In this document: in pieces, positions 1-64,000 of the stretch
Layout of the letters: every line of letters starts with the position of its first letter
Numbering within the stretch: the first letter of the stretch is position 1
Source: an uncultured Eubacteriales bacterium
Lineage (GTDB): Bacteria; Bacillota; Peptococcia; Peptococcales; SKKY01
Assembly: GCA_964642925.1 (NCBI GenBank)
Contig: CAZXPJ010000004.1
Coordinates: forward strand, 15,420-79,419
Length of the DNA: 64,000 nt
Reading direction: 5' to 3'
The notes under the pieces: generated by a model
Told to the model about the DNA's origin: nothing
The model's input: only the letters and a program-made list of their open reading frames with translations
Databases searched by the model: none
Position numbers and translations under genes: made by a program

Positions 1-390
1 TTTAAAGTAAATATCTTTTTCTGAAACCTTAAAGCCAGGTGGAACTTGTTTATCAATTAATTCCATGTCAAATTCAAGATCGTAGATCTTTCCACATTCC
101 TTACATTTAAAATGGCCATGTTCCGCTGAGATTCCTTCATATCTTGATTCACTACTTTCAATATTAACCACCTTAACTAGGCCTGCATCAATTAAAACAT
201 TCAAGGTATTATAGACAGTAGTTTTAGATAAAGTAGGAATTTCTACATTTAAATCATTATAAATCTGATCAACAGTGGGATGGTTCTCATTATTAAACAG
301 ATATTCTAAAATTTTTAACCTTTGTAAAGAAGGTTTTACACCTTTTTCCTTTAGTAAACTAGTTAATTCCCTTATCTTTATATTTTTCAT
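1..390 (-). CDS. Fur-family metalloregulator (PerR/Fur-like), C-terminus cut by window edge
   Basis: Hand translation of the minus strand from ATG at 388-390 gives MKNIKIRELTSLLKEKGVKPSLQRLKILEYLFNNENHPTVDQIYNDL...TVYNTLNVLIDAGLV...HGHFKCKECGKIYD. This is a winged-helix N-domain plus the HxHFxCxxCG metal motif of the Fur family. It is absent from the ORF track because it runs off the edge. Confidence 0.8.
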   Translation of the reverse strand, partial: MKNIKIRELTSLLKEKGVKPSLQRLKILEYLFNNENHPTVDQIYNDLNVEIPTLSKTTVYNTLNVLIDAGLVKVVNIESSESRYEGISAEHGHFKCKECGKIYDLEFDMELIDKQVPPGFKVSEKDIYFK

Positions 391-441
391 AAAAAGCACC
401 TAATCTCTTTTTGATTACTAGTTTGAAATGGTTATAAGTTT

Positions 442-470
442 ATTATAGTTACATTTATGCTATTTGTCAA
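442..470 (-). promoter_or_regulatory. sigma-A type promoter of the Fur-family gene
   Basis: Minus strand reads TTGACA (465-470), a 17-nt spacer, then TATAAT (442-447). It lies about 50 nt upstream of the ATG. A short AT palindrome TATAA-N5-TTATA (433-447) overlaps the -10 element. Confidence 0.6.
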
Positions 471-477
471 ATCTTTT

Positions 478-1440
478 TTAGTTCCTAATAATTATATATA
501 TCATATACCCAACATATAATAGTACTAAAATAGTTCCCTCACTTCTGTTAATCTCCTTATTAGTATAAGAAAAATAATAAGAAATAAATGTTATGAGTAG
601 CAAGAAGAAAAAATCAAAGAATAATTTACTAGAAACACTTATGGGGCTTATGACAGAAGAAAATCCAAGGACAAAAAGAATATTAAAAAGTCCTGAACCG
701 ATAATATTTCCAACAGCAATATCAGATTGTCCTTTAAAAGCTGCCGTTGCTGAGGTAACTAATTCTGGTAACGATGTACCAATAGCTACTATAGTAATAC
801 TAATTAAAGCCTCACTCATTCCCCAAAAAGAGGCGATTGTAATAGCTGATTTAACTACAAAATTTCCACCGAATACAATCATTCCTAAACCTAGAACTAA
901 GAAAACGATGCTGCGAGAAATAGGAATAGTATTAAGGTCAAAGATAGAGCTATCTTCTTCCTTGCTTAAAAAGGCAAGTTCTACTAGATATGCAACGAAT
1001 AATATAAATCCCAAAAGCAATACAACACCATCACTTCGACTAATAACGTTAACTTTAAAACCATCAATTAAATTATCTGCTGATAAAATAAACATTAAAA
1101 TAGTTGCATAAATAGCAAGGGGAAATTCTTTAATAATAGTATTTTTTTTAACAGTAATGTTTCTTATCATTGCTGATATTCCAATAGCCATTAATAAGTT
1201 AAAAATATTTGAACCAATAACATTACCAATAACAATATCATTTGATCCCTTTAAAGCTGCAGTGAAACTAACAGCAGCTTCAGGAGCACTGGTCCCAAAA
1301 GCAACAACCGTTAACCCTATTAACAAAGGAGGAATCCTAGCAATAGATGATAAAGCAGATGCTCCATCTACAAAAAAATCGGCTCCTTTTATCAGTAAAA
1401 AGAACCCAATTATCAATATTAAATATTCCAAATTATTCAC
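478..1440 (-). CDS. Ca2+/Na+ antiporter, CaCA (YrbG-like) family
   Basis: 320-aa polytopic membrane protein with the two alpha-repeat signatures GTSAPE and GTSLPE. Confidence 0.85.
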   Translation of the reverse strand: MNNLEYLILIIGFFLLIKGADFFVDGASALSSIARIPPLLIGLTVVAFGTSAPEAAVSFTAALKGSNDIVIGNVIGSNIFNLLMAIGISAMIRNITVKKNTIIKEFPLAIYATILMFILSADNLIDGFKVNVISRSDGVVLLLGFILFVAYLVELAFLSKEEDSSIFDLNTIPISRSIVFLVLGLGMIVFGGNFVVKSAITIASFWGMSEALISITIVAIGTSLPELVTSATAAFKGQSDIAVGNIIGSGLFNILFVLGFSSVISPISVSSKLFFDFFFLLLITFISYYFSYTNKEINRSEGTILVLLYVGYMIYIIIRN

Positions 1441-1448
1441 TCCATTAA

Positions 1449-1515
1449 TAAAAAATTAACCTACTAGAGTTAATTTTAAAGGCTTTTTAGGTCCTTGTCT
1501 ACTCAAGTAGGTTAA
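1449..1515 (-). terminator. possible intrinsic terminator after mce
   Basis: 10-bp inverted repeat TTAACCTACT (1456-1465) / AGTAGGTTAA (1506-1515), followed on the minus strand by TTTTTTAT. The 40-nt loop is long, so confidence is modest. Confidence 0.4.
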
Positions 1516-1546
1516 TGTCCTGTTAACGTTTATTTAATTATCTTGT

Positions 1547-1951
1547 TTAGTTTCTTTCAGAGATTTCGAAAAGAACTCCACCTGTAGCTTTTGGATGTAA
1601 GAAAGCAATACTTGCTCCCCCAGCACCATATCTAGGTTTTTCATCAATTAACTTTACTCCGCTTTCTTTAAGATATTCAAGAGCACCTTCAATACTATCT
1701 ACTCTTAAGGCAACATGCTGAATTCCTTCGCCGTTTTTATCTATAAATCTAGCTATTGGTCCATCTGGTGCAGTAGACTCTAATAATTCTATTTCACTAT
1801 CTCCTACCGGAAAAAATGCTACTCTAACTTTTTGCTCTTCAACTGTTTCAATACCTTCACACTTTAATCCTAAGAAATCAGTATAAAACTTCATTCTCTC
1901 TTCAAGATTGTTAACTGCAATTCCGATGTGGTCAATTTTTAATACTTTCAT
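1547..1951 (-). CDS. mce: methylmalonyl-CoA epimerase (VOC/glyoxalase fold)
   Basis: 134 aa. [17 protein letters not shown] and the C-terminal [13 protein letters not shown] are typical of methylmalonyl-CoA epimerases. Confidence 0.8.
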
Positions 1952-1991
1952 ATTAATCCTCCTCCATTTAGTTTATAATAATTACATCTTT

Positions 1992-2020
1992 ATTATAATA
2001 CCATTTATGTAATTTGTCAA
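1992..2020 (-). promoter_or_regulatory. sigma-A type promoter of mce
   Basis: Minus strand reads TTGACA (2015-2020), a 17-nt spacer, then TATAAT (1992-1997). The SD GGAGGAGG precedes the ATG at 1951. Confidence 0.6.
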
Positions 2021-2031
2021 GCCTATCTAAA

Positions 2032-2868
2032 TTAGAATACAAAGCCTATAGTTCCAAAACCTCCATGAGAACCCATAATTGGTCCTAGGGTATAAATAAA
2101 AATCTCTTTTGGTTTGAGCCTTTCTTCTATTTCTTTTTTTAGAAAAAGTATTTCTTCTTCCTGAGCTTGGGCATGTAGTATGTAAAAAGGAAATTTAGAA
2201 AAATCTTTCCCGTCTTTTTCCATAATGTCTATTATTCTTTTTAGCTGTTTACGCCTTCCCCTTACATATTCTATTACATGAACTTCTCCTTCTTTAGTTA
2301 AATATAAAATAGGCTTTATCTGAAAAACTTGGGCAATGGACCCCTTCCAGTTAGAGATTCTTCCCCCCTTTATTACATTATCTAAATCATCAATTAGGAT
2401 GTATGCATATAAATCTTTTGCAATCTCTCTTAATCTATCTGCTATATCTGATAGACTCTTACCTTTTTCTGATAATTCATGGGCTATTAAGGCTAATCTC
2501 CCCGTCACCATACTTAAACTTTTAGAATCAATTACTTCTATATTATATTCCTTTAATAGGTTCTTGGCTAAATTAGCACTTTCAAAGGTTCCACTTATTA
2601 ATGAAGAAATAGTTATACATATAATATCATTTTCAGGACCAAATTTTCTGAAAGTATCTATAAATTCCTGGGGAGCGGGAAGAGAAGTAACAGGAAGGTC
2701 TTTATTTTCTCCCATCTTTTGGTAAAAAAGATCGTAATCCATTTCTTTTCTATCTCGATAACATTCTTCTCCAAACCTAACTTGCAAAGGAACAATCTCA
2801 ATACCTAATTTATCTGCTAAATCCTGTGGTAGGTCTGAACCGCTGTCAGTTACTACTTTTACAGACAT
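2032..2868 (-). CDS. DegV family fatty-acid-binding protein
   Basis: 278 aa. The N-terminal KVVTDSGSDLP and overall length fit the DegV family. Confidence 0.85.
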   Translation of the reverse strand: MSVKVVTDSGSDLPQDLADKLGIEIVPLQVRFGEECYRDRKEMDYDLFYQKMGENKDLPVTSLPAPQEFIDTFRKFGPENDIICITISSLISGTFESANLAKNLLKEYNIEVIDSKSLSMVTGRLALIAHELSEKGKSLSDIADRLREIAKDLYAYILIDDLDNVIKGGRISNWKGSIAQVFQIKPILYLTKEGEVHVIEYVRGRRKQLKRIIDIMEKDGKDFSKFPFYILHAQAQEEEILFLKKEIEERLKPKEIFIYTLGPIMGSHGGFGTIGFVF

Positions 2869-2885
2869 TTTAAAACACCTCTTCT

Positions 2886-3986
2886 TTAATCTTTGATTTT
2901 ACTTGCTACTTTATCTGGTAATAAGTTTAATGCTAGAACTCTTATTATCAAATAGAATGGCACTGCAAAAAGAACGCCTAAAATACCTGCGAAATGTCCT
3001 CCCAAAATTACTATTATAATTACAACAACTGGGTGGATGCTTAATTTTTTACTCATTACTTGAGGTGAAATAAAGATACCTTCCACCTGCTGGATTGCAA
3101 CTACTAAAATTAACACCTTAATAAACATAGAGAAAGAGTCTACTAGGCTAATAACTAAGGCGGGTAAAGCACCTAAAATTGGTCCTAAATAAGGAATGAA
3201 ATTTGTAAAGAAAACAATAGTAGATAAAACTAGAGGAGCCTCTACTCCAATTATTGTATAACCTACAAAGGATATAACTGCTAAGAAAAGACATACTAAG
3301 ACTCGTCCTTTTATAAAAGCATTAAGGCCTGAATCAATCTCCGTTATTATTTTGTCTCCCTTTCCCTTATATTTTAAGGGTATAAAAGCTACCACTTTCT
3401 TATTTAGTTCCCTAACATCTACTAATAGATAGAAAAGGAAAACTGGGAAAAGAAATATACCTATTAGAGTATTGGACACAAAGGACACTAAAGATGATAC
3501 ATCTTCATCTAATCTGCTGAAAAAAGCATCCATAATTACACCAAAATATTCCGTCAATTTTTCTACTGCTACAAAATCAGAATTCTGAAATCTAGCAAAA
3601 AGAGGATGTTGTGTCAGATTTTGAAAAGTTTCTTTAATATAAAATGTTAGATCCGGGATATATTCTACTAACTTAACTAGCTGTTCTTGAAAAGATGCAC
3701 CTAAAAGTAGTAGGGAAATTACAATTATCGAAATAACTGAAGCAAAGAGGATGCTTGTACCCCAAATTCTTTTAATACCCTTTTTTTCCATCCAATTAAT
3801 TAATGGAACTGAAATATAGTAAAAGATCACAGCAAAAGAAATAGGTAAGAAGAAAATCTTAATAAAAACTGTAAAAGGATAAAAAACGAAAGATACCTTC
3901 TCCCCTATATAAATTATTAATAAAATTAGTAATACCCACAAAGCTCTTGTAAAGTGCTTAGATTCTAGAATTTTCATTTTTAACAC
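2886..3986 (-). CDS. AI-2E family transporter (PerM/UPF0118)
   Basis: 366-aa polytopic membrane protein with the IPYLGPILGALP signature region. Confidence 0.75.
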   Translation of the reverse strand: MLKMKILESKHFTRALWVLLILLIIYIGEKVSFVFYPFTVFIKIFFLPISFAVIFYYISVPLINWMEKKGIKRIWGTSILFASVISIIVISLLLLGASFQEQLVKLVEYIPDLTFYIKETFQNLTQHPLFARFQNSDFVAVEKLTEYFGVIMDAFFSRLDEDVSSLVSFVSNTLIGIFLFPVFLFYLLVDVRELNKKVVAFIPLKYKGKGDKIITEIDSGLNAFIKGRVLVCLFLAVISFVGYTIIGVEAPLVLSTIVFFTNFIPYLGPILGALPALVISLVDSFSMFIKVLILVVAIQQVEGIFISPQVMSKKLSIHPVVVIIIVILGGHFAGILGVLFAVPFYLIIRVLALNLLPDKVASKIKD

Positions 3987-3999
3987 AACCTCTAATTTT

Positions 4000-4842
4000 T
4001 CAGATTTTTAAGTCCTCTGCATGATATGAGCTACGTACTAGGGGGGCCGAAGAAACATTTTTAAATCCTGCTTCATAGGCTTTCTCTTTATAATATTCAA
4101 AAATTTCTGGTTTAACATATTCCTTTACTTCAATATGCATAGAAGATGGTTGCAGATATTGACCTATAGTGAGTATATCACATTTAACTTCTGCTAATTT
4201 TTTGATTACCTCCACTACTTGTTCTTCCTTCTCTCCCAAGCCCAACATTACCCCGGACTTAGTAACCATTTCAGGATCTTTTTCCTTAAAATATCTTATA
4301 ACCTCAATAGACCTATCAAAGTTAGCCATGGGCCTTACCTCACTATAAAGCTCCGGTATGGTTTCTACATTATGATTTAAGATATCTGGCTTTGAATCTA
4401 TGACCAGATCTAAAAGATCCTTTCTTCCTTGCAAATCCGGGATAAGAAGTTCAATTGTTACACCCTCGTCTATCTTTCTAATTTCCTCTACAACCTTAAC
4501 AAATTGCATTGCCCCTTGATCAGAAAGGTCATCCCTAGTTACAGATGTTATTACTGCGTGCCTAAGACCCAATTTTTTTACAGCTTCTGCCACTTTTCTT
4601 GGCTCTTCTAGGTTAACCTTATCGGGGAGATTCCGCGATACATTACAAAATGTACAATTTCTTGTGCAATTTCTACCTAGAATCATGAAGGTAGCCGTTC
4701 CTCTTTCATAACATTCCATCCTATTGGGACAATTAGCTTCAGTACACACTGTATTTAATCCTAATTCTTCTAAGGTTCCTTTGACCCTATTTGATATAGC
4801 ACTACCTTGAAGTTTTACTTTAAGCCATTCTGGCTTTCCCAT
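4000..4842 (-). CDS. lipA: lipoyl synthase (radical SAM)
   Basis: CxxxxCxxxxxC ([12 protein letters not shown]) plus the radical-SAM CTRNCTFC motif. 280 aa. Confidence 0.95.
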
Positions 4843-4873
4843 GCAAATTCTCCTTCAAATTCAAAAAATAATC

Positions 4874-5872
4874 TTACTCCTTAAGAGTTAACAGGCTTAC
4901 TAACTCCTGAGAAGAGAGTCCTTTTATATATTCATTTACATTCACTTTTTTAATTTCTCGGTTAAGCTCATCTTCATCTAATTTATTGCCTTGCAATAGC
5001 TTTTCAAGTATGGATATAGGTTTTTCACCAAAGAAATCCCCATATATCTTAACTTTCTCTATATTTCCATCTTTTTCTCTCATTAATATTTCTACTGTTC
5101 CTGAAGGAAATTTCCCTTCTTTCGAAATGTTATAATTAGATAATTTCCCGTAATTCCATTCACTAGACTCAAATCTGTCTTTTTGGATCTTTAATACCTC
5201 AGCAATTTCATGCTTATTAAGTATATATTCTTCTTTAATATTGTAGTATTTCATAATATATTCTTTTAAGTAGTCCTTAAATTCAATAACATCCATTTTC
5301 TTAGAAAGATGTTCTGAAATATTCGTAACTCTGGATCTTACCGACTTAACCCCTTTATCTTGATACTTTAATGGCTTCATTTTTAAAGCTTTACTAAGTT
5401 TTTCTAAATTGCCTGAAAAAAGTATAGTACCATGATGAAGTATTTTGTTTTTATAATAATATTGTGCGTTACCAGAAATTTTTTTTCCATCTAACAAAAT
5501 ATCGTTTCTCCCAGTAAAAACAGCTTTGACTCCTAAAGAATCCAAGGCTTTTATAACAGGGAGAGCAAATTTTTCAAATCCATTTTTTAAATAATTTTCA
5601 TTTTGATTCTTTCTTGTAATAAATGTGAAATTTATATTTCCGTAGTCATTAAAGACAGTTCCTCCACCAGAGAGCCTTCTTACAACATCAATATTTTCTT
5701 CTTGTACATAATCTTCATTTATTTCTGTTAAAGTATTTTGATTTCTTCCAATTAGAATAGCAGGACGATTTTTCCATAAAACAAAAACATCTTCATCCAT
5801 ATTTTTTAATATATATTCTTCTAAAGCATGATTAAAAAAAGGGTTTTCCGATTCATTGTTTACATAAATCAT
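4874..5872 (-). CDS. lplA: lipoate-protein ligase A
   Basis: 332 aa. RLSGGGTVFNDYGNINF motif and a C-terminal accessory domain. Located directly upstream of lipA. Confidence 0.85.
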   Translation of the reverse strand: MIYVNNESENPFFNHALEEYILKNMDEDVFVLWKNRPAILIGRNQNTLTEINEDYVQEENIDVVRRLSGGGTVFNDYGNINFTFITRKNQNENYLKNGFEKFALPVIKALDSLGVKAVFTGRNDILLDGKKISGNAQYYYKNKILHHGTILFSGNLEKLSKALKMKPLKYQDKGVKSVRSRVTNISEHLSKKMDVIEFKDYLKEYIMKYYNIKEEYILNKHEIAEVLKIQKDRFESSEWNYGKLSNYNISKEGKFPSGTVEILMREKDGNIEKVKIYGDFFGEKPISILEKLLQGNKLDEDELNREIKKVNVNEYIKGLSSQELVSLLTLKE

Positions 5873-5928
5873 ATTGTATTATTACCCCTCTCTTAAGATT
5901 TATACTCAATTAATTATTTAAGTATATC

Positions 5929-5970
5929 AAAAAGCTCAGAAAATTATAATAAAATTTTCTGAGCTTTTTT
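5929..5970. terminator. bidirectional intrinsic terminator (serves the SulP gene)
   Basis: Perfect 13-bp stem AGCTCAGAAAATT (5933-5945) / AATTTTCTGAGCT (5953-5965) with a 7-nt loop. An A-run and a T-run flank it. Confidence 0.8.
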
Positions 5971-5972
5971 CT

Positions 5973-7610
5973 TTAAGCAATATTCTCTGAATATTTTATA
6001 GCCATTTCTGTTGAATTAAAAAACCGATCTGCCCCAATCTCTTGGTAGAGCCCTGAGTTTTGCAATACCAATAGGGGTTGTTCTTGAATCCTTGAGATAA
6101 GAACTTGTATTTTGTTTCTCTTACAAACTTTAACAAATTTTTCAAAGGAATGAAGAGCTGTAGCATCCATAGTTGGCACATTTTTCATCCTTATAATCAT
6201 TGCCTTAGTTCCCTTTCCAGAAACTACCTTTGTTACATCCATAAACTTATAGGCTGCTCCAAAAAAGAAAGGCCCATTTATTTCATAAAGCTTAACTCCT
6301 TTAGGCAATTCTCTTTTATCCCAATTTTCTTCTTTAGTATAATCTAATTGAACTCGCTCTACTAAGGTAACATCAGACATTCTCTTCATAAAGAGAAGAG
6401 CTGCTAAGACCATTCCTACTTCTATTGCTACAACCAAGTCTACTAATATGGTAATTAGAAAAGTAACTACTAATACTAAAAGATCTCCTCTAGGGACCTT
6501 TAAGAAAGAAACAAATTCTCTCCACTCACTCATATTATATGCTACTACCATAAGGACTCCCGCTAAAGAAGCCAGGGGGATTAGTCCTGCTAAAGGCATA
6601 AATAAAACTAATATAATCAATAATACTAAAGCATGAACCATTCCAGCTACTGGAGTCCGCCCTCCGTTATTTATATTAGTTACTGTTCGAGCTATTGCTC
6701 CCGTTGCTGGTATGCCACCAAAAAGACCCGATCCAATATTAGCAATACCTTGAGCGATAAGTTCTGTATTTGATCTATGTTTGCCCCCAATCATACCATC
6801 AGAAACTACTGCTGAAAGGAGAGATTCGATCCCTCCTAATATGGCTATAGTAAAGGCTGGTCCTATGAGTAGCCGTACCTTTGCAAAATCAAAAACCGGA
6901 AGAGAAAATTTCGGTAGAGCAGAAGATAAAACACCAAATTTTGATCCTATTGTGGGTACATCAATATTAGCCACATTAATAAGTATAGTTGTTGCAATAA
7001 TAGCTATTAAAGGTCCAGGAATTTTAAAACCTAATTTTGGCCAAAAAGCTATAATTAAAATTGTCATTATTCCAATTATTAAGCTTCCAGAATTAATAGT
7101 ATTCAGATTAGAAAAATATGCTCCCCATTTTTCTAAAAAATCTGCTGGTGGTTCTCCCATATTAAAACCAAAAAAATCTTTTATTTGAGATGAGAAGATC
7201 AAAAGAGCAATACCACTAGTGAAACCTGTAATTATGGGAGAGGGAATAAACTTTATAACATCTCCTAGTTTTAAGAGTCCCATAAAGATTAAGATAATTC
7301 CTGCCATTATAGTCGCTAATATTAGACCATCCAAGCCATGCTCCATGATAATACCATAAACAATTATCATGAAAGCACCTGTAGGTCCCCCTATTTGTAC
7401 TCTACTACCCCCGAAAAATGATATTAAAAAACCTGCAATGATTGCAGTGTGAAGCCCTTTTTCAGGAGATACACCAGAAGCAATACCTAGCGCTATAGAT
7501 AAGGGTAAAGCTATAATTGCTAAAATCACTCCAGCGGTAAAATCTCTGAAAAAATCCTCCTTTTTGTAACCTTTCATCGTTGAAAAAAATTTAGGTCGAA
7601 ACATCGACAC
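5973..7610 (-). CDS. SulP family inorganic anion transporter with C-terminal STAS domain
   Basis: Polytopic N-terminal region and a STAS-like C-terminus. The track ORF extends to 7691, but GGAGG sits 9 nt before GTG at 7610 (ATG at 7604 is an alternative). A TTGTCA-17-TACAAT promoter lies inside the extension. Confidence 0.8.
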   Translation of the reverse strand: MSMFRPKFFSTMKGYKKEDFFRDFTAGVILAIIALPLSIALGIASGVSPEKGLHTAIIAGFLISFFGGSRVQIGGPTGAFMIIVYGIIMEHGLDGLILATIMAGIILIFMGLLKLGDVIKFIPSPIITGFTSGIALLIFSSQIKDFFGFNMGEPPADFLEKWGAYFSNLNTINSGSLIIGIMTILIIAFWPKLGFKIPGPLIAIIATTILINVANIDVPTIGSKFGVLSSALPKFSLPVFDFAKVRLLIGPAFTIAILGGIESLLSAVVSDGMIGGKHRSNTELIAQGIANIGSGLFGGIPATGAIARTVTNINNGGRTPVAGMVHALVLLIILVLFMPLAGLIPLASLAGVLMVVAYNMSEWREFVSFLKVPRGDLLVLVVTFLITILVDLVVAIEVGMVLAALLFMKRMSDVTLVERVQLDYTKEENWDKRELPKGVKLYEINGPFFFGAAYKFMDVTKVVSGKGTKAMIIRMKNVPTMDATALHSFEKFVKVCKRNKIQVLISRIQEQPLLVLQNSGLYQEIGADRFFNSTEMAIKYSENIA

Positions 7611-7778
7611 TTTATTGCGCCTCCATTCTTGAAAATAAATATGTATTTTAAAATTAAATTGTACGCCATATTGTCCATTTTGACAAACCACTTGTTTAAT
7701 TATTGATTAATTAAGGTAAGCCTTGTTAATAAAAGATATTTAGAGAAACATTTAAATATAAAAAGAGGAGGTTTTTTT

Positions 7779-8864
7779 ATGACAAATTTTATTGAAAAAG
7801 ATTTGAAAAAATTAATTGCAAATGAAGGTGGAATATCTATAAGTATTGTTCTCCCTATTGCTCCACCAGGGCAAGGGGACGAAAAAAATAAAATCAAATT
7901 CAAAAATCTTTTACAAAAAAGTGAAAATGAACTTTCTACTCAGGGATTAAAGAAAGCTGAGATAGATGCATTGTTAAAAGAAATAAAAGAATCCGCAGAA
8001 CATCCTGCATTTTTTAGAAGTGGGAAAAAAGGTATGGTTGTATTTATAAATAAAAACTTTACCAGAATTTTCAACGTTCCCTATGATGTTCAAGAAAAAT
8101 CTTCTGTGGGGGATGTGTTTTTTATTAAACCCCTATTACCTTTAATTCAAGGCAATGGAGAGTACTTTGTTTTAGCAATAAATAAAGATCGTGCTAGCCT
8201 TTACTCCGCTGATAAAAGCAATATTTTTGAAGTAGATATTTCTACTATCACCCAAGAAGCAGATAAAGAAATAGAGATGATGACTACACAAAAGCATTTC
8301 AATTATCACGCTATAACTGGAGGAGCTGGAGCAATTTTTCACGGACAAGATAGCTCGGATTTAGAAAGAAATAAAGTAACTCAATACTTCCGCTTAGTTA
8401 GCGAAGGATTAAGAGATATTTTAAATAAACATAATTACCCTTTAGTTTTGGCTGGGATAGAATATTTACATCCAATTTACCAAGAAGTTAACAAATATCA
8501 TAATATTTTAAAAGATGGTGTATACGGTAATCCTGATGATATTGAATTATCAGTGATCCACGAGAGATCATGGAAAATAGTAGAACCTTTATTTAAAGAA
8601 GGGATGAAAAGAGACGCTAAGATTTTCCGAACCTTAAATGGCACAGGAAATGCTTCTAGTGATATTAATGAAATTGCTACTAAAGCAGAGTATGGACAGG
8701 TGGATTCACTTTTTATAAATCCTAATGACCTCTTTGATGGGGACTGTAGAGATGTTCTTAATATGATTGCCATAAATACTCTTAAAAATAATGGTAAAAT
8801 TTATGGAATTGATACTAGTGAAATATTCAATAATATATCAGTAGCAGCAACATACAGATATTAA
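7779..8864 (+). CDS. bacterial eRF1-like (baeRF-type) protein, function unknown
   Basis: 361 aa. Colinear with my memory of the bacterial aeRF1-like families at IKFKNLL, FFIKPLLPLI, YFVLAINKDRASLY, AIFHGQDSSD, YFRLVSEGL, PLVLAGIEYLHPIYQE and GNPDD..SVIHERSWKIVEP. SD AAGAGGAGG precedes the ATG. Confidence 0.55.
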   Translation: MTNFIEKDLKKLIANEGGISISIVLPIAPPGQGDEKNKIKFKNLLQKSENELSTQGLKKAEIDALLKEIKESAEHPAFFRSGKKGMVVFINKNFTRIFNVPYDVQEKSSVGDVFFIKPLLPLIQGNGEYFVLAINKDRASLYSADKSNIFEVDISTITQEADKEIEMMTTQKHFNYHAITGGAGAIFHGQDSSDLERNKVTQYFRLVSEGLRDILNKHNYPLVLAGIEYLHPIYQEVNKYHNILKDGVYGNPDDIELSVIHERSWKIVEPLFKEGMKRDAKIFRTLNGTGNASSDINEIATKAEYGQVDSLFINPNDLFDGDCRDVLNMIAINTLKNNGKIYGIDTSEIFNNISVAATYRY

Positions 8865-8883
8865 AATATACCTTCCAATAAGT

Positions 8884-8918
8884 AAAAGCCTAGAATTGAA
8901 CTTTAATTCTAGGCTTTT
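8884..8918. terminator. bidirectional intrinsic terminator between convergent genes
   Basis: 14-bp stem AAAAGCCTAGAATT (8884-8897) / AATTCTAGGCTTTT (8905-8918). It overlaps the last codons of the minus-strand gene. Confidence 0.75.
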
Positions 8919-9418
8919 ATCATGAATCTCCATCCACAGTGCCAGCCTGGTCCTACTTTATCCGGGGGGCAACCAATACATTCTGTAATAATTCTTTCAT
9001 CTATTTCTTTAGCAAAATACCCATATTCAACTATACCAACGGGTTTACAAGGGAAAAAATCCATTCCCTTTCTTTCTCTAGCGTTTTGAACTCTACAAGA
9101 CTCCATATAAAACTCTAATGTATTAGTATCAATACGGATAGTTTTTTGTTCATTAATAAAGGCATACATTCTGTATTTCAAGCACTCTTCTAAATTATCT
9201 AGGCCTCCACCTTTGCTTAATCCTAAAAGAGACAAGATTCTTTTTGCTTCTAATTTGGTCTGTTTCTTCCAAGCTTCTACATCTATTTTTATTGCTTCTT
9301 TCATGCCATAATTTTTTTCTACTTCTTGGAACCATAAACCATCATGAGATAACCATCTTTTCGCAAAATCTATAGCAAGATTTTTCCACATTTCCTCAGG
9401 AACATAATCAAACTTCAT
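8909..9418 (-). CDS. conserved hypothetical protein (DUF6125 / ATC-hydrolase-like), Cys-rich C-terminus
   Basis: 169 aa. Contains WLSHDGLWFQ and a C-terminal CIGCPPD...WHCGW. The family assignment is from memory only. Confidence 0.4.
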   Translation of the reverse strand: MKFDYVPEEMWKNLAIDFAKRWLSHDGLWFQEVEKNYGMKEAIKIDVEAWKKQTKLEAKRILSLLGLSKGGGLDNLEECLKYRMYAFINEQKTIRIDTNTLEFYMESCRVQNARERKGMDFFPCKPVGIVEYGYFAKEIDERIITECIGCPPDKVGPGWHCGWRFMIKA

Positions 9419-9424
9419 AAATTA

Positions 9425-10084
9425 TCAACTCCTACCTTTTAACTTATATAAAATACCCGGTATTACAAAAATTAAAAGCAAAATTCCTAGGGCTAACCAA
9501 AATCCAGATTCTCCAGGGGATAAAATATTTGATCCTACATAAGTATAAGCAAAAACTCTAGGAGCAATTCCTATAAATGTTCCAAGGAGATATGGTTTAA
9601 TTTTTACTCCTGATAGTCCTGCTGAATAACTTATTAGATCAAAGCTAATCATAGGAATAAATCTTATAAAAATCATGTTTCTTAAGCCTTTTTCATTAAC
9701 CTTTTCACTAATTGCAGATATTCTACTCCGCCATTTCATTGGGAAAAAATCTATCCCTACTTTATTAGCAATAAAATGTGCTACTCCTGCACCTATTAAA
9801 GATACCCCAATAGCAATTACACCACCCCAAAAACCCCCAAAAGCTAATCCACTAGATAAATAAATTATAGTTATTGGGAAAAAAATTACAGGCCTTATAA
9901 AGGAAAAAGCTAAAAAAACTAATGGACCATAAATGCCATAGGAACTAATGATAACCTGTATGGCAGCCGGATTTATAGCACTATATCTTTTTTGGAGAAA
10001 AGAAAATATTAAGATAAAAACTAAAAAAGAAATAGCTTTTATAATATTTTTCTTAGTAAAAGCACTTTTTAACATTAAAAACAT
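9425..10084 (-). CDS. TVP38/TMEM64 (DedA-related) membrane protein
   Basis: 219 aa. FIRFIPMISFDLISYSAGLSGVK..P is typical of the SNARE-associated/TVP38 family. Confidence 0.75.
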   Translation of the reverse strand: MFLMLKSAFTKKNIIKAISFLVFILIFSFLQKRYSAINPAAIQVIISSYGIYGPLVFLAFSFIRPVIFFPITIIYLSSGLAFGGFWGGVIAIGVSLIGAGVAHFIANKVGIDFFPMKWRSRISAISEKVNEKGLRNMIFIRFIPMISFDLISYSAGLSGVKIKPYLLGTFIGIAPRVFAYTYVGSNILSPGESGFWLALGILLLIFVIPGILYKLKGRS

Positions 10085-10191
10085 AAAACTACCACATTTC
10101 TAAATAAATTCTACTTCTATTCTACCCTAACATTGTCTTAATTAATAGAAAAGGATAAGATATATTTAAATATGATATAAGAGGTGAATCT

Positions 10192-10593
10192 GTGAATTAT
10201 TACCATATTTCCGTAAAGGGTTTTATTTTACATAAAGATAAATACCTTTTTATAAAAAAAGCAAATAATGGATCAAAAAATCAAGGATATTGGGAATTGC
10301 CTGGTGGGGGGTTAGATTTTGCTGAATTACCTGAAAATGCTTTAGCTAGGGAGATAAAAGAAGAAACAGGTTTAAATATAAAGGTTTTAAAACCTCTAAT
10401 TATTTGGAGTTTTCTGAAGAATCAAAACAAACAAGTTATTGGCATTACATACCTATGCGAAACAAAAGAAAATTGTGTCCAAATATCCTCTGAACATGAT
10501 GATTTCATATGGATAACAAAAGAAGAGTTTAATAGCATTTCTATTCTTCCTGAATTAAAAAAAGACATAGAAAAATGGATGGGTTCTTTATAA
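10192..10593 (+). CDS. NUDIX hydrolase
   Basis: Nudix box GGGLDFAELPENALAREIKEETGL. GTG start preceded by AAGAGGTGA. Confidence 0.85.
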   Translation: MNYYHISVKGFILHKDKYLFIKKANNGSKNQGYWELPGGGLDFAELPENALAREIKEETGLNIKVLKPLIIWSFLKNQNKQVIGITYLCETKENCVQISSEHDDFIWITKEEFNSISILPELKKDIEKWMGSL

Positions 10594-10611
10594 AGAACCA
10601 TCCATTTTTTT
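10575..10611 (+). terminator. intrinsic terminator after the NUDIX gene
   Basis: Stem ATGGATGGGTTCTTT / AAAGAACCATCCAT with one bulge, followed by TTTTTTT. Confidence 0.65.
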
Positions 10612-10618
10612 CTTTGTT

Positions 10619-11494
10619 TTATGCTTTTAATCTATTTATTCTGTCATCTAGGTCCGGATGAGAAGATAATAATTTCATCACCTTACCTGGTCCTCCATTT
10701 ATTTTTAATGTTTGTATTGCTTCTTGGTTAGTTTGAACCATTCTAACATTGCTTTTTAATTGTTCTAAAGCCTTAATCATCTTTTCTTTCCCCGCCAAGT
10801 CAGCCCCACCTTGGTCCGCTGTATACTCTCTTTTTCTTGAAAAAGCCATAACAACAAAACTACCTAAAATTCCAAAAAGGAGTTGAAAAACTATAATGGC
10901 TAAAAAATGAACAATTGATGATAGCTCTTCTTTTACGAATCTAGACACTGTAAAAGCAACAACTCTTGAGAGGAAGACCACAAAGGTATTCACGACACCC
11001 TGAATTAAAGTCATAGTAACCATGTCTCCATTGGAAATATGAGCTATTTCATGGGCTAAAACCCCTTCTAAGGCATCCTGATCAATTTTCTGTAATAAGC
11101 CTGATGACACTGCTACTAATGCCTTGTTTTTAGTAGGCCCTGTTGCAAAAGCATTAACCTCTGGGGAATTATAGATTCCCACTTCTGGCATTACAGTAAT
11201 CCCAGCACTTCTAGCTAATTTGTATACTTGATTAATTAAATTTGATTCTATAATGTTTAAATTTCCTTCAGGCTTTATTACTTTAACACCCATCATTTTT
11301 TTTGCCATCCAACGGGATATAGCAAGGGAAATAAAGGATCCTACAAAACCAACAACAGCACTAAAGGCTAGAAGACTTCCATAATCAAGTCCATATTGGG
11401 TAATGTAGTTTCCTATCCCTAGTACAGAAGTTACTAGGACTATGGTAAAGACTACAAGTAAGTTTACTAATACTAAAAGCGAAATTCTTTTCAT
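10619..11494 (-). CDS. htpX: zinc metalloprotease HtpX (M48)
   Basis: HEIAH zinc motif and N-terminal TM helices. I prefer ATG at 11494 because AAGGAG lies 6 nt upstream. The track ORF starts at a GTG inside that SD. Confidence 0.9.
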
Positions 11495-11566
11495 GCAAAT
11501 CTCCTTCACTAAATATAAATTTAATGATTATCTTACCATGAATTTATGGACAAATAATAAAAAATT

Positions 11567-12421
11567 TTAAACTTTTTGACAACTTTCCTGATAAAGATCG
11601 CTTACGCTTTTATAGACTACTGCAGAAATAACTATTACTCCTCCCAATAAAGCACTAGGGCCCGGAGTCTCCCCCGTTCCTAATAAAACCCAGACTGGAT
11701 TCAAAAGAGGTTCTAATACCGGTATGAGTATACCTTCCAAAGCAGATACTTTTGTAATTCCCGAAGTAAAAAGGATATAGGCTATTCCTAGTTGAAAGAT
11801 ACCAAGGAGTAAGATTCCAGTAATACTCATTAAGTCAAAAGTTAAATCTTTGAAAAATGGCCATGAGAGTAAAAAGGCAAATAAATTACCGAGAATGACA
11901 ATCTCTAAGGGAGAACCATCCTTTATTTTTTTCATAGAAATGATCATTAAACCCATGGATATTCCACTTAGTAGTCCGAAAAAATTTCCTATAAGGTTTC
12001 CACTATTAAGGTCTCCTGTGAAAAACAAGGTCATTCCAACAAAAACAACAATTACAACAGAAACGTCTTTTTTTACCACTTTTTCTTTCAAGATTATAAT
12101 AGAGAACAAAAGAACCCAGGCAGGTGCAGTAAACTGGAGTAAGATTGCATTGGCTGAGCTAGTATATTTATTGGCAACAACAAAAGATGTAACAAGACAA
12201 ACATAGTTTAGCCCAGCCCAAATCTTATATTTGGTAATCTTAGGAAAAAAGGTCCCCGTATTGTAATACCAAAAAATTAGCATAACTACTACAGCAATTC
12301 CACTACGAAATCCAGATATGGCTATTGGGTTCCAATTTACCATTTTTATCAGCAGTCCTCCAGAACTCCAAAGAATTGCAGCTGCTGCTAGAAAAATAAC
12401 TGCCACTTTTTTATCTTGCAT
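11567..12421 (-). CDS. EamA/DMT family transporter
   Basis: 284 aa with about 10 TM helices, arranged as a duplicated EamA domain. Confidence 0.75.
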   Translation of the reverse strand: MQDKKVAVIFLAAAAILWSSGGLLIKMVNWNPIAISGFRSGIAVVVMLIFWYYNTGTFFPKITKYKIWAGLNYVCLVTSFVVANKYTSSANAILLQFTAPAWVLLFSIIILKEKVVKKDVSVVIVVFVGMTLFFTGDLNSGNLIGNFFGLLSGISMGLMIISMKKIKDGSPLEIVILGNLFAFLLSWPFFKDLTFDLMSITGILLLGIFQLGIAYILFTSGITKVSALEGILIPVLEPLLNPVWVLLGTGETPGPSALLGGVIVISAVVYKSVSDLYQESCQKV

Positions 12422-12435
12422 TAATATCCCTCTTT

Positions 12436-15400
12436 TTAAGAGAAATAGGAAATTCCAGCTGAGAACAATTTCATGTCTTTTTCGCTAGGAACGTTAACTC
12501 CAAGACCTTCTCTCATTCTTTCTGTATGCCCCATTTTTCCAAATATTCTTCCATCAGGACTTGTTATACCTTCAATAGCCATTATTGATCCATTAGGATT
12601 ATAAGAGATATCATAGGTAGCTTCATTATTTAAATCCACATATTGAGTAGCTATTTGTCCATTTTTAATAAGAAGGTCAATTTCTTTTTCAGATGCATAA
12701 AACCTTCCCTCACCATGAGAGAGAGCTGATGTTAGGATAGTTCCTATAGGGTAATCTACGAGCCAAGGAGATTTATTAGAAACTACCTTTGTTCTAACTA
12801 AACAGGATACATGTCTTCCTATTTTATTAAAAGTTAGAGTAGGAGAGTCTTCCTCTATATCTCTAATTTCTCCATAAGGTACTAATCCTAGCTTAATTAA
12901 AGCTTGAAAACCATTACAAATTCCAAGCATTAAGCCGTCTCTATTTTTAAGTAAATCCATTATAGCTTCCTTGATCTTTGGATTTCTAAACACAGAAGCA
13001 ATAAATTTACCTGAACCATCCGGCTCGTCTCCTGCACTAAAACCTCCAGGGAGAGCTATAATTTGAGATTCTTTAATATTTTTTACAAATAAATCTATTG
13101 ACTCCTCAATATCCCAGGACTGAAGATTCCTAAAAATCCCTGTAGATACTTTTCCCCCTGCTTCCCTAAAAGCTTTTGCAGTATCATATTCACAATTAGT
13201 TCCTGGAAATACAGGGATAAATACTCTTGGGGATGCTATTTTTATTTTGCTTTTTTTTCTTTCTTTAGAGATATAGTTTATCTCTTTCATAATTCCAGAG
13301 GCTTCTTCTTTAACAGGGAAGATGTTTTCAAAAGTCTCCTCCCATGCTTTCTGTGCTTCCCCTAAATCAATTATTTCGCCATTTATTTTTACAGAACAGT
13401 CCTTTATAGTTTTACCTAAAACGAAATAATTTAATCCTTTAAACATTAGAGCCGGATTCTCATTTTCAGGAATTTCCAATATTAATGATCCATATTCTGG
13501 GAGAAACATTACATTTTTTGGAATACCACCTAAAAATTCAAAACCAATCCTATTTCCAAAACACATCTTGGAAATAGCAGCTGTAGTACCACCATTTCTA
13601 ACACTTTTAGCTGAAAGGATCTTTTTTCCCTGAATTAACTCATAAACCCTAGAATAGTTTTCTTTAATCTGGGAAAAATCCGGAATCTCCATGGAATCTC
13701 TTTCTATACAAAGGAAAATAACCTTACTCCCTGCTTTTTTAAACTCTGGAGATATAACCTTATCCGCTTCTGCTGTTGTTACTGCAAAAGCTACTACAGT
13801 TGGGGGAACATTTATCTCTTTAAAAGTTCCAGACATGCTATCTTTACCACCTATAGCAGGTATTTCTAATTTGTTCATTATATAGTTAGCACCCAGTAAT
13901 GCAATAAAAGGCTTGCCCCATTTTTCAGGGTCAGTTCCTAATTTTTCAAAATATTCTTGTAGACTTAATCTTATCTTTTTATAGTCTCCTCCTATTGCTG
14001 TTACTTTAGCTACTGCTTCTAAAACTGCATATAAAGCACCATGAAAAGGACTCCATTTACCAATTTTAGGATTATAGCCATAGGTCATGACTGTAGAAGT
14101 TTGAGTATTTCCTTCAATTAATGGTACCTTACATACCATTCCCTCCGTTGGAGTAAGTTGCATTTTTCCACCTAGAGGCATTAAGACACTTCCAGCCCCT
14201 ACTGTACTATCAAACATCTCTACTAAGCCTTTTTGACTGGCAACATTAAGATCTTTCAAATTTTCTAACCATAATTCTCCAGTGCTTTTCTTTTCACGAA
14301 GGATATTAGGAATAGAATTAAAATAATTTTCTTCTTCTAGTGGAGACTTTACCATTACTTCTGCATTTTGTTTTACCCCATTACTATCTAAGAATTCTCT
14401 ACTAAGGCTTACAATTTCTTTTCCACGCCACTTCATAATAAGTCTTCCTGTATCAGTAACTTTTGCTACCACCGTTGCTTCAACATTTTCTTCTTTTGAA
14501 AGTTCAATAAACCTAGAAGCATTCTCTTTCGAAACAACTACTGCCATTCTTTCCTGAGATTCAGAAATAGCAAGTTCCGTTCCATCTAACCCTTCATACT
14601 TTTTTGGAATAGCATCCAAGTTAATTTCAAGACTATCAGTGAGCTCTCCAATTGCTACGGATACTCCCCCTGCACCAAAATCATTACATCTCTTTATTAT
14701 TTTACTTACTTTAGGATTTCTAAATAATCTCTGAATTTTTCTTTCTGTAGGGGCATTACCTTTCTGTACTTCTGCTCCGCAAGTAAAAATAGAATCTTCA
14801 TCATGCTCCTTTGAAGAGCCAGTAGCTCCTCCACAACCATCTCGTCCTGTCCTGCCTCCCACAAGAATAACTAAGTCTCCTTCAAGAGGTTTTTCTCTTA
14901 TTACATTTTTCTTGGGTGCAGCAGCTATTACGGCTCCAACTTCCATTCTTTTAGCTACAAAATCTTCATCATAAACTTCCGCTACTTGTCCTGTGGCAAC
15001 ACCTATTTGATTTCCATAGGAACTATAACCTCTAGCTGCTTCCTTAGTAATTTTTCTTTGAGATAATTTCCCTGGAATAGTCTCTTCCACAGGTCTTCTA
15101 GGATCCGCTGCTCCTGTTACTCTCATGGCTTGATAAACATAACTTCTTCCAGAAAGCGGATCTCGGATTGCTCCTCCTAGGCAGGTAGCTGCTCCTCCAA
15201 AAGGCTCTATCTCCGTTGGATGATTATGTGTTTCATTTTTAAACATAATCAAATAATCTTCTTCTTTACCATCTATATCTACTTTCACATTAATGCTACA
15301 AGCATTTATTTCTTCAGAAAGATCCAAATCATCAAGCTTCCCTTTTTTCCTTAACTCTTTCATAGAAATAACAGCCAGATCCATTAAAGTAATATCCCTA

Positions 15401-16212
15401 CTTTTAGCTTCATCTCCATAAACATCATCCCTAGCCTTTAGATAAAGATTATAAGATTCATCGAATATTTGGGAATATTTAGATTCCTCAAAAGTGATTT
15501 TTTCTAAGTTAGTTAAAAAGGTTGTGTGTCTACAATGGTCAGACCAATAGGTATCAATTAATTTTAACTCTGTAATTGTAGGATTCCTATGTTCCGTATC
15601 TTTAAAATAATCTCTAGAAAAAAGCAAATCCTCAAAGGTCATGGCAAATCCATGTTCTAAAGAAAATGCTTTTAATTCAGAATCAGACATGGAGATAAAG
15701 CCTTCAATTATTTCCACATCTTGGGGGACCTCTGTTTTTTGCTCTAAGCTTAGAGGTTTTTCAAAAGAAGCCTCCCTAGAATCCACTGGATTAATTAAAT
15801 ATTCCTTTACTTTCAAAAACTCTTCATCAGAAATTTTCCCAGTTATTACATAAACTTTGGTACTTTTAATAACAGGTTTTTCCTTCTGGGTAAAAATCTG
15901 TATGCATTGTTCTGCAGAGTCACTTCTTTGATCATATTGACCTGGTAAATATTCTACCCCAAAGGCTCTTTCTTCATCAGTTATGAAAATTTTTTCTTCA
16001 TATACTATGTCCGTATTAGCCTCTGAAAAAATATTAGTTTTTGCATTCTCATATTCCTCATCTGTAACTCCTTCAATATCGTATCGGTTTAGCACCCTTA
16101 TTTTCTCAATATTTTTCAATAATAAGTTCTCTTTAATATCCTTTAAAAGATGTTCGCTCTCAATAGAAAAATTCTCTTTTTTTTCCACATAAATTCTTCT
16201 TACAGTATGCAT
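12436..16212 (-). CDS. purL: phosphoribosylformylglycinamidine synthase, single-chain large form
   Basis: About 1258 aa. N-domain, a duplicated AIR-synthase-like core and a C-terminal glutaminase (GICNGFQ). ATG at 16212 is preferred, with GGAG 8 nt upstream. Confidence 0.95.
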   Translation of the reverse strand: MHTVRRIYVEKKENFSIESEHLLKDIKENLLLKNIEKIRVLNRYDIEGVTDEEYENAKTNIFSEANTDIVYEEKIFITDEERAFGVEYLPGQYDQRSDSAEQCIQIFTQKEKPVIKSTKVYVITGKISDEEFLKVKEYLINPVDSREASFEKPLSLEQKTEVPQDVEIIEGFISMSDSELKAFSLEHGFAMTFEDLLFSRDYFKDTEHRNPTITELKLIDTYWSDHCRHTTFLTNLEKITFEESKYSQIFDESYNLYLKARDDVYGDEAKSRDITLMDLAVISMKELRKKGKLDDLDLSEEINACSINVKVDIDGKEEDYLIMFKNETHNHPTEIEPFGGAATCLGGAIRDPLSGRSYVYQAMRVTGAADPRRPVEETIPGKLSQRKITKEAARGYSSYGNQIGVATGQVAEVYDEDFVAKRMEVGAVIAAAPKKNVIREKPLEGDLVILVGGRTGRDGCGGATGSSKEHDEDSIFTCGAEVQKGNAPTERKIQRLFRNPKVSKIIKRCNDFGAGGVSVAIGELTDSLEINLDAIPKKYEGLDGTELAISESQERMAVVVSKENASRFIELSKEENVEATVVAKVTDTGRLIMKWRGKEIVSLSREFLDSNGVKQNAEVMVKSPLEEENYFNSIPNILREKKSTGELWLENLKDLNVASQKGLVEMFDSTVGAGSVLMPLGGKMQLTPTEGMVCKVPLIEGNTQTSTVMTYGYNPKIGKWSPFHGALYAVLEAVAKVTAIGGDYKKIRLSLQEYFEKLGTDPEKWGKPFIALLGANYIMNKLEIPAIGGKDSMSGTFKEINVPPTVVAFAVTTAEADKVISPEFKKAGSKVIFLCIERDSMEIPDFSQIKENYSRVYELIQGKKILSAKSVRNGGTTAAISKMCFGNRIGFEFLGGIPKNVMFLPEYGSLILEIPENENPALMFKGLNYFVLGKTIKDCSVKINGEIIDLGEAQKAWEETFENIFPVKEEASGIMKEINYISKERKKSKIKIASPRVFIPVFPGTNCEYDTAKAFREAGGKVSTGIFRNLQSWDIEESIDLFVKNIKESQIIALPGGFSAGDEPDGSGKFIASVFRNPKIKEAIMDLLKNRDGLMLGICNGFQALIKLGLVPYGEIRDIEEDSPTLTFNKIGRHVSCLVRTKVVSNKSPWLVDYPIGTILTSALSHGEGRFYASEKEIDLLIKNGQIATQYVDLNNEATYDISYNPNGSIMAIEGITSPDGRIFGKMGHTERMREGLGVNVPSEKDMKLFSAGISYFS

Positions 16213-16310
16213 AAACGACACTCCATTCTTGTCTTTTTTTTAATTTTATCATATGCTTAATGATAATTACAGTTAATATATCTAATGCTACTAATAAGGT
16301 GGGCTAATCT

Positions 16311-17198
16311 ATGAACATTAATTTTGAATTCTATAAAGTTTTTTATTATTCTGCCCTTTATCTTAATTTTTCTGAAGCAGCCAAAAAATTGTTTATTAGC
16401 CAATCTGCTATCAGCCAATCCATTAAACAACTAGAAAACCAATTAGGAGTATCCTTATTTTTTAGAAACAAAAAGAAGATTTCTTTAACTCCTCAAGGTT
16501 TAGATCTATTCTCCTATATAGAGAAAGCTTTTATTTTAATTGAATCTGGAGAGAGAAATATAAACACTCACCTAGAGCTTAAAAAAAGGGAACTTAAAAT
16601 TGCAGCTAGTGATACTATTTGTAAATATTATCTATTACCCTACTTTAAACGCTTTAATGAAAACAATCCAGAGGTAAGCTTAAAAATAGTTAACCGGGCT
16701 TCTCCTGTATGTATAGAACTTTTAGAAAAGGGAGAAATCGACCTAGCTGTAGTTAACCTTCCAGAAAAATATAATAAATTTACTAGTTTAAATGTTAACA
16801 TTGTTAGAGAAATAAAGGATATTTTTATTGCAAATAATTCTTTCCCAGAACTTAAAGACAAAAAGCTTTCTCTGAAAGATTTAAATGCCTATCCTTTACT
16901 TCTTTTAGAAAAAAATTCTTCAACGAGAGTTTTCCTTGATGGCTTCTTTAAAAGCTATAATCTTAAAGTCAGCCCTGAAGTTGAACTAGAAAATATTGAT
17001 CTTCTGGTAGAACTTACTAAAATAGGTTTAGGACTATCCTTTGTTATTTATGAAGCTGCAGCTAGTGAGATTGAAGAAGGAAGTGTTTTTCCTATTAATC
17101 TATTAGAAAAGATCCCACGGCGATACTTAGGCTTGTTAAATAATAAGGAACTACCTCTTTCTAATAGTGGAGAGAAATTTATTAATCTTTTTGTTTAG
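16311..17198 (+). CDS. LysR family transcriptional regulator
   Basis: N-terminal HTH FSEAAKKLFISQSAISQSIKQLE and a LysR substrate-binding domain. Divergent from purL. Confidence 0.9.
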   Translation: MNINFEFYKVFYYSALYLNFSEAAKKLFISQSAISQSIKQLENQLGVSLFFRNKKKISLTPQGLDLFSYIEKAFILIESGERNINTHLELKKRELKIAASDTICKYYLLPYFKRFNENNPEVSLKIVNRASPVCIELLEKGEIDLAVVNLPEKYNKFTSLNVNIVREIKDIFIANNSFPELKDKKLSLKDLNAYPLLLLEKNSSTRVFLDGFFKSYNLKVSPEVELENIDLLVELTKIGLGLSFVIYEAAASEIEEGSVFPINLLEKIPRRYLGLLNNKELPLSNSGEKFINLFV

Positions 17199-17252
17199 TT
17201 TGTTTTTTCTGATAGTATTATTTTAAATATATTATAGGAGGAATGTTAAAAA

Positions 17253-18206
17253 ATGGAATATAAAATGCTGGGGAAAACTGGAATAAAAGTCTCTTATTTT
17301 TGTTTTGGAGTTCTTCCTATGGGACCTCTCCAGGCTAATATTTCACCTGAAGAAGGTGGAAGATTACTGAAAAAAGCTTACGCAAAGGGTATTAATTTTA
17401 TTGATACGGCTCAAATGTATAAAACCTACCCCCATATAAAGGAATCTTTAAAAGGCTTAAAAGATAAAGATATTGTTATTGCCTCTAAATCTGGAGCTTC
17501 TGATTACAAAGGAATGGAAGAAGCTATTCATGAAGCTTTAAGGGAATTAGATAGAAATTATATTGATATTTTCCATCTTCATTCAGCAAAAGCTAAGGAG
17601 AATGTTTTTAAAGAAAAAGCAGAAGCTTTAAGATGCCTTCTTGATTATAAAGAAAAAGGTTTAATCAAGGCTGTGGGTATTTCTACTCATAATGTGGATG
17701 TGGTTAAAAAAGCTGCCCTACATCCTGATATAGATGTTGTTTTTCCAATAATAAATCAACCTGGATTTGGAATAATTAATGGGACTACGGAGGATATGCT
17801 TGAAGCAATAAGCCTCTGTGAGGAAAAAGGCAAAGGTCTTTATGCTATGAAAATATTAGCTGGGGGTAATCTTGTTGGGGATATAATTAATGCCTTTGAT
17901 TATGCTAAAAATATAAAAGAAATGAGCTCCCTAGCAATTGGTATGATTAATGATAGAGAGCTGGATTTTAATCTGAAACTTTTTAGCAATGAAATAATAA
18001 CAGAAGATATGATTCCTCAATGTAAAGATAGTAAAAAAATGATTCTTTTGCCAAATAATTGTATAAAATGCCGAAAGTGTATGGCTATGTGTCCTAATGA
18101 TGCTATTTACGTAGAAAATGATATCATGAAAATTGATGAATCAAAATGTCTTCTTTGCGGTTACTGCTCAACGGTATGCCCAGAATTTGCAATTAGAATG
18201 ATTTAG
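17253..18206 (+). CDS. aldo/keto reductase fused to a C-terminal 2x[4Fe-4S] ferredoxin domain
   Basis: AKR N-terminus (MLGKTG, FIDTAQMY). The C-terminus carries CIKCRKCMAMCP and CLLCGYCSTVCP. Confidence 0.8.
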   Translation: MEYKMLGKTGIKVSYFCFGVLPMGPLQANISPEEGGRLLKKAYAKGINFIDTAQMYKTYPHIKESLKGLKDKDIVIASKSGASDYKGMEEAIHEALRELDRNYIDIFHLHSAKAKENVFKEKAEALRCLLDYKEKGLIKAVGISTHNVDVVKKAALHPDIDVVFPIINQPGFGIINGTTEDMLEAISLCEEKGKGLYAMKILAGGNLVGDIINAFDYAKNIKEMSSLAIGMINDRELDFNLKLFSNEIITEDMIPQCKDSKKMILLPNNCIKCRKCMAMCPNDAIYVENDIMKIDESKCLLCGYCSTVCPEFAIRMI

Positions 18207-18207
18207 T

Positions 18208-19275
18208 TTATAGCCACTTCTTTTTTTTAAAATAGAAAAACATTAAAATTCCTATAATAAACATACTTCCCATTACTAAGGGATAGCCAATCCGCCATTC
18301 TAACTCTGGCATATAAACAAAATTCATACCATATACCCCTGCGATAAATGTCAGGGGTATAAATATTGTAGCTATAATTGTTAATACCTTCATAGTTTCA
18401 TTCATTTTAGCACTACTGTTGGAAAGATATAAATCTATAAGATTTGAAAGGTTATCCTTAGATATCTCTATGGTTTCTATTATTTGAACCACATGATCAT
18501 AGAGATCTCTAAAAAAAGGTAAATTCTGTTCTCTAATAACACTACTTTCATTTTTTAAAATTCCTGACATAATTTCCCTTAAAGGCCAAATTGATTTTCT
18601 CAAATAGGTCATTTTCTTTTTCAAATTATGAATTTTGTTCATGATTTCGTAATCATTTCCTAATAATAACTCTTCCTCTAGAAACTCAAGTTTTTCCCCT
18701 GTTTTCTCAAGGATATTATAGTAATTATCTATAATACTATCTAGTAACATATAAGCTAGATAATCTGAATTTTCTTTCCTTAACCTACTGGCCTCTTTTT
18801 CTCTTAAACTTCTCCTAACATAGCCAAAAACATCTCCTGTTTTTTCCTGAAAAGAGATTAGATGATTCTTACCAAAAATCAAGCTTACTTGTTCCCCATC
18901 TATTTCATCATCTCCTTCATCATAGGTAAGCATTTTAAGAATGATAAAAATATATTGTTCATGGTATTCTATCTTAGGTCTGTGTTCTGAATTCAAAATA
19001 TCTTCCTGAGTCAGAGGGTGGATTTTAAAATTTTTACCCACTTCTTGAATAATCTCATGATTATGAATTCCATCCACATCAATCCAAGACTTTACACCTT
19101 CCAAATTTTCCTGAAGGATGCTTTTAGGATCTAAATTCAATTCTTCTTTTAAGAATCCCTCCGAGTATAAAAATCTATTTACTGTAACTTTTTGCGATCT
19201 AGCTTCTCCAATGTAGATTAAGGACCCAGGAGGTGCTCCAGTTTTATCTGATTTAGGTGTTATTTTATCTTTCAT
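18208..19275 (-). CDS. corA: magnesium/cobalt transporter CorA
   Basis: YGMNF (GMN) motif followed by two C-terminal TM helices. 355 aa. Confidence 0.9.
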   Translation of the reverse strand: MKDKITPKSDKTGAPPGSLIYIGEARSQKVTVNRFLYSEGFLKEELNLDPKSILQENLEGVKSWIDVDGIHNHEIIQEVGKNFKIHPLTQEDILNSEHRPKIEYHEQYIFIILKMLTYDEGDDEIDGEQVSLIFGKNHLISFQEKTGDVFGYVRRSLREKEASRLRKENSDYLAYMLLDSIIDNYYNILEKTGEKLEFLEEELLLGNDYEIMNKIHNLKKKMTYLRKSIWPLREIMSGILKNESSVIREQNLPFFRDLYDHVVQIIETIEISKDNLSNLIDLYLSNSSAKMNETMKVLTIIATIFIPLTFIAGVYGMNFVYMPELEWRIGYPLVMGSMFIIGILMFFYFKKKKWL

Positions 19276-19293
19276 GATAAGCCTCCAAATTTT

Positions 19294-21279
19294 TTAAGCC
19301 AGATATTTTTTAATTTCTTTTGCTATATTTTCTTTTTCAAAACCAAATTTTACAAAAAGATCTTCTGCTTTACCAGAGGCTCCAAAGCTGTCTAAACTAA
19401 ATATTTTTCCATTTAAACCCGTGTATTTATGCCATCCAAAAGAAGAGGCTGCCTCTATTGCTACTCTTTTTTCTAATTTCCTTGGTAATATCATTTCCTT
19501 ATATTCATTACTTTGTATATCAAATAATTCAAAGGAAGGCATACTAAGAACCCTAACAGAAATATTATCCTCCTCTAATTTTTTAGCCACATCTACTGCT
19601 AAAGAAACTTCCGATCCAGTAGCCATTATAAGAAGATCTACTTCTTCTCTAGACCCATAAACTACATAGGCTCCCTTTAAGGAATCCTCTCCTGTATTTT
19701 CTAAAATAGGTAATGTTTGTCTAGAAAGAACTAGAGAAACAGGTTTTTCTCTCTGAGTTACGGCATATAGCCATGCAGCAGCTGTTTCCTTTGCATCTGC
19801 GGGCCTAAAAGTAATCATGCCAGGCATACTCCTCAAGGCAGCAAGATGTTCCACAGGCTGATGAGTAGGGCCGTCTTCCCCAAGGCCGATACTATCATGG
19901 GTAAGAATATAAATTATGGGTAATTTCATTAAAGCAGATAATCTCATGGAGGCTTTCATATAATCAGTAAAAGTGAAAAAAGTACCAACAAATACTCTTA
20001 AGCCTCCATGTAAATAAATCCCATTAGCAATTCCCGCCATAGCATGCTCTCTTACACCAAAACGAAGATTGCCCCCACTTTTGTTTTCTTTTGAAAAATC
20101 TCCTCTCCCCTTCATATAAGTTTTATTAGAAGGAGCTAAATCTGCAGAACCCCCAATTAAATTTGGTAGATAGTCTACAATTTTTCCTAAACTAATTCCT
20201 GAAGCTTCTCTAGTAGACAGGTCTTTTTCAAAACTCCAATAATTATTTTCTTCTAATAATTTAGCTATCCCTTTTTCATTGCCCTCTACCCAAGACAATA
20301 ATTTTTCCGCAAGTTCAGGGAATTTTTTGGAATATTCTTTAAAAAGTTTATTCCATTTTTCTTCTTCTGTTCTTCCTTTTTCCAATACTTTCTCTCTAAA
20401 TTCCTTTGTTTCTTCAGGAACTGTAAATTCTGGGTATTTCCAATCATAATAATCTCTAACTTCTTGTAACTGTTCCTTACCCAAAGGTTCCCCATGAGCT
20501 GAAGCTGTTCCTTGTTTTTCAGGACTTCCTTCTCCAATTATTGTATCTACTATTATAAGAGAGGGCTTTTCCATTTCTTCTTTAGCTGTTTTAATGGCCT
20601 CACTTATCAGGTTTAAATCATTTCCATCTTTAACATTTAAAACTTGCCAGCCATAGGCATCATATCTTTTAGCTACATCCTCTTTAAAAGCTAAATCTGT
20701 AGACCCTTCAATGGTAATATTATTTGAATCGTAGAACATAATAAGTTTCCCTAAACCCATTGTACCTGCCCAAGAGCAGGCTTCGGAAGAAATTCCTTCC
20801 ATCATATCCCCGTCTCCCACCAAAGCATAAGTATAATGATCTATAATTTTGTATTCTTCTTTATTAAAGTTTGATCCTAAATATTCCTCTGCCATTGCCA
20901 TTCCTACAGCATTAGCCACTCCCTGGCCTAAAGGTCCCGTAGTGGTCTCTACTCCATCTGTATCCCTGTATTCAGGATGCCCAGGAGTGTTACTTCCTAC
21001 TTGACGGAAATTTTTAAGATCCTCCAAGCTCACCTTATATCCAAAAATATGAAGGAGAGAATATAAAAGTATGGAGCCGTGTCCTGCTGATAAAACAAAT
21101 CGATCCCTATCTATCCATTTTGAATTCTCTGGATTGTGTTTCATATGTCTTGACCAAAGAGTGTAGACCATAGGTGCTGCACCTAAGGGCAAACCTGGGT
21201 GACCAGACTTAGCTTTTTCAACACCTTCTGCTGATAAAATTCTTAACGTCTTTACAATTAAGTCATCATTCTTATACAT
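19294..21279 (-). CDS. tkt: transketolase
   Basis: 661 aa. [21 protein letters not shown] and a ThDP-binding fold. Confidence 0.95.
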
Positions 21280-21303
21280 AATACATCCTCTTTTCTATTT
21301 TAT

Positions 21304-23154
21304 TTAAAAGATTGTCATAAAATTCCAGTTATACAAAGTAGCTATAAAAATAAATAAAATAATTGAACTTATAATTATATTTTTTTTATTATAGCTATCT
21401 ACCTTTACTTTTTTTCTAAAAATAATTGTTCCTATAATTAATACTAAAGATAAAATTGAAAGTAGAATATTTCCATAAATAAAAGGCAAAACCCTCATAC
21501 TACTATAATATAAATAATTAAAAGCTTGGTTTATGAGAAATAGATTGTTTAAGACTAAAGATATGCTCAAAAAATTTAAAAATATTAGAATATTATTTAT
21601 CTTCCCTTTAGCTCTTAACTTATATCTTATTAGTAATAAAGGGTGAATCATGAAAAATAAGGATCCTGTGGTTAAAATAATGACTGTTAAATTTACCCAT
21701 ATCCAGGGTCTAAAAGTATTGGCAGGAATAAGGTCAACGGAATTACCACTGGTAACTCTTTTTATAGAATCCCCCTCTTTTTCAAATAAGAGCTCTGGGT
21801 AAAGATATTTAATAATTAGGCTACTAGAATTGAAGATATTGTATTTATAAGGTGCCACTTGAACATAACTAGCTTCGTGTCCAGGAATACTAAGCTTTAC
21901 CTCCCCAACTTCATCGGAAGATATCTCGTAGGCTGATAAATATGAAAATAGCTCCAGAAAATTATTATAGGAAGATCTTGTGGGAAGATATTTCCCCGTT
22001 AATTCTTTAGAAGAAGGTTCTGTTATACCCTTCCTATCTACATTCTTTATTTCTCCAAAAATCAATTCCTGTAATTCATAAATTAAATCTGTTTCAGTTC
22101 CTGAATTTATAAGTACTGCTAGACCCAATCTTTCCTCGGGTGCTACAGAAAAAAAGCTAGTAAAGCCTGCAGTGTTTCCACCGTGGCCATAAGAAGAAAC
22201 CTCCCCTTCATATTCCCAAAAACCATGGGCAATAGAAGTTTTTAGTTTATCCTTAGAATAACTATTAGAAAAAGTATCATCAAAGGTCTCTGCAGTTTTA
22301 AAAAGAGGACTATCTATAGATTTTTCAGGAGTTAACGCTAAAGCGAATTTAGCTAGTGCCATTACTGTGCCATCAGCTGCTCCTGATGGATAAGCTGGCA
22401 CGTAAACCCAATCCTTTTCCTTAAAAATGCTATCTTTTTCTGAGATATATCCCTTTGCTTTTTTTTCTAATAAATTAGGATTATATTTATATAAAGGATG
22501 TCCTGCAATATTTATCATATTAGAAGGATAAAAAATGTTTTTTCTTTCATAATCAAAAAATTTCTCTCCAGTTATTGTCTTAATTATATAGGCTCCTAGG
22601 GCAGATCCGTAATTTGAATAAGAAATAACTTCTCTCGGTAAAAACACTTGTTTTGATTGATCCCCCTGAAGGGTTAAGCCTAAGGGAGATAGTTTCTTCA
22701 TATCTTTATTCGCAAAATCGAACATTGGATCTTCAAAACCAGCATTATGATTCATTAAATCCATAAAGGTAATTGGTTCTTTATAATTAAATTTTTTTCT
22801 AACCTCTTCTGGTAAATACCTCTCTATATTTTCCCCCAAGTCTAATTGCTTACTTTCTACTAATTGCATAGCACTTACCCAAACAAATAACTTATTAATA
22901 GAGCCATATTCAAAGACAGTTTCCTCAGCTTTAACAGGTATCTGCTCATCAATATCAGCAAAGCCGTATCCTTTTGCAAATATTATCTCTCCATCCTCTA
23001 CTAAAGCTATAGCTGCCCCAGGCACAGAAATACCTATATATTTTTCCATAATATTCTCAATTTCTTTATCTGGAAAGGAATAAGCAGAAACGAAAAAAAT
23101 TACTGAAAATAATATTATTCCAGCAATTTTTATGTAATTATTATTTTTTTTCAT
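21304..23154 (-). CDS. serine hydrolase (beta-lactamase/PBP4-like fold) with C-terminal polytopic membrane region
   Basis: Signal/anchor N-terminus, an SxxK motif (GSINK), and about 130 C-terminal residues forming 4 hydrophobic helices. Confidence 0.7.
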   Translation of the reverse strand: MKKNNNYIKIAGIILFSVIFFVSAYSFPDKEIENIMEKYIGISVPGAAIALVEDGEIIFAKGYGFADIDEQIPVKAEETVFEYGSINKLFVWVSAMQLVESKQLDLGENIERYLPEEVRKKFNYKEPITFMDLMNHNAGFEDPMFDFANKDMKKLSPLGLTLQGDQSKQVFLPREVISYSNYGSALGAYIIKTITGEKFFDYERKNIFYPSNMINIAGHPLYKYNPNLLEKKAKGYISEKDSIFKEKDWVYVPAYPSGAADGTVMALAKFALALTPEKSIDSPLFKTAETFDDTFSNSYSKDKLKTSIAHGFWEYEGEVSSYGHGGNTAGFTSFFSVAPEERLGLAVLINSGTETDLIYELQELIFGEIKNVDRKGITEPSSKELTGKYLPTRSSYNNFLELFSYLSAYEISSDEVGEVKLSIPGHEASYVQVAPYKYNIFNSSSLIIKYLYPELLFEKEGDSIKRVTSGNSVDLIPANTFRPWIWVNLTVIILTTGSLFFMIHPLLLIRYKLRAKGKINNILIFLNFLSISLVLNNLFLINQAFNYLYYSSMRVLPFIYGNILLSILSLVLIIGTIIFRKKVKVDSYNKKNIIISSIILFIFIATLYNWNFMTIF

Positions 23155-23171
23155 AAATTAACTCCAATCTT

Positions 23172-24185
23172 TTATTTTATATTTGAATTATCAACACATT
23201 CAATAAAAATAGAGTCTTCTTTTGATAAATCAATAATTTCCTCAGAATCCAAATAGCGAACTATTGGATTTTCAATATCACTTTTGTTAATAAATAAAAC
23301 TTCCGTTTTCCTTCCATTAGAAAGAATTACTTCTATACCCACAAGGCTCTGTAACATATTTTCTGTAAATATAATTAAGTATTTTGGGTTGTATTCTTGA
23401 TATAAATCTTTTATGTAATTTAATACTGAAAAAGGATTTACAGCATTTTTATAAACTCTTTTAGAAATCATTGCATGATACACATCGGCAACAGCAATAA
23501 TTTGACCAATCTCAGAAATTTCATTCCCTTTTAATCCTTTAGGATAACCTCCACCATTAATTTTTTCATGATGTTGAAGAGAACCAAGGCATATTTTTTG
23601 GGTAAAATTATTCTTTATAAGATATTCATAACCATAAAAAGAATGTTTTTTCATAATGTCATATTCTTCAACAGTTAACTTTCCTGGTTTATTCAAAATT
23701 TCTAAGGGAATAAAACTTTTCCCAATATCATGAAGCATTCCTGCTTCTCCAATAGATTTTATTTCTTCCCGAGAATAACTAAGCCACCTAGCCAGAAGCA
23801 TAGAAAATATACTAACATTAATATTATGAATAAAAGTGTATTCATCTACATTTTTTAATTTTGTTAAAACTTTTACGAAGCCTTGATTGTAGGATATTTC
23901 ATTTAAAAAAGGTCGTGTTAATTCTTCTATTTCTATTTTATTAATAGAATCACCAGTACTTACTTGTTCCATTATATTTCTAAATTTTTTGGAGCTCTCC
24001 TTATAAAACTTTTCAATATCCAATGTAAAAAGTTTCTCCTTCATTAGATCAAGTCTTCTTTTCATTTTCTCATTAATTAAGCTTCCGCCCTTTAAAAAAA
24101 GTGTTTTATTTTCTAAAAAAATGTCGTGGGCAACAACCTGACCTACATAGAACTCACTTTTTTGGACTTCTCTTAATTGTCTCAT
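23172..24185 (-). CDS. HD-GYP domain c-di-GMP phosphodiesterase
   Basis: HDIGK and HHEKINGGGYPKGL motifs. ATG at 24185 is preferred, with GGGGGAA 7 nt upstream. The track ORF starts at an upstream TTG. Confidence 0.85.
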   Translation of the reverse strand: MRQLREVQKSEFYVGQVVAHDIFLENKTLFLKGGSLINEKMKRRLDLMKEKLFTLDIEKFYKESSKKFRNIMEQVSTGDSINKIEIEELTRPFLNEISYNQGFVKVLTKLKNVDEYTFIHNINVSIFSMLLARWLSYSREEIKSIGEAGMLHDIGKSFIPLEILNKPGKLTVEEYDIMKKHSFYGYEYLIKNNFTQKICLGSLQHHEKINGGGYPKGLKGNEISEIGQIIAVADVYHAMISKRVYKNAVNPFSVLNYIKDLYQEYNPKYLIIFTENMLQSLVGIEVILSNGRKTEVLFINKSDIENPIVRYLDSEEIIDLSKEDSIFIECVDNSNIK

Positions 24186-24242
24186 AATAAAATTCCCCCA
24201 AAAGTTTAGCAATTCAATTTTATATTGATTTCACGGATAAAG

Positions 24243-24264
24243 CAAAAAACTGCCCGTAGGCAGT
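24243..24264 (-). terminator. intrinsic terminator after the TRAP operon
   Basis: Minus strand reads ACTGCC-tacg-GGCAGT followed by TTTTTTGC. Confidence 0.7.
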
Positions 24265-24269
24265 ATATT

Positions 24270-25565
24270 TTACATGAATCTAGGCAAGAATAAAACAATT
24301 TCAGGAAATAATGTAATTAATACAACTACAAGTAAAATTATCACAAATGAAGGTAGTGCGCTTCTTGCAATAGTAAAAATATCATCTTCTACTAAACCGT
24401 TGATAACAAAAAGATTGAAGCCAACTGGGGGCGTGATTTGTGCTAATTCAATCATAACTATAATATAAATTCCAAACCATAAAGGATCAAATCCAGCTGC
24501 TAAAATTAGTGGCAAAGCTAATGGAAGGGACATAACTATCATTGAAAAACCATCTAGGATAAATCCTAAGAATAAATACATAATTGAAAGTATAAATATT
24601 AATGCATATTTAGATAAACCAAAACTACCAATAAGATTAGTTAATTGTCCTGGAATACCAAGATAGCCGATAGCAACTGAAAAATATGTAGCACCACAAA
24701 CTATAAGCATTATCATACAACTTGTTTTTACAGAACCCATAATTGCTTCCACAAAAATATTAAAATCCATACTCTTAGTAATAAAAGCAAAAAGTATGGC
24801 ACCTAAAACACCTACTGCAGCAGCCTCCGTAGGAGTTGCAAAACCAGTATAAATACTACCTAGAACCATTATTATTAAAACAACTACAGGTGCAAGATCT
24901 GGAATTGTTTTTAAACGATCGCTCCAGGTAAATTTTTCATCAGAACCCGGTGCAAGATTGGGGTTAATTAAACATCTTACTACTATATATAAAATCAATA
25001 ATAAAGCAAGAAGTATCCCTGGTAATATCCCTGCAATAAATAATTTACCTATACTTACTCCGGATACGATTCCATAAACTAACATCATCATGCTTGGTGG
25101 TATTAAAAATCCAAGAGTTCCTGCTCCAGCAAGAGAGCCAATAACAAGTTTCCTGTCATAATTTCTTTTGAATAGCTCTGGTAATGTAATTTTCCCAACT
25201 GTTGCTGTTGTTGCTGCAGAAGATCCACTTACAGCAGCAAAAAGTGCTGAGGCAACTATATTTATATGTATAAGACCACCAGGTAGAAAACTAAGCCAAG
25301 GAGCCAAACCATTAAATAAATTCTCAGATATTTTACTTCTAAATAATATTTCTCCCATTAGAACAAACAAAGGTAGAGCAAACATAGTAGAACTATTAGT
25401 ACTATTCCATAATATATTGGTAAGAATTATCAAAGAAGGACTATTTGTGAAAAATTCAAAGGAAAAAATTGCTACCATTATTAGTGACATTCCTACCCAG
25501 ATACTACCTGCTAGGAGTGCTATTAAAACGAATAATACTGTTAAGGACATTCCAATAAAACTCAA
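24270..25565 (-). CDS. dctM: TRAP transporter large permease
   Basis: 431-aa polytopic DctM-like protein. TTG start 5 nt after AGGAGGGG. Confidence 0.9.
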   Translation of the reverse strand: MSFIGMSLTVLFVLIALLAGSIWVGMSLIMVAIFSFEFFTNSPSLIILTNILWNSTNSSTMFALPLFVLMGEILFRSKISENLFNGLAPWLSFLPGGLIHINIVASALFAAVSGSSAATTATVGKITLPELFKRNYDRKLVIGSLAGAGTLGFLIPPSMMMLVYGIVSGVSIGKLFIAGILPGILLALLLILYIVVRCLINPNLAPGSDEKFTWSDRLKTIPDLAPVVVLIIMVLGSIYTGFATPTEAAAVGVLGAILFAFITKSMDFNIFVEAIMGSVKTSCMIMLIVCGATYFSVAIGYLGIPGQLTNLIGSFGLSKYALIFILSIMYLFLGFILDGFSMIVMSLPLALPLILAAGFDPLWFGIYIIVMIELAQITPPVGFNLFVINGLVEDDIFTIARSALPSFVIILLVVVLITLFPEIVLFLPRFM

Positions 25566-25594
25566 GATATCCCCTCCTTTATGTTTTTAAAGTT

Positions 25595-26134
25595 TTATGA
25601 TTCCTCCGATACGGTTCTTGTTTCCACTTCTCTTTTTTTCCAATTTCCTGTTTTAAGATCTGTAATACTTTTTAGAATATCACCAATAAGCTGGAGAACC
25701 ATAACTCCACTACCAATCGGAAGCAAAGATTGTGGAATCCATAAAAGAGTTCTTGTTATTTGCATTGAATGACTTCCAATTAAATAAGACCCTATAGCAA
25801 ATCGTGCGGTAATAAAAGTAATCATTGAAAAGAAGAGAACACCAATTATAAAAACTATGATATCTAGGATGATAACACTTTTACCCTTTAGCATAGAGTG
25901 AAGAAAGGTCATTCTAATATGACCACCTTCTTTTAGTGTGTAAGCTAATCCAAAAAAAGTAATACCAGCAGTCATATATGCAGAATATTCATTTGTAATA
26001 TAAAGAGTTTTTGTAAAAAAAGTTCTTAATACAATTTCAATAAGAACAATAACAAAGCCAAAAAGTATCATGACTCCTGCTGCAAAACCAAAAAAATCAG
26101 AAATTCTATCAATTATTTTGGTGGCCTTCTCCAT
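25595..26134 (-). CDS. dctQ: TRAP transporter small permease
   Basis: 4-TM DctQ-like protein. ATG at 26134 follows AAGGAGGGA. Confidence 0.85.
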   Translation of the reverse strand: MEKATKIIDRISDFFGFAAGVMILFGFVIVLIEIVLRTFFTKTLYITNEYSAYMTAGITFFGLAYTLKEGGHIRMTFLHSMLKGKSVIILDIIVFIIGVLFFSMITFITARFAIGSYLIGSHSMQITRTLLWIPQSLLPIGSGVMVLQLIGDILKSITDLKTGNWKKREVETRTVSEES

Positions 26135-26157
26135 AACTGTCCCTCCTTGCAAATAAA

Positions 26158-26192
26158 ATGGACGTGCTCAGATATAGCATAAGCACGTCCAT
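26158..26192 (-). terminator. intra-operon hairpin between dctP and dctQ (partial terminator or mRNA stabiliser)
   Basis: Perfect 11-bp stem ATGGACGTGCT / AGCACGTCCAT with a 13-nt loop. On the minus strand it is followed by TTTATTT. Confidence 0.6.
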
Positions 26193-26211
26193 TAATAATT
26201 GTATTTAAATA

Positions 26212-27237
26212 TTAACGACCAACTTTTTCATTAAATGCTTTTACTATTTCTCTAGCATCCTCTGGAGCATTTTTTAACCAATCTTCACGAATATGTGCTG
26301 TTATTTCTGATAGGTCGTCTAAAAACTCCTGGCTTGGTGTTACTGTAGTAATGCCATTATCATTAGAAATCTTTTCCATTTCCTTATCTTGAGCCGCCAC
26401 TGCTTCCCACATAAATTCTTCTACTTCTTTAGCTTGTGCTAAAATAGTTTTTTGTGTAGCTTCATCAAGTTTATTAAACTCCGCAAGGTTTACAGTTACT
26501 AAATCTGTAGCCATAGTGATACTTACTGGAGCATAATAGTCAAGAACTTCCCAGAACTTACCATCTACTGCTGTTGGAGTTGAAGTTAATACTGAATTAA
26601 TTACTCCTGTTGCTAAAGATGAATAAACTTCACTAAAAGGAAGAGGATAAGGTGTAGCTCCTACAGCTTCCATAAATAAAGCACCATTTTCATCATAGGT
26701 ACGTGTTTTAAGACCTTTCATATCTTCTACACTAGAAATCTCGCCCTTGGACCAAACACCAGCTGCTGGCCATGGTGCAATATATAGAATCTTTTGATTC
26801 CATTTTGTCTCTGCTACCTTATCAAAATATGGTCTTGCAATATCATTCAAAATTTTTCCTTCTTCAAAATTCTGAATAAGAAAAGGAAGAGTTACGATTC
26901 CAAATATTGGTTCATCCCCTGCTACCCCACTTGTTAGCATATCTGATACTGGTACTAAGTTATCTTTAACTGCTCTTAATAACTCTGGTCCAGAATATCC
27001 AAGAGCCCCACCTGTTTGAACTCTTATCTTAACTTTACCCTCTGTAGCCTCTTCCACCATTACAGCAAATTTTTCTAATCCTATACTTTGCTGATTACTT
27101 GGTGGCCACACAGAGTTTGCAAGCCATTCTACAGGTTTATCTCCACTGTCAGCTTTTTTTCCACCACAGCCAACTACTAAAAAAGATAAAATTAAAATAA
27201 CTACTAAAAATATCGATATCTTAGACTTCCTGAACAT
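26212..27237 (-). CDS. dctP: TRAP transporter substrate-binding lipoprotein
   Basis: Lipobox LVVGCGG and DctP-family length. ATG at 27237 follows GGGGGAG. Confidence 0.85.
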   Translation of the reverse strand: MFRKSKISIFLVVILILSFLVVGCGGKKADSGDKPVEWLANSVWPPSNQQSIGLEKFAVMVEEATEGKVKIRVQTGGALGYSGPELLRAVKDNLVPVSDMLTSGVAGDEPIFGIVTLPFLIQNFEEGKILNDIARPYFDKVAETKWNQKILYIAPWPAAGVWSKGEISSVEDMKGLKTRTYDENGALFMEAVGATPYPLPFSEVYSSLATGVINSVLTSTPTAVDGKFWEVLDYYAPVSITMATDLVTVNLAEFNKLDEATQKTILAQAKEVEEFMWEAVAAQDKEMEKISNDNGITTVTPSQEFLDDLSEITAHIREDWLKNAPEDAREIVKAFNEKVGR

Positions 27238-27331
27238 ATTTCTCCCCCTTATTCCCTTTTTCATTTTATATTATTAGATAATTAGATGTTTGTCTAGCAA
27301 ATTACATCAAGTATTTTGTATTTACTTTATT

Positions 27332-27754
27332 CTAATAATTTTTATTTTTAATCGCCATGGAACGTTCGTGAGCTTTAACCATCATTCCATCTTTACTAAC
27401 AATTAATCTTTCATGGACACCTGAACCAATCTCGCCAATTTCGTCAAATGCCGTGAAATTAATAATTACCTTTTTACCATCAAAGTCCACTACTTTACCT
27501 TCAATAGTTACGGTAGCTCCAATAACTGTAGCATTAGAATGTTCAAGTTCCATTTTTGTTCCCACAGAAATAATCCCTTCAGGAAGTTTTTTGTCAATTT
27601 CTTCTACAGCTCCTTCAATAACTAAAGCCACAAGACTAGGAGTAGCAAGTACTTTATCCAACTGTCCGCTACCATAATTCAAGGATGCATCTTCCTCTGT
27701 AACTCTTTTTTGTACTGTAAAATTTGAATCTTTTTCTAAATTAATTGTTAACAC
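27332..27754 (-). CDS. hotdog-fold thioesterase (FlK-like family)
   Basis: 140 aa. The pattern ATPSLVALVIEGAV...G.H resembles fluoroacetyl-CoA-thioesterase-like proteins. GTG start 9 nt after AGGAG. Confidence 0.6.
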   Translation of the reverse strand: MLTINLEKDSNFTVQKRVTEEDASLNYGSGQLDKVLATPSLVALVIEGAVEEIDKKLPEGIISVGTKMELEHSNATVIGATVTIEGKVVDFDGKKVIINFTAFDEIGEIGSGVHERLIVSKDGMMVKAHERSMAIKNKNY

Positions 27755-27820
27755 GACAAGTCACTCCTCTCTATATATTTATATCTTATTTTACCCTATT
27801 TTCAAAGAAACTAACAACTT

Positions 27821-28777
27821 TTAATATTTATATAGTTTCCTGTTGTTAAGAAGCCAAATCTTTTCTGAAAAATCTCCTTTTTCTATACCTTCAAGGCCCT
27901 TTTTCATATCATACATCCTTGCATCAATCATATCGATATGGCAAAGAAGCTCAGCTTCGGGAATCATCGGTCTTTTAGGACTTCCGTATTCGGGTTCATT
28001 ATGGTGAGAAAGAATCATATGTTCTAAAATTACAATTTTCTCTTGAGCTACATTATGTTTTTTTCCTACTTCATTTACTAATTTTATTCCTTGTATAATA
28101 TGCCCTAGTAGTTGACCTTCAAAGGTATATTCCCTAACTACTCCAAGATCATTTGAATCCATCTCATCTATTTTTGCTATATCATGAAGGAGAACACCTG
28201 CATATAAAATATCAGTATCGATAAAAGTATAAATCCCAGCTAATCCTTCGGCTACTTTAAGCATTGTAGATATATGATAAAGCAGACCTGCGTAAATTGA
28301 ATGATGATTTTTTTGAGCTGCAGGATAATAAGAAAGTTCTTTTTTCTTTTCCTGATATATATCTTTACAGATATTTTTTATATCACTATCCTTCATATTT
28401 TCTATATAAGTCATTATTTCTTCATACATTTTAGCAGCATCTTCAGGAGCCTTGGGGACAAATTCCTCAATATCTACTTCATCTGATTCTTCAATATTAC
28501 GAATTTTTGTAACTTTTAACTGTAGCTTATTCTCATAAGAGTTTATTTCCCCGCGGATTTTTACAATAGTCCCAGGAAAAAACAGGCCAAGCTCCTCCGG
28601 CTGTGCATTCCAATATTTACCATTAATATCCCCTGTCTTATCCGATACATCCAGGTCAAGATATTTCTTACCATTTTTATTTTCCTTCGTTTGCACATTT
28701 TTTAAAAGATAAAAACTTTCAATTTTATCTCCATTTTCGAATTCTATTATATTTTTACTTAAAAATTCTTTTTTCAT
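27821..28777 (-). CDS. yhaM: 3'-5' exoribonuclease YhaM (OB fold + HD domain)
   Basis: N-terminal OB fold, then HD motifs LLHDIAK and HHNEPEYGSPKRP. Confidence 0.8.
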   Translation of the reverse strand: MKKEFLSKNIIEFENGDKIESFYLLKNVQTKENKNGKKYLDLDVSDKTGDINGKYWNAQPEELGLFFPGTIVKIRGEINSYENKLQLKVTKIRNIEESDEVDIEEFVPKAPEDAAKMYEEIMTYIENMKDSDIKNICKDIYQEKKKELSYYPAAQKNHHSIYAGLLYHISTMLKVAEGLAGIYTFIDTDILYAGVLLHDIAKIDEMDSNDLGVVREYTFEGQLLGHIIQGIKLVNEVGKKHNVAQEKIVILEHMILSHHNEPEYGSPKRPMIPEAELLCHIDMIDARMYDMKKGLEGIEKGDFSEKIWLLNNRKLYKY

Positions 28778-28962
28778 ATTATCTCCTTATAAGTTTGTTT
28801 TAAACAATTCTAAACTCTTTAATTTTGATTTGCAAATCTATAAATTTAATATATTTTTTATTTTTAAAATTATTTTTTTTAAGCATAGAAAAATCCTTCA
28901 ATCTCATGTAATATTACCTTGTATGTATAGAAGAAAACTACTAATCAACCTTGGAGGTATAA

Positions 28963-29826
28963 ATGATTATCAAACATAAAGAAACTATCAAAGAATTCTT
29001 CACTAAATTATTTGTAATAATAATGGGTGGCTTATTAGGTAGTCTTGCTTTTAATGCATTAGTTATTCCTTATGGTCTTTTAAGTGGTGGTATCAGCGGA
29101 ATTGCTTTGATTATTACCTATCTTTTCCCAAAGATTCCCTTATATTTTATAATAATATTATTGAATATTCCAATTTTCATCTGGGGCTTTAAAGAATTAG
29201 ACCGGAAATTAATATTTTATAGTGTAATTGGAATGGCAACTTTCGCCTTTGCCCTACCCATTACCCAACCTTATATCCAAACTCCTGAAGTAGATATTTT
29301 TCTTGCAGCAATTTTTTCTGGAATTCTTGTAGGTGTTAGCTCTGGAACAATAATAAAATTTGGAGGTTCAAGTGGAGGTACAGATGTTATCTCCCTAATC
29401 CTAAAAAAGAATAAGAACTTTTCTATTGGCACCGTTTCTTTTTCTTTTAATGCCATAATAATTGGTTTTTCTATATTTTTCTTTCCTATAAAAGTAGCCT
29501 TATATACCTTAGTAAGTGTTTGGGTAACAGGTAAAACGGTCAACCTTATACTTGAAGGATTAACTAAAAATAAAGCAGTAACTATAATTACAGGGAAAAA
29601 AGAAGAGGTTTCTTTTTATATTATGAATGATCTTAATAGGGGTGCCACAGTAATTAATGCTATAGGTGGTTTCTCAAAACAAGAAAAAACTGTAATTAAT
29701 TGTGTGATCAATAATTATGAATTTGCACGTCTTCGAAATGAAATTGGTAATATTGATCCCGATGCTTTTATGTATGTTAGTGATGCAGTAGCTGTTGCAG
29801 GGGGAGGCTTTAACAGGGGTGATTAA
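28963..29826 (+). CDS. YitT family membrane protein (DUF2179 C-terminal domain)
   Basis: 287 aa with 5-6 TM helices and a soluble C-terminal domain. SD GGAGG 7 nt upstream. Confidence 0.75.
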   Translation: MIIKHKETIKEFFTKLFVIIMGGLLGSLAFNALVIPYGLLSGGISGIALIITYLFPKIPLYFIIILLNIPIFIWGFKELDRKLIFYSVIGMATFAFALPITQPYIQTPEVDIFLAAIFSGILVGVSSGTIIKFGGSSGGTDVISLILKKNKNFSIGTVSFSFNAIIIGFSIFFFPIKVALYTLVSVWVTGKTVNLILEGLTKNKAVTIITGKKEEVSFYIMNDLNRGATVINAIGGFSKQEKTVINCVINNYEFARLRNEIGNIDPDAFMYVSDAVAVAGGGFNRGD

Positions 29827-29836
29827 TACTGCTTTA

Positions 29837-39227: not shown

Positions 39228-40595
39228 TTATATCATCTTTTGAAGTTTTTTTATGTTTTTCCCATAGGGTGGATATCTTAAATCAAAATCCGGTTTAAAG
39301 CTTTTATTTAAAATGCTTTTTTTGTGGCTAAAAGTTTCAAAAGAATATTTCCCATGGTAACTTCCCATGCCACTATCGCCAACTCCCCCAAAAGGCATCT
39401 CGTCACTAGCTAAGTGCAGTATTGTATCGTTAATGCAACCACCACCAAAAGATATTTCTTGCAATATAAAGTCAATATTTTTATCACTTTTTGTAAAAAG
39501 ATACAAAGCTAGAGCTTTTGGGCGTTTTTTTATTTCTTCACTAATATGGGCTAAACTTTCAAATTCCATAATTGGTAAAAGAGGTCCAAATATTTCTTCT
39601 TTCATAATAGGATGATCCCAGTTTTTAATTTCCAGTAATGTAGGTTCCATATATTTTTCCTGTAAATCATAATTACCACCAAATAATACTTCCTCTTTGT
39701 TCAAAAAACCAACTAATCTTGATAAATGTTTTTCTGTGATAATTCTTCCATAATCTGGGCTTTTTTTAGGATACTCACCATAAAAATCCCGGATGCTTTT
39801 TATCATGTATTTAATAAGTTTTTTCTTTACACTTTTATGAACATAAAGATAATCAGGAGCAATACAAGTTTGCCCAGCATTAGTAAATTTACCCCAAACG
39901 ATTCTCTTTGCTGCTATTTTTAAATCACTGTCTTTACAAACTATAGTTGGGCTTTTGCCACCTAATTCTAGGGTTATAGGAGTGAGATGTTCCGCTGCTG
40001 CCTTCATAACAATTTTTCCAACCTGAGTACTTCCTGTGAAAAATATATAGTCAAATTTAAGTTCTAGTAAAAAGGAAGTTTCTGGAACTCCACCTTGTAT
40101 TATACTTACGTGTTCCTCTCTAAAAGTTTTTTTAATAATATTTTCAATTAGCTCAGAAGTATTAACAGAAAACTCGGAAGGTTTTACTAAAACAGTATTA
40201 CCTGCAGCAATAGCCCCAACAAGAGGCAAGAAGGTTAATTGGAAAGGGTAATTCCAAGGAGATATGATCAAAACATGCCCGTAGGGTTCAGAATAAATTT
40301 CTCCCTTACTTTTAAAAGTAATAAGAGGAGTACTTACTTTTTTTGTTTCCATTAACTTTTTAAGGTTTTTTATAAAGAAATCTATTTCACCAATAACCAT
40401 ATTATATTCTGTTAAAAAAGATTCTTCAGAAGACTTACCTAAATCTTTATAAAGGGCTTGATATATTTCTTCCTCATTTTTTTTTATTGATTTTTTTAAG
40501 CTCTTCAAACTTTCGATTCTAAATTTATATTCTTTTCCTTCTCCTTTGCTAGCAAAAAGTCTTTGTTTTTCCACTAGTTTTTTTATATGATCCAT
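39228..40595 (-). CDS. NAD(P)+ aldehyde dehydrogenase (class 3-like)
   Basis: ELGGKSP and GQTCIAPDY (catalytic Cys) motifs. 455 aa. Confidence 0.85.
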   Translation of the reverse strand: MDHIKKLVEKQRLFASKGEGKEYKFRIESLKSLKKSIKKNEEEIYQALYKDLGKSSEESFLTEYNMVIGEIDFFIKNLKKLMETKKVSTPLITFKSKGEIYSEPYGHVLIISPWNYPFQLTFLPLVGAIAAGNTVLVKPSEFSVNTSELIENIIKKTFREEHVSIIQGGVPETSFLLELKFDYIFFTGSTQVGKIVMKAAAEHLTPITLELGGKSPTIVCKDSDLKIAAKRIVWGKFTNAGQTCIAPDYLYVHKSVKKKLIKYMIKSIRDFYGEYPKKSPDYGRIITEKHLSRLVGFLNKEEVLFGGNYDLQEKYMEPTLLEIKNWDHPIMKEEIFGPLLPIMEFESLAHISEEIKKRPKALALYLFTKSDKNIDFILQEISFGGGCINDTILHLASDEMPFGGVGDSGMGSYHGKYSFETFSHKKSILNKSFKPDFDLRYPPYGKNIKKLQKMI

Positions 40596-40610
40596 GAAAT
40601 TTCATCTCCT

Positions 40611-41303
40611 TTAAAAGAAAAATCTTAAGACAAAGGGAGCCAGTAAAGCGGTAAAAAACCCAGTTAAACCAATGGCTAGACCACTCATCCCACCTTGCAC
40701 CTCTCCCATTTCAATAGCCTTAGTTGTCCCTAGGGCATGGGAAGATGTACCAATACTTATTCCTTGTGCTACTTTATCTGTTATCCTTGCAAATAATAGT
40801 ATTTTCTCAGAAAGAACTGCTCCAATTATTCCTGTTACTACTATTGATATTACAGTAATTGAAGTAATTCCACCTAAAGATTCAGCCACTTCTATTCCAA
40901 TGGGCATAGTAACGGATTTGGGTAAAAGAGAAGCTGTTAGTTCTTGATTAAAATTAAACAACTTACTTAAAAACCCAATAGATAGTAAAGCAAAAATAGA
41001 ACCTGAAAACACTCCAATTATTATAGGTAACAAATTTTTTTTAAGTAAGTTTATTTGTCTATATAAGGGAACGGCTAGAACAACGGTGGCAGGACCTAGA
41101 AGGAAGTGAATAAAGTCTCCACCGACTTTATAGTTTTCATAAGGGATTTTGAAGATTAATAAGATTAAAACTATAGCTGATATCCCAGTTAGCAATGGAT
41201 TGTTCAAAGCATAATTATACCTTTGCTTAAGAAAAACCATGACCCTATATACTACAAGAGTTAAAAATATTCCAAATACCGGGTTATTAGTTATCTCTAT
41301 CAT
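40611..41303 (-). CDS. lrgB: LrgB/CidB family membrane protein
   Basis: 230-aa polytopic protein. Overlaps the LrgA-like gene by 17 nt. Confidence 0.8.
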   Translation of the reverse strand: MIEITNNPVFGIFLTLVVYRVMVFLKQRYNYALNNPLLTGISAIVLILLIFKIPYENYKVGGDFIHFLLGPATVVLAVPLYRQINLLKKNLLPIIIGVFSGSIFALLSIGFLSKLFNFNQELTASLLPKSVTMPIGIEVAESLGGITSITVISIVVTGIIGAVLSEKILLFARITDKVAQGISIGTSSHALGTTKAIEMGEVQGGMSGLAIGLTGFFTALLAPFVLRFFF

Positions 41304-41649
41304 TTTTTATCACCCTTTGAGAAAATTGGACTATATATCCAGTAAAAACCATAATTAAAACTGTTGAAACAAAAACCACTATAATAAATTCTATTACTTT
41401 TCCCTGTAAAAGATTATAATGTTTCATTATCCCAACACCAGCAGGAATAAAAAGTACTGTTAAATTATTTAGTAAAAAATCACTTACTTTTTCTATATGA
41501 TTTAATTTAATTATTCCTAAAAGCATTAAAAAAAACAAAAGCATCATTCCAATAACATTTCCCGGCAAAACTAAAGCAAAGAATTTATTTATAAATTCTC
41601 CTGTGAATAAAATTCCAAAAATTATTGATAATTCTTTTAATATATCCAA
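41287..41649 (-). CDS. lrgA: LrgA/CidA family membrane protein
   Basis: 120 aa with 4 TM helices, paired with lrgB. Confidence 0.8.
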   Translation of the reverse strand: MDILKELSIIFGILFTGEFINKFFALVLPGNVIGMMLLFFLMLLGIIKLNHIEKVSDFLLNNLTVLFIPAGVGIMKHYNLLQGKVIEFIIVVFVSTVLIMVFTGYIVQFSQRVIKNDRDN

Positions 41650-41675
41650 TTTTTACTACTCCTATTTCTAATTAA

Positions 41676-42743
41676 TTATATTTCTATTAATTCATATTCC
41701 TTATTTCCTAGGCCTATCTCATCGCCATAGTTTATTTGTATCTCCCCTAAAGTTTCTTTTCTTAATGTTTTAAATTTATCTGCTCCACCCTTGTTTATTA
41801 AATCCAAACTAGCTTTATCAATGGCCACAGGATCTGTTGAAGCTAGAATACCAATATCCGGAACTATTGAAGCATCACTCCAGGGAACACAATCGCAATC
41901 AGGAGTAATATTTAACAAGAAATTTAAATAAATTACTTTCCCCTTCTTATTTTTTACTGCAGAATAAGCATATTCTACCATTTTTTCTGTAAAATCTAAT
42001 AACTCTTCTGACCAATTTAAAACTATAGCCTTAGTAGGGCAAACCGTCATACATTCACCACAACCCACACAGAGAAACTCATCAATTATGGCTTTTCTAT
42101 TAACTAGAGTTATAGCATCTTCAGGGCATACCCTGACACAGTCCCCGCAGCCTATACATAAAGAGTGATCTGCAACAGGACGGGTTGAATGCTGCTCTTT
42201 TTTTCCTTTAGGATTTGTACAACCCATAGCTAGATTTTTAATAGCACCACCAAATCCTGCCATGCCATGTCCCTTAAAATGGGATAATACAACCATACTA
42301 TCCGCTTCTTCAATAGTTCCAGCTATAAATGCTTTTTTAAAATGTTTTAGGTTAACTTCCACCTCTTTATAGTTTTCTCCCATTATTCCATCAGCAATCA
42401 TTATAGGAGCGTTAACAGATGCATAGCTAAAACCATGTTTTAAGGCTGTTTCAAGGTGATCTACCCCATTCTTTCTACTACCTAGGTAAAGTGTGTTAGT
42501 ATCAGTTAGGAAGGGTTTAGCACCAGTTTCCTTTAATAAATCCACTATTTGTCTAGCAAAGATGGGGTTAAGGAAAGTGTCATTACCCATTTCTCCAAAA
42601 TGTAGCTTCACAGCTACTAAGTCTCTTTTTTCTGCAAAATCTTCTGTTACTACTTTTTTATACAATTTTTTAATCTTAGATATTTTATTTTCACTATGTC
42701 TCCTTGCCTTAATACTAGAAAAATAAACCTTACTTTTCATCAT
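41676..42743 (-). CDS. DUF362 protein with inserted 2x[4Fe-4S] ferredoxin domain
   Basis: CIGCGDCVRVCP and CVGCGECMTVCP motifs within a DUF362-like frame. 355 aa. Confidence 0.7.
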   Translation of the reverse strand: MMKSKVYFSSIKARRHSENKISKIKKLYKKVVTEDFAEKRDLVAVKLHFGEMGNDTFLNPIFARQIVDLLKETGAKPFLTDTNTLYLGSRKNGVDHLETALKHGFSYASVNAPIMIADGIMGENYKEVEVNLKHFKKAFIAGTIEEADSMVVLSHFKGHGMAGFGGAIKNLAMGCTNPKGKKEQHSTRPVADHSLCIGCGDCVRVCPEDAITLVNRKAIIDEFLCVGCGECMTVCPTKAIVLNWSEELLDFTEKMVEYAYSAVKNKKGKVIYLNFLLNITPDCDCVPWSDASIVPDIGILASTDPVAIDKASLDLINKGGADKFKTLRKETLGEIQINYGDEIGLGNKEYELIEI

Positions 42744-42864
42744 ATTTTCTCCTTCTTTTTTGATTTATTAAATATCTTACCCAAAAACCGAAAGAAAAAA
42801 AACCCTCTGAAATTACCACCTTTGTTCATTTGTGTTTTCTTTGCTATTTTGAAACTAATAATAG

Positions 42865-42910
42865 AAAAAGCTCCTATAAAAATACCTTAAGGTTTTTTGT
42901 AGGAGCCTTT
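42865..42910 (-). terminator. intrinsic terminator after thrC
   Basis: Long hairpin. Minus strand reads GCTCCTACAAAAAACC-ttaa-GGTATTTTTATAGGAGC followed by TTTTTC. Confidence 0.75.
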
Positions 42911-42922
42911 TTCATTAGATAT

Positions 42923-44413
42923 TCATGTAATAATTTCTTTTATAATATCTTTTAATTCATTTATATCTACTACTTTACTATGCTTTATTTCTTTTTTATC
43001 AAGATCCTTTAACCCGGGGTGTACTGCCATCCCAGTATACTCAGACAAGTCTTCAAGAATTTGAAACTCATCTTTATTCTCAATTTCTTCTGCTCCTTTT
43101 AGAGCTTCATAAACACTTTTGTTAAACTTATAAGGATTTGCTGTAGCATCTGCAATAGTATAAGTTCCTTTATCTTTAGTCCTTGCTAGGTATTTTTCAT
43201 AAACTTTGATCCCTACTGCTGTATGAGTATCTAAAAGATAATTATAGCTTTCAAAAAATGATTTTATAGTCTCTAAAGTTTCTTTTTCAGTAGCATAATC
43301 ACCATAAAGTTCCCCTTGAATTTTTTCCAAATTTCTCATTCCTAGCTGAAAAAAGCCCATTTCTTGAAGGTCTCTCATTATTTCATTTATTAACTTATCA
43401 TCTTTACCAGTAATCTCATAAATAAATCTTTCAAGATTACTAGATATTAAGATATCCATAGAAGGAGAGTTGGTCTCTATAAATCCTCTTTTAATATCAT
43501 ATTTTCCTGTATTTATAAAATCTGTAAGAATATTATTAATATTAGATGCACAAATCAATTTATTTATAGGAAGACCCATTCGCCCAGCATACCAAGCTGC
43601 AAAAATATTGCCAAAATTTCCTGTAGGAATAACAATATTTATTTTATCTCCTAAAGAAATTTCCTCTTTTCCTACTAAATCTGCATAAGCCTTGAAATAA
43701 TATACAATCTGAGGTAGTAATCTACCCCAATTTATTGAATTGGCAGAAGATAATTCCGTATTTAATTCTAAAAGCTCTGCCTTATAATCCTCATCAGAGA
43801 ATATTTCTTTTACCTTACTTTGGCAATCATCAAAATTACCCTTTACTGCCAATACATAGGTGTTGTCTCCGTCTGTAGTTGTCATTTGCAATTCTTGCAC
43901 TTTACTTACTCTTTCATGAGGGTAAAGACAAATTATCTTTATTCCAGGAATATTTTTAAAACCTTCTAAGGCCGCTTTACCTGTATCTCCAGAAGTTGCA
44001 GCTAAAATAAGAAGGTCTTTTTTATATCCTAGTTTTTCCAAAGATTTTTTCATTAAATAAGGAAGCATCTGAAGGGCCATATCTTTAAATGCTGCTGTGG
44101 GACCATGCCACAACTCTAAGATTGATAATTTTTCTCTAATCTTCTTTAAAGGAGCGATATCCTCTGTCCCAAAAACTTCCTTATTATAAACTGTAGATGT
44201 TATCTTTGCTATTTCTTCAGAGCTAAATTCAGGTAAGAAAAGGTTAAATACTTTTTCAGCCATTTGAGCGTAAGAAAGATTAAGTACTTTATCTACATCC
44301 AATTTAGGAATTTCATCTGGGACAAAAAGCCCTCCTTTTGGAACCATACCTGTTTTTATAGCTTCAGCGGCTTCTACTTTTTTATGATTTCCTCTTGTAC
44401 TTTGGTATAGCAT
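42923..44413 (-). CDS. thrC: threonine synthase (long form)
   Basis: 496 aa. PLP-lysine region PTAAFKDMALQ and SGDTGKA. Confidence 0.9.
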   Translation of the reverse strand: MLYQSTRGNHKKVEAAEAIKTGMVPKGGLFVPDEIPKLDVDKVLNLSYAQMAEKVFNLFLPEFSSEEIAKITSTVYNKEVFGTEDIAPLKKIREKLSILELWHGPTAAFKDMALQMLPYLMKKSLEKLGYKKDLLILAATSGDTGKAALEGFKNIPGIKIICLYPHERVSKVQELQMTTTDGDNTYVLAVKGNFDDCQSKVKEIFSDEDYKAELLELNTELSSANSINWGRLLPQIVYYFKAYADLVGKEEISLGDKINIVIPTGNFGNIFAAWYAGRMGLPINKLICASNINNILTDFINTGKYDIKRGFIETNSPSMDILISSNLERFIYEITGKDDKLINEIMRDLQEMGFFQLGMRNLEKIQGELYGDYATEKETLETIKSFFESYNYLLDTHTAVGIKVYEKYLARTKDKGTYTIADATANPYKFNKSVYEALKGAEEIENKDEFQILEDLSEYTGMAVHPGLKDLDKKEIKHSKVVDINELKDIIKEIIT

Positions 44414-44441
44414 CTTCTCTCCCCTTTGTAATATTTTTCTA

Positions 44442-45476
44442 TTATTTACTAGTTACTTCTGTCCATATCTTATTATAAACTGAAATAAAATCTCCTGGAT
44501 CTCTAAATATTTCACAATTATCTATTACTGATTGGTCTGGATAAGCTACATGACTATTAATAATCTCCTCGGGAAGTAATTCTAAAGCAGTTTCATTAGG
44601 TGTCGAATAACCAATATACTCAGAATTTCTTGCCGCAATTTCAGGATCTGTCATAAAATTAATAAACAAATGTGCTGCGTCAGGATTTTTTGCATTTTCC
44701 GGTATAACCATTCCATCTACCCAGAAATTACTTCCTTCTTTAGGAACAACATACTCAAAATGATCCCCACCTAAGATTACATCCATGGCATCTCCTGACC
44801 AAGCTACGGCAAGAGCTCCTTCTCCAGATAACATTTTATCTCTAATCTCATCAACAATATATGCTAATACAAGAGGCTTCTGCTTTATTAATTCAGATTT
44901 AGCTTCTTCTAGTTCCTCTTCATTTCTGGTATTCATTGAATAACCAAGTCTTTTAAGAGCCACAGCTAAAGAGTCTCTTTGAGAATCCATCATTAATATT
45001 TTATTGGCATACTTTTCATTCCATAAAATATCCCAGCTATCAACCTCATCATCTACCAAGTTAGTATTGTATAAAATACCAACTGTACCCCAGAAATATG
45101 GTACTGAATATTGATTATCAGTATCATAAATAAGATTTAAAAAGGTTGGAGATATATGTGAATAATTCGGTATTTTTGTAAAATCTAGGGGCTGTAGAAG
45201 TCCCTCTCCAGACATTTTTTCAATCATATAATCAGATGGAATAAGTACATCATAGGTTGATCCTCCGGATTTTACTTTTACATACATATCTTCATTTGTT
45301 GAAAATATTTCATAATTAACCTTAATTCCTGTTTCTTTTTCAAACTCATTTATTAAATCCAAATCAATGTATTCACCCCAGTTAAATACATTAAGAACCT
45401 CTTTCTTTTCTCCACCACATCCTGATAACATTAAAACGGTAGCAATAACTATTATTAAAAAAATCTTTTTTTTCAA
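44442..45476 (-). CDS. potD: spermidine/putrescine ABC transporter substrate-binding lipoprotein
   Basis: Lipobox LSGCGG. PotD-like length and context. Confidence 0.85.
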   Translation of the reverse strand: MKKKIFLIIVIATVLMLSGCGGEKKEVLNVFNWGEYIDLDLINEFEKETGIKVNYEIFSTNEDMYVKVKSGGSTYDVLIPSDYMIEKMSGEGLLQPLDFTKIPNYSHISPTFLNLIYDTDNQYSVPYFWGTVGILYNTNLVDDEVDSWDILWNEKYANKILMMDSQRDSLAVALKRLGYSMNTRNEEELEEAKSELIKQKPLVLAYIVDEIRDKMLSGEGALAVAWSGDAMDVILGGDHFEYVVPKEGSNFWVDGMVIPENAKNPDAAHLFINFMTDPEIAARNSEYIGYSTPNETALELLPEEIINSHVAYPDQSVIDNCEIFRDPGDFISVYNKIWTEVTSK

Positions 45477-46258
45477 TTAACACCCTCCTCTTTTTTTCCA
45501 GTATTCATTCTCTTATTTATAATAAGAAGAAGAACTAACACTACTATGAATAAGATAGTTGACACTGCGTTTATTTTTGGGTTAATACCTCTTCGAGCCA
45601 TTGAATAAATGGCTATAGGTAAGGTATTAACCCCTGAGCCTGTTGTAAAAAAACTAACTACGAAATCATCCAGAGACATGGTAAAAGCCAATAAGGCTCC
45701 GGTAAAAACTCCTGGCATAATTTGGGGCAGAATTACCTTCCTAATTGCTTGCCAAGGTGTTGCACCTAAATCAATGGCCGCTTCAAATAAATATTTATTT
45801 AGCTGACTAATTTTAGGTAGAACAGATAATACAACATAGGGAGTAGAAAAAGTTATATGAGCCAATAGTAGGGAAAAATATCCTAACTTTATCTTTGTAA
45901 AAATAAACAAAATCATAAGGGATATTCCAATTAAAATATCTGGGCTTACCACAGGAATATAGTTCAGATTCATAATTACCTTCTTCTTTAATCCTTTAAT
46001 ATTACTTAGACCTATAGCAGCAATAGTTCCCAATATAGTTGCTATGATCGTAGTTAAAATAGCAATAGTTACTGTATTATAAACTGCTTGTACTATTATT
46101 CTGTCATCCAAGAGTTCTAAGTACCATCTAAAACTAAAACCATCCCATTGTCCCCGATAACGAGAATTATTGAAAGAAAAAAAGATTAAGACGGCTATTG
46201 GAGCATATAGAAATAAGAATACTAGAAAGGCATAAATTCTGCTTACATATTTATTCAT
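45473..46258 (-). CDS. potC: spermidine/putrescine ABC transporter permease
   Basis: 261 aa with an EAA-loop region (AAIDLGATPWQ). Confidence 0.85.
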   Translation of the reverse strand: MNKYVSRIYAFLVFLFLYAPIAVLIFFSFNNSRYRGQWDGFSFRWYLELLDDRIIVQAVYNTVTIAILTTIIATILGTIAAIGLSNIKGLKKKVIMNLNYIPVVSPDILIGISLMILFIFTKIKLGYFSLLLAHITFSTPYVVLSVLPKISQLNKYLFEAAIDLGATPWQAIRKVILPQIMPGVFTGALLAFTMSLDDFVVSFFTTGSGVNTLPIAIYSMARRGINPKINAVSTILFIVVLVLLLIINKRMNTGKKEEGVN

Positions 46259-47076
46259 CAGAATATACTCCTTTCATCATCTTCTTTTTCAACTTTTCTT
46301 AAAATATAGACAAAAATTAAAATAAAACTCATCATAATTATCGAAAGGGCAGAACCAAAGTACCAATCATTAACTAGAAGAAATTGTTGCTCAATTAAAT
46401 TACCAATCAGGGTAACTTTTCCTCCACCTAATAATCTTGAAATTGCAAAAGTAGATACAGCTGGCATAAAGGTCATTATAGCCCCTGATATCACTCCAGG
46501 AAGACTTAATGGAAAAATCACTTTCGTAAAAACACTTTTTTTATTTGCTCCTAAGTCCTCTGCAGCTTCTAAGAGATTTTTATCTATTTTTACTAGTACT
46601 GAGTAAATAGGAAAAACCATAAAAGGTAAGAAGTTGTAAACCATACCTAAGACAACTGCTGAAGAATTATAAATAAGATTTAATGGAGCAAAACCCAGCC
46701 TCTGCAAAAGAGTATTTATTAACCCTGTATTTTCAAGTATTGTCATCCAAGCATAAGTTCTAAGAAGAAAGTTCATCCACATGGGTATTACGAATAATAA
46801 TACCCAAAAATTTCTTTTTTCTTCTTTCATATTGGAAATTATCCATGCCATTGGATAACCTACGAAAAGACAAATGATGGTTGAAATTAATGATAATTTT
46901 ATAGATTTTACAAAAACCTGCACGTATATTGGGTCAAAAAATCTATGGTAATTATCCAATGTCAGCATAGAACCATCTTTTGTCGAAAAACTGTAAAACA
47001 AAACAAGAAAAAGAGGGATGAAGATGAAAATGAAGAGCCATATAATATATGGATATGCTAAGTAATTTTTTTTCAT
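46258..47076 (-). CDS. potB: spermidine/putrescine ABC transporter permease
   Basis: 272 aa with an EAA loop (AAEDLGANKKS). Confidence 0.85.
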   Translation of the reverse strand: MKKNYLAYPYIIWLFIFIFIPLFLVLFYSFSTKDGSMLTLDNYHRFFDPIYVQVFVKSIKLSLISTIICLFVGYPMAWIISNMKEEKRNFWVLLFVIPMWMNFLLRTYAWMTILENTGLINTLLQRLGFAPLNLIYNSSAVVLGMVYNFLPFMVFPIYSVLVKIDKNLLEAAEDLGANKKSVFTKVIFPLSLPGVISGAIMTFMPAVSTFAISRLLGGGKVTLIGNLIEQQFLLVNDWYFGSALSIIMMSFILIFVYILRKVEKEDDERSIF

Positions 47077-47078
47077 TA

Positions 47079-48119
47079 TTATCCCAACCTTTTCATTACA
47101 TGAAAACTTTCTGGCTCAATTTCTATAGAAACTTCTTGACCTGCTTCATACATTTTCGTGGAATGAACCATCCACTCAAAACCTTCAGTAGAAACATTCA
47201 TTTCGTAATGAACCCCTTTAAATATTACAGAAGTTACAACTCCACTGATTTTTGTCTTTTCAGATATCTTGTTTAATATAATATCTTCAGGTCTGACAAC
47301 AATATCCACTTCTTCATTGCGGGAAAAACCTTTATCAACACATTCAAATGTTTTATTATTAAATTCTAAAAGGTAATCTTCAATCATAACCCCTGGGAAA
47401 ATATTTCCCTCACCAATAAAATCCGCCACAAATACATTACTTGGTTCATTATAAATATCTACAGGAGTACCGATTTGTTGAATAGTTCCCTGGTTCATTA
47501 CTATTATTTTATCCGACATTGTTAGAGCTTCTTCTTGATCATGGGTAACATAAATAAAAGTAATACCAATTTCTTTCTGAATTTTTTTTAACTCTGTTTG
47601 CATCTCTTTTCTTAACTTTAAATCCAAAGCCCCTAGAGGTTCATCTAGGAGGAGTACTTCCGGTTCGTTAACTAAAGCTCTAGCTATAGCTACCCTTTGT
47701 TGTTGCCCCCCAGATAAAGAGGAAATTTTTCTATTTTCAAAGCCTTTTAAATTAACAATTTTCAAGGCATTATTTACTTTCTCTTTAATAACATCTTCAC
47801 TTGTTTTCTTTATCCTTAAACCAAAGGCAATATTTTCACCTATATCCAAATGAGGAAAAAGAGCATAACTTTGGAAAACAGTATTTAATTTCCTTTTATG
47901 AGGAGCTAAATTATTAATTATTTCTCCAGAAAAAAGAAGGTCTCCTGAAGTTTGAGTTTCAAATCCTGCAATAATTCTTAAAGTTGTTGTTTTCCCACAT
48001 CCTGACGGTCCAAGAAGTGTGAGAAATTCATTTTTTTCTACTTTAAAAGAGACATCTTTTAAAATATGGTCCTCCTCATAGTATTTATTAATATTTATAA
48101 GCTCGATTATGTTAGCCAA
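47079..48119 (-). CDS. potA: spermidine/putrescine ABC transporter ATPase
   Basis: Walker [10 protein letters not shown], signature LSGGQQQR and a C-terminal TOBE-like domain. Confidence 0.9.
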
Positions 48120-48137
48120 AATCAGCCCTCCTTATTT

Positions 48138-48677
48138 TTAGAAATATGGTGGTGTGGAGATCCAAAGTACTTTTGCTCCCGTCTTACCCTCGTTACTAAT
48201 ATAATTAATAGCATTAGTTTTATAGTAAAAACATTCTCCTTTTTTTACCTTAAACTTTTTTTTACCTACATAAACACTTACATTTCCAGAAAGAACATAA
48301 CCAAATTTTTCTCCTTCATGAGGATTGTAAAGCTGACTAGAGCCGTTGGGCTTTAACTCCAAAAGAATTGGTTCCATTTGGTTCTTTTGAGAACTTGGAA
48401 CTATCCAAGTTACGGTATTCATAAGTTCTTGATTTTCCTGAATAAAATAATCTTCTTTTGTGAATACTATTTTTTCTTCTTCCGCTTCATTAAAAAAGTC
48501 TTTTAGATTCGTGCCTAGGCACTCCATTATATCTACAAGAGTTGCCATTGATGGAGATGTAAGGTCCCGTTCTAGTTGAGAAATAAAACCTTTAGTCAGT
48601 TCACAGCGGTTGGCAAGTTCTTCCTGGGTCATTTCCTTTGTGGTTCTGAGTCTTCGTATTTTTTCTCCGATTTTCAT
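48138..48677 (-). CDS. XRE-family HTH + cupin domain regulator (PuuR-like)
   Basis: N-terminal HTH (IRRLRTTKEMTQEELA) and a C-terminal cupin. ATG at 48677 follows AGAGGGA. Confidence 0.8.
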   Translation of the reverse strand: MKIGEKIRRLRTTKEMTQEELANRCELTKGFISQLERDLTSPSMATLVDIMECLGTNLKDFFNEAEEEKIVFTKEDYFIQENQELMNTVTWIVPSSQKNQMEPILLELKPNGSSQLYNPHEGEKFGYVLSGNVSVYVGKKKFKVKKGECFYYKTNAINYISNEGKTGAKVLWISTPPYF

Positions 48678-48735
48678 AAGATCCCTCTTTCTAGTATTAA
48701 ACAAAAAGTTTATTTGTACTAAACTTCCCTTTAAA

Positions 48736-48764
48736 ATTATATTAATAAGGGTTTAGATTGTCAA
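48736..48764 (-). promoter_or_regulatory. sigma-A type promoter of the regulator-potABCD string
   Basis: Minus strand reads TTGACA (48759-48764), a 17-nt spacer, then TATAAT (48736-48741). Confidence 0.6.
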
Positions 48765-48774
48765 TAAGTCTAGA

Positions 48775-48810
48775 CAAAAAAATGAGAAAAGAATTATCTT
48801 TTCTCATTTT
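48775..48810 (-). terminator. intrinsic terminator after the flavodiiron gene
   Basis: Perfect 11-bp stem ATGAGAAAAGA / TCTTTTCTCAT with a 4-nt loop, flanked by A and T runs. Confidence 0.8.
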
Positions 48811-48819
48811 TAGCGTTTT

Positions 48820-50007
48820 TTAAGCTTGAGCTATTTTTTTACCAAACTCAACAGCTTCTTCTTCTTTTTCCTTATTAGGGTTCCATAGGTTCCTAAATCC
48901 ATCGTTAATTATTTCAAATCCTGCTGAAGTAAGGAGTTCATTTATCCTTTTAACGGCTTCACCGCTCCAACCATAGCAACCAAAAGCTGCCGCTTTTTTA
49001 TTTTTAAATTTTCTTTCTTGCATCATATACATGAAGCCCGCTATTGTTGGTAGAAGGCTATTGTTTACAGTAGGTGATCCTATTATAACTTTTTTTGAAG
49101 AAAAAATTTCAGTTATAACATCATTTTGATCACTTTTAGCAAGATTAAATAATTTTATAACTACATCTGGATCTTCTAATTCAATACCTTCAGCAATTTT
49201 TTCTGCTAATCTTTTTGTTCCATTCCACATGGTATCATAGACTATTGTGATCTGATTTTCTTGATAATCATCACACCACTGAGCATATTTTTCTACTATT
49301 TGCATGGGATTGTCCCGCCAAATAATTCCATGTCCAGTTGCAATAATATCTATATTTAAATTAAGTTTGCCAATTTCATCTAATTTTCTTTTTAAAATAG
49401 GGCTATAGGAATTAAGAATATTAGCATAGTATTTTTTAGCTTCATTATAAAGAGTGCATTGATCTGCCAAGTCATTGAATAAGGCTTCATGAGCATAATG
49501 TTGTCCAAAAGCATCATTACTAAAGAGAATGTTGTCTCCTGTAAGATAGGTAGCCATACTATCAGGCCAATGGAGCATACTCATTTCTACGAAAATTAAC
49601 TTTTTACCATTTCCAATATCCAAGGTGTCACCAGTTTTAACTACTTGGAAATTCCAGTCTTGATGATATTGTCCTTTTAAAGATTTTACCCCATTAGCTG
49701 TGCAGTAAATAGGTGTCTCTGGAATATGTTTCATAAGTTCTGGTAAAGAACCACTATGATCTACTTCGCCATGACTAGCTATTATATAGTCAATCTTTTT
49801 TAAATCGATCTCTTTAGATAAGTTCTCTACAAACTCTTTAGCAAAAGGAAGCCAAACCGTATCAACTAAAACATTTTTTTCTTCCTGAATTAAATATGAA
49901 TTATATGTGGACCCATTATGAGTAGTCAGCTCATGACCATGAAAGGTTTGTAACTCCCAATCAATTTTTCCTACCCAATTAACATTGTTTTTAATAAGTT
50001 TTTTCAT
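48820..50007 (-). CDS. flavodiiron protein (FprA-type A-flavoprotein; metallo-beta-lactamase + flavodoxin domains)
   Basis: Di-iron ligand motif HGEVDHSG and a C-terminal flavodoxin-like domain. 395 aa, with no rubredoxin domain. Confidence 0.85.
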   Translation of the reverse strand: MKKLIKNNVNWVGKIDWELQTFHGHELTTHNGSTYNSYLIQEEKNVLVDTVWLPFAKEFVENLSKEIDLKKIDYIIASHGEVDHSGSLPELMKHIPETPIYCTANGVKSLKGQYHQDWNFQVVKTGDTLDIGNGKKLIFVEMSMLHWPDSMATYLTGDNILFSNDAFGQHYAHEALFNDLADQCTLYNEAKKYYANILNSYSPILKRKLDEIGKLNLNIDIIATGHGIIWRDNPMQIVEKYAQWCDDYQENQITIVYDTMWNGTKRLAEKIAEGIELEDPDVVIKLFNLAKSDQNDVITEIFSSKKVIIGSPTVNNSLLPTIAGFMYMMQERKFKNKKAAAFGCYGWSGEAVKRINELLTSAGFEIINDGFRNLWNPNKEKEEEAVEFGKKIAQA

Positions 50008-50045
50008 TCTAAATCCCTCCTTATTTAATATTTATATCCATCATA

Positions 50046-50876
50046 TCAATATTTAAGTTTTTTATCTAGAATATTCTCTGCTTCCTCTATATTATCCGGT
50101 ATTTCAAGATTATGCCCTCTACTCTTTAATCTTTGAAATAGTTCGGATAAAATTGGGGGCTCAAGATTTGCCTCCTTTAGAATTTGAGTTTCCGCAAAAA
50201 CTTCCCTAGGTTTACCTTTTTTTACGATTTGCCCATTATTTAAAATATAAATCTTATCCGCAACTTCCGGTACTAGGTTAATATCATGAGTTGTCATAAC
50301 TATGGTAATACCAAAGTCCTTATTAAGAAAGTTAATTATTCCCAGCATTTCTTTTTTCGATTCAGGATCAAGAGATTCAAAGGGTTCATCTAAAATCAAT
50401 AATTCTGGAAACATTACAATAGCTCCTGCTAAAGCAACTTTTTTCTTTTGCCCTCCACTTAAGTAGTGAGGTATCTTTTCTAATAAATGTTCAATCTTTA
50501 AAATACGGGAAATCTTTAATACTTTTTCTCCTACTTCTTTTTCGCTTAATTTTGCGTTTCTCGGAACAAAAGCTATATCGTCATACACTCTAGGTCCTAT
50601 TATTTGTTCATCAACATTTTGGAAAACTACCCCAATTTTTTTACGGATATTCTTAAATTCTTTAACTGGATTTAATCCCATTACTTCTACGCTTCCTTCT
50701 ATTGGAGCTAAAAGACCTAAAATATGGGCAAGTAAAGTAGTTTTACCAGCTCCATTAGGTCCAAGGATTACAATTCTTTCTCCTTTTAGAACATCAAAAT
50801 CCAAACCACATATTTTAACCTCTGTTTTATCAGGATAGATATGTTTTAAGCACTTTACTTTTATTATAGATTCCAT
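50046..50876 (-). CDS. cbiO: ECF transporter ATPase (CbiO/NikO type)
   Basis: Walker A GPNGAGKTT and signature LSGGQKKK. Overlaps the T-component gene by 13 nt. Confidence 0.85.
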   Translation of the reverse strand: MESIIKVKCLKHIYPDKTEVKICGLDFDVLKGERIVILGPNGAGKTTLLAHILGLLAPIEGSVEVMGLNPVKEFKNIRKKIGVVFQNVDEQIIGPRVYDDIAFVPRNAKLSEKEVGEKVLKISRILKIEHLLEKIPHYLSGGQKKKVALAGAIVMFPELLILDEPFESLDPESKKEMLGIINFLNKDFGITIVMTTHDINLVPEVADKIYILNNGQIVKKGKPREVFAETQILKEANLEPPILSELFQRLKSRGHNLEIPDNIEEAENILDKKLKY

Positions 50877-51577
50877 GGTATTAACACCCCAATTATTAAA
50901 ATAATCCCTATGACAATTAATATATAATCCTTCTTACCCTTAATAAGAATTATATTTCCTGATGGTAATTTACCATCATAACCCCTTAATGAATAAATTT
51001 TATACATCCTCTCGCTGGCTTCAAAAGAATGGATTATTAAAATGCCAATTATCCCAGCAATGTTTTTTATATTTTTGATAAAGTTAAATTGATGATATCC
51101 ACCTTTTAATTTTATACTTTTTAGAATATTTTCCAACTTTCCTAAGAGGATAAAAAATGACCGATAAGTAAAAAAGAGAATATCCACAATAACAGAGGGG
51201 AATATAAGATTTAAAATAGAAAATACTTCTATATAAGGAGTGGTTAATATTAACCAAATCATAGAAAATGCTGATCCTATTGCTTTTAGCATAATAATTA
51301 ATCCTTGGTTAGGAGTATCTTTTATTATAATAAGGGCAAAAAAAGTACTGAAAAATGCTGGATATAACAAAAGTTTTAGGGCTGTTTTAAAGGGGATTGC
51401 AGAGATTATTGATATAATTATGATTACTAATATCAAGAATACTATTTTTTCTAATTCCCGGGAAAACAGAAAGCCAAAGAGTAAAAGGGCTGCAAAAATC
51501 ATTTTTGCAGCTGGTCCACATTTATGAATTTTTGTTGTTCCATTTATAGAAACATTATCAATATGAGCTAAATTCAT
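50864..51577 (-). CDS. cbiQ: ECF transporter T component (CbiQ/NikQ type)
   Basis: 237-aa polytopic protein lying between the M and O components. Confidence 0.75.
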   Translation of the reverse strand: MNLAHIDNVSINGTTKIHKCGPAAKMIFAALLLFGFLFSRELEKIVFLILVIIIISIISAIPFKTALKLLLYPAFFSTFFALIIIKDTPNQGLIIMLKAIGSAFSMIWLILTTPYIEVFSILNLIFPSVIVDILFFTYRSFFILLGKLENILKSIKLKGGYHQFNFIKNIKNIAGIIGILIIHSFEASERMYKIYSLRGYDGKLPSGNIILIKGKKDYILIVIGIILIIGVLIPWNL

Positions 51578-51589
51578 AATACACCATCT

Positions 51590-52219
51590 CTATTCCGAAA
51601 TAATATCAGGTCTTACCTTTTGAAAATATCTTATAATGAAAGCTGTAGCTACTGATTCAATAAATATACCTATAAGAACTATAGAAATTAATACACTAGC
51701 TTCACCAGAATGAAGATGAAAGGGCATTTCCCCCGATGTACCTAAGGCTGTAATAAATAACAAAATCATTGTAGAAACAGAAGCAGTTAAAGCTAGGCCC
51801 ACAGAAATAAAAGTTCTAGCAAATATACCTATTTTATATAGTACTTTTCTAAATAAAAAAGAAGAAATTAAAACTTCAGAACCAATTATTAAGGTGTTTA
51901 AACCAATTATAGTAATACCACCATGACCAACTAGAGCTAGTATTAGATTAACAGAGAATACTGCTAAAAACCCAAGACTAGGACCTAAAAGAATAGATAC
52001 TAAAGATGCAAGACTAAGATGAAGAGGTAAAATACCCAAGGGGATAGACATGGCTAAAAGCATTATAGCTGCTGCTATTCCTGTAAAAGGTATCTTTTTT
52101 TTAATTTCCTCAAGATCCATTTGTTTTGTAAGATAGAACAAGATAATAAAAGTTAGAATATATCCTGATACCCATATAAATGGTGATAAGACACCGTCGG
52201 GAATATGTAAATGACTCAT
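51590..52219 (-). CDS. cbiM: metal-specific ECF S component (CbiM/NikM type)
   Basis: 209 aa. The N-terminus MSHLHIPDGVL contains the HIPDG signature of CbiM/NikM. AAGGAGGA lies 6 nt before the ATG. No CbiN/NikN gene is present. Confidence 0.75.
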   Translation of the reverse strand: MSHLHIPDGVLSPFIWVSGYILTFIILFYLTKQMDLEEIKKKIPFTGIAAAIMLLAMSIPLGILPLHLSLASLVSILLGPSLGFLAVFSVNLILALVGHGGITIIGLNTLIIGSEVLISSFLFRKVLYKIGIFARTFISVGLALTASVSTMILLFITALGTSGEMPFHLHSGEASVLISIVLIGIFIESVATAFIIRYFQKVRPDIISE

Positions 52220-52293
52220 TTTAAATCCTCCTTAAATGCGAATAGTTTGCATTTATCTTCATTAAGATTATCTTTTTCTCCTCTATTTGTCAA

Positions 52294-52345
52294 TAAAAAA
52301 GGCTTTATCCATAATCAATCTCTTGAAAGAGGGATAAAACCTTTT
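52294..52345 (-). terminator. probable terminator after the LarA-family gene, immediately before the cbiM promoter
   Basis: 12-bp stem AAGGCTTTATCC / GGATAAAACCTT with one mismatch. On the minus strand it is followed by TTTTTTATTGACA, so the T-run runs into a TTGACA -35 box at 52288-52293. Confidence 0.5.
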
Positions 52346-52352
52346 ATATTTC

Positions 52353-53603
52353 CTATATTACCATTGGTATAGTGGAACCAGCTTTTGGCATTGAATAAAC
52401 TAGGCCCCCACTAATCTTTTCCTTGGCCATTTCTAATGCTTGGGTTAGATCTTTAGCTTTTTTAACCTGTAGAGTTTTCGCTTCTTCTTCAGTAATTCCA
52501 TCACTAACAATTATCACTTCTGCTTTACTTAAACTTTGAGCCCAAAGGAAAGCTTTATGCGCACCTACTCTAAAAGGTAATTTAGCAAATTCCTCTAATA
52601 CTTTTTCAGGAGTATCCCCTAAATTCATAGTTTCCACAAAAAGATCTGATCCTATTCCCTCTACACACTCTGCACAAAGAATAATAGTTCCACCTTTTTT
52701 TACCGCCAAGGCTGAATGTAAAAGTGCTTTTTGAGCTTGATACATATTGATATCCTTAGGATATCCACCAGCACTAGCAATTACTACATCAGCTTCTTGA
52801 TTAATACTTACTTGAAGAGCTGATTTAGCAGCTTCAACACCAACTTTATGAGCTAAAAAAACATCTCCAAAAACTGCTTTTACAACTTCTTTTTTACTAT
52901 TTAATACCACATTAAAAATAAAATCTAGTTCTACTATCCTACCGATTTCATCAATGTCAGCTCTTAATGGGTTACCTTCTATCACACCAAGGCTTGCCCC
53001 GGGCTTAGTCAACATGGCATGATTAGTATTAACTAAATCTACTCCTGCCATTCCAATACTTACTCCTTTTACACCACCACTAAATCCAGCAAATTGATGA
53101 GGATCAATTACCCCAAGAGAAATTTTTAAATCTGATTCAAAATATTCTTTATTAATGTGAATTGGTGTTCCTCTAGATGTTGTTCCTAAATCGATTAACT
53201 TCGAAGGATCAAAAGCATCATGGGATACTACTTTAAATCTTTTGCTAACTTCCTCACCTAATATTTCAGGCATTTCAGATTCACCACAAACTCTGTGAAG
53301 CCCTGTTCCAATCATTATTGTAATCTGCTCATCTTTTATTCCCATTGCATTCAACTTTTCCACTAAAGGTGGAATTAATAATTCATTAGGAACGGGTCTG
53401 GTCGCATCACTAGTTACGATACAAACTTTCCCTTTGCTTTCAAAACCTTCTAAAGATTTTCCAATAGGCTCATTTAGTGCTCGTAGGATTTCTTCTTCAT
53501 TAGTAAAAGGAAGTTTTTCTTCAGAAATATTCAATTTTTTAAAGGGAAAATCTACTTCTTTTTCAATATAACCTTTACCATAGGGAATGCTTAATAAAGC
53601 CAT
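52353..53603 (-). CDS. LarA-family (DUF2088) nickel-pincer-cofactor-dependent racemase/epimerase homologue
   Basis: 416 aa. SDATRPVPN, GTGLHR, DPHQFAGFSGGVKG (Lys aligned with the cofactor-tethering Lys of LarA) and a downstream NHAM His. GAAGGAGGAG lies 7 nt before the ATG. Confidence 0.75.
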   Translation of the reverse strand: MALLSIPYGKGYIEKEVDFPFKKLNISEEKLPFTNEEEILRALNEPIGKSLEGFESKGKVCIVTSDATRPVPNELLIPPLVEKLNAMGIKDEQITIMIGTGLHRVCGESEMPEILGEEVSKRFKVVSHDAFDPSKLIDLGTTSRGTPIHINKEYFESDLKISLGVIDPHQFAGFSGGVKGVSIGMAGVDLVNTNHAMLTKPGASLGVIEGNPLRADIDEIGRIVELDFIFNVVLNSKKEVVKAVFGDVFLAHKVGVEAAKSALQVSINQEADVVIASAGGYPKDINMYQAQKALLHSALAVKKGGTIILCAECVEGIGSDLFVETMNLGDTPEKVLEEFAKLPFRVGAHKAFLWAQSLSKAEVIIVSDGITEEEAKTLQVKKAKDLTQALEMAKEKISGGLVYSMPKAGSTIPMVI

Positions 53604-53620
53604 TAATTAACTCCTCCTTC

Positions 53621-55723
53621 TTAAATAAATTCAGCTTTTCTTTTTTCTAAAAAAGCATTAATGCCTTCTGCAAAATTACCATCGTTAGCTAATTCTACTT
53701 GATATTCATATTCAAGGTCAAGAAAATCAGATAGTTCTGGATAATTAATTTTATTTACTAAATCTTTTGTTTTTCTTAAAGATTCTCCTGGTTTTGCAGC
53801 AAGTTTTAAAGCGAAGTTTTTAGTTTCTGTAGCTAATTCTTCCTCTTTAGCTAAAATATTTATTACCCCAAGATCATAAAGTTTTGTAGCTAAAATAACC
53901 TCTCCCAACATAGCTAATTCCATAGTTTTAGAGGGATTTAAAGCTTTACTTAAAAAGTAGGTTCCCCCCATATCAGGAATTAGACCAATATTTACAAAGG
54001 CTTGGACATACTTTGCTTTTTCTGAGGATACAATGAAATCGCAGCATAATGCTAAGTTGAAGCCTGCCCCTGCTGCTGCTCCATGAACACAAGCTATTAC
54101 TGGTTTCCCTATATCTCTTATTCTCAAAGCTAAAATGTTAACTTTTTTAAGTAATGGTTTAAAAAAATCATTTATATCTTTCTCTAAATAGGTTTTCATA
54201 CCTTGGATATCTCCTCCAGCAGAAAAACCTCTACCTAAACCTCTGATAATAATTACTTTACAATTCTCATCCTTTTCACATTCATCTAGAGCATCAATCA
54301 TCTCTTCTAGAATCATTTCGTCAAAGGCGTTAAGATTCTCTGGTGAATTCATTCCTATATAAGTAATTTTCTCTTCTTTTTCAATTACTATTTTTGTGTA
54401 TTCCATTTTTATTTCTCTCCTTTTTATATTATCTAATATTTTATCTTTGGCCATACCTTTAATTTGCATTCTAATAGCTTCATCTAAAATTCTTTTGAAT
54501 TCTAGAGACTCCTCTAGACCTAATTCTAAAAGTTCCCTTCCCGTAAGCAAGGGTTTGAAATTTTTAGCTTTATTTATTATGTTCTTAGATTCTACTTCTT
54601 TTTCAAAATCTATTTTAAATTTAGTAAAATTCATCCAATAATTTGTATGTAAAGTAAGATGTTTATTTTCTTTCCTTATTAATTTTAGGAAGGTTTCTTC
54701 ATAGTTAGCTTTTCCTTTAACAAATTCTATAATTGCATTTAAAGATTTTAGGCTCGTCAAAACAAAATCAATATCATTTTTGTTTTTTGTAAAGGTTTTT
54801 AGGATTCTTTTAGTTTTTTCTATATAATCTTGAACATTCCATTCATCTAAGAAAAGAATAAATAAAAATGTCCATTTTTCAGATATTTTCATTTCTTCAT
54901 TAAAATAATCAATTATTCCATTTACATCTTTCTGCTTTTCCAAATTAGAATTTAGCAATTGGCTAAATTCTTCATGTCTTTTTAAAAAAACCTTTGCTTC
55001 TTGTAGAAAAAGTATACCTGAGATAATGTTTTTACCACTAAAAAGTTTTTCCATTTCCCAGCTGATTCTTTCTAGGGATAAGCTACTTATGTCCATTCTT
55101 TTACATAATTCCATGGTCTCAAAATCCACTGTAAAATCTAGCCTGGAAACAAATTGTCCTATCCTATAAACTCTTAAGGGATCTTCAATAAAAGTAGTGG
55201 AATTAACCACACGGATAACTTTTTTTTCTATATCCGAAAGAGCACCAAAATTATCTATTATTAGTTCTTTATTAAAGGAATACATTAGAGTATTCATCGT
55301 AAGGTCTCTTCTTTGCTGGGCCTCTTTAAAACTTAAAAAAGGATTAAGAGATATACTATAGTCCTTCCTAGTGATTCCCATCTTATTTTCTTTTCTGGGG
55401 AAGGAAAAATCATAAGGCTTATTTTCCATTTTTATAACACCAAAGTTTTTTCCTATTTCATTTATTTTGCCAAATTCACCTAATATTACCTTTATCCTAT
55501 CTATAAACTCTAATAGATAAACTTCTTTCTCTTTTTTTACCAAAAAATTGTATTTTTTTTTGCTCTTGGAATTAGCATAAATCTCAAAATCAAATTCTTT
55601 AGGACTTATACCTAAAATTAGGTCTCTTAAGCTTCCTCCTACTAAAAAGAGTTCTCCTTCAGCCTCTTTGATTCTTTCAGCAATTAGTAAAATCTCTTGA
55701 GAGAAAAGCTTATTGCTAATCAT
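53621..55723 (-). CDS. in-frame fusion: CCA-type (PolyA_pol family) nucleotidyltransferase (about 438 aa) + complete enoyl-CoA hydratase/crotonase (261 aa)
   Basis: The N-terminal part has GGSLRDLILG..EFDFE, RRDLTMNTLMY and EDPLRVYR. The C-terminal part has RGFSAGGDI and HGAAAGAGFNLAL crotonase motifs. A single 700-codon ORF. The junction carries AAAAGGAGAG-N8-ATG (ATG at 54404-54406). Confidence 0.75.
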   Translation of the reverse strand: MISNKLFSQEILLIAERIKEAEGELFLVGGSLRDLILGISPKEFDFEIYANSKSKKKYNFLVKKEKEVYLLEFIDRIKVILGEFGKINEIGKNFGVIKMENKPYDFSFPRKENKMGITRKDYSISLNPFLSFKEAQQRRDLTMNTLMYSFNKELIIDNFGALSDIEKKVIRVVNSTTFIEDPLRVYRIGQFVSRLDFTVDFETMELCKRMDISSLSLERISWEMEKLFSGKNIISGILFLQEAKVFLKRHEEFSQLLNSNLEKQKDVNGIIDYFNEEMKISEKWTFLFILFLDEWNVQDYIEKTKRILKTFTKNKNDIDFVLTSLKSLNAIIEFVKGKANYEETFLKLIRKENKHLTLHTNYWMNFTKFKIDFEKEVESKNIINKAKNFKPLLTGRELLELGLEESLEFKRILDEAIRMQIKGMAKDKILDNIKRREIKMEYTKIVIEKEEKITYIGMNSPENLNAFDEMILEEMIDALDECEKDENCKVIIIRGLGRGFSAGGDIQGMKTYLEKDINDFFKPLLKKVNILALRIRDIGKPVIACVHGAAAGAGFNLALCCDFIVSSEKAKYVQAFVNIGLIPDMGGTYFLSKALNPSKTMELAMLGEVILATKLYDLGVINILAKEEELATETKNFALKLAAKPGESLRKTKDLVNKINYPELSDFLDLEYEYQVELANDGNFAEGINAFLEKRKAEFI

Positions 55724-56694
55724 CTTTCTCTGCCTTTTCCTGAATCTGTAACATTTATTAATGATGGAGGAAATGCTTTAAAGATTTTCTGGTTCTTTAA
55801 ATATTCTTGATTAAATCTAATTGCCCAAGAATAAAGGACTGAAAGAGGTACTGAAAATGGTACTTTACTATTCCTATAATTCTCCAGATTGTCTAAGAAA
55901 AAAGCTTTTTCTTCATTATTTAACTCATCAGAAAAATAACCAAAGATATGAAACAACATATTTATTTTGGTTTTATAAGATGGGTTATTATTAAAGGCTT
56001 TTAAAAGATTTTTTTTATAATCTTTAAATATTTGTTCCACATTTTTTTTGTCATGATTTGCAATTATCCCACCTAAAATTTTTAATTGACTTTGATTATA
56101 GGTCATTAGCAAATACTTATTTCTCGAATGGAAATCTATTAAGTCCTTTATTTTCTTATTTGGTGCTAATCTTTGAAATTCGGCAATTACAAAGATTTTT
56201 GTCAAAAAATTTTCTCTTATAGTGAAATCACCTAATCTTGCCTCATCCTCTATAGGCAAGTTCTTATGATAGTTGAGTACTTTAGCACCGAAAATTCCTT
56301 TACCACTTTTACCAAGGGACATTACTTTTCCATGGGATTTATAGACCTTAACTTCTTTAATTCCGCAAGATGGAGATTTGCTTTTTAAAATTGCCCCATC
56401 TATTCCATCCGTATTTGCTTGCAAAAATTCTTGAGAAAAAGTAATCATTTTATCTGTAAAATCTTCCCCAGTATTTGATTTTACAAGACGTCTATCATCC
56501 TCGGATCCTATCAGTCGCAAACTTTCCCGTGGGCTTGGTAAACCAACAGCCATTTCGGGACAGACTGTTATGAAGTCTACATATTTTTTAAGATCTTCAA
56601 CGATCTTCGAAGATATCATTGATCCATCATAGCGGCAGTGATCGAATTCAATACATTTACTAATTAAAATTTTAGGTCTAGCAAAATTATTCAT
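55720..56694 (-). CDS. ybgA: DUF523 (TudS-like [4Fe-4S] desulfidase) + DUF1722 fusion, YbgA/RudS type
   Basis: 324 aa. Cys-containing segments SKCIEFDHC, VCPEM and SPSCG lie in the N-terminal half, and the C-terminal half is helical. Its stop overlaps the downstream start in an ATGA. Confidence 0.75.
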   Translation of the reverse strand: MNNFARPKILISKCIEFDHCRYDGSMISSKIVEDLKKYVDFITVCPEMAVGLPSPRESLRLIGSEDDRRLVKSNTGEDFTDKMITFSQEFLQANTDGIDGAILKSKSPSCGIKEVKVYKSHGKVMSLGKSGKGIFGAKVLNYHKNLPIEDEARLGDFTIRENFLTKIFVIAEFQRLAPNKKIKDLIDFHSRNKYLLMTYNQSQLKILGGIIANHDKKNVEQIFKDYKKNLLKAFNNNPSYKTKINMLFHIFGYFSDELNNEEKAFFLDNLENYRNSKVPFSVPLSVLYSWAIRFNQEYLKNQKIFKAFPPSLINVTDSGKGRER

Positions 56695-56706
56695 AATATC
56701 ATCCTT

Positions 56707-57990
56707 TTATATTTTATATAGTTCCAATGCTTTTAATCTCTGCTCCTTATGGTCCACAATAGGATAAGGATAATCCTTGCCAATAATAACCCCAACTTTT
56801 TCTTGCTCTATATCTGGCATTTTCCATGGTTCGTGAATATATTTAATTTGTATACTACTTAACTCCGGAACATATTTCTTTATGTAATTTCCCTCTGGGT
56901 CGAATTTTTGCGACTGGGTTATAGGATTAAAGATTCTAAAATAAGGCTGAGGGTCTGCTCCAGTAGAGGCAGACCATTGCCAACCTCCATTATTAAGTAT
57001 AACATCTCCATCTAACAAGTGTTCCATAAAAAACTCTTCTCCCTTCTTCCAGTCAATGAGAAGATCTTTTGTGAGAAAGGATGCTGTTAGCATTCTTAGG
57101 CGATTATGCATTATTCCTTCTGTTAATAATTGTCTGATTCCTGCATCTACAAAAGGGTAACCCGTTTTACCTTCCTTCCATTTTTTAAAATATTCTTCAT
57201 TGTTTTCCCAATAAATATCATTATATTTTTCCTTAAAAGAATTATTTAAAACATGGGGAAAGTAAAAATATAAATGATAATAAAAGTCTCTCCAGGCTAA
57301 TTGCCGAATAAAAGCTTCCCTATTTAAATCAAGATCTTTTATTTTTAAAGAATAATTATAAAGGCTAAGGGGAGAAAGCATTCCTAAGCTTAAATACTTA
57401 GAGAACTTTGAGCTTCCATCTTTCCCTGGAAAATCCCTGTCATCAATATAATTTTTAATCTTTTGGTCAAAAAAACCCCTCATAATTTTGATATTTTTTT
57501 TCTCATCTTTAATATCTTTATTTTTATTATACAAAACCTTCTGCCATTTTCTATAGAAAGGAGTAAACACCACATAAGGAGAACCATCATCTTTAAGTAC
57601 CTCCCCAGGAATTGTTAAAAGATAATCCTTATCAATAATATTCAAGGTTTCTTTTAGATTCTTAAAAAGATAATCTTCCTCTTCCTTTTCCCAGGGAAGA
57701 TAAAGTTTTTGTATATAAACTTCACCTATAAATTTAGGAGGGATAATAGAATTTGCCTTATCAATAATCCCACCCTGAATTATCTTCATTTTTCCCTTCT
57801 TAGCTTCAATATCTCTTTTTAACTCAGCTAAGATTTTCTTTAGATTCTTTTTATAGAAGTCCCCTCTTTTTTCTTTGTCTAGATTTTCTTCATTCCAAAA
57901 GTAATAAAATGTAGCGTCTTCTATGAAATCAAAATGAATTCTTAGATCCTTACGGAGAATATAAATATTTTTTTTCTTGTTTTCCACCAT
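56707..57990 (-). CDS. phr: deoxyribodipyrimidine photolyase / cryptochrome family protein
   Basis: FAD-domain motifs WRDFYYHL, TGYPFVDAGIRQL and NNGGWQWSASTGADPQPYFRIFNP. 427 aa, with a short divergent N-terminal domain. Confidence 0.85.
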   Translation of the reverse strand: MVENKKKNIYILRKDLRIHFDFIEDATFYYFWNEENLDKEKRGDFYKKNLKKILAELKRDIEAKKGKMKIIQGGIIDKANSIIPPKFIGEVYIQKLYLPWEKEEEDYLFKNLKETLNIIDKDYLLTIPGEVLKDDGSPYVVFTPFYRKWQKVLYNKNKDIKDEKKNIKIMRGFFDQKIKNYIDDRDFPGKDGSSKFSKYLSLGMLSPLSLYNYSLKIKDLDLNREAFIRQLAWRDFYYHLYFYFPHVLNNSFKEKYNDIYWENNEEYFKKWKEGKTGYPFVDAGIRQLLTEGIMHNRLRMLTASFLTKDLLIDWKKGEEFFMEHLLDGDVILNNGGWQWSASTGADPQPYFRIFNPITQSQKFDPEGNYIKKYVPELSSIQIKYIHEPWKMPDIEQEKVGVIIGKDYPYPIVDHKEQRLKALELYKI

Positions 57991-57993
57991 CTA

Positions 57994-60900
57994 TTATTCC
58001 TGCTTCTTTCTACTTTTTTCAAGATACATTCTTGCATCTGCTCTTTTAATCATTTTCTCTAAATTATCATTTATCTCCTCTCCAGAATTGGCAATACCAA
58101 AACTAAGAGTAATTGGAGCGTCTAGCCTTCTACTTATAATTTCCAAGTCTATTTTAATTCTATTTATTATAGAGGCTGGGGATTTATCTCCTTTTTCTCT
58201 TAAAACAATAAGAAACTCATCTCCACCATAGCGAATAAAGACATGGTCTTTTCTAATGTTTTTTTGAATAATTTCAGCCACTATTTTTATTGCCTCGTCT
58301 CCTTGAATATGCCCGTATCTATCATTGATATCTTTTAAATTATCTAGATCTAGAAAAATTAAACTTATATCTTCTTTGGTCATAATTCCATCCTCAAAGA
58401 AAATTTCTAAGAACTCCATACCTGCAGCTCTAGTCATTGCTCCTGTCATCGGATCTATCTTTGCTAGATATCTTAATCTTTTTTCATAAGCCTTTTTTTG
58501 AGTAATATCTTCTATTGTTGCGATAAACTTTTCTATTTCTCTATTATTAAATATAGGGTTGATTTTAACCCCCTGCCAGTAAGTTTCTTGGTTCTTTTTC
58601 TTGTTGTGAAGCTCCCCTTGCCATTCTTTCCCTTGGAGAATTGTTTCCCATAAATTTCTAAAAACTTCATTAGGAATTAATCCAGAACTTAAAAAGCTAG
58701 GGTTTTTACCAAGGACTTCTTCAGCTTGATAACCGCTCATATTAGTAAATTTTTTATTCACATATTCAATATTTCCATCGATATCCGTTACCATAATACT
58801 ATTAGGAACATTATCAAGAAACTCCAGGTAACCTAAGTTTTCAATCATTTCTTTATTAGTTACTTGGGTGATTATTATAACTATATCTCCTTTTAGACTA
58901 TCAGCAAAAGCTCCTTGATCTACTTTTATAATGGTATCCAAGAAATTACTGTCTTTTTTTATGATAGGTAGTTTAAAGTCTAATATAAAATTAATATCAT
59001 TTTTAACAAAATCCTTAAATTCCTTTGCTACTCTAGGGGTAGTTAGACTGTTAAAATTTTTTCCAAAGATATCTTTCTTTTCCCATTTAAAATATTCTTG
59101 GAACTTACTGTTAAATCCCTTAATATGAAAATTTTTATCTAATATAATTATAGGAAGTGGTAAATTATAAAATTTTTCTACTTCATCTATAAACTCTTCT
59201 ATACCTGTTTTTTTAATTTCAATTTTTTGGGCAAAAAACTTTTCAAAGTCTCCGAGTTTTATAGGTTTAGAGAATAGAAATCCTTGGACATATTTACAGC
59301 CTAATTGGTTTAGAAAATTATATTGTTTTAAATTTTCTACTCCTTCTGCTACTACATCAATTTCCAAATCTTTAGCAAGGGCTATTATATTTTTTACTAG
59401 GTATTCATCTGTTTTGTTTTCTAACAAACCACCTATAAAGGATCTGTCAATTTTAATTTCAGCAAAATTAACATGTTTCAATTTAGTCATAGAAGAACTC
59501 CCCGTACCAAAATCATCCATACTAAATCTAATTCCTATTTTATTTAATTTTTTTATTACTTCCTGTAAGTGTTCCCCTTCTTCAAAGATATAATTTTCTG
59601 TAACTTCCATCATGATTTTTTCTGCTTCTATTTCATATTTTGCTAATTTGTCTTTTACTATCTCAGGGAAATTATATTGTAGCAGCTGTTTACCTGAAAT
59701 ATTTATAGAGATAGGTATATTAATGTCTTTATATTCCCATCTCTTCTGAATCTTGCAAGCCTCATCTAAAACCCATTCCCCAATTTTTAAGATTAAATTG
59801 CTTTTTTCAGCGGTAGGGATAAATTCTATGGGTGTTATTAAGCCATGCTCTTTATGATTCCACCTTATAAGGGCTTCAGCTTTTATAATCTTTTCGGTAT
59901 TTAAATCTAAGATAGGTTGAAGATAGAGCTCAAATTCTCCTCTTTCCAGGGATTCATATATTTCTGTTTCCAACTCATATTCTTTTTTAATTTCAGCTTC
60001 AAGATCAACTGAAAAAGATACTAGATTTACTTCCCCATTGAGCTTAGCTTTGTTTTTAGCAAGGGCAGCTTTTCTAATAAGCGTTTCTTTAGAGGAGCCA
60101 TCCTCTGGATAAGAACTTATTCCAATATCAAGCTCTAGCCTATGCACAATATCATTAATTATAATTGGTTTTTTTAAAATTTTCATAAGATTCTTGGAAA
60201 ACTCAACAGCTTCTTCTTTACTTTTACCTTGATGAATTATTATAAATTCATCATCCTTAAATCTTGTTAAAATAATATCTTCTGATTGGCCTAATTTCAG
60301 GATATAAAGATTTATTAGTTTTGCTACCTGAAACAACATTCTATCTCCTGCTTCATATCCATATATTTCATTTATAACTCTAAATTTTTTTATATCTATA
60401 TAGATAAGTGAGAATCTTTCTTCCTTATTTACAAGGCTTTCTGTTTTCATTAGAAAGTAATTGTAATTATAAATGTCCGTCAAGCTATCTTTATAGGCTA
60501 GATCATTAAGTTTTCTCTCCATAACTATTTTATCTGTAACATCTACTCCCAGTAAAACAATTACATTTTCCTTTTTTCCTTCTAATAAAAAATAAAATTT
60601 TTCAAAATTTCTTATCTTATCTTTATTGTCCACAAAATAATTGATTTCTCTAAAGTAACCTTCCTTTTCAATTGTTTTTTTCTTTTCTATAAATTTCTCA
60701 TACTGTTCTGTAGTAAAAAAGTTACTAACTTTTTTTCCAATCCATTCTTTACCCTTTAGATTGTCTTTTGTGAATTTATTTACAAACTTACATTGTCCTT
60801 TTAAGTCCATAATCATAATTATTCCAGGAAAGTTATCCACAAGATTACTAAATAATCCTATTTTCCCTAAAATTGAATCATAAAAAGAATCCGACGTGAT

Positions 60901-61092
60901 TTTATCGGATTCACTATGTATTTCGAAAAGATTTACTAAAGGGGCAAGGGTTAATAAATCTCTTCTACTGTTATTTACTTCTGAGCATAGTTCTAGGTCA
61001 ATTATGGAAAAGTTTTTCTTATGAAGGCTTTCTTTAAAAAAAGAATCAATATCTTTAATTAAAGTTTTTATCTTTTGATTTAAATTATCCAT
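57994..61092 (-). CDS. multidomain c-di-GMP signalling protein: PAS - degenerate GGDEF - EAL - PAS-like - PAS - GGDEF
   Basis: The first GGDEF site reads KDDEF. The EAL motif is EALIRW. A PAS domain carries GKNPSFLSSG...WQGE. The terminal domain reads RYGGDEF. ATG at 61092 is preferred (GGTGA 5 nt upstream), whereas the track ORF starts at TTG 61104. Confidence 0.85.
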   Translation of the reverse strand: MDNLNQKIKTLIKDIDSFFKESLHKKNFSIIDLELCSEVNNSRRDLLTLAPLVNLFEIHSESDKITSDSFYDSILGKIGLFSNLVDNFPGIIMIMDLKGQCKFVNKFTKDNLKGKEWIGKKVSNFFTTEQYEKFIEKKKTIEKEGYFREINYFVDNKDKIRNFEKFYFLLEGKKENVIVLLGVDVTDKIVMERKLNDLAYKDSLTDIYNYNYFLMKTESLVNKEERFSLIYIDIKKFRVINEIYGYEAGDRMLFQVAKLINLYILKLGQSEDIILTRFKDDEFIIIHQGKSKEEAVEFSKNLMKILKKPIIINDIVHRLELDIGISSYPEDGSSKETLIRKAALAKNKAKLNGEVNLVSFSVDLEAEIKKEYELETEIYESLERGEFELYLQPILDLNTEKIIKAEALIRWNHKEHGLITPIEFIPTAEKSNLILKIGEWVLDEACKIQKRWEYKDINIPISINISGKQLLQYNFPEIVKDKLAKYEIEAEKIMMEVTENYIFEEGEHLQEVIKKLNKIGIRFSMDDFGTGSSSMTKLKHVNFAEIKIDRSFIGGLLENKTDEYLVKNIIALAKDLEIDVVAEGVENLKQYNFLNQLGCKYVQGFLFSKPIKLGDFEKFFAQKIEIKKTGIEEFIDEVEKFYNLPLPIIILDKNFHIKGFNSKFQEYFKWEKKDIFGKNFNSLTTPRVAKEFKDFVKNDINFILDFKLPIIKKDSNFLDTIIKVDQGAFADSLKGDIVIIITQVTNKEMIENLGYLEFLDNVPNSIMVTDIDGNIEYVNKKFTNMSGYQAEEVLGKNPSFLSSGLIPNEVFRNLWETILQGKEWQGELHNKKKNQETYWQGVKINPIFNNREIEKFIATIEDITQKKAYEKRLRYLAKIDPMTGAMTRAAGMEFLEIFFEDGIMTKEDISLIFLDLDNLKDINDRYGHIQGDEAIKIVAEIIQKNIRKDHVFIRYGGDEFLIVLREKGDKSPASIINRIKIDLEIISRRLDAPITLSFGIANSGEEINDNLEKMIKRADARMYLEKSRKKQE

Positions 61093-61122
61093 AATTATCA
61101 CCAACCCTATTAAAATTAAGTT

Positions 61123-61470
61123 TTAAACTAAGCCCATAAATTCTTTTATATCCATAATGTTTTTATTATCTAATTCAAAAGTATATCTGGCTCCATCCTC
61201 CAGGAGAAGAACTATTTGTTTTAAATCAAGAATCTTATAAAGATCTTCAGCTAATTCAGGATTGTAAGCAGCTATTTGGGGAAAACCAAAAGCAAAAATT
61301 TCATCCTTTCCTTCTTTTTTTAAAATAATATGCAATTCTAATTCGTCCTCTGTTATCTCAGTATTAAATTCCAAAAGACCATCTCCTATTATATCTGGAG
61401 TCAGATCCTTAGAATATACCTGGAAATCCGGTTTTTCCGGAACATAAAAAAGATTGTATCTTTTTTTCAT
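61123..61470 (-). CDS. 115-aa acidic hypothetical protein
   Basis: Good SD (TGGAGGTGA) before the ATG. I recognise no motif. It is the first gene of the tightly packed string. Confidence 0.55.
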   Translation of the reverse strand: MKKRYNLFYVPEKPDFQVYSKDLTPDIIGDGLLEFNTEITEDELELHIILKKEGKDEIFAFGFPQIAAYNPELAEDLYKILDLKQIVLLLEDGARYTFELDNKNIMDIKEFMGLV

Positions 61471-61500
61471 AATATATCACCTCCAATAGTTCTTACACAA

Positions 61501-61529
61501 ATTTATTGTTCAATAAACCTATTTTGCAA
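61501..61529 (-). promoter_or_regulatory. candidate promoter of the 61470-52353 gene string
   Basis: Minus strand reads TTGCAA (61524-61529), a 17-nt spacer, then ATAAAT (61501-61506). The -10 element is imperfect. Confidence 0.35.
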
Positions 61530-61606
61530 GATAAATAATATTGAATTTTTCTTGAATTAAAGTTAAACTCAAGAAAGTAGTATTAATATATAGTGGGGGT
61601 ATAATT

Positions 61607-62464
61607 ATGTCGATTAGAGTAACAGGTAAAGAAGCTTTAAATGCTTTTGCTAGCATTGCATATCTCATTAATCAAACCACATCATCAGATATTGGAATTT
61701 CAATTATTGAAGGAGATACTTATCTTGAGTATGTACCCGCAGATAAATTAGATTTAGGAAGAAAGCCAGGAGATAAGCTTTCTGATAAAACTGTGGGTTA
61801 TAGGTGTATGGCTCAAAATCGAAGGATTGTGGAAGAGGTAACAAAGGAAAAATCAGCTTATGGAAAGGCTTACGTTGCCAATGCATTCCCTGTTTTAGAT
61901 GATAATCAAAAGGTTGTTGGGTGTATTGTCACAACAGAAACAAATGATGTGCAAGAATTTTTTAGGGATAAATCTTCTATTTTAAGAGAATCTTCTAATG
62001 AGGTTGCTCAAGCAATTCAAAACTTAGCTATGCAAGCAGAAAACTTAGCTGTTTCCGGAAAAAATCTTGATTCGCTCTCCCAAGAAACTCAAAAAAAGGT
62101 CCAAGAAACAGATAAAATTATTACTTTTATTAATGATATTGCTAAAAAAACTAACTTACTTGGCCTAAATGCTTCTATTGAAGCTTCTAGAGTTGGAGAA
62201 ATCGGTAGAGGCTTTGGAGTAGTTGCAGAAGAAATACGAAAACTTGCTAATAATAGTTCAGAATCCGTTAAACATATTGAGACTGTTTTAAAAATTATGA
62301 TTACGGCAATGAACCAAATAAAAGAACAAAGCAGTTCTATTGACAGGGCAACTCAAGAACAAGTAGCAATTACAGAAGAGATTTCTGCATCTATGGAAGA
62401 AATAGCTGCTATGGCAAATGAAATCCAAGATTTCACTGAAAATATAAGACATGATACAAAATAA
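61607..62464 (+). CDS. soluble short methyl-accepting-chemotaxis-type signalling protein
   Basis: 285 aa with no TM segment. It has the conserved MCP hairpin tip [31 protein letters not shown] and an N-terminal domain of about 120 aa of unknown type. Confidence 0.75.
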
Positions 62465-62474
62465 TACAATATAT

Positions 62475-62501
62475 AAAAAACTCGGATACTCCGGGTTTTT
62501 T
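62475..62501 (+). terminator. intrinsic terminator after the MCP-like gene
   Basis: AAAAAACTCGG-atact-CCGGGTTTTTT. Confidence 0.7.
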
Positions 62502-62528
62502 ATATATTGATTTCAAAAGGAGGTCTTT

Positions 62529-63716
62529 ATGGTTAATTCAAGCATTACTCTTCCCCTACCCATATTTATATCCTTTGTTTTTTCTCTTTCAATATTTTTT
62601 TATTTATTTACTTTCAAAGAAAAAAAAGCTCCCTTAAAAATTTACAATCACCTTTTTCTAACTTTTGTATTTTCAGGATTTTTTTTAATTTTCTCTGATA
62701 ATATTCTTCCTACAAACTTTTTACTATCCTCTTCTTTCATTATATTTCTGGTTTTTTTAATATTTACATATAGAAAATATGGAGATAACCAAGATTTACT
62801 ATATTTTATTTTAATTATTTTTTATACTTTAAATATCACTTTCTATTATTTGCTAATAAAACATAACTCCATCTTTATTAATTTCTCTTCAGGCAACATC
62901 ACTTATTATCTAATCACCCTAGTTCTAGTATTCTTATTAGTTATTCATAAAAAAACAAAAACAGAAAATAATATAATTTTCTTTAGTTATGTTTTACTAT
63001 TAACTTTTTATTTAATAAATATTTTTTATTCTGCTCTCTTAAATCCTTGGATAAATGTTGTTTTATTAATTTCTTTTTTCTCTCTTCATCTAATAAACTC
63101 ATACCAGCAGGCTTATTCTCCTTTAATTAGAAGGATTAAAAAATTGAAAATACAGACAAATAGGCAAACAGCAGAATTGCCAGAACATATCCGACAACAA
63201 TTTCAAATAATGGAACATAACAAAGCCAAACTTATGGACATGGCATATACGGACAAAATGACTGGTGTTTTTAACAAAGATAAAATAACTTCATTAATTA
63301 AAGATATGATAAGAGATTCAAGAGTTAATGTTTTTTCTATTATGATGTTTGATATTGATGACTTTAAAAAAATAAATGATAACTTAGGACATCTAGTTGG
63401 TGACGAATCTTTAATTGACATGGCAAAACTAGGAATGGAATCTATAAGAAAAAATGACTATATTGGAAGATATGGTGGAGATGAGTTTCTTATTATACTT
63501 TCTGGGCTTGATCCCTATGAAACAAAAGTTATTGCAGAAAGATTCCGCACAAAAATCGCCAGCAGGTCTAAGCCTAATTTTACGGTTTCTATTGGGGTGG
63601 CTTCTTATCCAGAAGATGGGAAAACTTTTAAAGAACTCATAGAAGCAGCAGATAAGGCTTTATATCTTTCTAAAAAAAGAGGTAAAAATAGGGTTTCTCA
63701 TTTAAAGCTATATTGA
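62529..63716 (+). CDS. membrane-anchored diguanylate cyclase (about 6 TM + GGDEF)
   Basis: RYGGDEF with an upstream RKND I-site-like RxxD. The hydrophobic N-terminal half spans about 190 aa. Confidence 0.85.
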   Translation: MVNSSITLPLPIFISFVFSLSIFFYLFTFKEKKAPLKIYNHLFLTFVFSGFFLIFSDNILPTNFLLSSSFIIFLVFLIFTYRKYGDNQDLLYFILIIFYTLNITFYYLLIKHNSIFINFSSGNITYYLITLVLVFLLVIHKKTKTENNIIFFSYVLLLTFYLINIFYSALLNPWINVVLLISFFSLHLINSYQQAYSPLIRRIKKLKIQTNRQTAELPEHIRQQFQIMEHNKAKLMDMAYTDKMTGVFNKDKITSLIKDMIRDSRVNVFSIMMFDIDDFKKINDNLGHLVGDESLIDMAKLGMESIRKNDYIGRYGGDEFLIILSGLDPYETKVIAERFRTKIASRSKPNFTVSIGVASYPEDGKTFKELIEAADKALYLSKKRGKNRVSHLKLY

Positions 63717-63761
63717 CAATCAGGGATATTTCTGTTAATATTTCATACATCAATTTAATAT

Positions 63762-63862
63762 GCTACTTATCAAGAGCGGTAGAGGGACTGGCCCTATGAA
63801 ACCCGGCAACCTGCAGTTATGCAAGGTGCTAACTCCAGAGGTATTATGCCAAAGATGAGATC
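63762..63862 (+). promoter_or_regulatory. SAM-I (S-box) riboswitch aptamer
   Basis: CTTATCAAGAGCGGTAGAGGGACTGGCCCTATGAAACCCGGCAACC...AAGGTGCTAACTCCAG...AAAGATGAG matches the S-box core. The P1 stem pairs CTTATC with GATGAG. Confidence 0.9.
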
Positions 63863-63867
63863 TCAGG

Positions 63868-63892
63868 ACTCCTCTTTGAGGAGTTTTTTTTT
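63868..63892 (+). terminator. riboswitch expression-platform terminator
   Basis: ACTCCTC-ttt-GAGGAGT followed by TTTTTTTTT. Confidence 0.85.
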
Positions 63893-63907
63893 GAAGGGAA
63901 GAAATAA

Positions 63908-64000
63908 ATGATAAAAATAACAGATATTAAAAAGACTTATAAATCTAAAGATGGAGATGTTCACGCTTTAGAGAATATTAATTTAAATATAGATCAGGGA
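63908..64000 (+). CDS. metN: methionine ABC transporter ATP-binding protein, N-terminal fragment (runs off the window)
   Basis: MIKITDIKKTYKSKDGDVHALENINLNIDQG is a typical MetN N-terminus. It lies downstream of the S-box leader, with SD GAAGGGAAG. Confidence 0.7.
   Translation, partial: MIKITDIKKTYKSKDGDVHALENINLNIDQG

Follow-up and report, generated by a model that had tools for sequence, protein, structure and literature searches.

The closest described counterpart to part of the locus analysed here is the pairing of a photolyase gene, phr, with rudS. RudS joins a TudS/DUF523 domain to a DUF1722 domain, carries three cluster cysteines, lowers the 4-thiouridine (s4U) content of tRNA and shortens the UVA growth delay, and is often encoded in light-responsive operons alongside a photolyase gene (Jamontas et al., NAR 2024, PMC11417400). 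The phr-rudS pairing is a real light / near-UV association that has already been published (PMC11417400). In E. coli K-12, ybgA and phr are indeed neighbours, as an earlier reading of our locus (the sequence-only reading) had stated, and they overlap by 4 nt; E. coli YbgA, however, comprises DUF1722 only and is not a DUF523-DUF1722 fusion (PMC11417400). Further comparisons are furnished by the class II CCA-adding tRNA nucleotidyltransferases, the PaaG/FabM-type crotonase-fold isomerases and the LarA racemases.

The window, i.e., the whole 64-kb stretch of DNA that we analysed, holds a string of six ORFs, all on the minus strand. Their coordinates are those of the sequence-only reading, and the junctions are as it described: 30 nt between the gene for a 115-aa protein (p115) and the signalling gene (ATG at 61092), TAA-TAG-ATG between the signalling gene and phr, 12 nt with AAGGATGA between phr and rudS, an ATGA overlap between rudS and the nucleotidyltransferase (NTase) gene, and 17 nt with GAAGGAGGAG between the NTase-crotonase (NTase-ECH) frame and larA. 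Pfam searches upheld its domain calls (GGDEF-EAL-PAS-GGDEF; photolyase; DUF523+DUF1722; PolyA_pol head+ECH_1; Lar_N+LarA_C). Co-transcription of the six genes in this strain is plausible. A single long transcription unit is the most likely reading; it would run from a conserved promoter ahead of p115, one that does not look like a sigma-70 promoter, to a conserved terminator behind larA. Does such a unit encode one pathway? We think, with a probability of roughly 0.6, that the string is a probable single transcription unit but a chain of separate adjacent blocks rather than one pathway.

We compared the locus with those of about ten related lineages from one uncultured Clostridia clade and found three arrangements. 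In type A (L008, L086/L087, L090 and L091/L092), the order is p115-NTase-ECH-LarA-cbiMQO-fdp, and the GGDEF/EAL, phr and rudS genes are missing. Type B, the six-gene string, occurs only in the window (and in L005, which differs from it at 7 of 11310 bases) and in one other lineage, L003. In type C (L001, L007, L088, L093 and L094), a two-component/pst/phoU block of ~7 kb (RR-HK-pst-phoU) directly follows ECH, where type B has LarA; the one type-C locus that extends far enough, L001, has LarA ~7 kb downstream. Within the clade, the GGDEF/EAL gene and phr-rudS are either all there or all missing, a pattern which implies that these genes were gained or lost as a single block. The NTase and ECH genes are neighbours in every lineage examined, and LarA travels with a nickel ECF transporter in the related lineages. 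The flanks are likewise collinear in these relatives, both upstream (PALP, metQIN-like genes, GGDEF and MCP) and downstream (fdp, HTH-cupin, pot-like ABC and thrC). This wider collinearity indicates that adjacency here reflects shared ancestry rather than functional selection.

The first block would be p115 itself (61123–61470, minus strand), a small clade-specific protein whose gene always opens the string. It has no match in Pfam, NCBIfam or PADLOC, and its homologues (21 clusters, all at least 63% identical) all fall within the clade. The AF2 model has a pLDDT of 92.6 and no significant Foldseek match in the PDB. At 61493–61518 on the same strand, 22 nt upstream of the p115 ATG, stands the candidate promoter, GTTTAT-N14-GTGTAA(G). 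Both hexamers and the 14-nt spacing are kept in all eight aligned loci, which span the three arrangement types, while the sequence of the spacer varies. We take the motif to resemble the Bacillus sigma-B consensus, GTTTAA-N12-15-GGGTAT; a scan of the whole window gave two matches where 1.1 were expected, by itself not a significant excess. This conserved sigma-B-like motif is a new observation.

Three proteins would make up the second block: one for c-di-GMP turnover, a class I CPD photolyase and a predicted tRNA s4U desulfidase of the RudS type. The signalling protein (1032 aa; 57994–61092, minus strand) has the order PAS-(degenerate GGDEF)-EAL-PAS-GGDEF, with Pfam scores of 241 bits for EAL, 196 for GGDEF and 82 for PAS_9; its first GGDEF motif reads KDDEF and its second GGDEF, and an EALIR motif is present. 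The ATG start is also used by the L005 gene call. The PAS domain at residues 761–869 reads GKNPSFLSSG and thus is without the LOV cysteine. The photolyase-like protein (427 aa; 56707–57990, minus strand) scores 300 bits for FAD_binding_7 but merely 44 bits for the DNA_photolyase N-terminal domain, which is short and divergent. It falls under the NCBIfam equivalog cut-off (328 < 506). Its best PDB match is the E. coli photolyase (1DNP, 2.6e-79), and the electron-transfer tryptophan motifs align (WKEGKTGYP, IDWKKGE and NGGWQW). The RudS-type protein (55720–56694, minus strand) matches 2-thiour_desulf (131 bits) and DUF1722 (128 bits), and its Cys14, Cys45 and Cys110 correspond to the cluster ligands Cys12, Cys44 and Cys110 of RudS_ST (PMC11417400).

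As in the published pair, rudS directly adjoins a class I-type photolyase gene on the same strand. The order here is phr then rudS, whereas in E. coli ybgA precedes phr. Our locus differs further in that no LitR/MerR-B12 regulator lies near the string, the block includes a PAS-GGDEF-EAL gene as third member, and the host lineage, an uncultured one of the Clostridia, is apparently anaerobic. Unlike in the window, no photolyase gene adjoins the closest RudS relatives from outside the clade: among 80 metagenomic RudS loci, 63 of them with usable flanks, none had phr, an NTase gene or larA within 3 kb, and the RudS loci of C. cylindrosporum and Petrocella likewise had none of these partners.

The sequence-only reading had reported no hairpin plus T-run within the string. 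This is refuted by a GC-cored 9-bp hairpin followed by TTTTT at 60912–60880, inside the GGDEF/EAL ORF: GAATCCGAT-N8-GTCGGATTC + TTTTT. It lies in a conserved nucleic-acid element at the 5' end of that ORF (60880–60936, minus strand), located by a terminator scan and by a separate scan of our own; this terminator-like structure is a new observation. The hairpin was found in all six GGDEF/EAL orthologues compared, with 97.9% of cells paired and six of eight pairs invariant; compensatory changes were not found in the orthologue alignment. In codons 53–70, all 11 codons that are identical in amino acid are also identical as codons, vs. 27% gene-wide. Nowhere else does the gene show such a peak, and the pattern denotes strong synonymous-site constraint.

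The last gene of the string, larA (52353–53603, minus strand), encodes a LarA homologue of the LarAH5 (Mar1) type, a predicted NPN/nickel-dependent 2-hydroxyacid (malate) racemase. It scores 508 bits against NF052595, the NCBIfam LarAH5 malate racemase family, above the curated cut-off of 462, and matches the Mar2 structure (6D6Z) at 1.2e-87. The catalytic and NPN-binding residues of the family are kept (D/R, HR, H...K, H and K; PMC7583248), although the substrate loop reads H-Q-F...G-V-K vs. H-Y-K...G-H-K in Mar2. Given the KM of 55 mM that Mar1 itself shows for malate (PMC7583248), the physiological substrate of the window's enzyme is uncertain.

The fourth block would be larA. In every type-A and type-B locus it is followed directly by cbiM-cbiQ-cbiO (50046–52219, minus strand; Pfam CbiM, CbiQ and ABC_tran), an ECF-type Ni/Co transporter that is the functional partner of LarA. 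The L. plantarum lar locus, as Desguin and colleagues are said to have described in 2014, carries a Ni transporter, larR(MN)QO. The window shares with that locus a CbiMQO-type transporter immediately downstream of larA but differs in that larB, larC and larE are not found within its 64 kb. Between larA and cbiM, at 52290–52350 on the minus strand, we found an intrinsic-terminator-like hairpin and T-run (-21.4 kcal/mol, z = -5.4; none of 200 shuffles was as stable), bearing out the structure that the sequence-only reading had placed at 52294–52345. Such a hairpin and T-run follow larA in all six loci compared (the window, L003, L008, L086, L090 and L091), with differing stem sequences; the conservation of this terminator is a new observation. 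Only in the window and L003 is the larA-cbiM spacer 132–133 nt long and furnished with a promoter-like site for cbiMQO, TTGACA-N17-TAATCT (52265–52293, minus strand; read from sequence); the spacer of type A spans 56–61 nt and is mostly hairpin.

The third block would consist of an ordinary class II, CCA-adding-type tRNA NTase and a PaaG/FabM-like crotonase-fold isomerase, clade-wide neighbours that the window species alone joins in one 700-aa frame at a former overlapping stop/start. The NTase part (residues 1–439; 54407–55723, minus strand) has a PolyA_pol head (62 bits), is under every NCBIfam CCA/PcnB cut-off, and has motifs GGSLRD...DFE, RRD and EDPLR that are invariant in the clade. Its AF2 model (pLDDT 93.8) gave full-length Foldseek matches to the CCA-adding enzymes 3H37, 1MIV and 6Q52 (TM 0.64–0.76), superposing over the tRNA-binding body and tail as well. 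It thus shares with the class II enzymes of B. stearothermophilus (1MIV) and T. maritima (3H37) the head-neck-body-tail fold and the GGxxRD, RRD and EDxxR motifs. It differs in having D-x-E rather than D-x-D in motif A, a ~20-aa insertion in the head domain, no HD domain and, in the window species, a C-terminus fused to a crotonase. The DFE variant is also found in matches from genomes of Campylobacterota and Fibrobacterota, some of them labelled at source as CCA tRNA nucleotidyltransferases. The crotonase-fold part (ECH; 261 aa; 53621–54406, minus strand) matches ECH_1 over its full length (187 bits). FabM, PaaG and oxepin-CoA hydrolase are its best NCBIfam matches, each under its cut-off, and no paa or fab genes lie nearby. 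Compared by eye with what we take to be the rat ECH motif, the protein retains neither hydratase glutamate (N and F stand in their place) and has a PaaG-like Asp in an IPD motif, as in PaaG/FabM-type isomerases rather than a canonical hydratase.

The sequence-only reading correctly saw one ORF with a PolyA_pol head and ECH_1, but the fusion is limited to the window species and is not a family feature. NTase relatives at 40–72% identity are all 430–444 aa long and unfused, and none of the 150 best matches in a search of 1.84 billion protein-cluster representatives was another NTase-crotonase fusion. Six unfused relatives, aligned as DNA, have ATGA or GTGA overlaps or a short gap at the junction; the NTase of P0002, at 72% identity, stops 17 nt into ECH in another frame. 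At the window's junction (54404–54421, minus strand), an SD-like AGGAG (54421–54417) precedes an A-run with one added base, and the ECH ATG (54406–54404) is in frame with the NTase. The fusion evidently arose from that extra base before the ECH start codon. The change left the ribosome-binding site and ATG of ECH intact, so unfused ECH may still be produced.

Might the 700-aa frame be an assembly or sequencing artefact, or a pseudogene? An A-run is a typical site of indel errors, and frame-split genes are abundant in some related long-read MAGs (L001 and L093). We nevertheless regard an artefact as very improbable: both halves are full-length and intact, L005 shares the junction despite its differences from the window, and the same junction recurs on at least 12 contigs from independent NCBI, ENA and Logan short-read assemblies, in proteins that represent five allelic variants. 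Could the fusion, then, be a Rosetta-stone signal for a new functional unit, p115-NTase-ECH(-LarA)? Its NTase would be not a housekeeping CCA enzyme but a specialised one that acts alongside a crotonase-fold enzyme and a small protein partner, possibly in making or handling a nucleotide- or CoA-linked cofactor or substrate for a LarA-type enzyme. This would accord with the absence of larB, larC and larE from the window, the invariant NTase-ECH adjacency, the fixation of the fusion in five alleles, and the contiguity of p115, NTase and ECH with overlapping stop and start codons in all type-A loci, where the end of p115 overlaps the NTase start by 8 nt. The NTase's sub-threshold scores and unusually fast evolution (42–60% identity among relatives vs. 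73–90% for its neighbours) point the same way. Yet the NTase model fits CCA-adding enzymes along its full length and keeps motifs A, B and D; collinearity of the whole region renders adjacency little informative; and in type C another block follows ECH. Elsewhere, ECH homologues occur as fusions with CoA-transferases, a pointer to ordinary acyl-CoA metabolism, and the fusion in the window species is a one-nucleotide change at an overlap with the ECH SD and ATG kept. We thus consider such a unit improbable, though less so than an artefact.

Marginally better placed, but still unlikely, is the proposal of the sequence-only reading that all six genes form one light or UV-A response module, in which photolyase would repair DNA, RudS would de-thiolate tRNA, the NTase would repair or tag tRNA 3' ends and c-di-GMP would be reset, with the crotonase and LarA as accessories. 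The junctions are operon-like, and tRNA is what both RudS and a CCA-adding enzyme act on. Type-B and type-C loci preserve the ATGA overlap of rudS and the NTase gene, and the literature ties RudS and photolyase to light (PMC11417400). The light pairing of phr with rudS and its co-occurrence with GGDEF/EAL stand. Membership of the NTase, crotonase and LarA is not supported: three type-A lineages hold p115-NTase-ECH-LarA without GGDEF/EAL, phr and rudS, type-C lineages have the two-component/pst/phoU block in the type-B LarA position, and LarA pairs with a nickel transporter. None of the 80 more distant RudS loci has phr, an NTase gene or larA within 3 kb. The PAS domain without a LOV cysteine and the lack of a LitR-type regulator nearby also count against a single light module.

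Some observations do sit uneasily with a chain of independent blocks. The rudS-NTase ATGA overlap is preserved in every type-B and type-C locus, and NTase and ECH overlap by 4–11 nt in several loci; these overlaps imply translational coupling, which could reflect function. The fast evolution of the NTase is odd for a housekeeping enzyme, and the fusion, fixed in the window species, is at least tolerated. The conserved hairpin inside the GGDEF/EAL ORF means that the unit may be transcribed non-uniformly.

Under our preferred reading, a chain of adjacent blocks that probably share a transcript, we infer that the blocks are not functionally coupled to one another. Only the phr-rudS pair and the c-di-GMP enzyme look like a light / near-UV unit. 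They would constitute the known phr-rudS pair that deals with near-UV damage, here joined by a signalling protein, in which the photolyase would repair DNA and RudS would remove the photosensitive near-UV chromophore s4U8 from tRNA.

The dense packing of six genes onto the minus strand at 52353-61470 raised a question: do they form a single light or UV-A response module, as the sequence-only reading had suggested? The ORF listing bore out the six reading frames and their positions, and every junction proved to be as described when the DNA was read. The gene for a 115-aa protein (p115) ends in TAA, and 30 nt separate it from the ATG of the signalling gene at 61092; for the latter, the mechanical ORF list places the start at an upstream TTG (61104), while an independent gene call in L005, a locus from the same species, uses the ATG and yields 1032 aa. 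The signalling gene and the photolyase gene (phr) meet at TAA-TAG-ATG on the minus strand. Twelve nucleotides with AAGGATGA lie between phr and rudS, which share a strand; rudS and the nucleotidyltransferase (NTase) gene overlap in ATGA, and 17 nt with GAAGGAGGAG precede larA. Pfam upheld the domain assignments: GGDEF, EAL and PAS in the signalling protein; photolyase, with FAD_binding_7 (PF03441) at 300 bits, in Phr; 2-thiour_desulf plus DUF1722 in the rudS product; a PolyA_pol head (residues 25-171) and ECH_1 (residues 448-699) in the 700-aa NTase-crotonase fusion; and Lar_N plus LarA_C in the LarA homologue. The G+C content of the window is about 31%. A reading of the string as a defence system was dropped, as PADLOC matched none of the six proteins.

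Gene contexts were compared in about 10 related lineages of the same uncultured Clostridia clade, and three arrangements were found. In type A (L008, L086/L087, L090, L091/L092), an MCP gene diverges from the series p115-NTase-ECH-LarA-cbiM-cbiQ-cbiO-flavodiiron protein (fdp), and GGDEF/EAL, phr and rudS are absent. Type B (the window/L005 and L003) has the six-gene string followed by cbiMQO-fdp. Type C (L001/L006, L007, L088/L089, L093, L094/L095) runs p115-GGDEF/EAL-phr-rudS-NTase-ECH and then into a response regulator, a histidine kinase, pst genes and phoU; in L001, LarA is encoded about 7 kb further downstream. Conservation of the gene neighbourhood had been put forward as a check on the proposed module: the six genes are contiguous only in the window species and L003, types A and C being different, and phr adjoins rudS on the same strand in all type-B and type-C relatives. 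GGDEF/EAL-phr-rudS comes or goes as a single block, the NTase-ECH adjacency is constant in all lineages examined, LarA travels with the nickel transporter, and ECH and LarA can be separated by a pho block. As to the assemblies themselves, L002 (ENA ctg9808) is a mirror-image palindrome of rudS-NTase-ECH and probably arose as an artefact of assembly; many genes are frame-split in the long-read MAG OZ245787 (L001) and in L093, GGDEF/EAL and LarA among them, and the L001 GGDEF/EAL gene has an rve-type transposase fragment inside it.

The wider region is collinear in all of these relatives, with PALP, metQIN-like, GGDEF and MCP genes upstream and fdp, HTH-cupin, pot-like ABC and thrC genes downstream; shared ancestry is therefore the main reason for adjacency within the clade. 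Beyond it, RudS is on its own: its loci in Clostridium cylindrosporum and in Petrocella lack the string's neighbours altogether, and no photolyase, PolyA_pol NTase or LarA was encoded within 3 kb of RudS in any of 80 distant metagenomic loci (43–52% identity; usable flanks in 63). A GGDEF-domain gene lies 26 nt upstream on the same strand in L161 (3314-5222), the only such case of the 80, and one distant locus has an unrelated ECH gene on the opposite strand.

The rudS product is a predicted tRNA 4-thiouridine (s4U) desulfidase of the RudS type. It matches PF04463 (131 bits, residues 9-151) and PF08349 (128 bits, residues 193-309), and its Cys14, Cys45 and Cys110 are invariant in 22 homologues; they correspond to Cys12/44/110 of the characterised RudS_ST, which ligate a [4Fe-4S] cluster (PMC11417400). 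RudS decreases s4U in tRNA and shortens the UVA-induced growth delay, and its genes often reside in light-responsive operons together with photolyases (PMC11417400); because such operons have been reported, the phr-rudS link is already known. The parallel drawn earlier with E. coli holds in that ybgA and phr are adjacent there (they overlap by 4 nt), but YbgA is a stand-alone DUF1722 protein (PMC11417400). The closest solved structure to the photolyase, putatively of the class I CPD type, is that of E. coli (1DNP, 2.6e-79), and alignment to it shows that the electron-transfer tryptophan triad is kept (the W in WKEGKTGYP, IDWKKGE and NGGWQW). The window protein is shorter (427 aa vs. 471 in E. 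coli), its N-terminal alpha/beta (antenna) domain is short and divergent (44 bits), and it scores 328 bits against NF007955 (cut-off 506).

In the signalling protein, EAL and PAS domains accompany two GGDEF domains, the first degenerate (KDDEF) and the C-terminal one intact. Its PAS_9 domain reads GKNPSFLSSG where a LOV domain has NCRFL; it consequently lacks the LOV cysteine, and a role of this domain as a LOV or light sensor was rejected on the sequence. Neither a MerR nor a B12-binding domain, as in the light-sensing regulator LitR/MerR-B12, was found in the flanking genes. Genes for c-di-GMP signalling abound in the window: in addition to the PAS-GGDEF-EAL protein, it encodes two more GGDEF proteins and one HD_5 (HD-GYP-like) protein (23172-24212, minus; 33098-34084, plus; 62529-63716, plus). 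A soluble MCP is encoded at 61607-62464 (plus), divergent from p115. Elsewhere, a protein resembling bacterial archaeo-eukaryotic release factors (baeRF family 7, 129 bits) sits beside a DUF6125 protein (7779-8864, plus, and 8909-9418, minus).

Upstream of p115, 22 nt before its ATG, is the motif GGTTTA(T/C)-N14-(T)GTGTAAG (61518-61493, minus), which all three arrangement types retain, whereas the sequence of its 14-nt spacer varies. It looks like a candidate promoter for an alternative sigma factor, and it resembles the Bacillus sigma-B consensus. A sigma-54 promoter was rejected, since the GG-to-GC spacing is 7 nt rather than 10 and the window copy has no GC element. Scanning the window for sigma-B-like motifs gave 2 matches vs. 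1.1 expected, which is not significant, and the motif was dropped as a regulon marker. The other match to GTTTWW-N12-15-GKGTAW lies 34 nt upstream of the ATG of a gene for a DUF362 protein with two [4Fe-4S] motifs (41676-42803, minus).

At the opposite end of the string, the structure noticed at 52294-52345 does form a strong hairpin with a T-run after it (−21.4 kcal/mol, z = −5.4). A hairpin and T-run, a putative terminator, occur 3' of larA in every locus compared, with differing stem sequences. The larA-cbiM spacer (52220-52352, minus) measures 132–133 nt in the window and L003 and 56–61 nt in type A (L008, L086, L090, L091). The former two have about 75 nt beyond the hairpin, including TTGACA-N17-TAATCT before cbiM; a second small hairpin is also present in their spacer. 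In type A, the hairpin abuts the cbiM ribosome-binding site, and expression of cbiMQO there would therefore need read-through.

The sequence-only reading was sound in its observations except in one respect: it had found no hairpin with a T-run inside the string, but there is one, terminator-like and with T5, at 60912-60880 within the GGDEF/EAL ORF (whole element 60880-60936, minus). The pattern GAATCCG-N8-11-CGGATTC followed by TTTTT is present in 6/6 orthologues compared. In a four-way codon alignment, all 11 amino-acid-identical codons among codons 53–70 were also codon-identical, vs. 27% gene-wide; this is the sole peak of its kind in the gene. The 3' arm has undergone two amino-acid changes (S to P, D to G) with pairing kept. 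No compensatory double change was seen, the pairs being invariant or changed on one side, and support for the element therefore comes from synonymous-site conservation. We regard it as a candidate RNA-level element, possibly an attenuator or the 3' end of a short p115 transcript. At Rfam gathering thresholds, the only known RNA in the region was a SAM riboswitch (RF00162, 77.5 bits) outside the string, at 63764-63861 (plus) near the window's end; on that side, relatives (L086, L094) have metN/metI/metQ-like ABC genes and a PALP enzyme.

The NTase is predicted to be of the class II CCA-adding type. Its AF2 model (pLDDT 93.8) aligned over its full length with 3H37, 1MIV and 6Q52 in Foldseek (440–455 columns, TM 0.64–0.76), and the model has the head-neck-body-tail architecture of this class. 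Class II enzymes carry DxD in motif A; the window protein instead has a D-x-E variant (GGSLRD...D45-F-E47), which, like motif B (R138-R139-D140) and motif D (E180-D181-P-L-R184), is invariant in 53 homologues. The variant also occurs in related matches from genomes of Campylobacterota and Fibrobacterota, and several of these matches are named CCA tRNA nucleotidyltransferases by their sources. All NCBIfam scores fell below their cut-offs (highest, NF009814 at 91.7 bits vs. 290). Genes for tRNAs, from which a genome-encoded CCA could have been recognised, are absent from the window and from 12 related loci. Across the window and loci L001-L094, the NTase (54407-55723, minus) is by far the fastest-evolving gene of the region, with 42–60% identity vs. 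73–90% for its neighbours in the same genome pairs; the body and tail are 24–63% identical, and even the catalytic head and neck reach just 50–78%. As for p115, it is confined to the clade and belongs to no Pfam family; its confidently predicted fold (pLDDT 92.6) gave no significant match when Foldseek was run against the PDB. The p115 gene overlaps the NTase start by 8 nt in type A, and in some lineages the two are coupled in translation.

Is the NTase-crotonase fusion genuine? One fused cluster was returned for the 700-aa protein. The remaining relatives (72% to 40% identity) are 430–444 aa long with PolyA_pol only, and their contigs encode the crotonase separately, directly downstream, the two genes overlapping in ATGA/GTGA or lying a short gap apart. 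Alignment of the junction DNA revealed that the A-run just before the ECH ATG has one additional base in the window, so that this ATG is read in the NTase frame and the overlapping stop is lost; the Shine-Dalgarno-like AGGAG upstream is kept. The fused cluster comprises five 700-aa variants, one to two residues apart (the window's is P0140), on at least 12 contigs from NCBI, ENA and Logan assemblies, and L005, which differs from the window at 7/11310 bases, has an identical junction. Because of these variants, contigs and the shared junction, we conclude that the fusion is real and fixed in the window species; a sequencing or assembly artefact was rejected, as five allelic variants occur in independent assemblies. 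It is a recent, one-species event that originated from a single additional base. When 1.84 billion cluster representatives were searched exhaustively with HMMER, no protein matching both NTase and ECH stood among the 150 best matches; the search covered representatives, and further fusions may sit under unfused ones, as the window's own does. The long matches inspected were NTase+HD or CoA-transferase+ECH proteins.

The crotonase part scored highest against FabM and PaaG in NCBIfam. Compared by eye with the rat ECH motif, it has N and F at the positions of E144 and E164 and a PaaG-like Asp in IPD, and it thus appears to lack both catalytic hydratase glutamates. A second crotonase of the ECH_2 type (358 bits) adjoins an aldehyde dehydrogenase at 38183-40595 (minus); the two make up an acyl-CoA catabolic pair that has nothing to do with the fusion. 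The LarA homologue exceeds the cut-off of NF052595 (LarAH5 malate racemase; 508 bits vs. 462) and is closest to the Mar2 structure 6D6Z (1.2e-87), with which its D/R, H, H, K, H and K catalytic/NPN positions align (PMC7583248). Its true substrate is uncertain, since the KM for malate is 55 mM in Mar1, the LarAH5 enzyme that has been characterised. A check of every ORF of 150 aa or more across the 64-kb window turned up neither larB, larC nor larE; they may be located elsewhere in the genome.

Taken as a single light or UV-A module, the string survives in part. The phr-rudS pair, probably joined by the GGDEF/EAL gene, plausibly makes up a near-UV unit of a kind already known; given the block-wise variation in relatives, the NTase, crotonase and LarA most likely stand outside that unit. 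These three are neighbours by descent and have partners of their own. One could argue instead that the tRNA genes are coupled, with rudS and the NTase forming a near-UV tRNA repair path in which de-thiolation would be followed by 3'-end repair or CCACCA tagging, and with p115 and the crotonase as new partners of the NTase. The overlap of the rudS stop with the NTase start is ATGA in every locus having both genes. Under such coupling, the species-specific fusion would reveal a physical complex. Separately, the conserved hairpin and T-tract in the GGDEF/EAL ORF could serve as a translation-dependent attenuator gating all genes downstream of p115. We consider this coupled scheme improbable and favor the patchwork of separately partnered genes.

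If the patchwork reading is true, it counsels caution against inferring function from dense same-strand packing in one genome. Set against its relatives, the string falls into three parts: the known phr-rudS light-damage pair, which has a c-di-GMP partner; a CCA-type enzyme beside a crotonase; and a nickel racemase accompanied by its transporter. The residual interest is modest but concrete: new here are the c-di-GMP partner of phr-rudS, a unique fusion with a traceable one-base origin, p115, and a constrained intragenic hairpin. That a PAS-GGDEF-EAL protein travels with phr-rudS hints that, in this clade, the handling of near-UV damage is tied to c-di-GMP state.

What the first reader, a model, noticed from the sequence alone, without database searches (positions are those of the whole stretch)
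53621..55723. CCA-type nucleotidyltransferase and a full-length crotonase joined in one ORF, one homopolymer slip away from two genes
Residues 1-438 carry the PolyA_pol/CCA head and neck motifs. These are GGSLRD, acidic pair E-x-D (EFD in EFDFE) in place of DxD, RRDLTMNTLMY, and the EDPLR nucleotide-selection motif. Residues 440-700 form a standard-size enoyl-CoA hydratase. The junction reads GAT AAT ATA AAA AGG AGA GAA ATA AAA ATG GAA on the minus strand. That is a textbook SD (AAGGAGAG) 8 nt before an ATG (54404-54406), with TAA out of frame in GAAATAAAA. Deleting one A from the A5 run (plus-strand T5 at 54421-54425) would end the first protein at ...DNIKGEK-TAA, 2 nt before that ATG. There are three possibilities. 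It may be a recent or real fusion whose crotonase is also made alone from the internal start. It may be a slippage-controlled two-state locus. Or it may be a homopolymer sequencing error. A tRNA nucleotidyltransferase covalently linked to an acyl-CoA enzyme is unexpected in any of these cases.
Basis: seen in the sequence. Interest (0 to 1): 0.7.

Follow-up and report, generated by a model that had tools for sequence, protein, structure and literature searches.

The report
Real, recent nucleotidyltransferase–crotonase gene fusion
Two neighbouring genes, a CCA-type tRNA nucleotidyltransferase and a crotonase-family acyl-CoA enzyme, are separate in every related bacterium but joined into one 700-residue reading frame here by a one-base insertion; the fusion is real, not a sequencing error or an on/off switch, and nothing yet shows it creates a new activity.

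Summary
Window 53621-55723 (-) is one 700-aa ORF: a full class-II tRNA nucleotidyltransferase (residues 1-438) followed by a full crotonase (440-700), with a Shine-Dalgarno site and an ATG preserved at the joint.

- **Sequencing error is excluded.** Eight independent read-set assemblies carry the identical junction. Five protein variants at over 99% identity are all 700 aa.
- **A slippage switch is not supported.** No split allele turned up, and A/T runs of five or more occur about every 80 nt in this 31% GC DNA.
- **The fusion is derived and recent.** Eight related lineages (nucleotidyltransferase 41-72% identical) keep two separate, adjacent genes, usually overlapping by 4 nt. The fusion needed a lost TGA stop, shared with the nearest split relative, plus one extra A between the Shine-Dalgarno site and the start.
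- **The gene pair is clade-specific.** No other such fusion appeared among 1.84 billion cluster representatives. Slightly more distant relatives carry each gene alone.
- **The stronger link is upstream.** The nucleotidyltransferase overlaps a RudS tRNA 4-thiouridine desulfidase gene, which follows a photolyase gene.
- **The crotonase lacks both hydratase glutamates** and resembles PaaG/FabM isomerases.

Verdict: a genuine, lineage-restricted fusion of co-translated neighbours. It is a modest curiosity, and any functional coupling is unproven.

The parts
53621..55723 (-). Fused ORF, 700 aa (nucleotidyltransferase plus crotonase), stop codon included
   Evidence: The protein is identical to the NCBI-sourced cluster member P0123.
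54410..55723 (-). Class-II tRNA nucleotidyltransferase part (residues 1-438): head, neck, body and tail
   Evidence: PF01743 scores 61.6 bits. Motifs A-E are present. The AlphaFold model has pLDDT 90.8 and superposes over its full length on CCA-adding enzymes 3H37, 6Q52 and 1MIV at TM 0.62-0.65.
55589..55597 (-). Codons for E43-F44-D45, the metal-binding pair of motif A, with Glu where canonical enzymes have the first Asp
   Evidence: It aligns to DFD of E. coli poly(A) polymerase. E-x-D is invariant in the clade, while outside relatives have D-x-D.
54421..54425 (-).
   Evidence: It has the same length in the fused and split forms, so it is not the site of the fusion event.
54415..54423 (-). 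Shine-Dalgarno AAAGGAGAG, which also encodes K-R-R of the nucleotidyltransferase C-terminus (...IKRRE)
   Evidence: It is conserved in the split relatives, where it serves the separate crotonase gene.
54406..54410 (-). A5 run ending in the A of the ATG. It contains the extra base that puts the two genes in one frame.
   Evidence: The Shine-Dalgarno-to-start spacer is 8 nt here and 7 nt in the split relatives where it could be measured (L002, L091, L093, L012). Deleting one A here recreates the 444-aa plus 261-aa arrangement of L002, with its 19-nt overlap.
54404..54406 (-). Internal ATG (Met440), the ancestral crotonase start codon
   Evidence: It aligns with the ATG/GTG starts of the 261-aa crotonase genes of relatives.
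53621..54406 (-). Crotonase-fold part (residues 440-700 plus stop), of the PaaG/FabM type
   Evidence: PF00378 scores 187 bits. The best NCBIfam hits are FabM and PaaG, both below their cutoffs. The best PDB matches are 2EJ5 and PaaG 4FZW_C. The hydratase glutamates are replaced by Asn and Phe.
55720..56694 (-). Upstream gene with TudS and DUF1722 domains (RudS architecture). Its stop overlaps the fusion ORF's start (ATGA).
   Evidence: PF04463 and PF08349. The RudS function comes from PMC11417400. The same 4-nt overlap with the nucleotidyltransferase gene is seen in relatives.
56707..57990 (-). DNA photolyase gene, immediately upstream of the RudS gene
   Evidence: PF00875 and PF03441. It is conserved upstream in L011, L012, L091 and L097.
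52353..53603 (-). LarA-family nickel-pincer racemase homologue, 17 nt downstream of the fusion ORF, with its own Shine-Dalgarno site
   Evidence: NCBIfam malate racemase LarAH5 scores 508 bits against a cutoff of 462. It follows the crotonase in L002, L003, L091, L092, L013 and L095 but not in L011, L012 or L093.

Best explanation
This is a genuine, evolutionarily recent in-frame fusion of two neighbouring genes that were already translated as a coupled pair.

In the ancestor, as in all relatives today, a roughly 435-aa class-II tRNA nucleotidyltransferase gene ended a few bases inside the start of a 261-aa crotonase gene, in a different frame. The Shine-Dalgarno site of the crotonase gene lay within the last codons of the nucleotidyltransferase gene.

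Two small changes joined them. First, the overlapping TGA stop became TGG; the nearest split relative shares this step. Second, one extra A appeared in the 7-nt spacer between the Shine-Dalgarno site and the start, in this lineage only.

The species now makes a 700-aa polypeptide in which each half most likely keeps its old job. The N-terminal half adds or repairs tRNA 3' ends, within an operon that also encodes photolyase and the tRNA 4-thiouridine desulfidase RudS. The C-terminal half assembles as a crotonase oligomer and carries out isomerase-type chemistry on an acyl-CoA or acyl-ACP thioester. The retained Shine-Dalgarno site and ATG may also yield some free crotonase.

Shown: the DNA-level fusion, its derived state, and the intact domains. 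Inferred: the order of the two mutations, the activity of both halves, and internal initiation.
For: **Reality of the fusion**
- The identical 32-nt junction is present in 8 Logan assemblies from separate sequencing runs.
- Five sequence variants differ by 1-2 residues and are all 700 aa. They come from NCBI, ENA and Logan sources.

**Derived state**
- Separate adjacent genes are found in L002/L003 (19-nt overlap), L091/L092, L093 and L012 (4-nt overlap), L013 (11-nt overlap), L095 (15-nt gap), L096 and L011.

**Mechanism**
- The indel lies in the spacer run (alignment A1).
- The spacer is 7 nt in split forms and 8 nt here.
- Removing one A there restores the exact 444+261 aa layout of L002.

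**Both halves intact**
- All nucleotidyltransferase motifs are present, and the full-length fold matches CCA-adding enzymes.
- The crotonase domain is complete.
- dN/dS against L002 is 0.27 for the nucleotidyltransferase and 0.06 for the crotonase, with similar dS of 0.61 and 0.56.

**Independent function of each half**
- The nucleotidyltransferase occurs without the crotonase in L094.
- The crotonase occurs without the nucleotidyltransferase in L176.
- The nearest outside crotonase sits in a beta-oxidation-type cluster.

**tRNA role**
- The nucleotidyltransferase gene overlaps a RudS-type gene by 4 nt, downstream of a photolyase gene.
Against: - No expression, protein or activity data exist for either form.
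- The first catalytic carboxylate is Glu rather than Asp, so activity is assumed, not shown.
- The nucleotidyltransferase is under much weaker constraint than its neighbours. dN/dS is 0.45 in its body and tail, against 0.007-0.06 for RudS, the crotonase and LarA. The fused copy could therefore be partly disabled.
- The dN/dS values average over the whole divergence, not just the period since the fusion.
- The pair stays adjacent across nine lineages (this one and eight relatives) while both flanks change. That could mean more than inherited gene order.
- All assemblies are consensus sequences, so minority length variants would not be seen.
Confidence: 0.8

Rival explanations
1. Rosetta-stone reading: the nucleotidyltransferase and the crotonase work together as a complex in the whole clade, and the fusion only makes that partnership covalent. 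The crotonase oligomer might act as an RNA-binding or scaffolding partner. Alternatively, an acyl-CoA-linked step might be coupled to tRNA 3'-end handling.
For: - Nucleotidyltransferase-then-crotonase adjacency is kept in nine lineages (this one and eight relatives), down to 41% nucleotidyltransferase identity. Meanwhile the upstream genes (RudS and photolyase, or a 116-aa ORF) and the downstream genes (LarA and CbiMQO, or a two-component system) vary.
- Start and stop codons overlap in most of these lineages.
- Fusions tend to join interacting partners (general principle).
- From my own knowledge, not tested here: human AUH is a crotonase-fold hydratase that also binds AU-rich RNA.
Against: - Each gene is found alone in the next-closest lineages (L094; L176).
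- None of about 155 CCA-enzyme loci outside the clade has a crotonase nearby.
- No second, independent fusion appears in the best 150 hits among 1.84 billion representatives.
- The crotonase keeps the ordinary acyl-CoA enzyme motifs, and its outside relatives sit in beta-oxidation clusters.
- The two genes evolve at very different rates.
Confidence: 0.15
2. The fusion is a mildly harmful accident that cripples the nucleotidyltransferase, for example by blocking tRNA binding at its tail. It is tolerated because the enzyme is an accessory paralogue, and the crotonase is still made from the internal start.
For: - The nucleotidyltransferase is the fastest-evolving gene of the cluster: 71% identity against 92-98% for its neighbours in the same comparison, with body/tail dN/dS of 0.45.
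- The joint has essentially no linker. The tail helix runs to residue 437 and the crotonase Met is residue 440.
- The Shine-Dalgarno site and ATG are retained.
- NCBIfam CCA equivalog cutoffs are missed by a wide margin.
Against: - There are no stop codons, frameshifts or motif losses in 438 residues.
- The fused allele is the only one seen in samples from several projects.
- Fast-evolving C-terminal halves are usual for class-II CCA enzymes (my own knowledge).
Confidence: 0.12
3. Slipped-strand (phase-variable) locus: the length of one A-run toggles between a fused state and a two-gene state.
For: A one-base change in either A5 run converts one state to the other. The nearest relative is in the split state.
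Against: - The tracts are only 5 nt, and 812 such runs occur in 64 kb.
- All eight assemblies and all five protein variants of this species are in the fused state.
- The split relative differs by substitutions as well as length (GAAGTAAAGTG against GAAATAAAAATG) and by about 0.6 synonymous changes per site. It is a diverged lineage, not an allele.
Confidence: 0.03
4. A homopolymer sequencing or assembly error has merged two ordinary genes.
For: The junction lies in A-rich sequence. One related long assembly (L011) does show a frameshift in an A-run of its crotonase gene.
Against: The identical junction was assembled independently from at least eight read sets, and is also present in NCBI and ENA records.
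Confidence: 0.02

Closest known systems
Bacterial class-II CCA-adding enzymes (Thermotoga maritima 3H37, Planococcus 6Q52, Geobacillus stearothermophilus 1MIV)
   Same: The head-neck-body-tail fold matches over the full length (TM 0.62-0.65). Motifs GGxxRD, RRD, DxxGxxxD, EDxxR and ERxxxExxK are present. There is no deletion in the loop between motifs A and B.
   Different: The first metal carboxylate is Glu (E-x-D). There is a clade-specific helical insertion of about 20 residues in the head. Only about 20% identity. NCBIfam CCA cutoffs are not reached. A crotonase is attached to the tail.
E. coli-type multifunctional Cca (nucleotidyltransferase plus C-terminal HD domain)
   Same: It is a precedent for a second enzymatic domain appended to the C-terminal side of a class-II tRNA nucleotidyltransferase. 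Many out-clade homologues found here carry PF01966.
   Different: The appended HD domain acts on the same RNA 3' end (my own knowledge). Here the appended domain belongs to an acyl-CoA enzyme family with no known RNA substrate.
PaaG (1,2-epoxyphenylacetyl-CoA isomerase) and FabM (trans-2-decenoyl-ACP isomerase) crotonases
   Same: These are the best NCBIfam and PDB matches. They share the G-L-I-P-D Asp and the absence of the hydratase glutamates.
   Different: Scores are well below the equivalog cutoffs (205 against 400; 200 against 345). There is no paa or fab gene context. The substrate is unknown.
AUH, a crotonase-fold hydratase that also binds RNA (from my own knowledge, not tested)
   Same: It is the only known link between the crotonase fold and RNA, so it is the nearest precedent for a functional reading of the pair.
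   Different: AUH is a single-domain protein with both hydratase glutamates. No RNA-binding feature was tested or shown for the crotonase here.
RudS light-response operons (photolyase plus TudS-DUF1722), PMC11417400
   Same: A photolyase gene is followed by a TudS-DUF1722 fusion gene. The paper reports RudS genes in operons with DNA photolyases.
   Different: The paper does not mention a tRNA nucleotidyltransferase or CCA enzyme as a neighbour; both terms had zero occurrences. In this clade one follows RudS with a 4-nt overlap.

Membership tests
Class-II (PolyA_pol / CCA-adding) tRNA nucleotidyltransferase | PolyA_pol head domain (PF01743) above Pfam's gathering score | tested here: met
   61.6 bits against a cutoff of 23, residues 25-171.
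Class-II (PolyA_pol / CCA-adding) tRNA nucleotidyltransferase | Motif A: GGxxRD followed by the two metal carboxylates D-x-D | tested here: inconclusive
   GGSLRD is present. The carboxylate pair is E43-x-D45, invariant in the clade, while outside relatives have D-x-D. The change is conservative, but its effect on activity is unknown.
Class-II (PolyA_pol / CCA-adding) tRNA nucleotidyltransferase | Motifs B (RRD), C (DxxGxxxD), D (EDxxR) and E (ERxxxExxK), plus a third carboxylate | tested here: met
   R138-R139-D140, D157...D164, E180-D181-P-L-R184, E218-R219...E223...K226 and D105 are invariant or nearly so in alignments A2 and A3.
Class-II (PolyA_pol / CCA-adding) tRNA nucleotidyltransferase | Full head-neck-body-tail architecture | tested here: met
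   The model has pLDDT 90.8 and pTM 0.84. Foldseek hits to 46 CCA-adding, A-adding and poly(A) polymerase chains have E below 1e-8, with TM up to 0.65 across about 440 columns.
Class-II (PolyA_pol / CCA-adding) tRNA nucleotidyltransferase | Reaches an NCBIfam equivalog cutoff for a CCA enzyme | tested here: not met
   The best hit is PRK13299 at 91.9 bits against a cutoff of 290.
Class-II (PolyA_pol / CCA-adding) tRNA nucleotidyltransferase | Adds CCA (or CC, or A) to tRNA, and is the cell's housekeeping enzyme | not testable with these tools
   No whole genome of the organism could be scanned. No tRNA genes occur in the window or in 12 related loci.
Crotonase (enoyl-CoA hydratase/isomerase) superfamily | Full-length ECH_1 domain with the oxyanion-hole segments | tested here: met
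   PF00378 scores 187 bits and covers 248 of 251 profile positions. The FSAGGDI and GAAAGAG segments align to rat hydratase and PaaG.
   The two positions align to Asn and Phe. An Asp occupies the PaaG-type G-L-I-P-D position.
Crotonase: PaaG or FabM equivalog | NCBIfam equivalog cutoff | tested here: not met
   FabM 205 bits against 400. PaaG 199.9 bits against 345.
Phase-variable (slipped-strand) contingency locus | A long simple-sequence tract, unusual for the genome | tested here: not met
   The tracts are A5. The window holds 812 A/T runs of five or more in 64 kb.
Phase-variable (slipped-strand) contingency locus | Both tract lengths present among members of one population | tested here: not met
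   All 8 assemblies and all 5 protein variants are in the fused state. This is consensus-level evidence only; reads were not available.
Rosetta-stone fusion of functionally interacting partners | The partners are encoded separately in other genomes | tested here: met
   Eight related lineages have separate, adjacent genes.
Rosetta-stone fusion of functionally interacting partners | Association beyond inherited gene order: independent fusions, or co-occurrence outside the clade | tested here: not met
   No other fusion was found. Each gene is alone in L094 and L176. No crotonase lies near about 155 out-clade loci.
Rosetta-stone fusion of functionally interacting partners | Physical or functional interaction of the two proteins | not testable with these tools
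   A correct full-length or paired alignment could not be built with the tool. No complex prediction is available.

The most novel reading that the evidence does not exclude
The nucleotidyltransferase of this Clostridia clade may not be the housekeeping CCA enzyme. It could be a fast-evolving, E-x-D-type paralogue dedicated to light or UV stress. In that reading it is co-translated with the tRNA s4U desulfidase RudS, and repairs or tags damaged tRNAs. The conserved downstream crotonase would be its physical partner, and this species' fusion would be the Rosetta stone that reveals the complex.
Probability: 0.12. Interest if true: 0.7.

Novelty: new variant of a known kind. Interest (0 to 1): 0.35.

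Why it matters
This is a clean natural example of how tightly overlapped, translationally coupled genes become one gene. A lost stop codon and a single inserted base were enough, and the ancestral ribosome-binding site is still embedded at the joint.

The domain combination, a CCA-type nucleotidyltransferase plus a crotonase, was not found anywhere else in a very large protein collection.

If the conserved pairing reflects a real partnership, it would link tRNA 3'-end maintenance to acyl-thioester chemistry or to a crotonase scaffold. It would also add a nucleotidyltransferase to the recently described RudS/photolyase light-response module. If not, it remains a harmless curiosity confined to one species.

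Tried and rejected
- **Exact-sequence look-ups** of the window protein and of P0123 found no contig on record. The near-identical P0001 and P0121 were used instead.
- **A JGI metagenome scan** with a junction pattern that allowed either A-run to vary found nothing, so no extra alleles came from that source.
- **The promoter and terminator scan** gave counts no higher than shuffled sequence and was not used.
- **Literature searches** for a link between CCA-adding enzymes and coenzyme A, and for a nucleotidyltransferase-hydratase fusion, found nothing relevant.
- **PADLOC** gave no defence-system match.
- **Rfam** found only an unrelated SAM riboswitch.
- **No tRNA genes** were found in the window or in related loci. 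Whether CCA is genome-encoded could therefore not be judged.
- **Full-length structure prediction was abandoned.** MAFFT twice placed the C-terminal 85-170 residues of the separate nucleotidyltransferases onto the crotonase columns, and custom alignments cannot be submitted.
Full report
**Observation**

The window carries one uninterrupted 700-codon ORF on the minus strand, 53621..55723.
- A5 at 54421-54425.
- AAAGGAGAG at 54415-54423.
- An 8-nt spacer.
- ATG at 54404-54406.

Pfam places a PolyA_pol head domain at residues 25-171 and a complete ECH_1 crotonase domain at 448-699. The description is accurate.

The homopolymers themselves are not informative. This 31% GC window has 812 A or T runs of five or more, about one every 79 nt.

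**Is the fusion real?**

The window protein is identical to an NCBI-sourced member (P0123) of a 90%-identity cluster. That cluster holds five distinct 700-aa sequences differing by one or two residues. Eight Logan assemblies built from separate sequencing runs contain the identical 32-nt junction. The runs are SRR8925715, -746, -748, -760, -761 and -796, plus SRR19317543 and SRR29457792.

A single-assembly homopolymer error is therefore excluded. No split-state allele of this species was seen. These are consensus assemblies, so minority variants cannot be ruled out.

**Which state is ancestral?**

| Locus | Nucleotidyltransferase identity | Arrangement |
|---|---|---|
| L002 / L003 | 72% | 444 + 261 aa, 19-nt overlap, GTG start |
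| L091 / L092 | 60% | 4-nt overlap |
| L093 | 54% | 4-nt overlap |
| L012 | 51% | 4-nt overlap |
| L096 | 52% | adjacent |
| L011 | 50% | adjacent; its crotonase start is frameshifted |
| L013 | 42% | 11-nt overlap |
| L095 | 41% | 15-nt gap |

Every relative with a readable junction has two genes, so the fusion is derived and restricted to one species-level lineage.

**How it arose**

The length difference lies between the Shine-Dalgarno site and the start: GAAATAAAAATGG here against GAAGT-AAAGTGG in L002.

In L002, L091, L093 and L012, where the spacer could be measured, it is 7 nt, which puts the crotonase start out of frame with the upstream gene. Here it is 8 nt. The ancestral xTGA overlap stop is TGG in both this lineage and L002.

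The most economical history has two steps:
1. TGA changed to TGG, extending the upstream ORF into a 19-nt overlap. This is the L002 state.
2. One extra A entered the run at 54406-54410, producing the in-frame fusion.

Removing one A there in silico regenerates the L002 layout exactly: 444 aa plus 261 aa with a 19-nt overlap. The order of the steps is inferred.

**The N-terminal half**

All class-II nucleotidyltransferase motifs are present and conserved in the clade:
- GGSLRD.
- E43-x-D45.
- D105, within YDFSFPR.
- RRD.
- DxxGAxxD.
- EDPLRVYR.
- ERIxxExxK.

An AlphaFold model has pLDDT 90.8 and pTM 0.84. It superposes over its whole length on CCA-adding enzymes from Thermotoga, Planococcus and Geobacillus at TM 0.62-0.65.

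Three things set it apart:
- The first metal carboxylate is Glu. This holds throughout the clade, whereas outside relatives have D-x-D-x-E.
- The head carries a helical insertion of about 20 residues.
- The NCBIfam CCA equivalog cutoffs are missed by a wide margin.

It is best called a divergent class-II tRNA nucleotidyltransferase. Whether it is the cell's only CCA enzyme could not be tested.

**The C-terminal half**

The domain is a complete crotonase, but it is not a canonical hydratase. An Asp sits in the G-L-I-P-D position shared with PaaG.

The best NCBIfam matches are FabM and PaaG, both below their cutoffs. The nearest outside relative (47% identity, Crassaminicella profunda) lies in a cluster with a CoA transferase, a FadB-like protein, a thiolase and an acyl-CoA dehydrogenase. 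An acyl-thioester substrate is therefore the sensible default.

**Is there a functional link?**

Arguments for a link:
- The pair stays adjacent in nine lineages (this one and eight relatives) while both flanks change.
- The two genes usually overlap.

Arguments against:
- A 36%-identical nucleotidyltransferase that also has E-x-D is followed by a BioY transporter gene, with no crotonase.
- A 64%-identical crotonase follows a BioB-like radical-SAM gene, with no nucleotidyltransferase.
- About 155 CCA-enzyme loci from Campylobacterota and Fibrobacterota have no crotonase nearby.
- An exhaustive HMMER search of 1.84 billion cluster representatives gave no other protein with both domains among its best 150 hits. 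The multidomain hits were CoA transferase plus crotonase, tandem crotonases, and nucleotidyltransferase plus HD. One caveat applies: fusions hidden inside clusters whose representative is unfused would be missed, as this one is.

On balance the pairing looks like inherited operon structure. A real partnership is not excluded.

**Context and rates**

Upstream, with a 4-nt ATGA overlap, lies a TudS-DUF1722 gene, preceded by a photolyase gene. This architecture is RudS, an experimentally characterised tRNA 4-thiouridine desulfidase reported to sit in light-responsive operons with photolyases (PMC11417400). That paper does not mention a nucleotidyltransferase neighbour. The RudS-to-nucleotidyltransferase overlap recurs in most relatives. 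It supports a tRNA-directed role for the N-terminal half.

The nucleotidyltransferase is also by far the fastest-evolving gene in the cluster. The comparison below is with L002.

| Gene | Amino-acid identity | dN/dS |
|---|---|---|
| RudS (C-terminal fragment) | 98% | 0.007 |
| Nucleotidyltransferase | 71% | 0.27 overall (0.18 head/neck, 0.45 body/tail) |
| Crotonase | 92% | 0.06 |
| LarA homologue | 95.5% | 0.04 |

Synonymous divergence is comparable, between 0.56 and 0.62, for the nucleotidyltransferase, crotonase and LarA segments; the short RudS fragment gives 1.06. Relaxed constraint may explain why an appended domain at its tail is tolerated.

**Verdict**

The fusion is real, recent and lineage-restricted. 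It formed by a trivial mutational path from a translationally coupled gene pair. Sequencing error and phase variation are rejected.

The architecture is new, but nothing shows a new function. The most interesting open thread is the conserved module of photolyase, RudS, nucleotidyltransferase and crotonase. Interest is modest (0.35). I class it as a new variant of a known kind.

Noticed in passing
window 55720-57990 (-); also L011, L012, L091, L093, L096, L097: A photolyase gene is followed by a TudS-DUF1722 (RudS, tRNA s4U desulfidase) gene, whose stop overlaps the nucleotidyltransferase start by 4 nt. This looks like a conserved light/UV tRNA-care module. The RudS paper (PMC11417400) does not mention a nucleotidyltransferase or CCA enzyme.
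   Followed up: partly
window 54410-55723 (-) compared with L002 185-1519: The nucleotidyltransferase evolves far faster than its neighbours: 71% identity against 92-98%, with dN/dS of 0.45 in the body and tail against 0.007-0.06 for RudS, the crotonase and LarA. The same ranking holds in all relatives.
   Followed up: yes
window 55589-55597 (-): The clade-invariant E-x-D replaces the canonical D-x-D metal-binding pair. It comes together with a helical head insertion of about 20 residues that outside relatives lack.
   Followed up: partly
window 50046-53603 (-): A LarA-family racemase homologue passes the NCBIfam malate racemase LarAH5 cutoff. It is followed by CbiM, CbiQ and an ABC ATPase, probably a nickel or cobalt importer. 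No LarB, LarC or LarE genes were seen among the ten ORFs scanned between 38 and 51 kb.
   Followed up: partly
L011 7300-7400 (OZ245787.1, Peptococcia MAG chromosome): The crotonase gene of this relative is frameshifted near its start, in an A-rich stretch. This is either an assembly error or a real lesion.
   Followed up: no
window 38183-39214 (-): A second, unrelated crotonase-superfamily gene (ECH_2, 358 bits, resembling 3-hydroxyisobutyryl-CoA hydrolases) lies next to an aldehyde dehydrogenase gene.
   Followed up: no
L094 2750-3307 and L176 241-1203: Where the pair is broken, biotin genes appear. The lone nucleotidyltransferase is followed by a BioY transporter gene, and the lone crotonase is preceded by a BioB-like radical-SAM gene.
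   Followed up: no
window 63764-63861 (+): A SAM riboswitch (RF00162, 77.5 bits), unrelated to the finding.
   Followed up: no
window 57994-61104 (-): A 1036-aa PAS-GGDEF-EAL protein gene lies 3 nt upstream of the photolyase gene. It is conserved there in L001, L004, L012 and L097. Its PAS motif reads GKNPSFL and lacks the Cys of LOV blue-light sensors (judged by eye).
   Followed up: no
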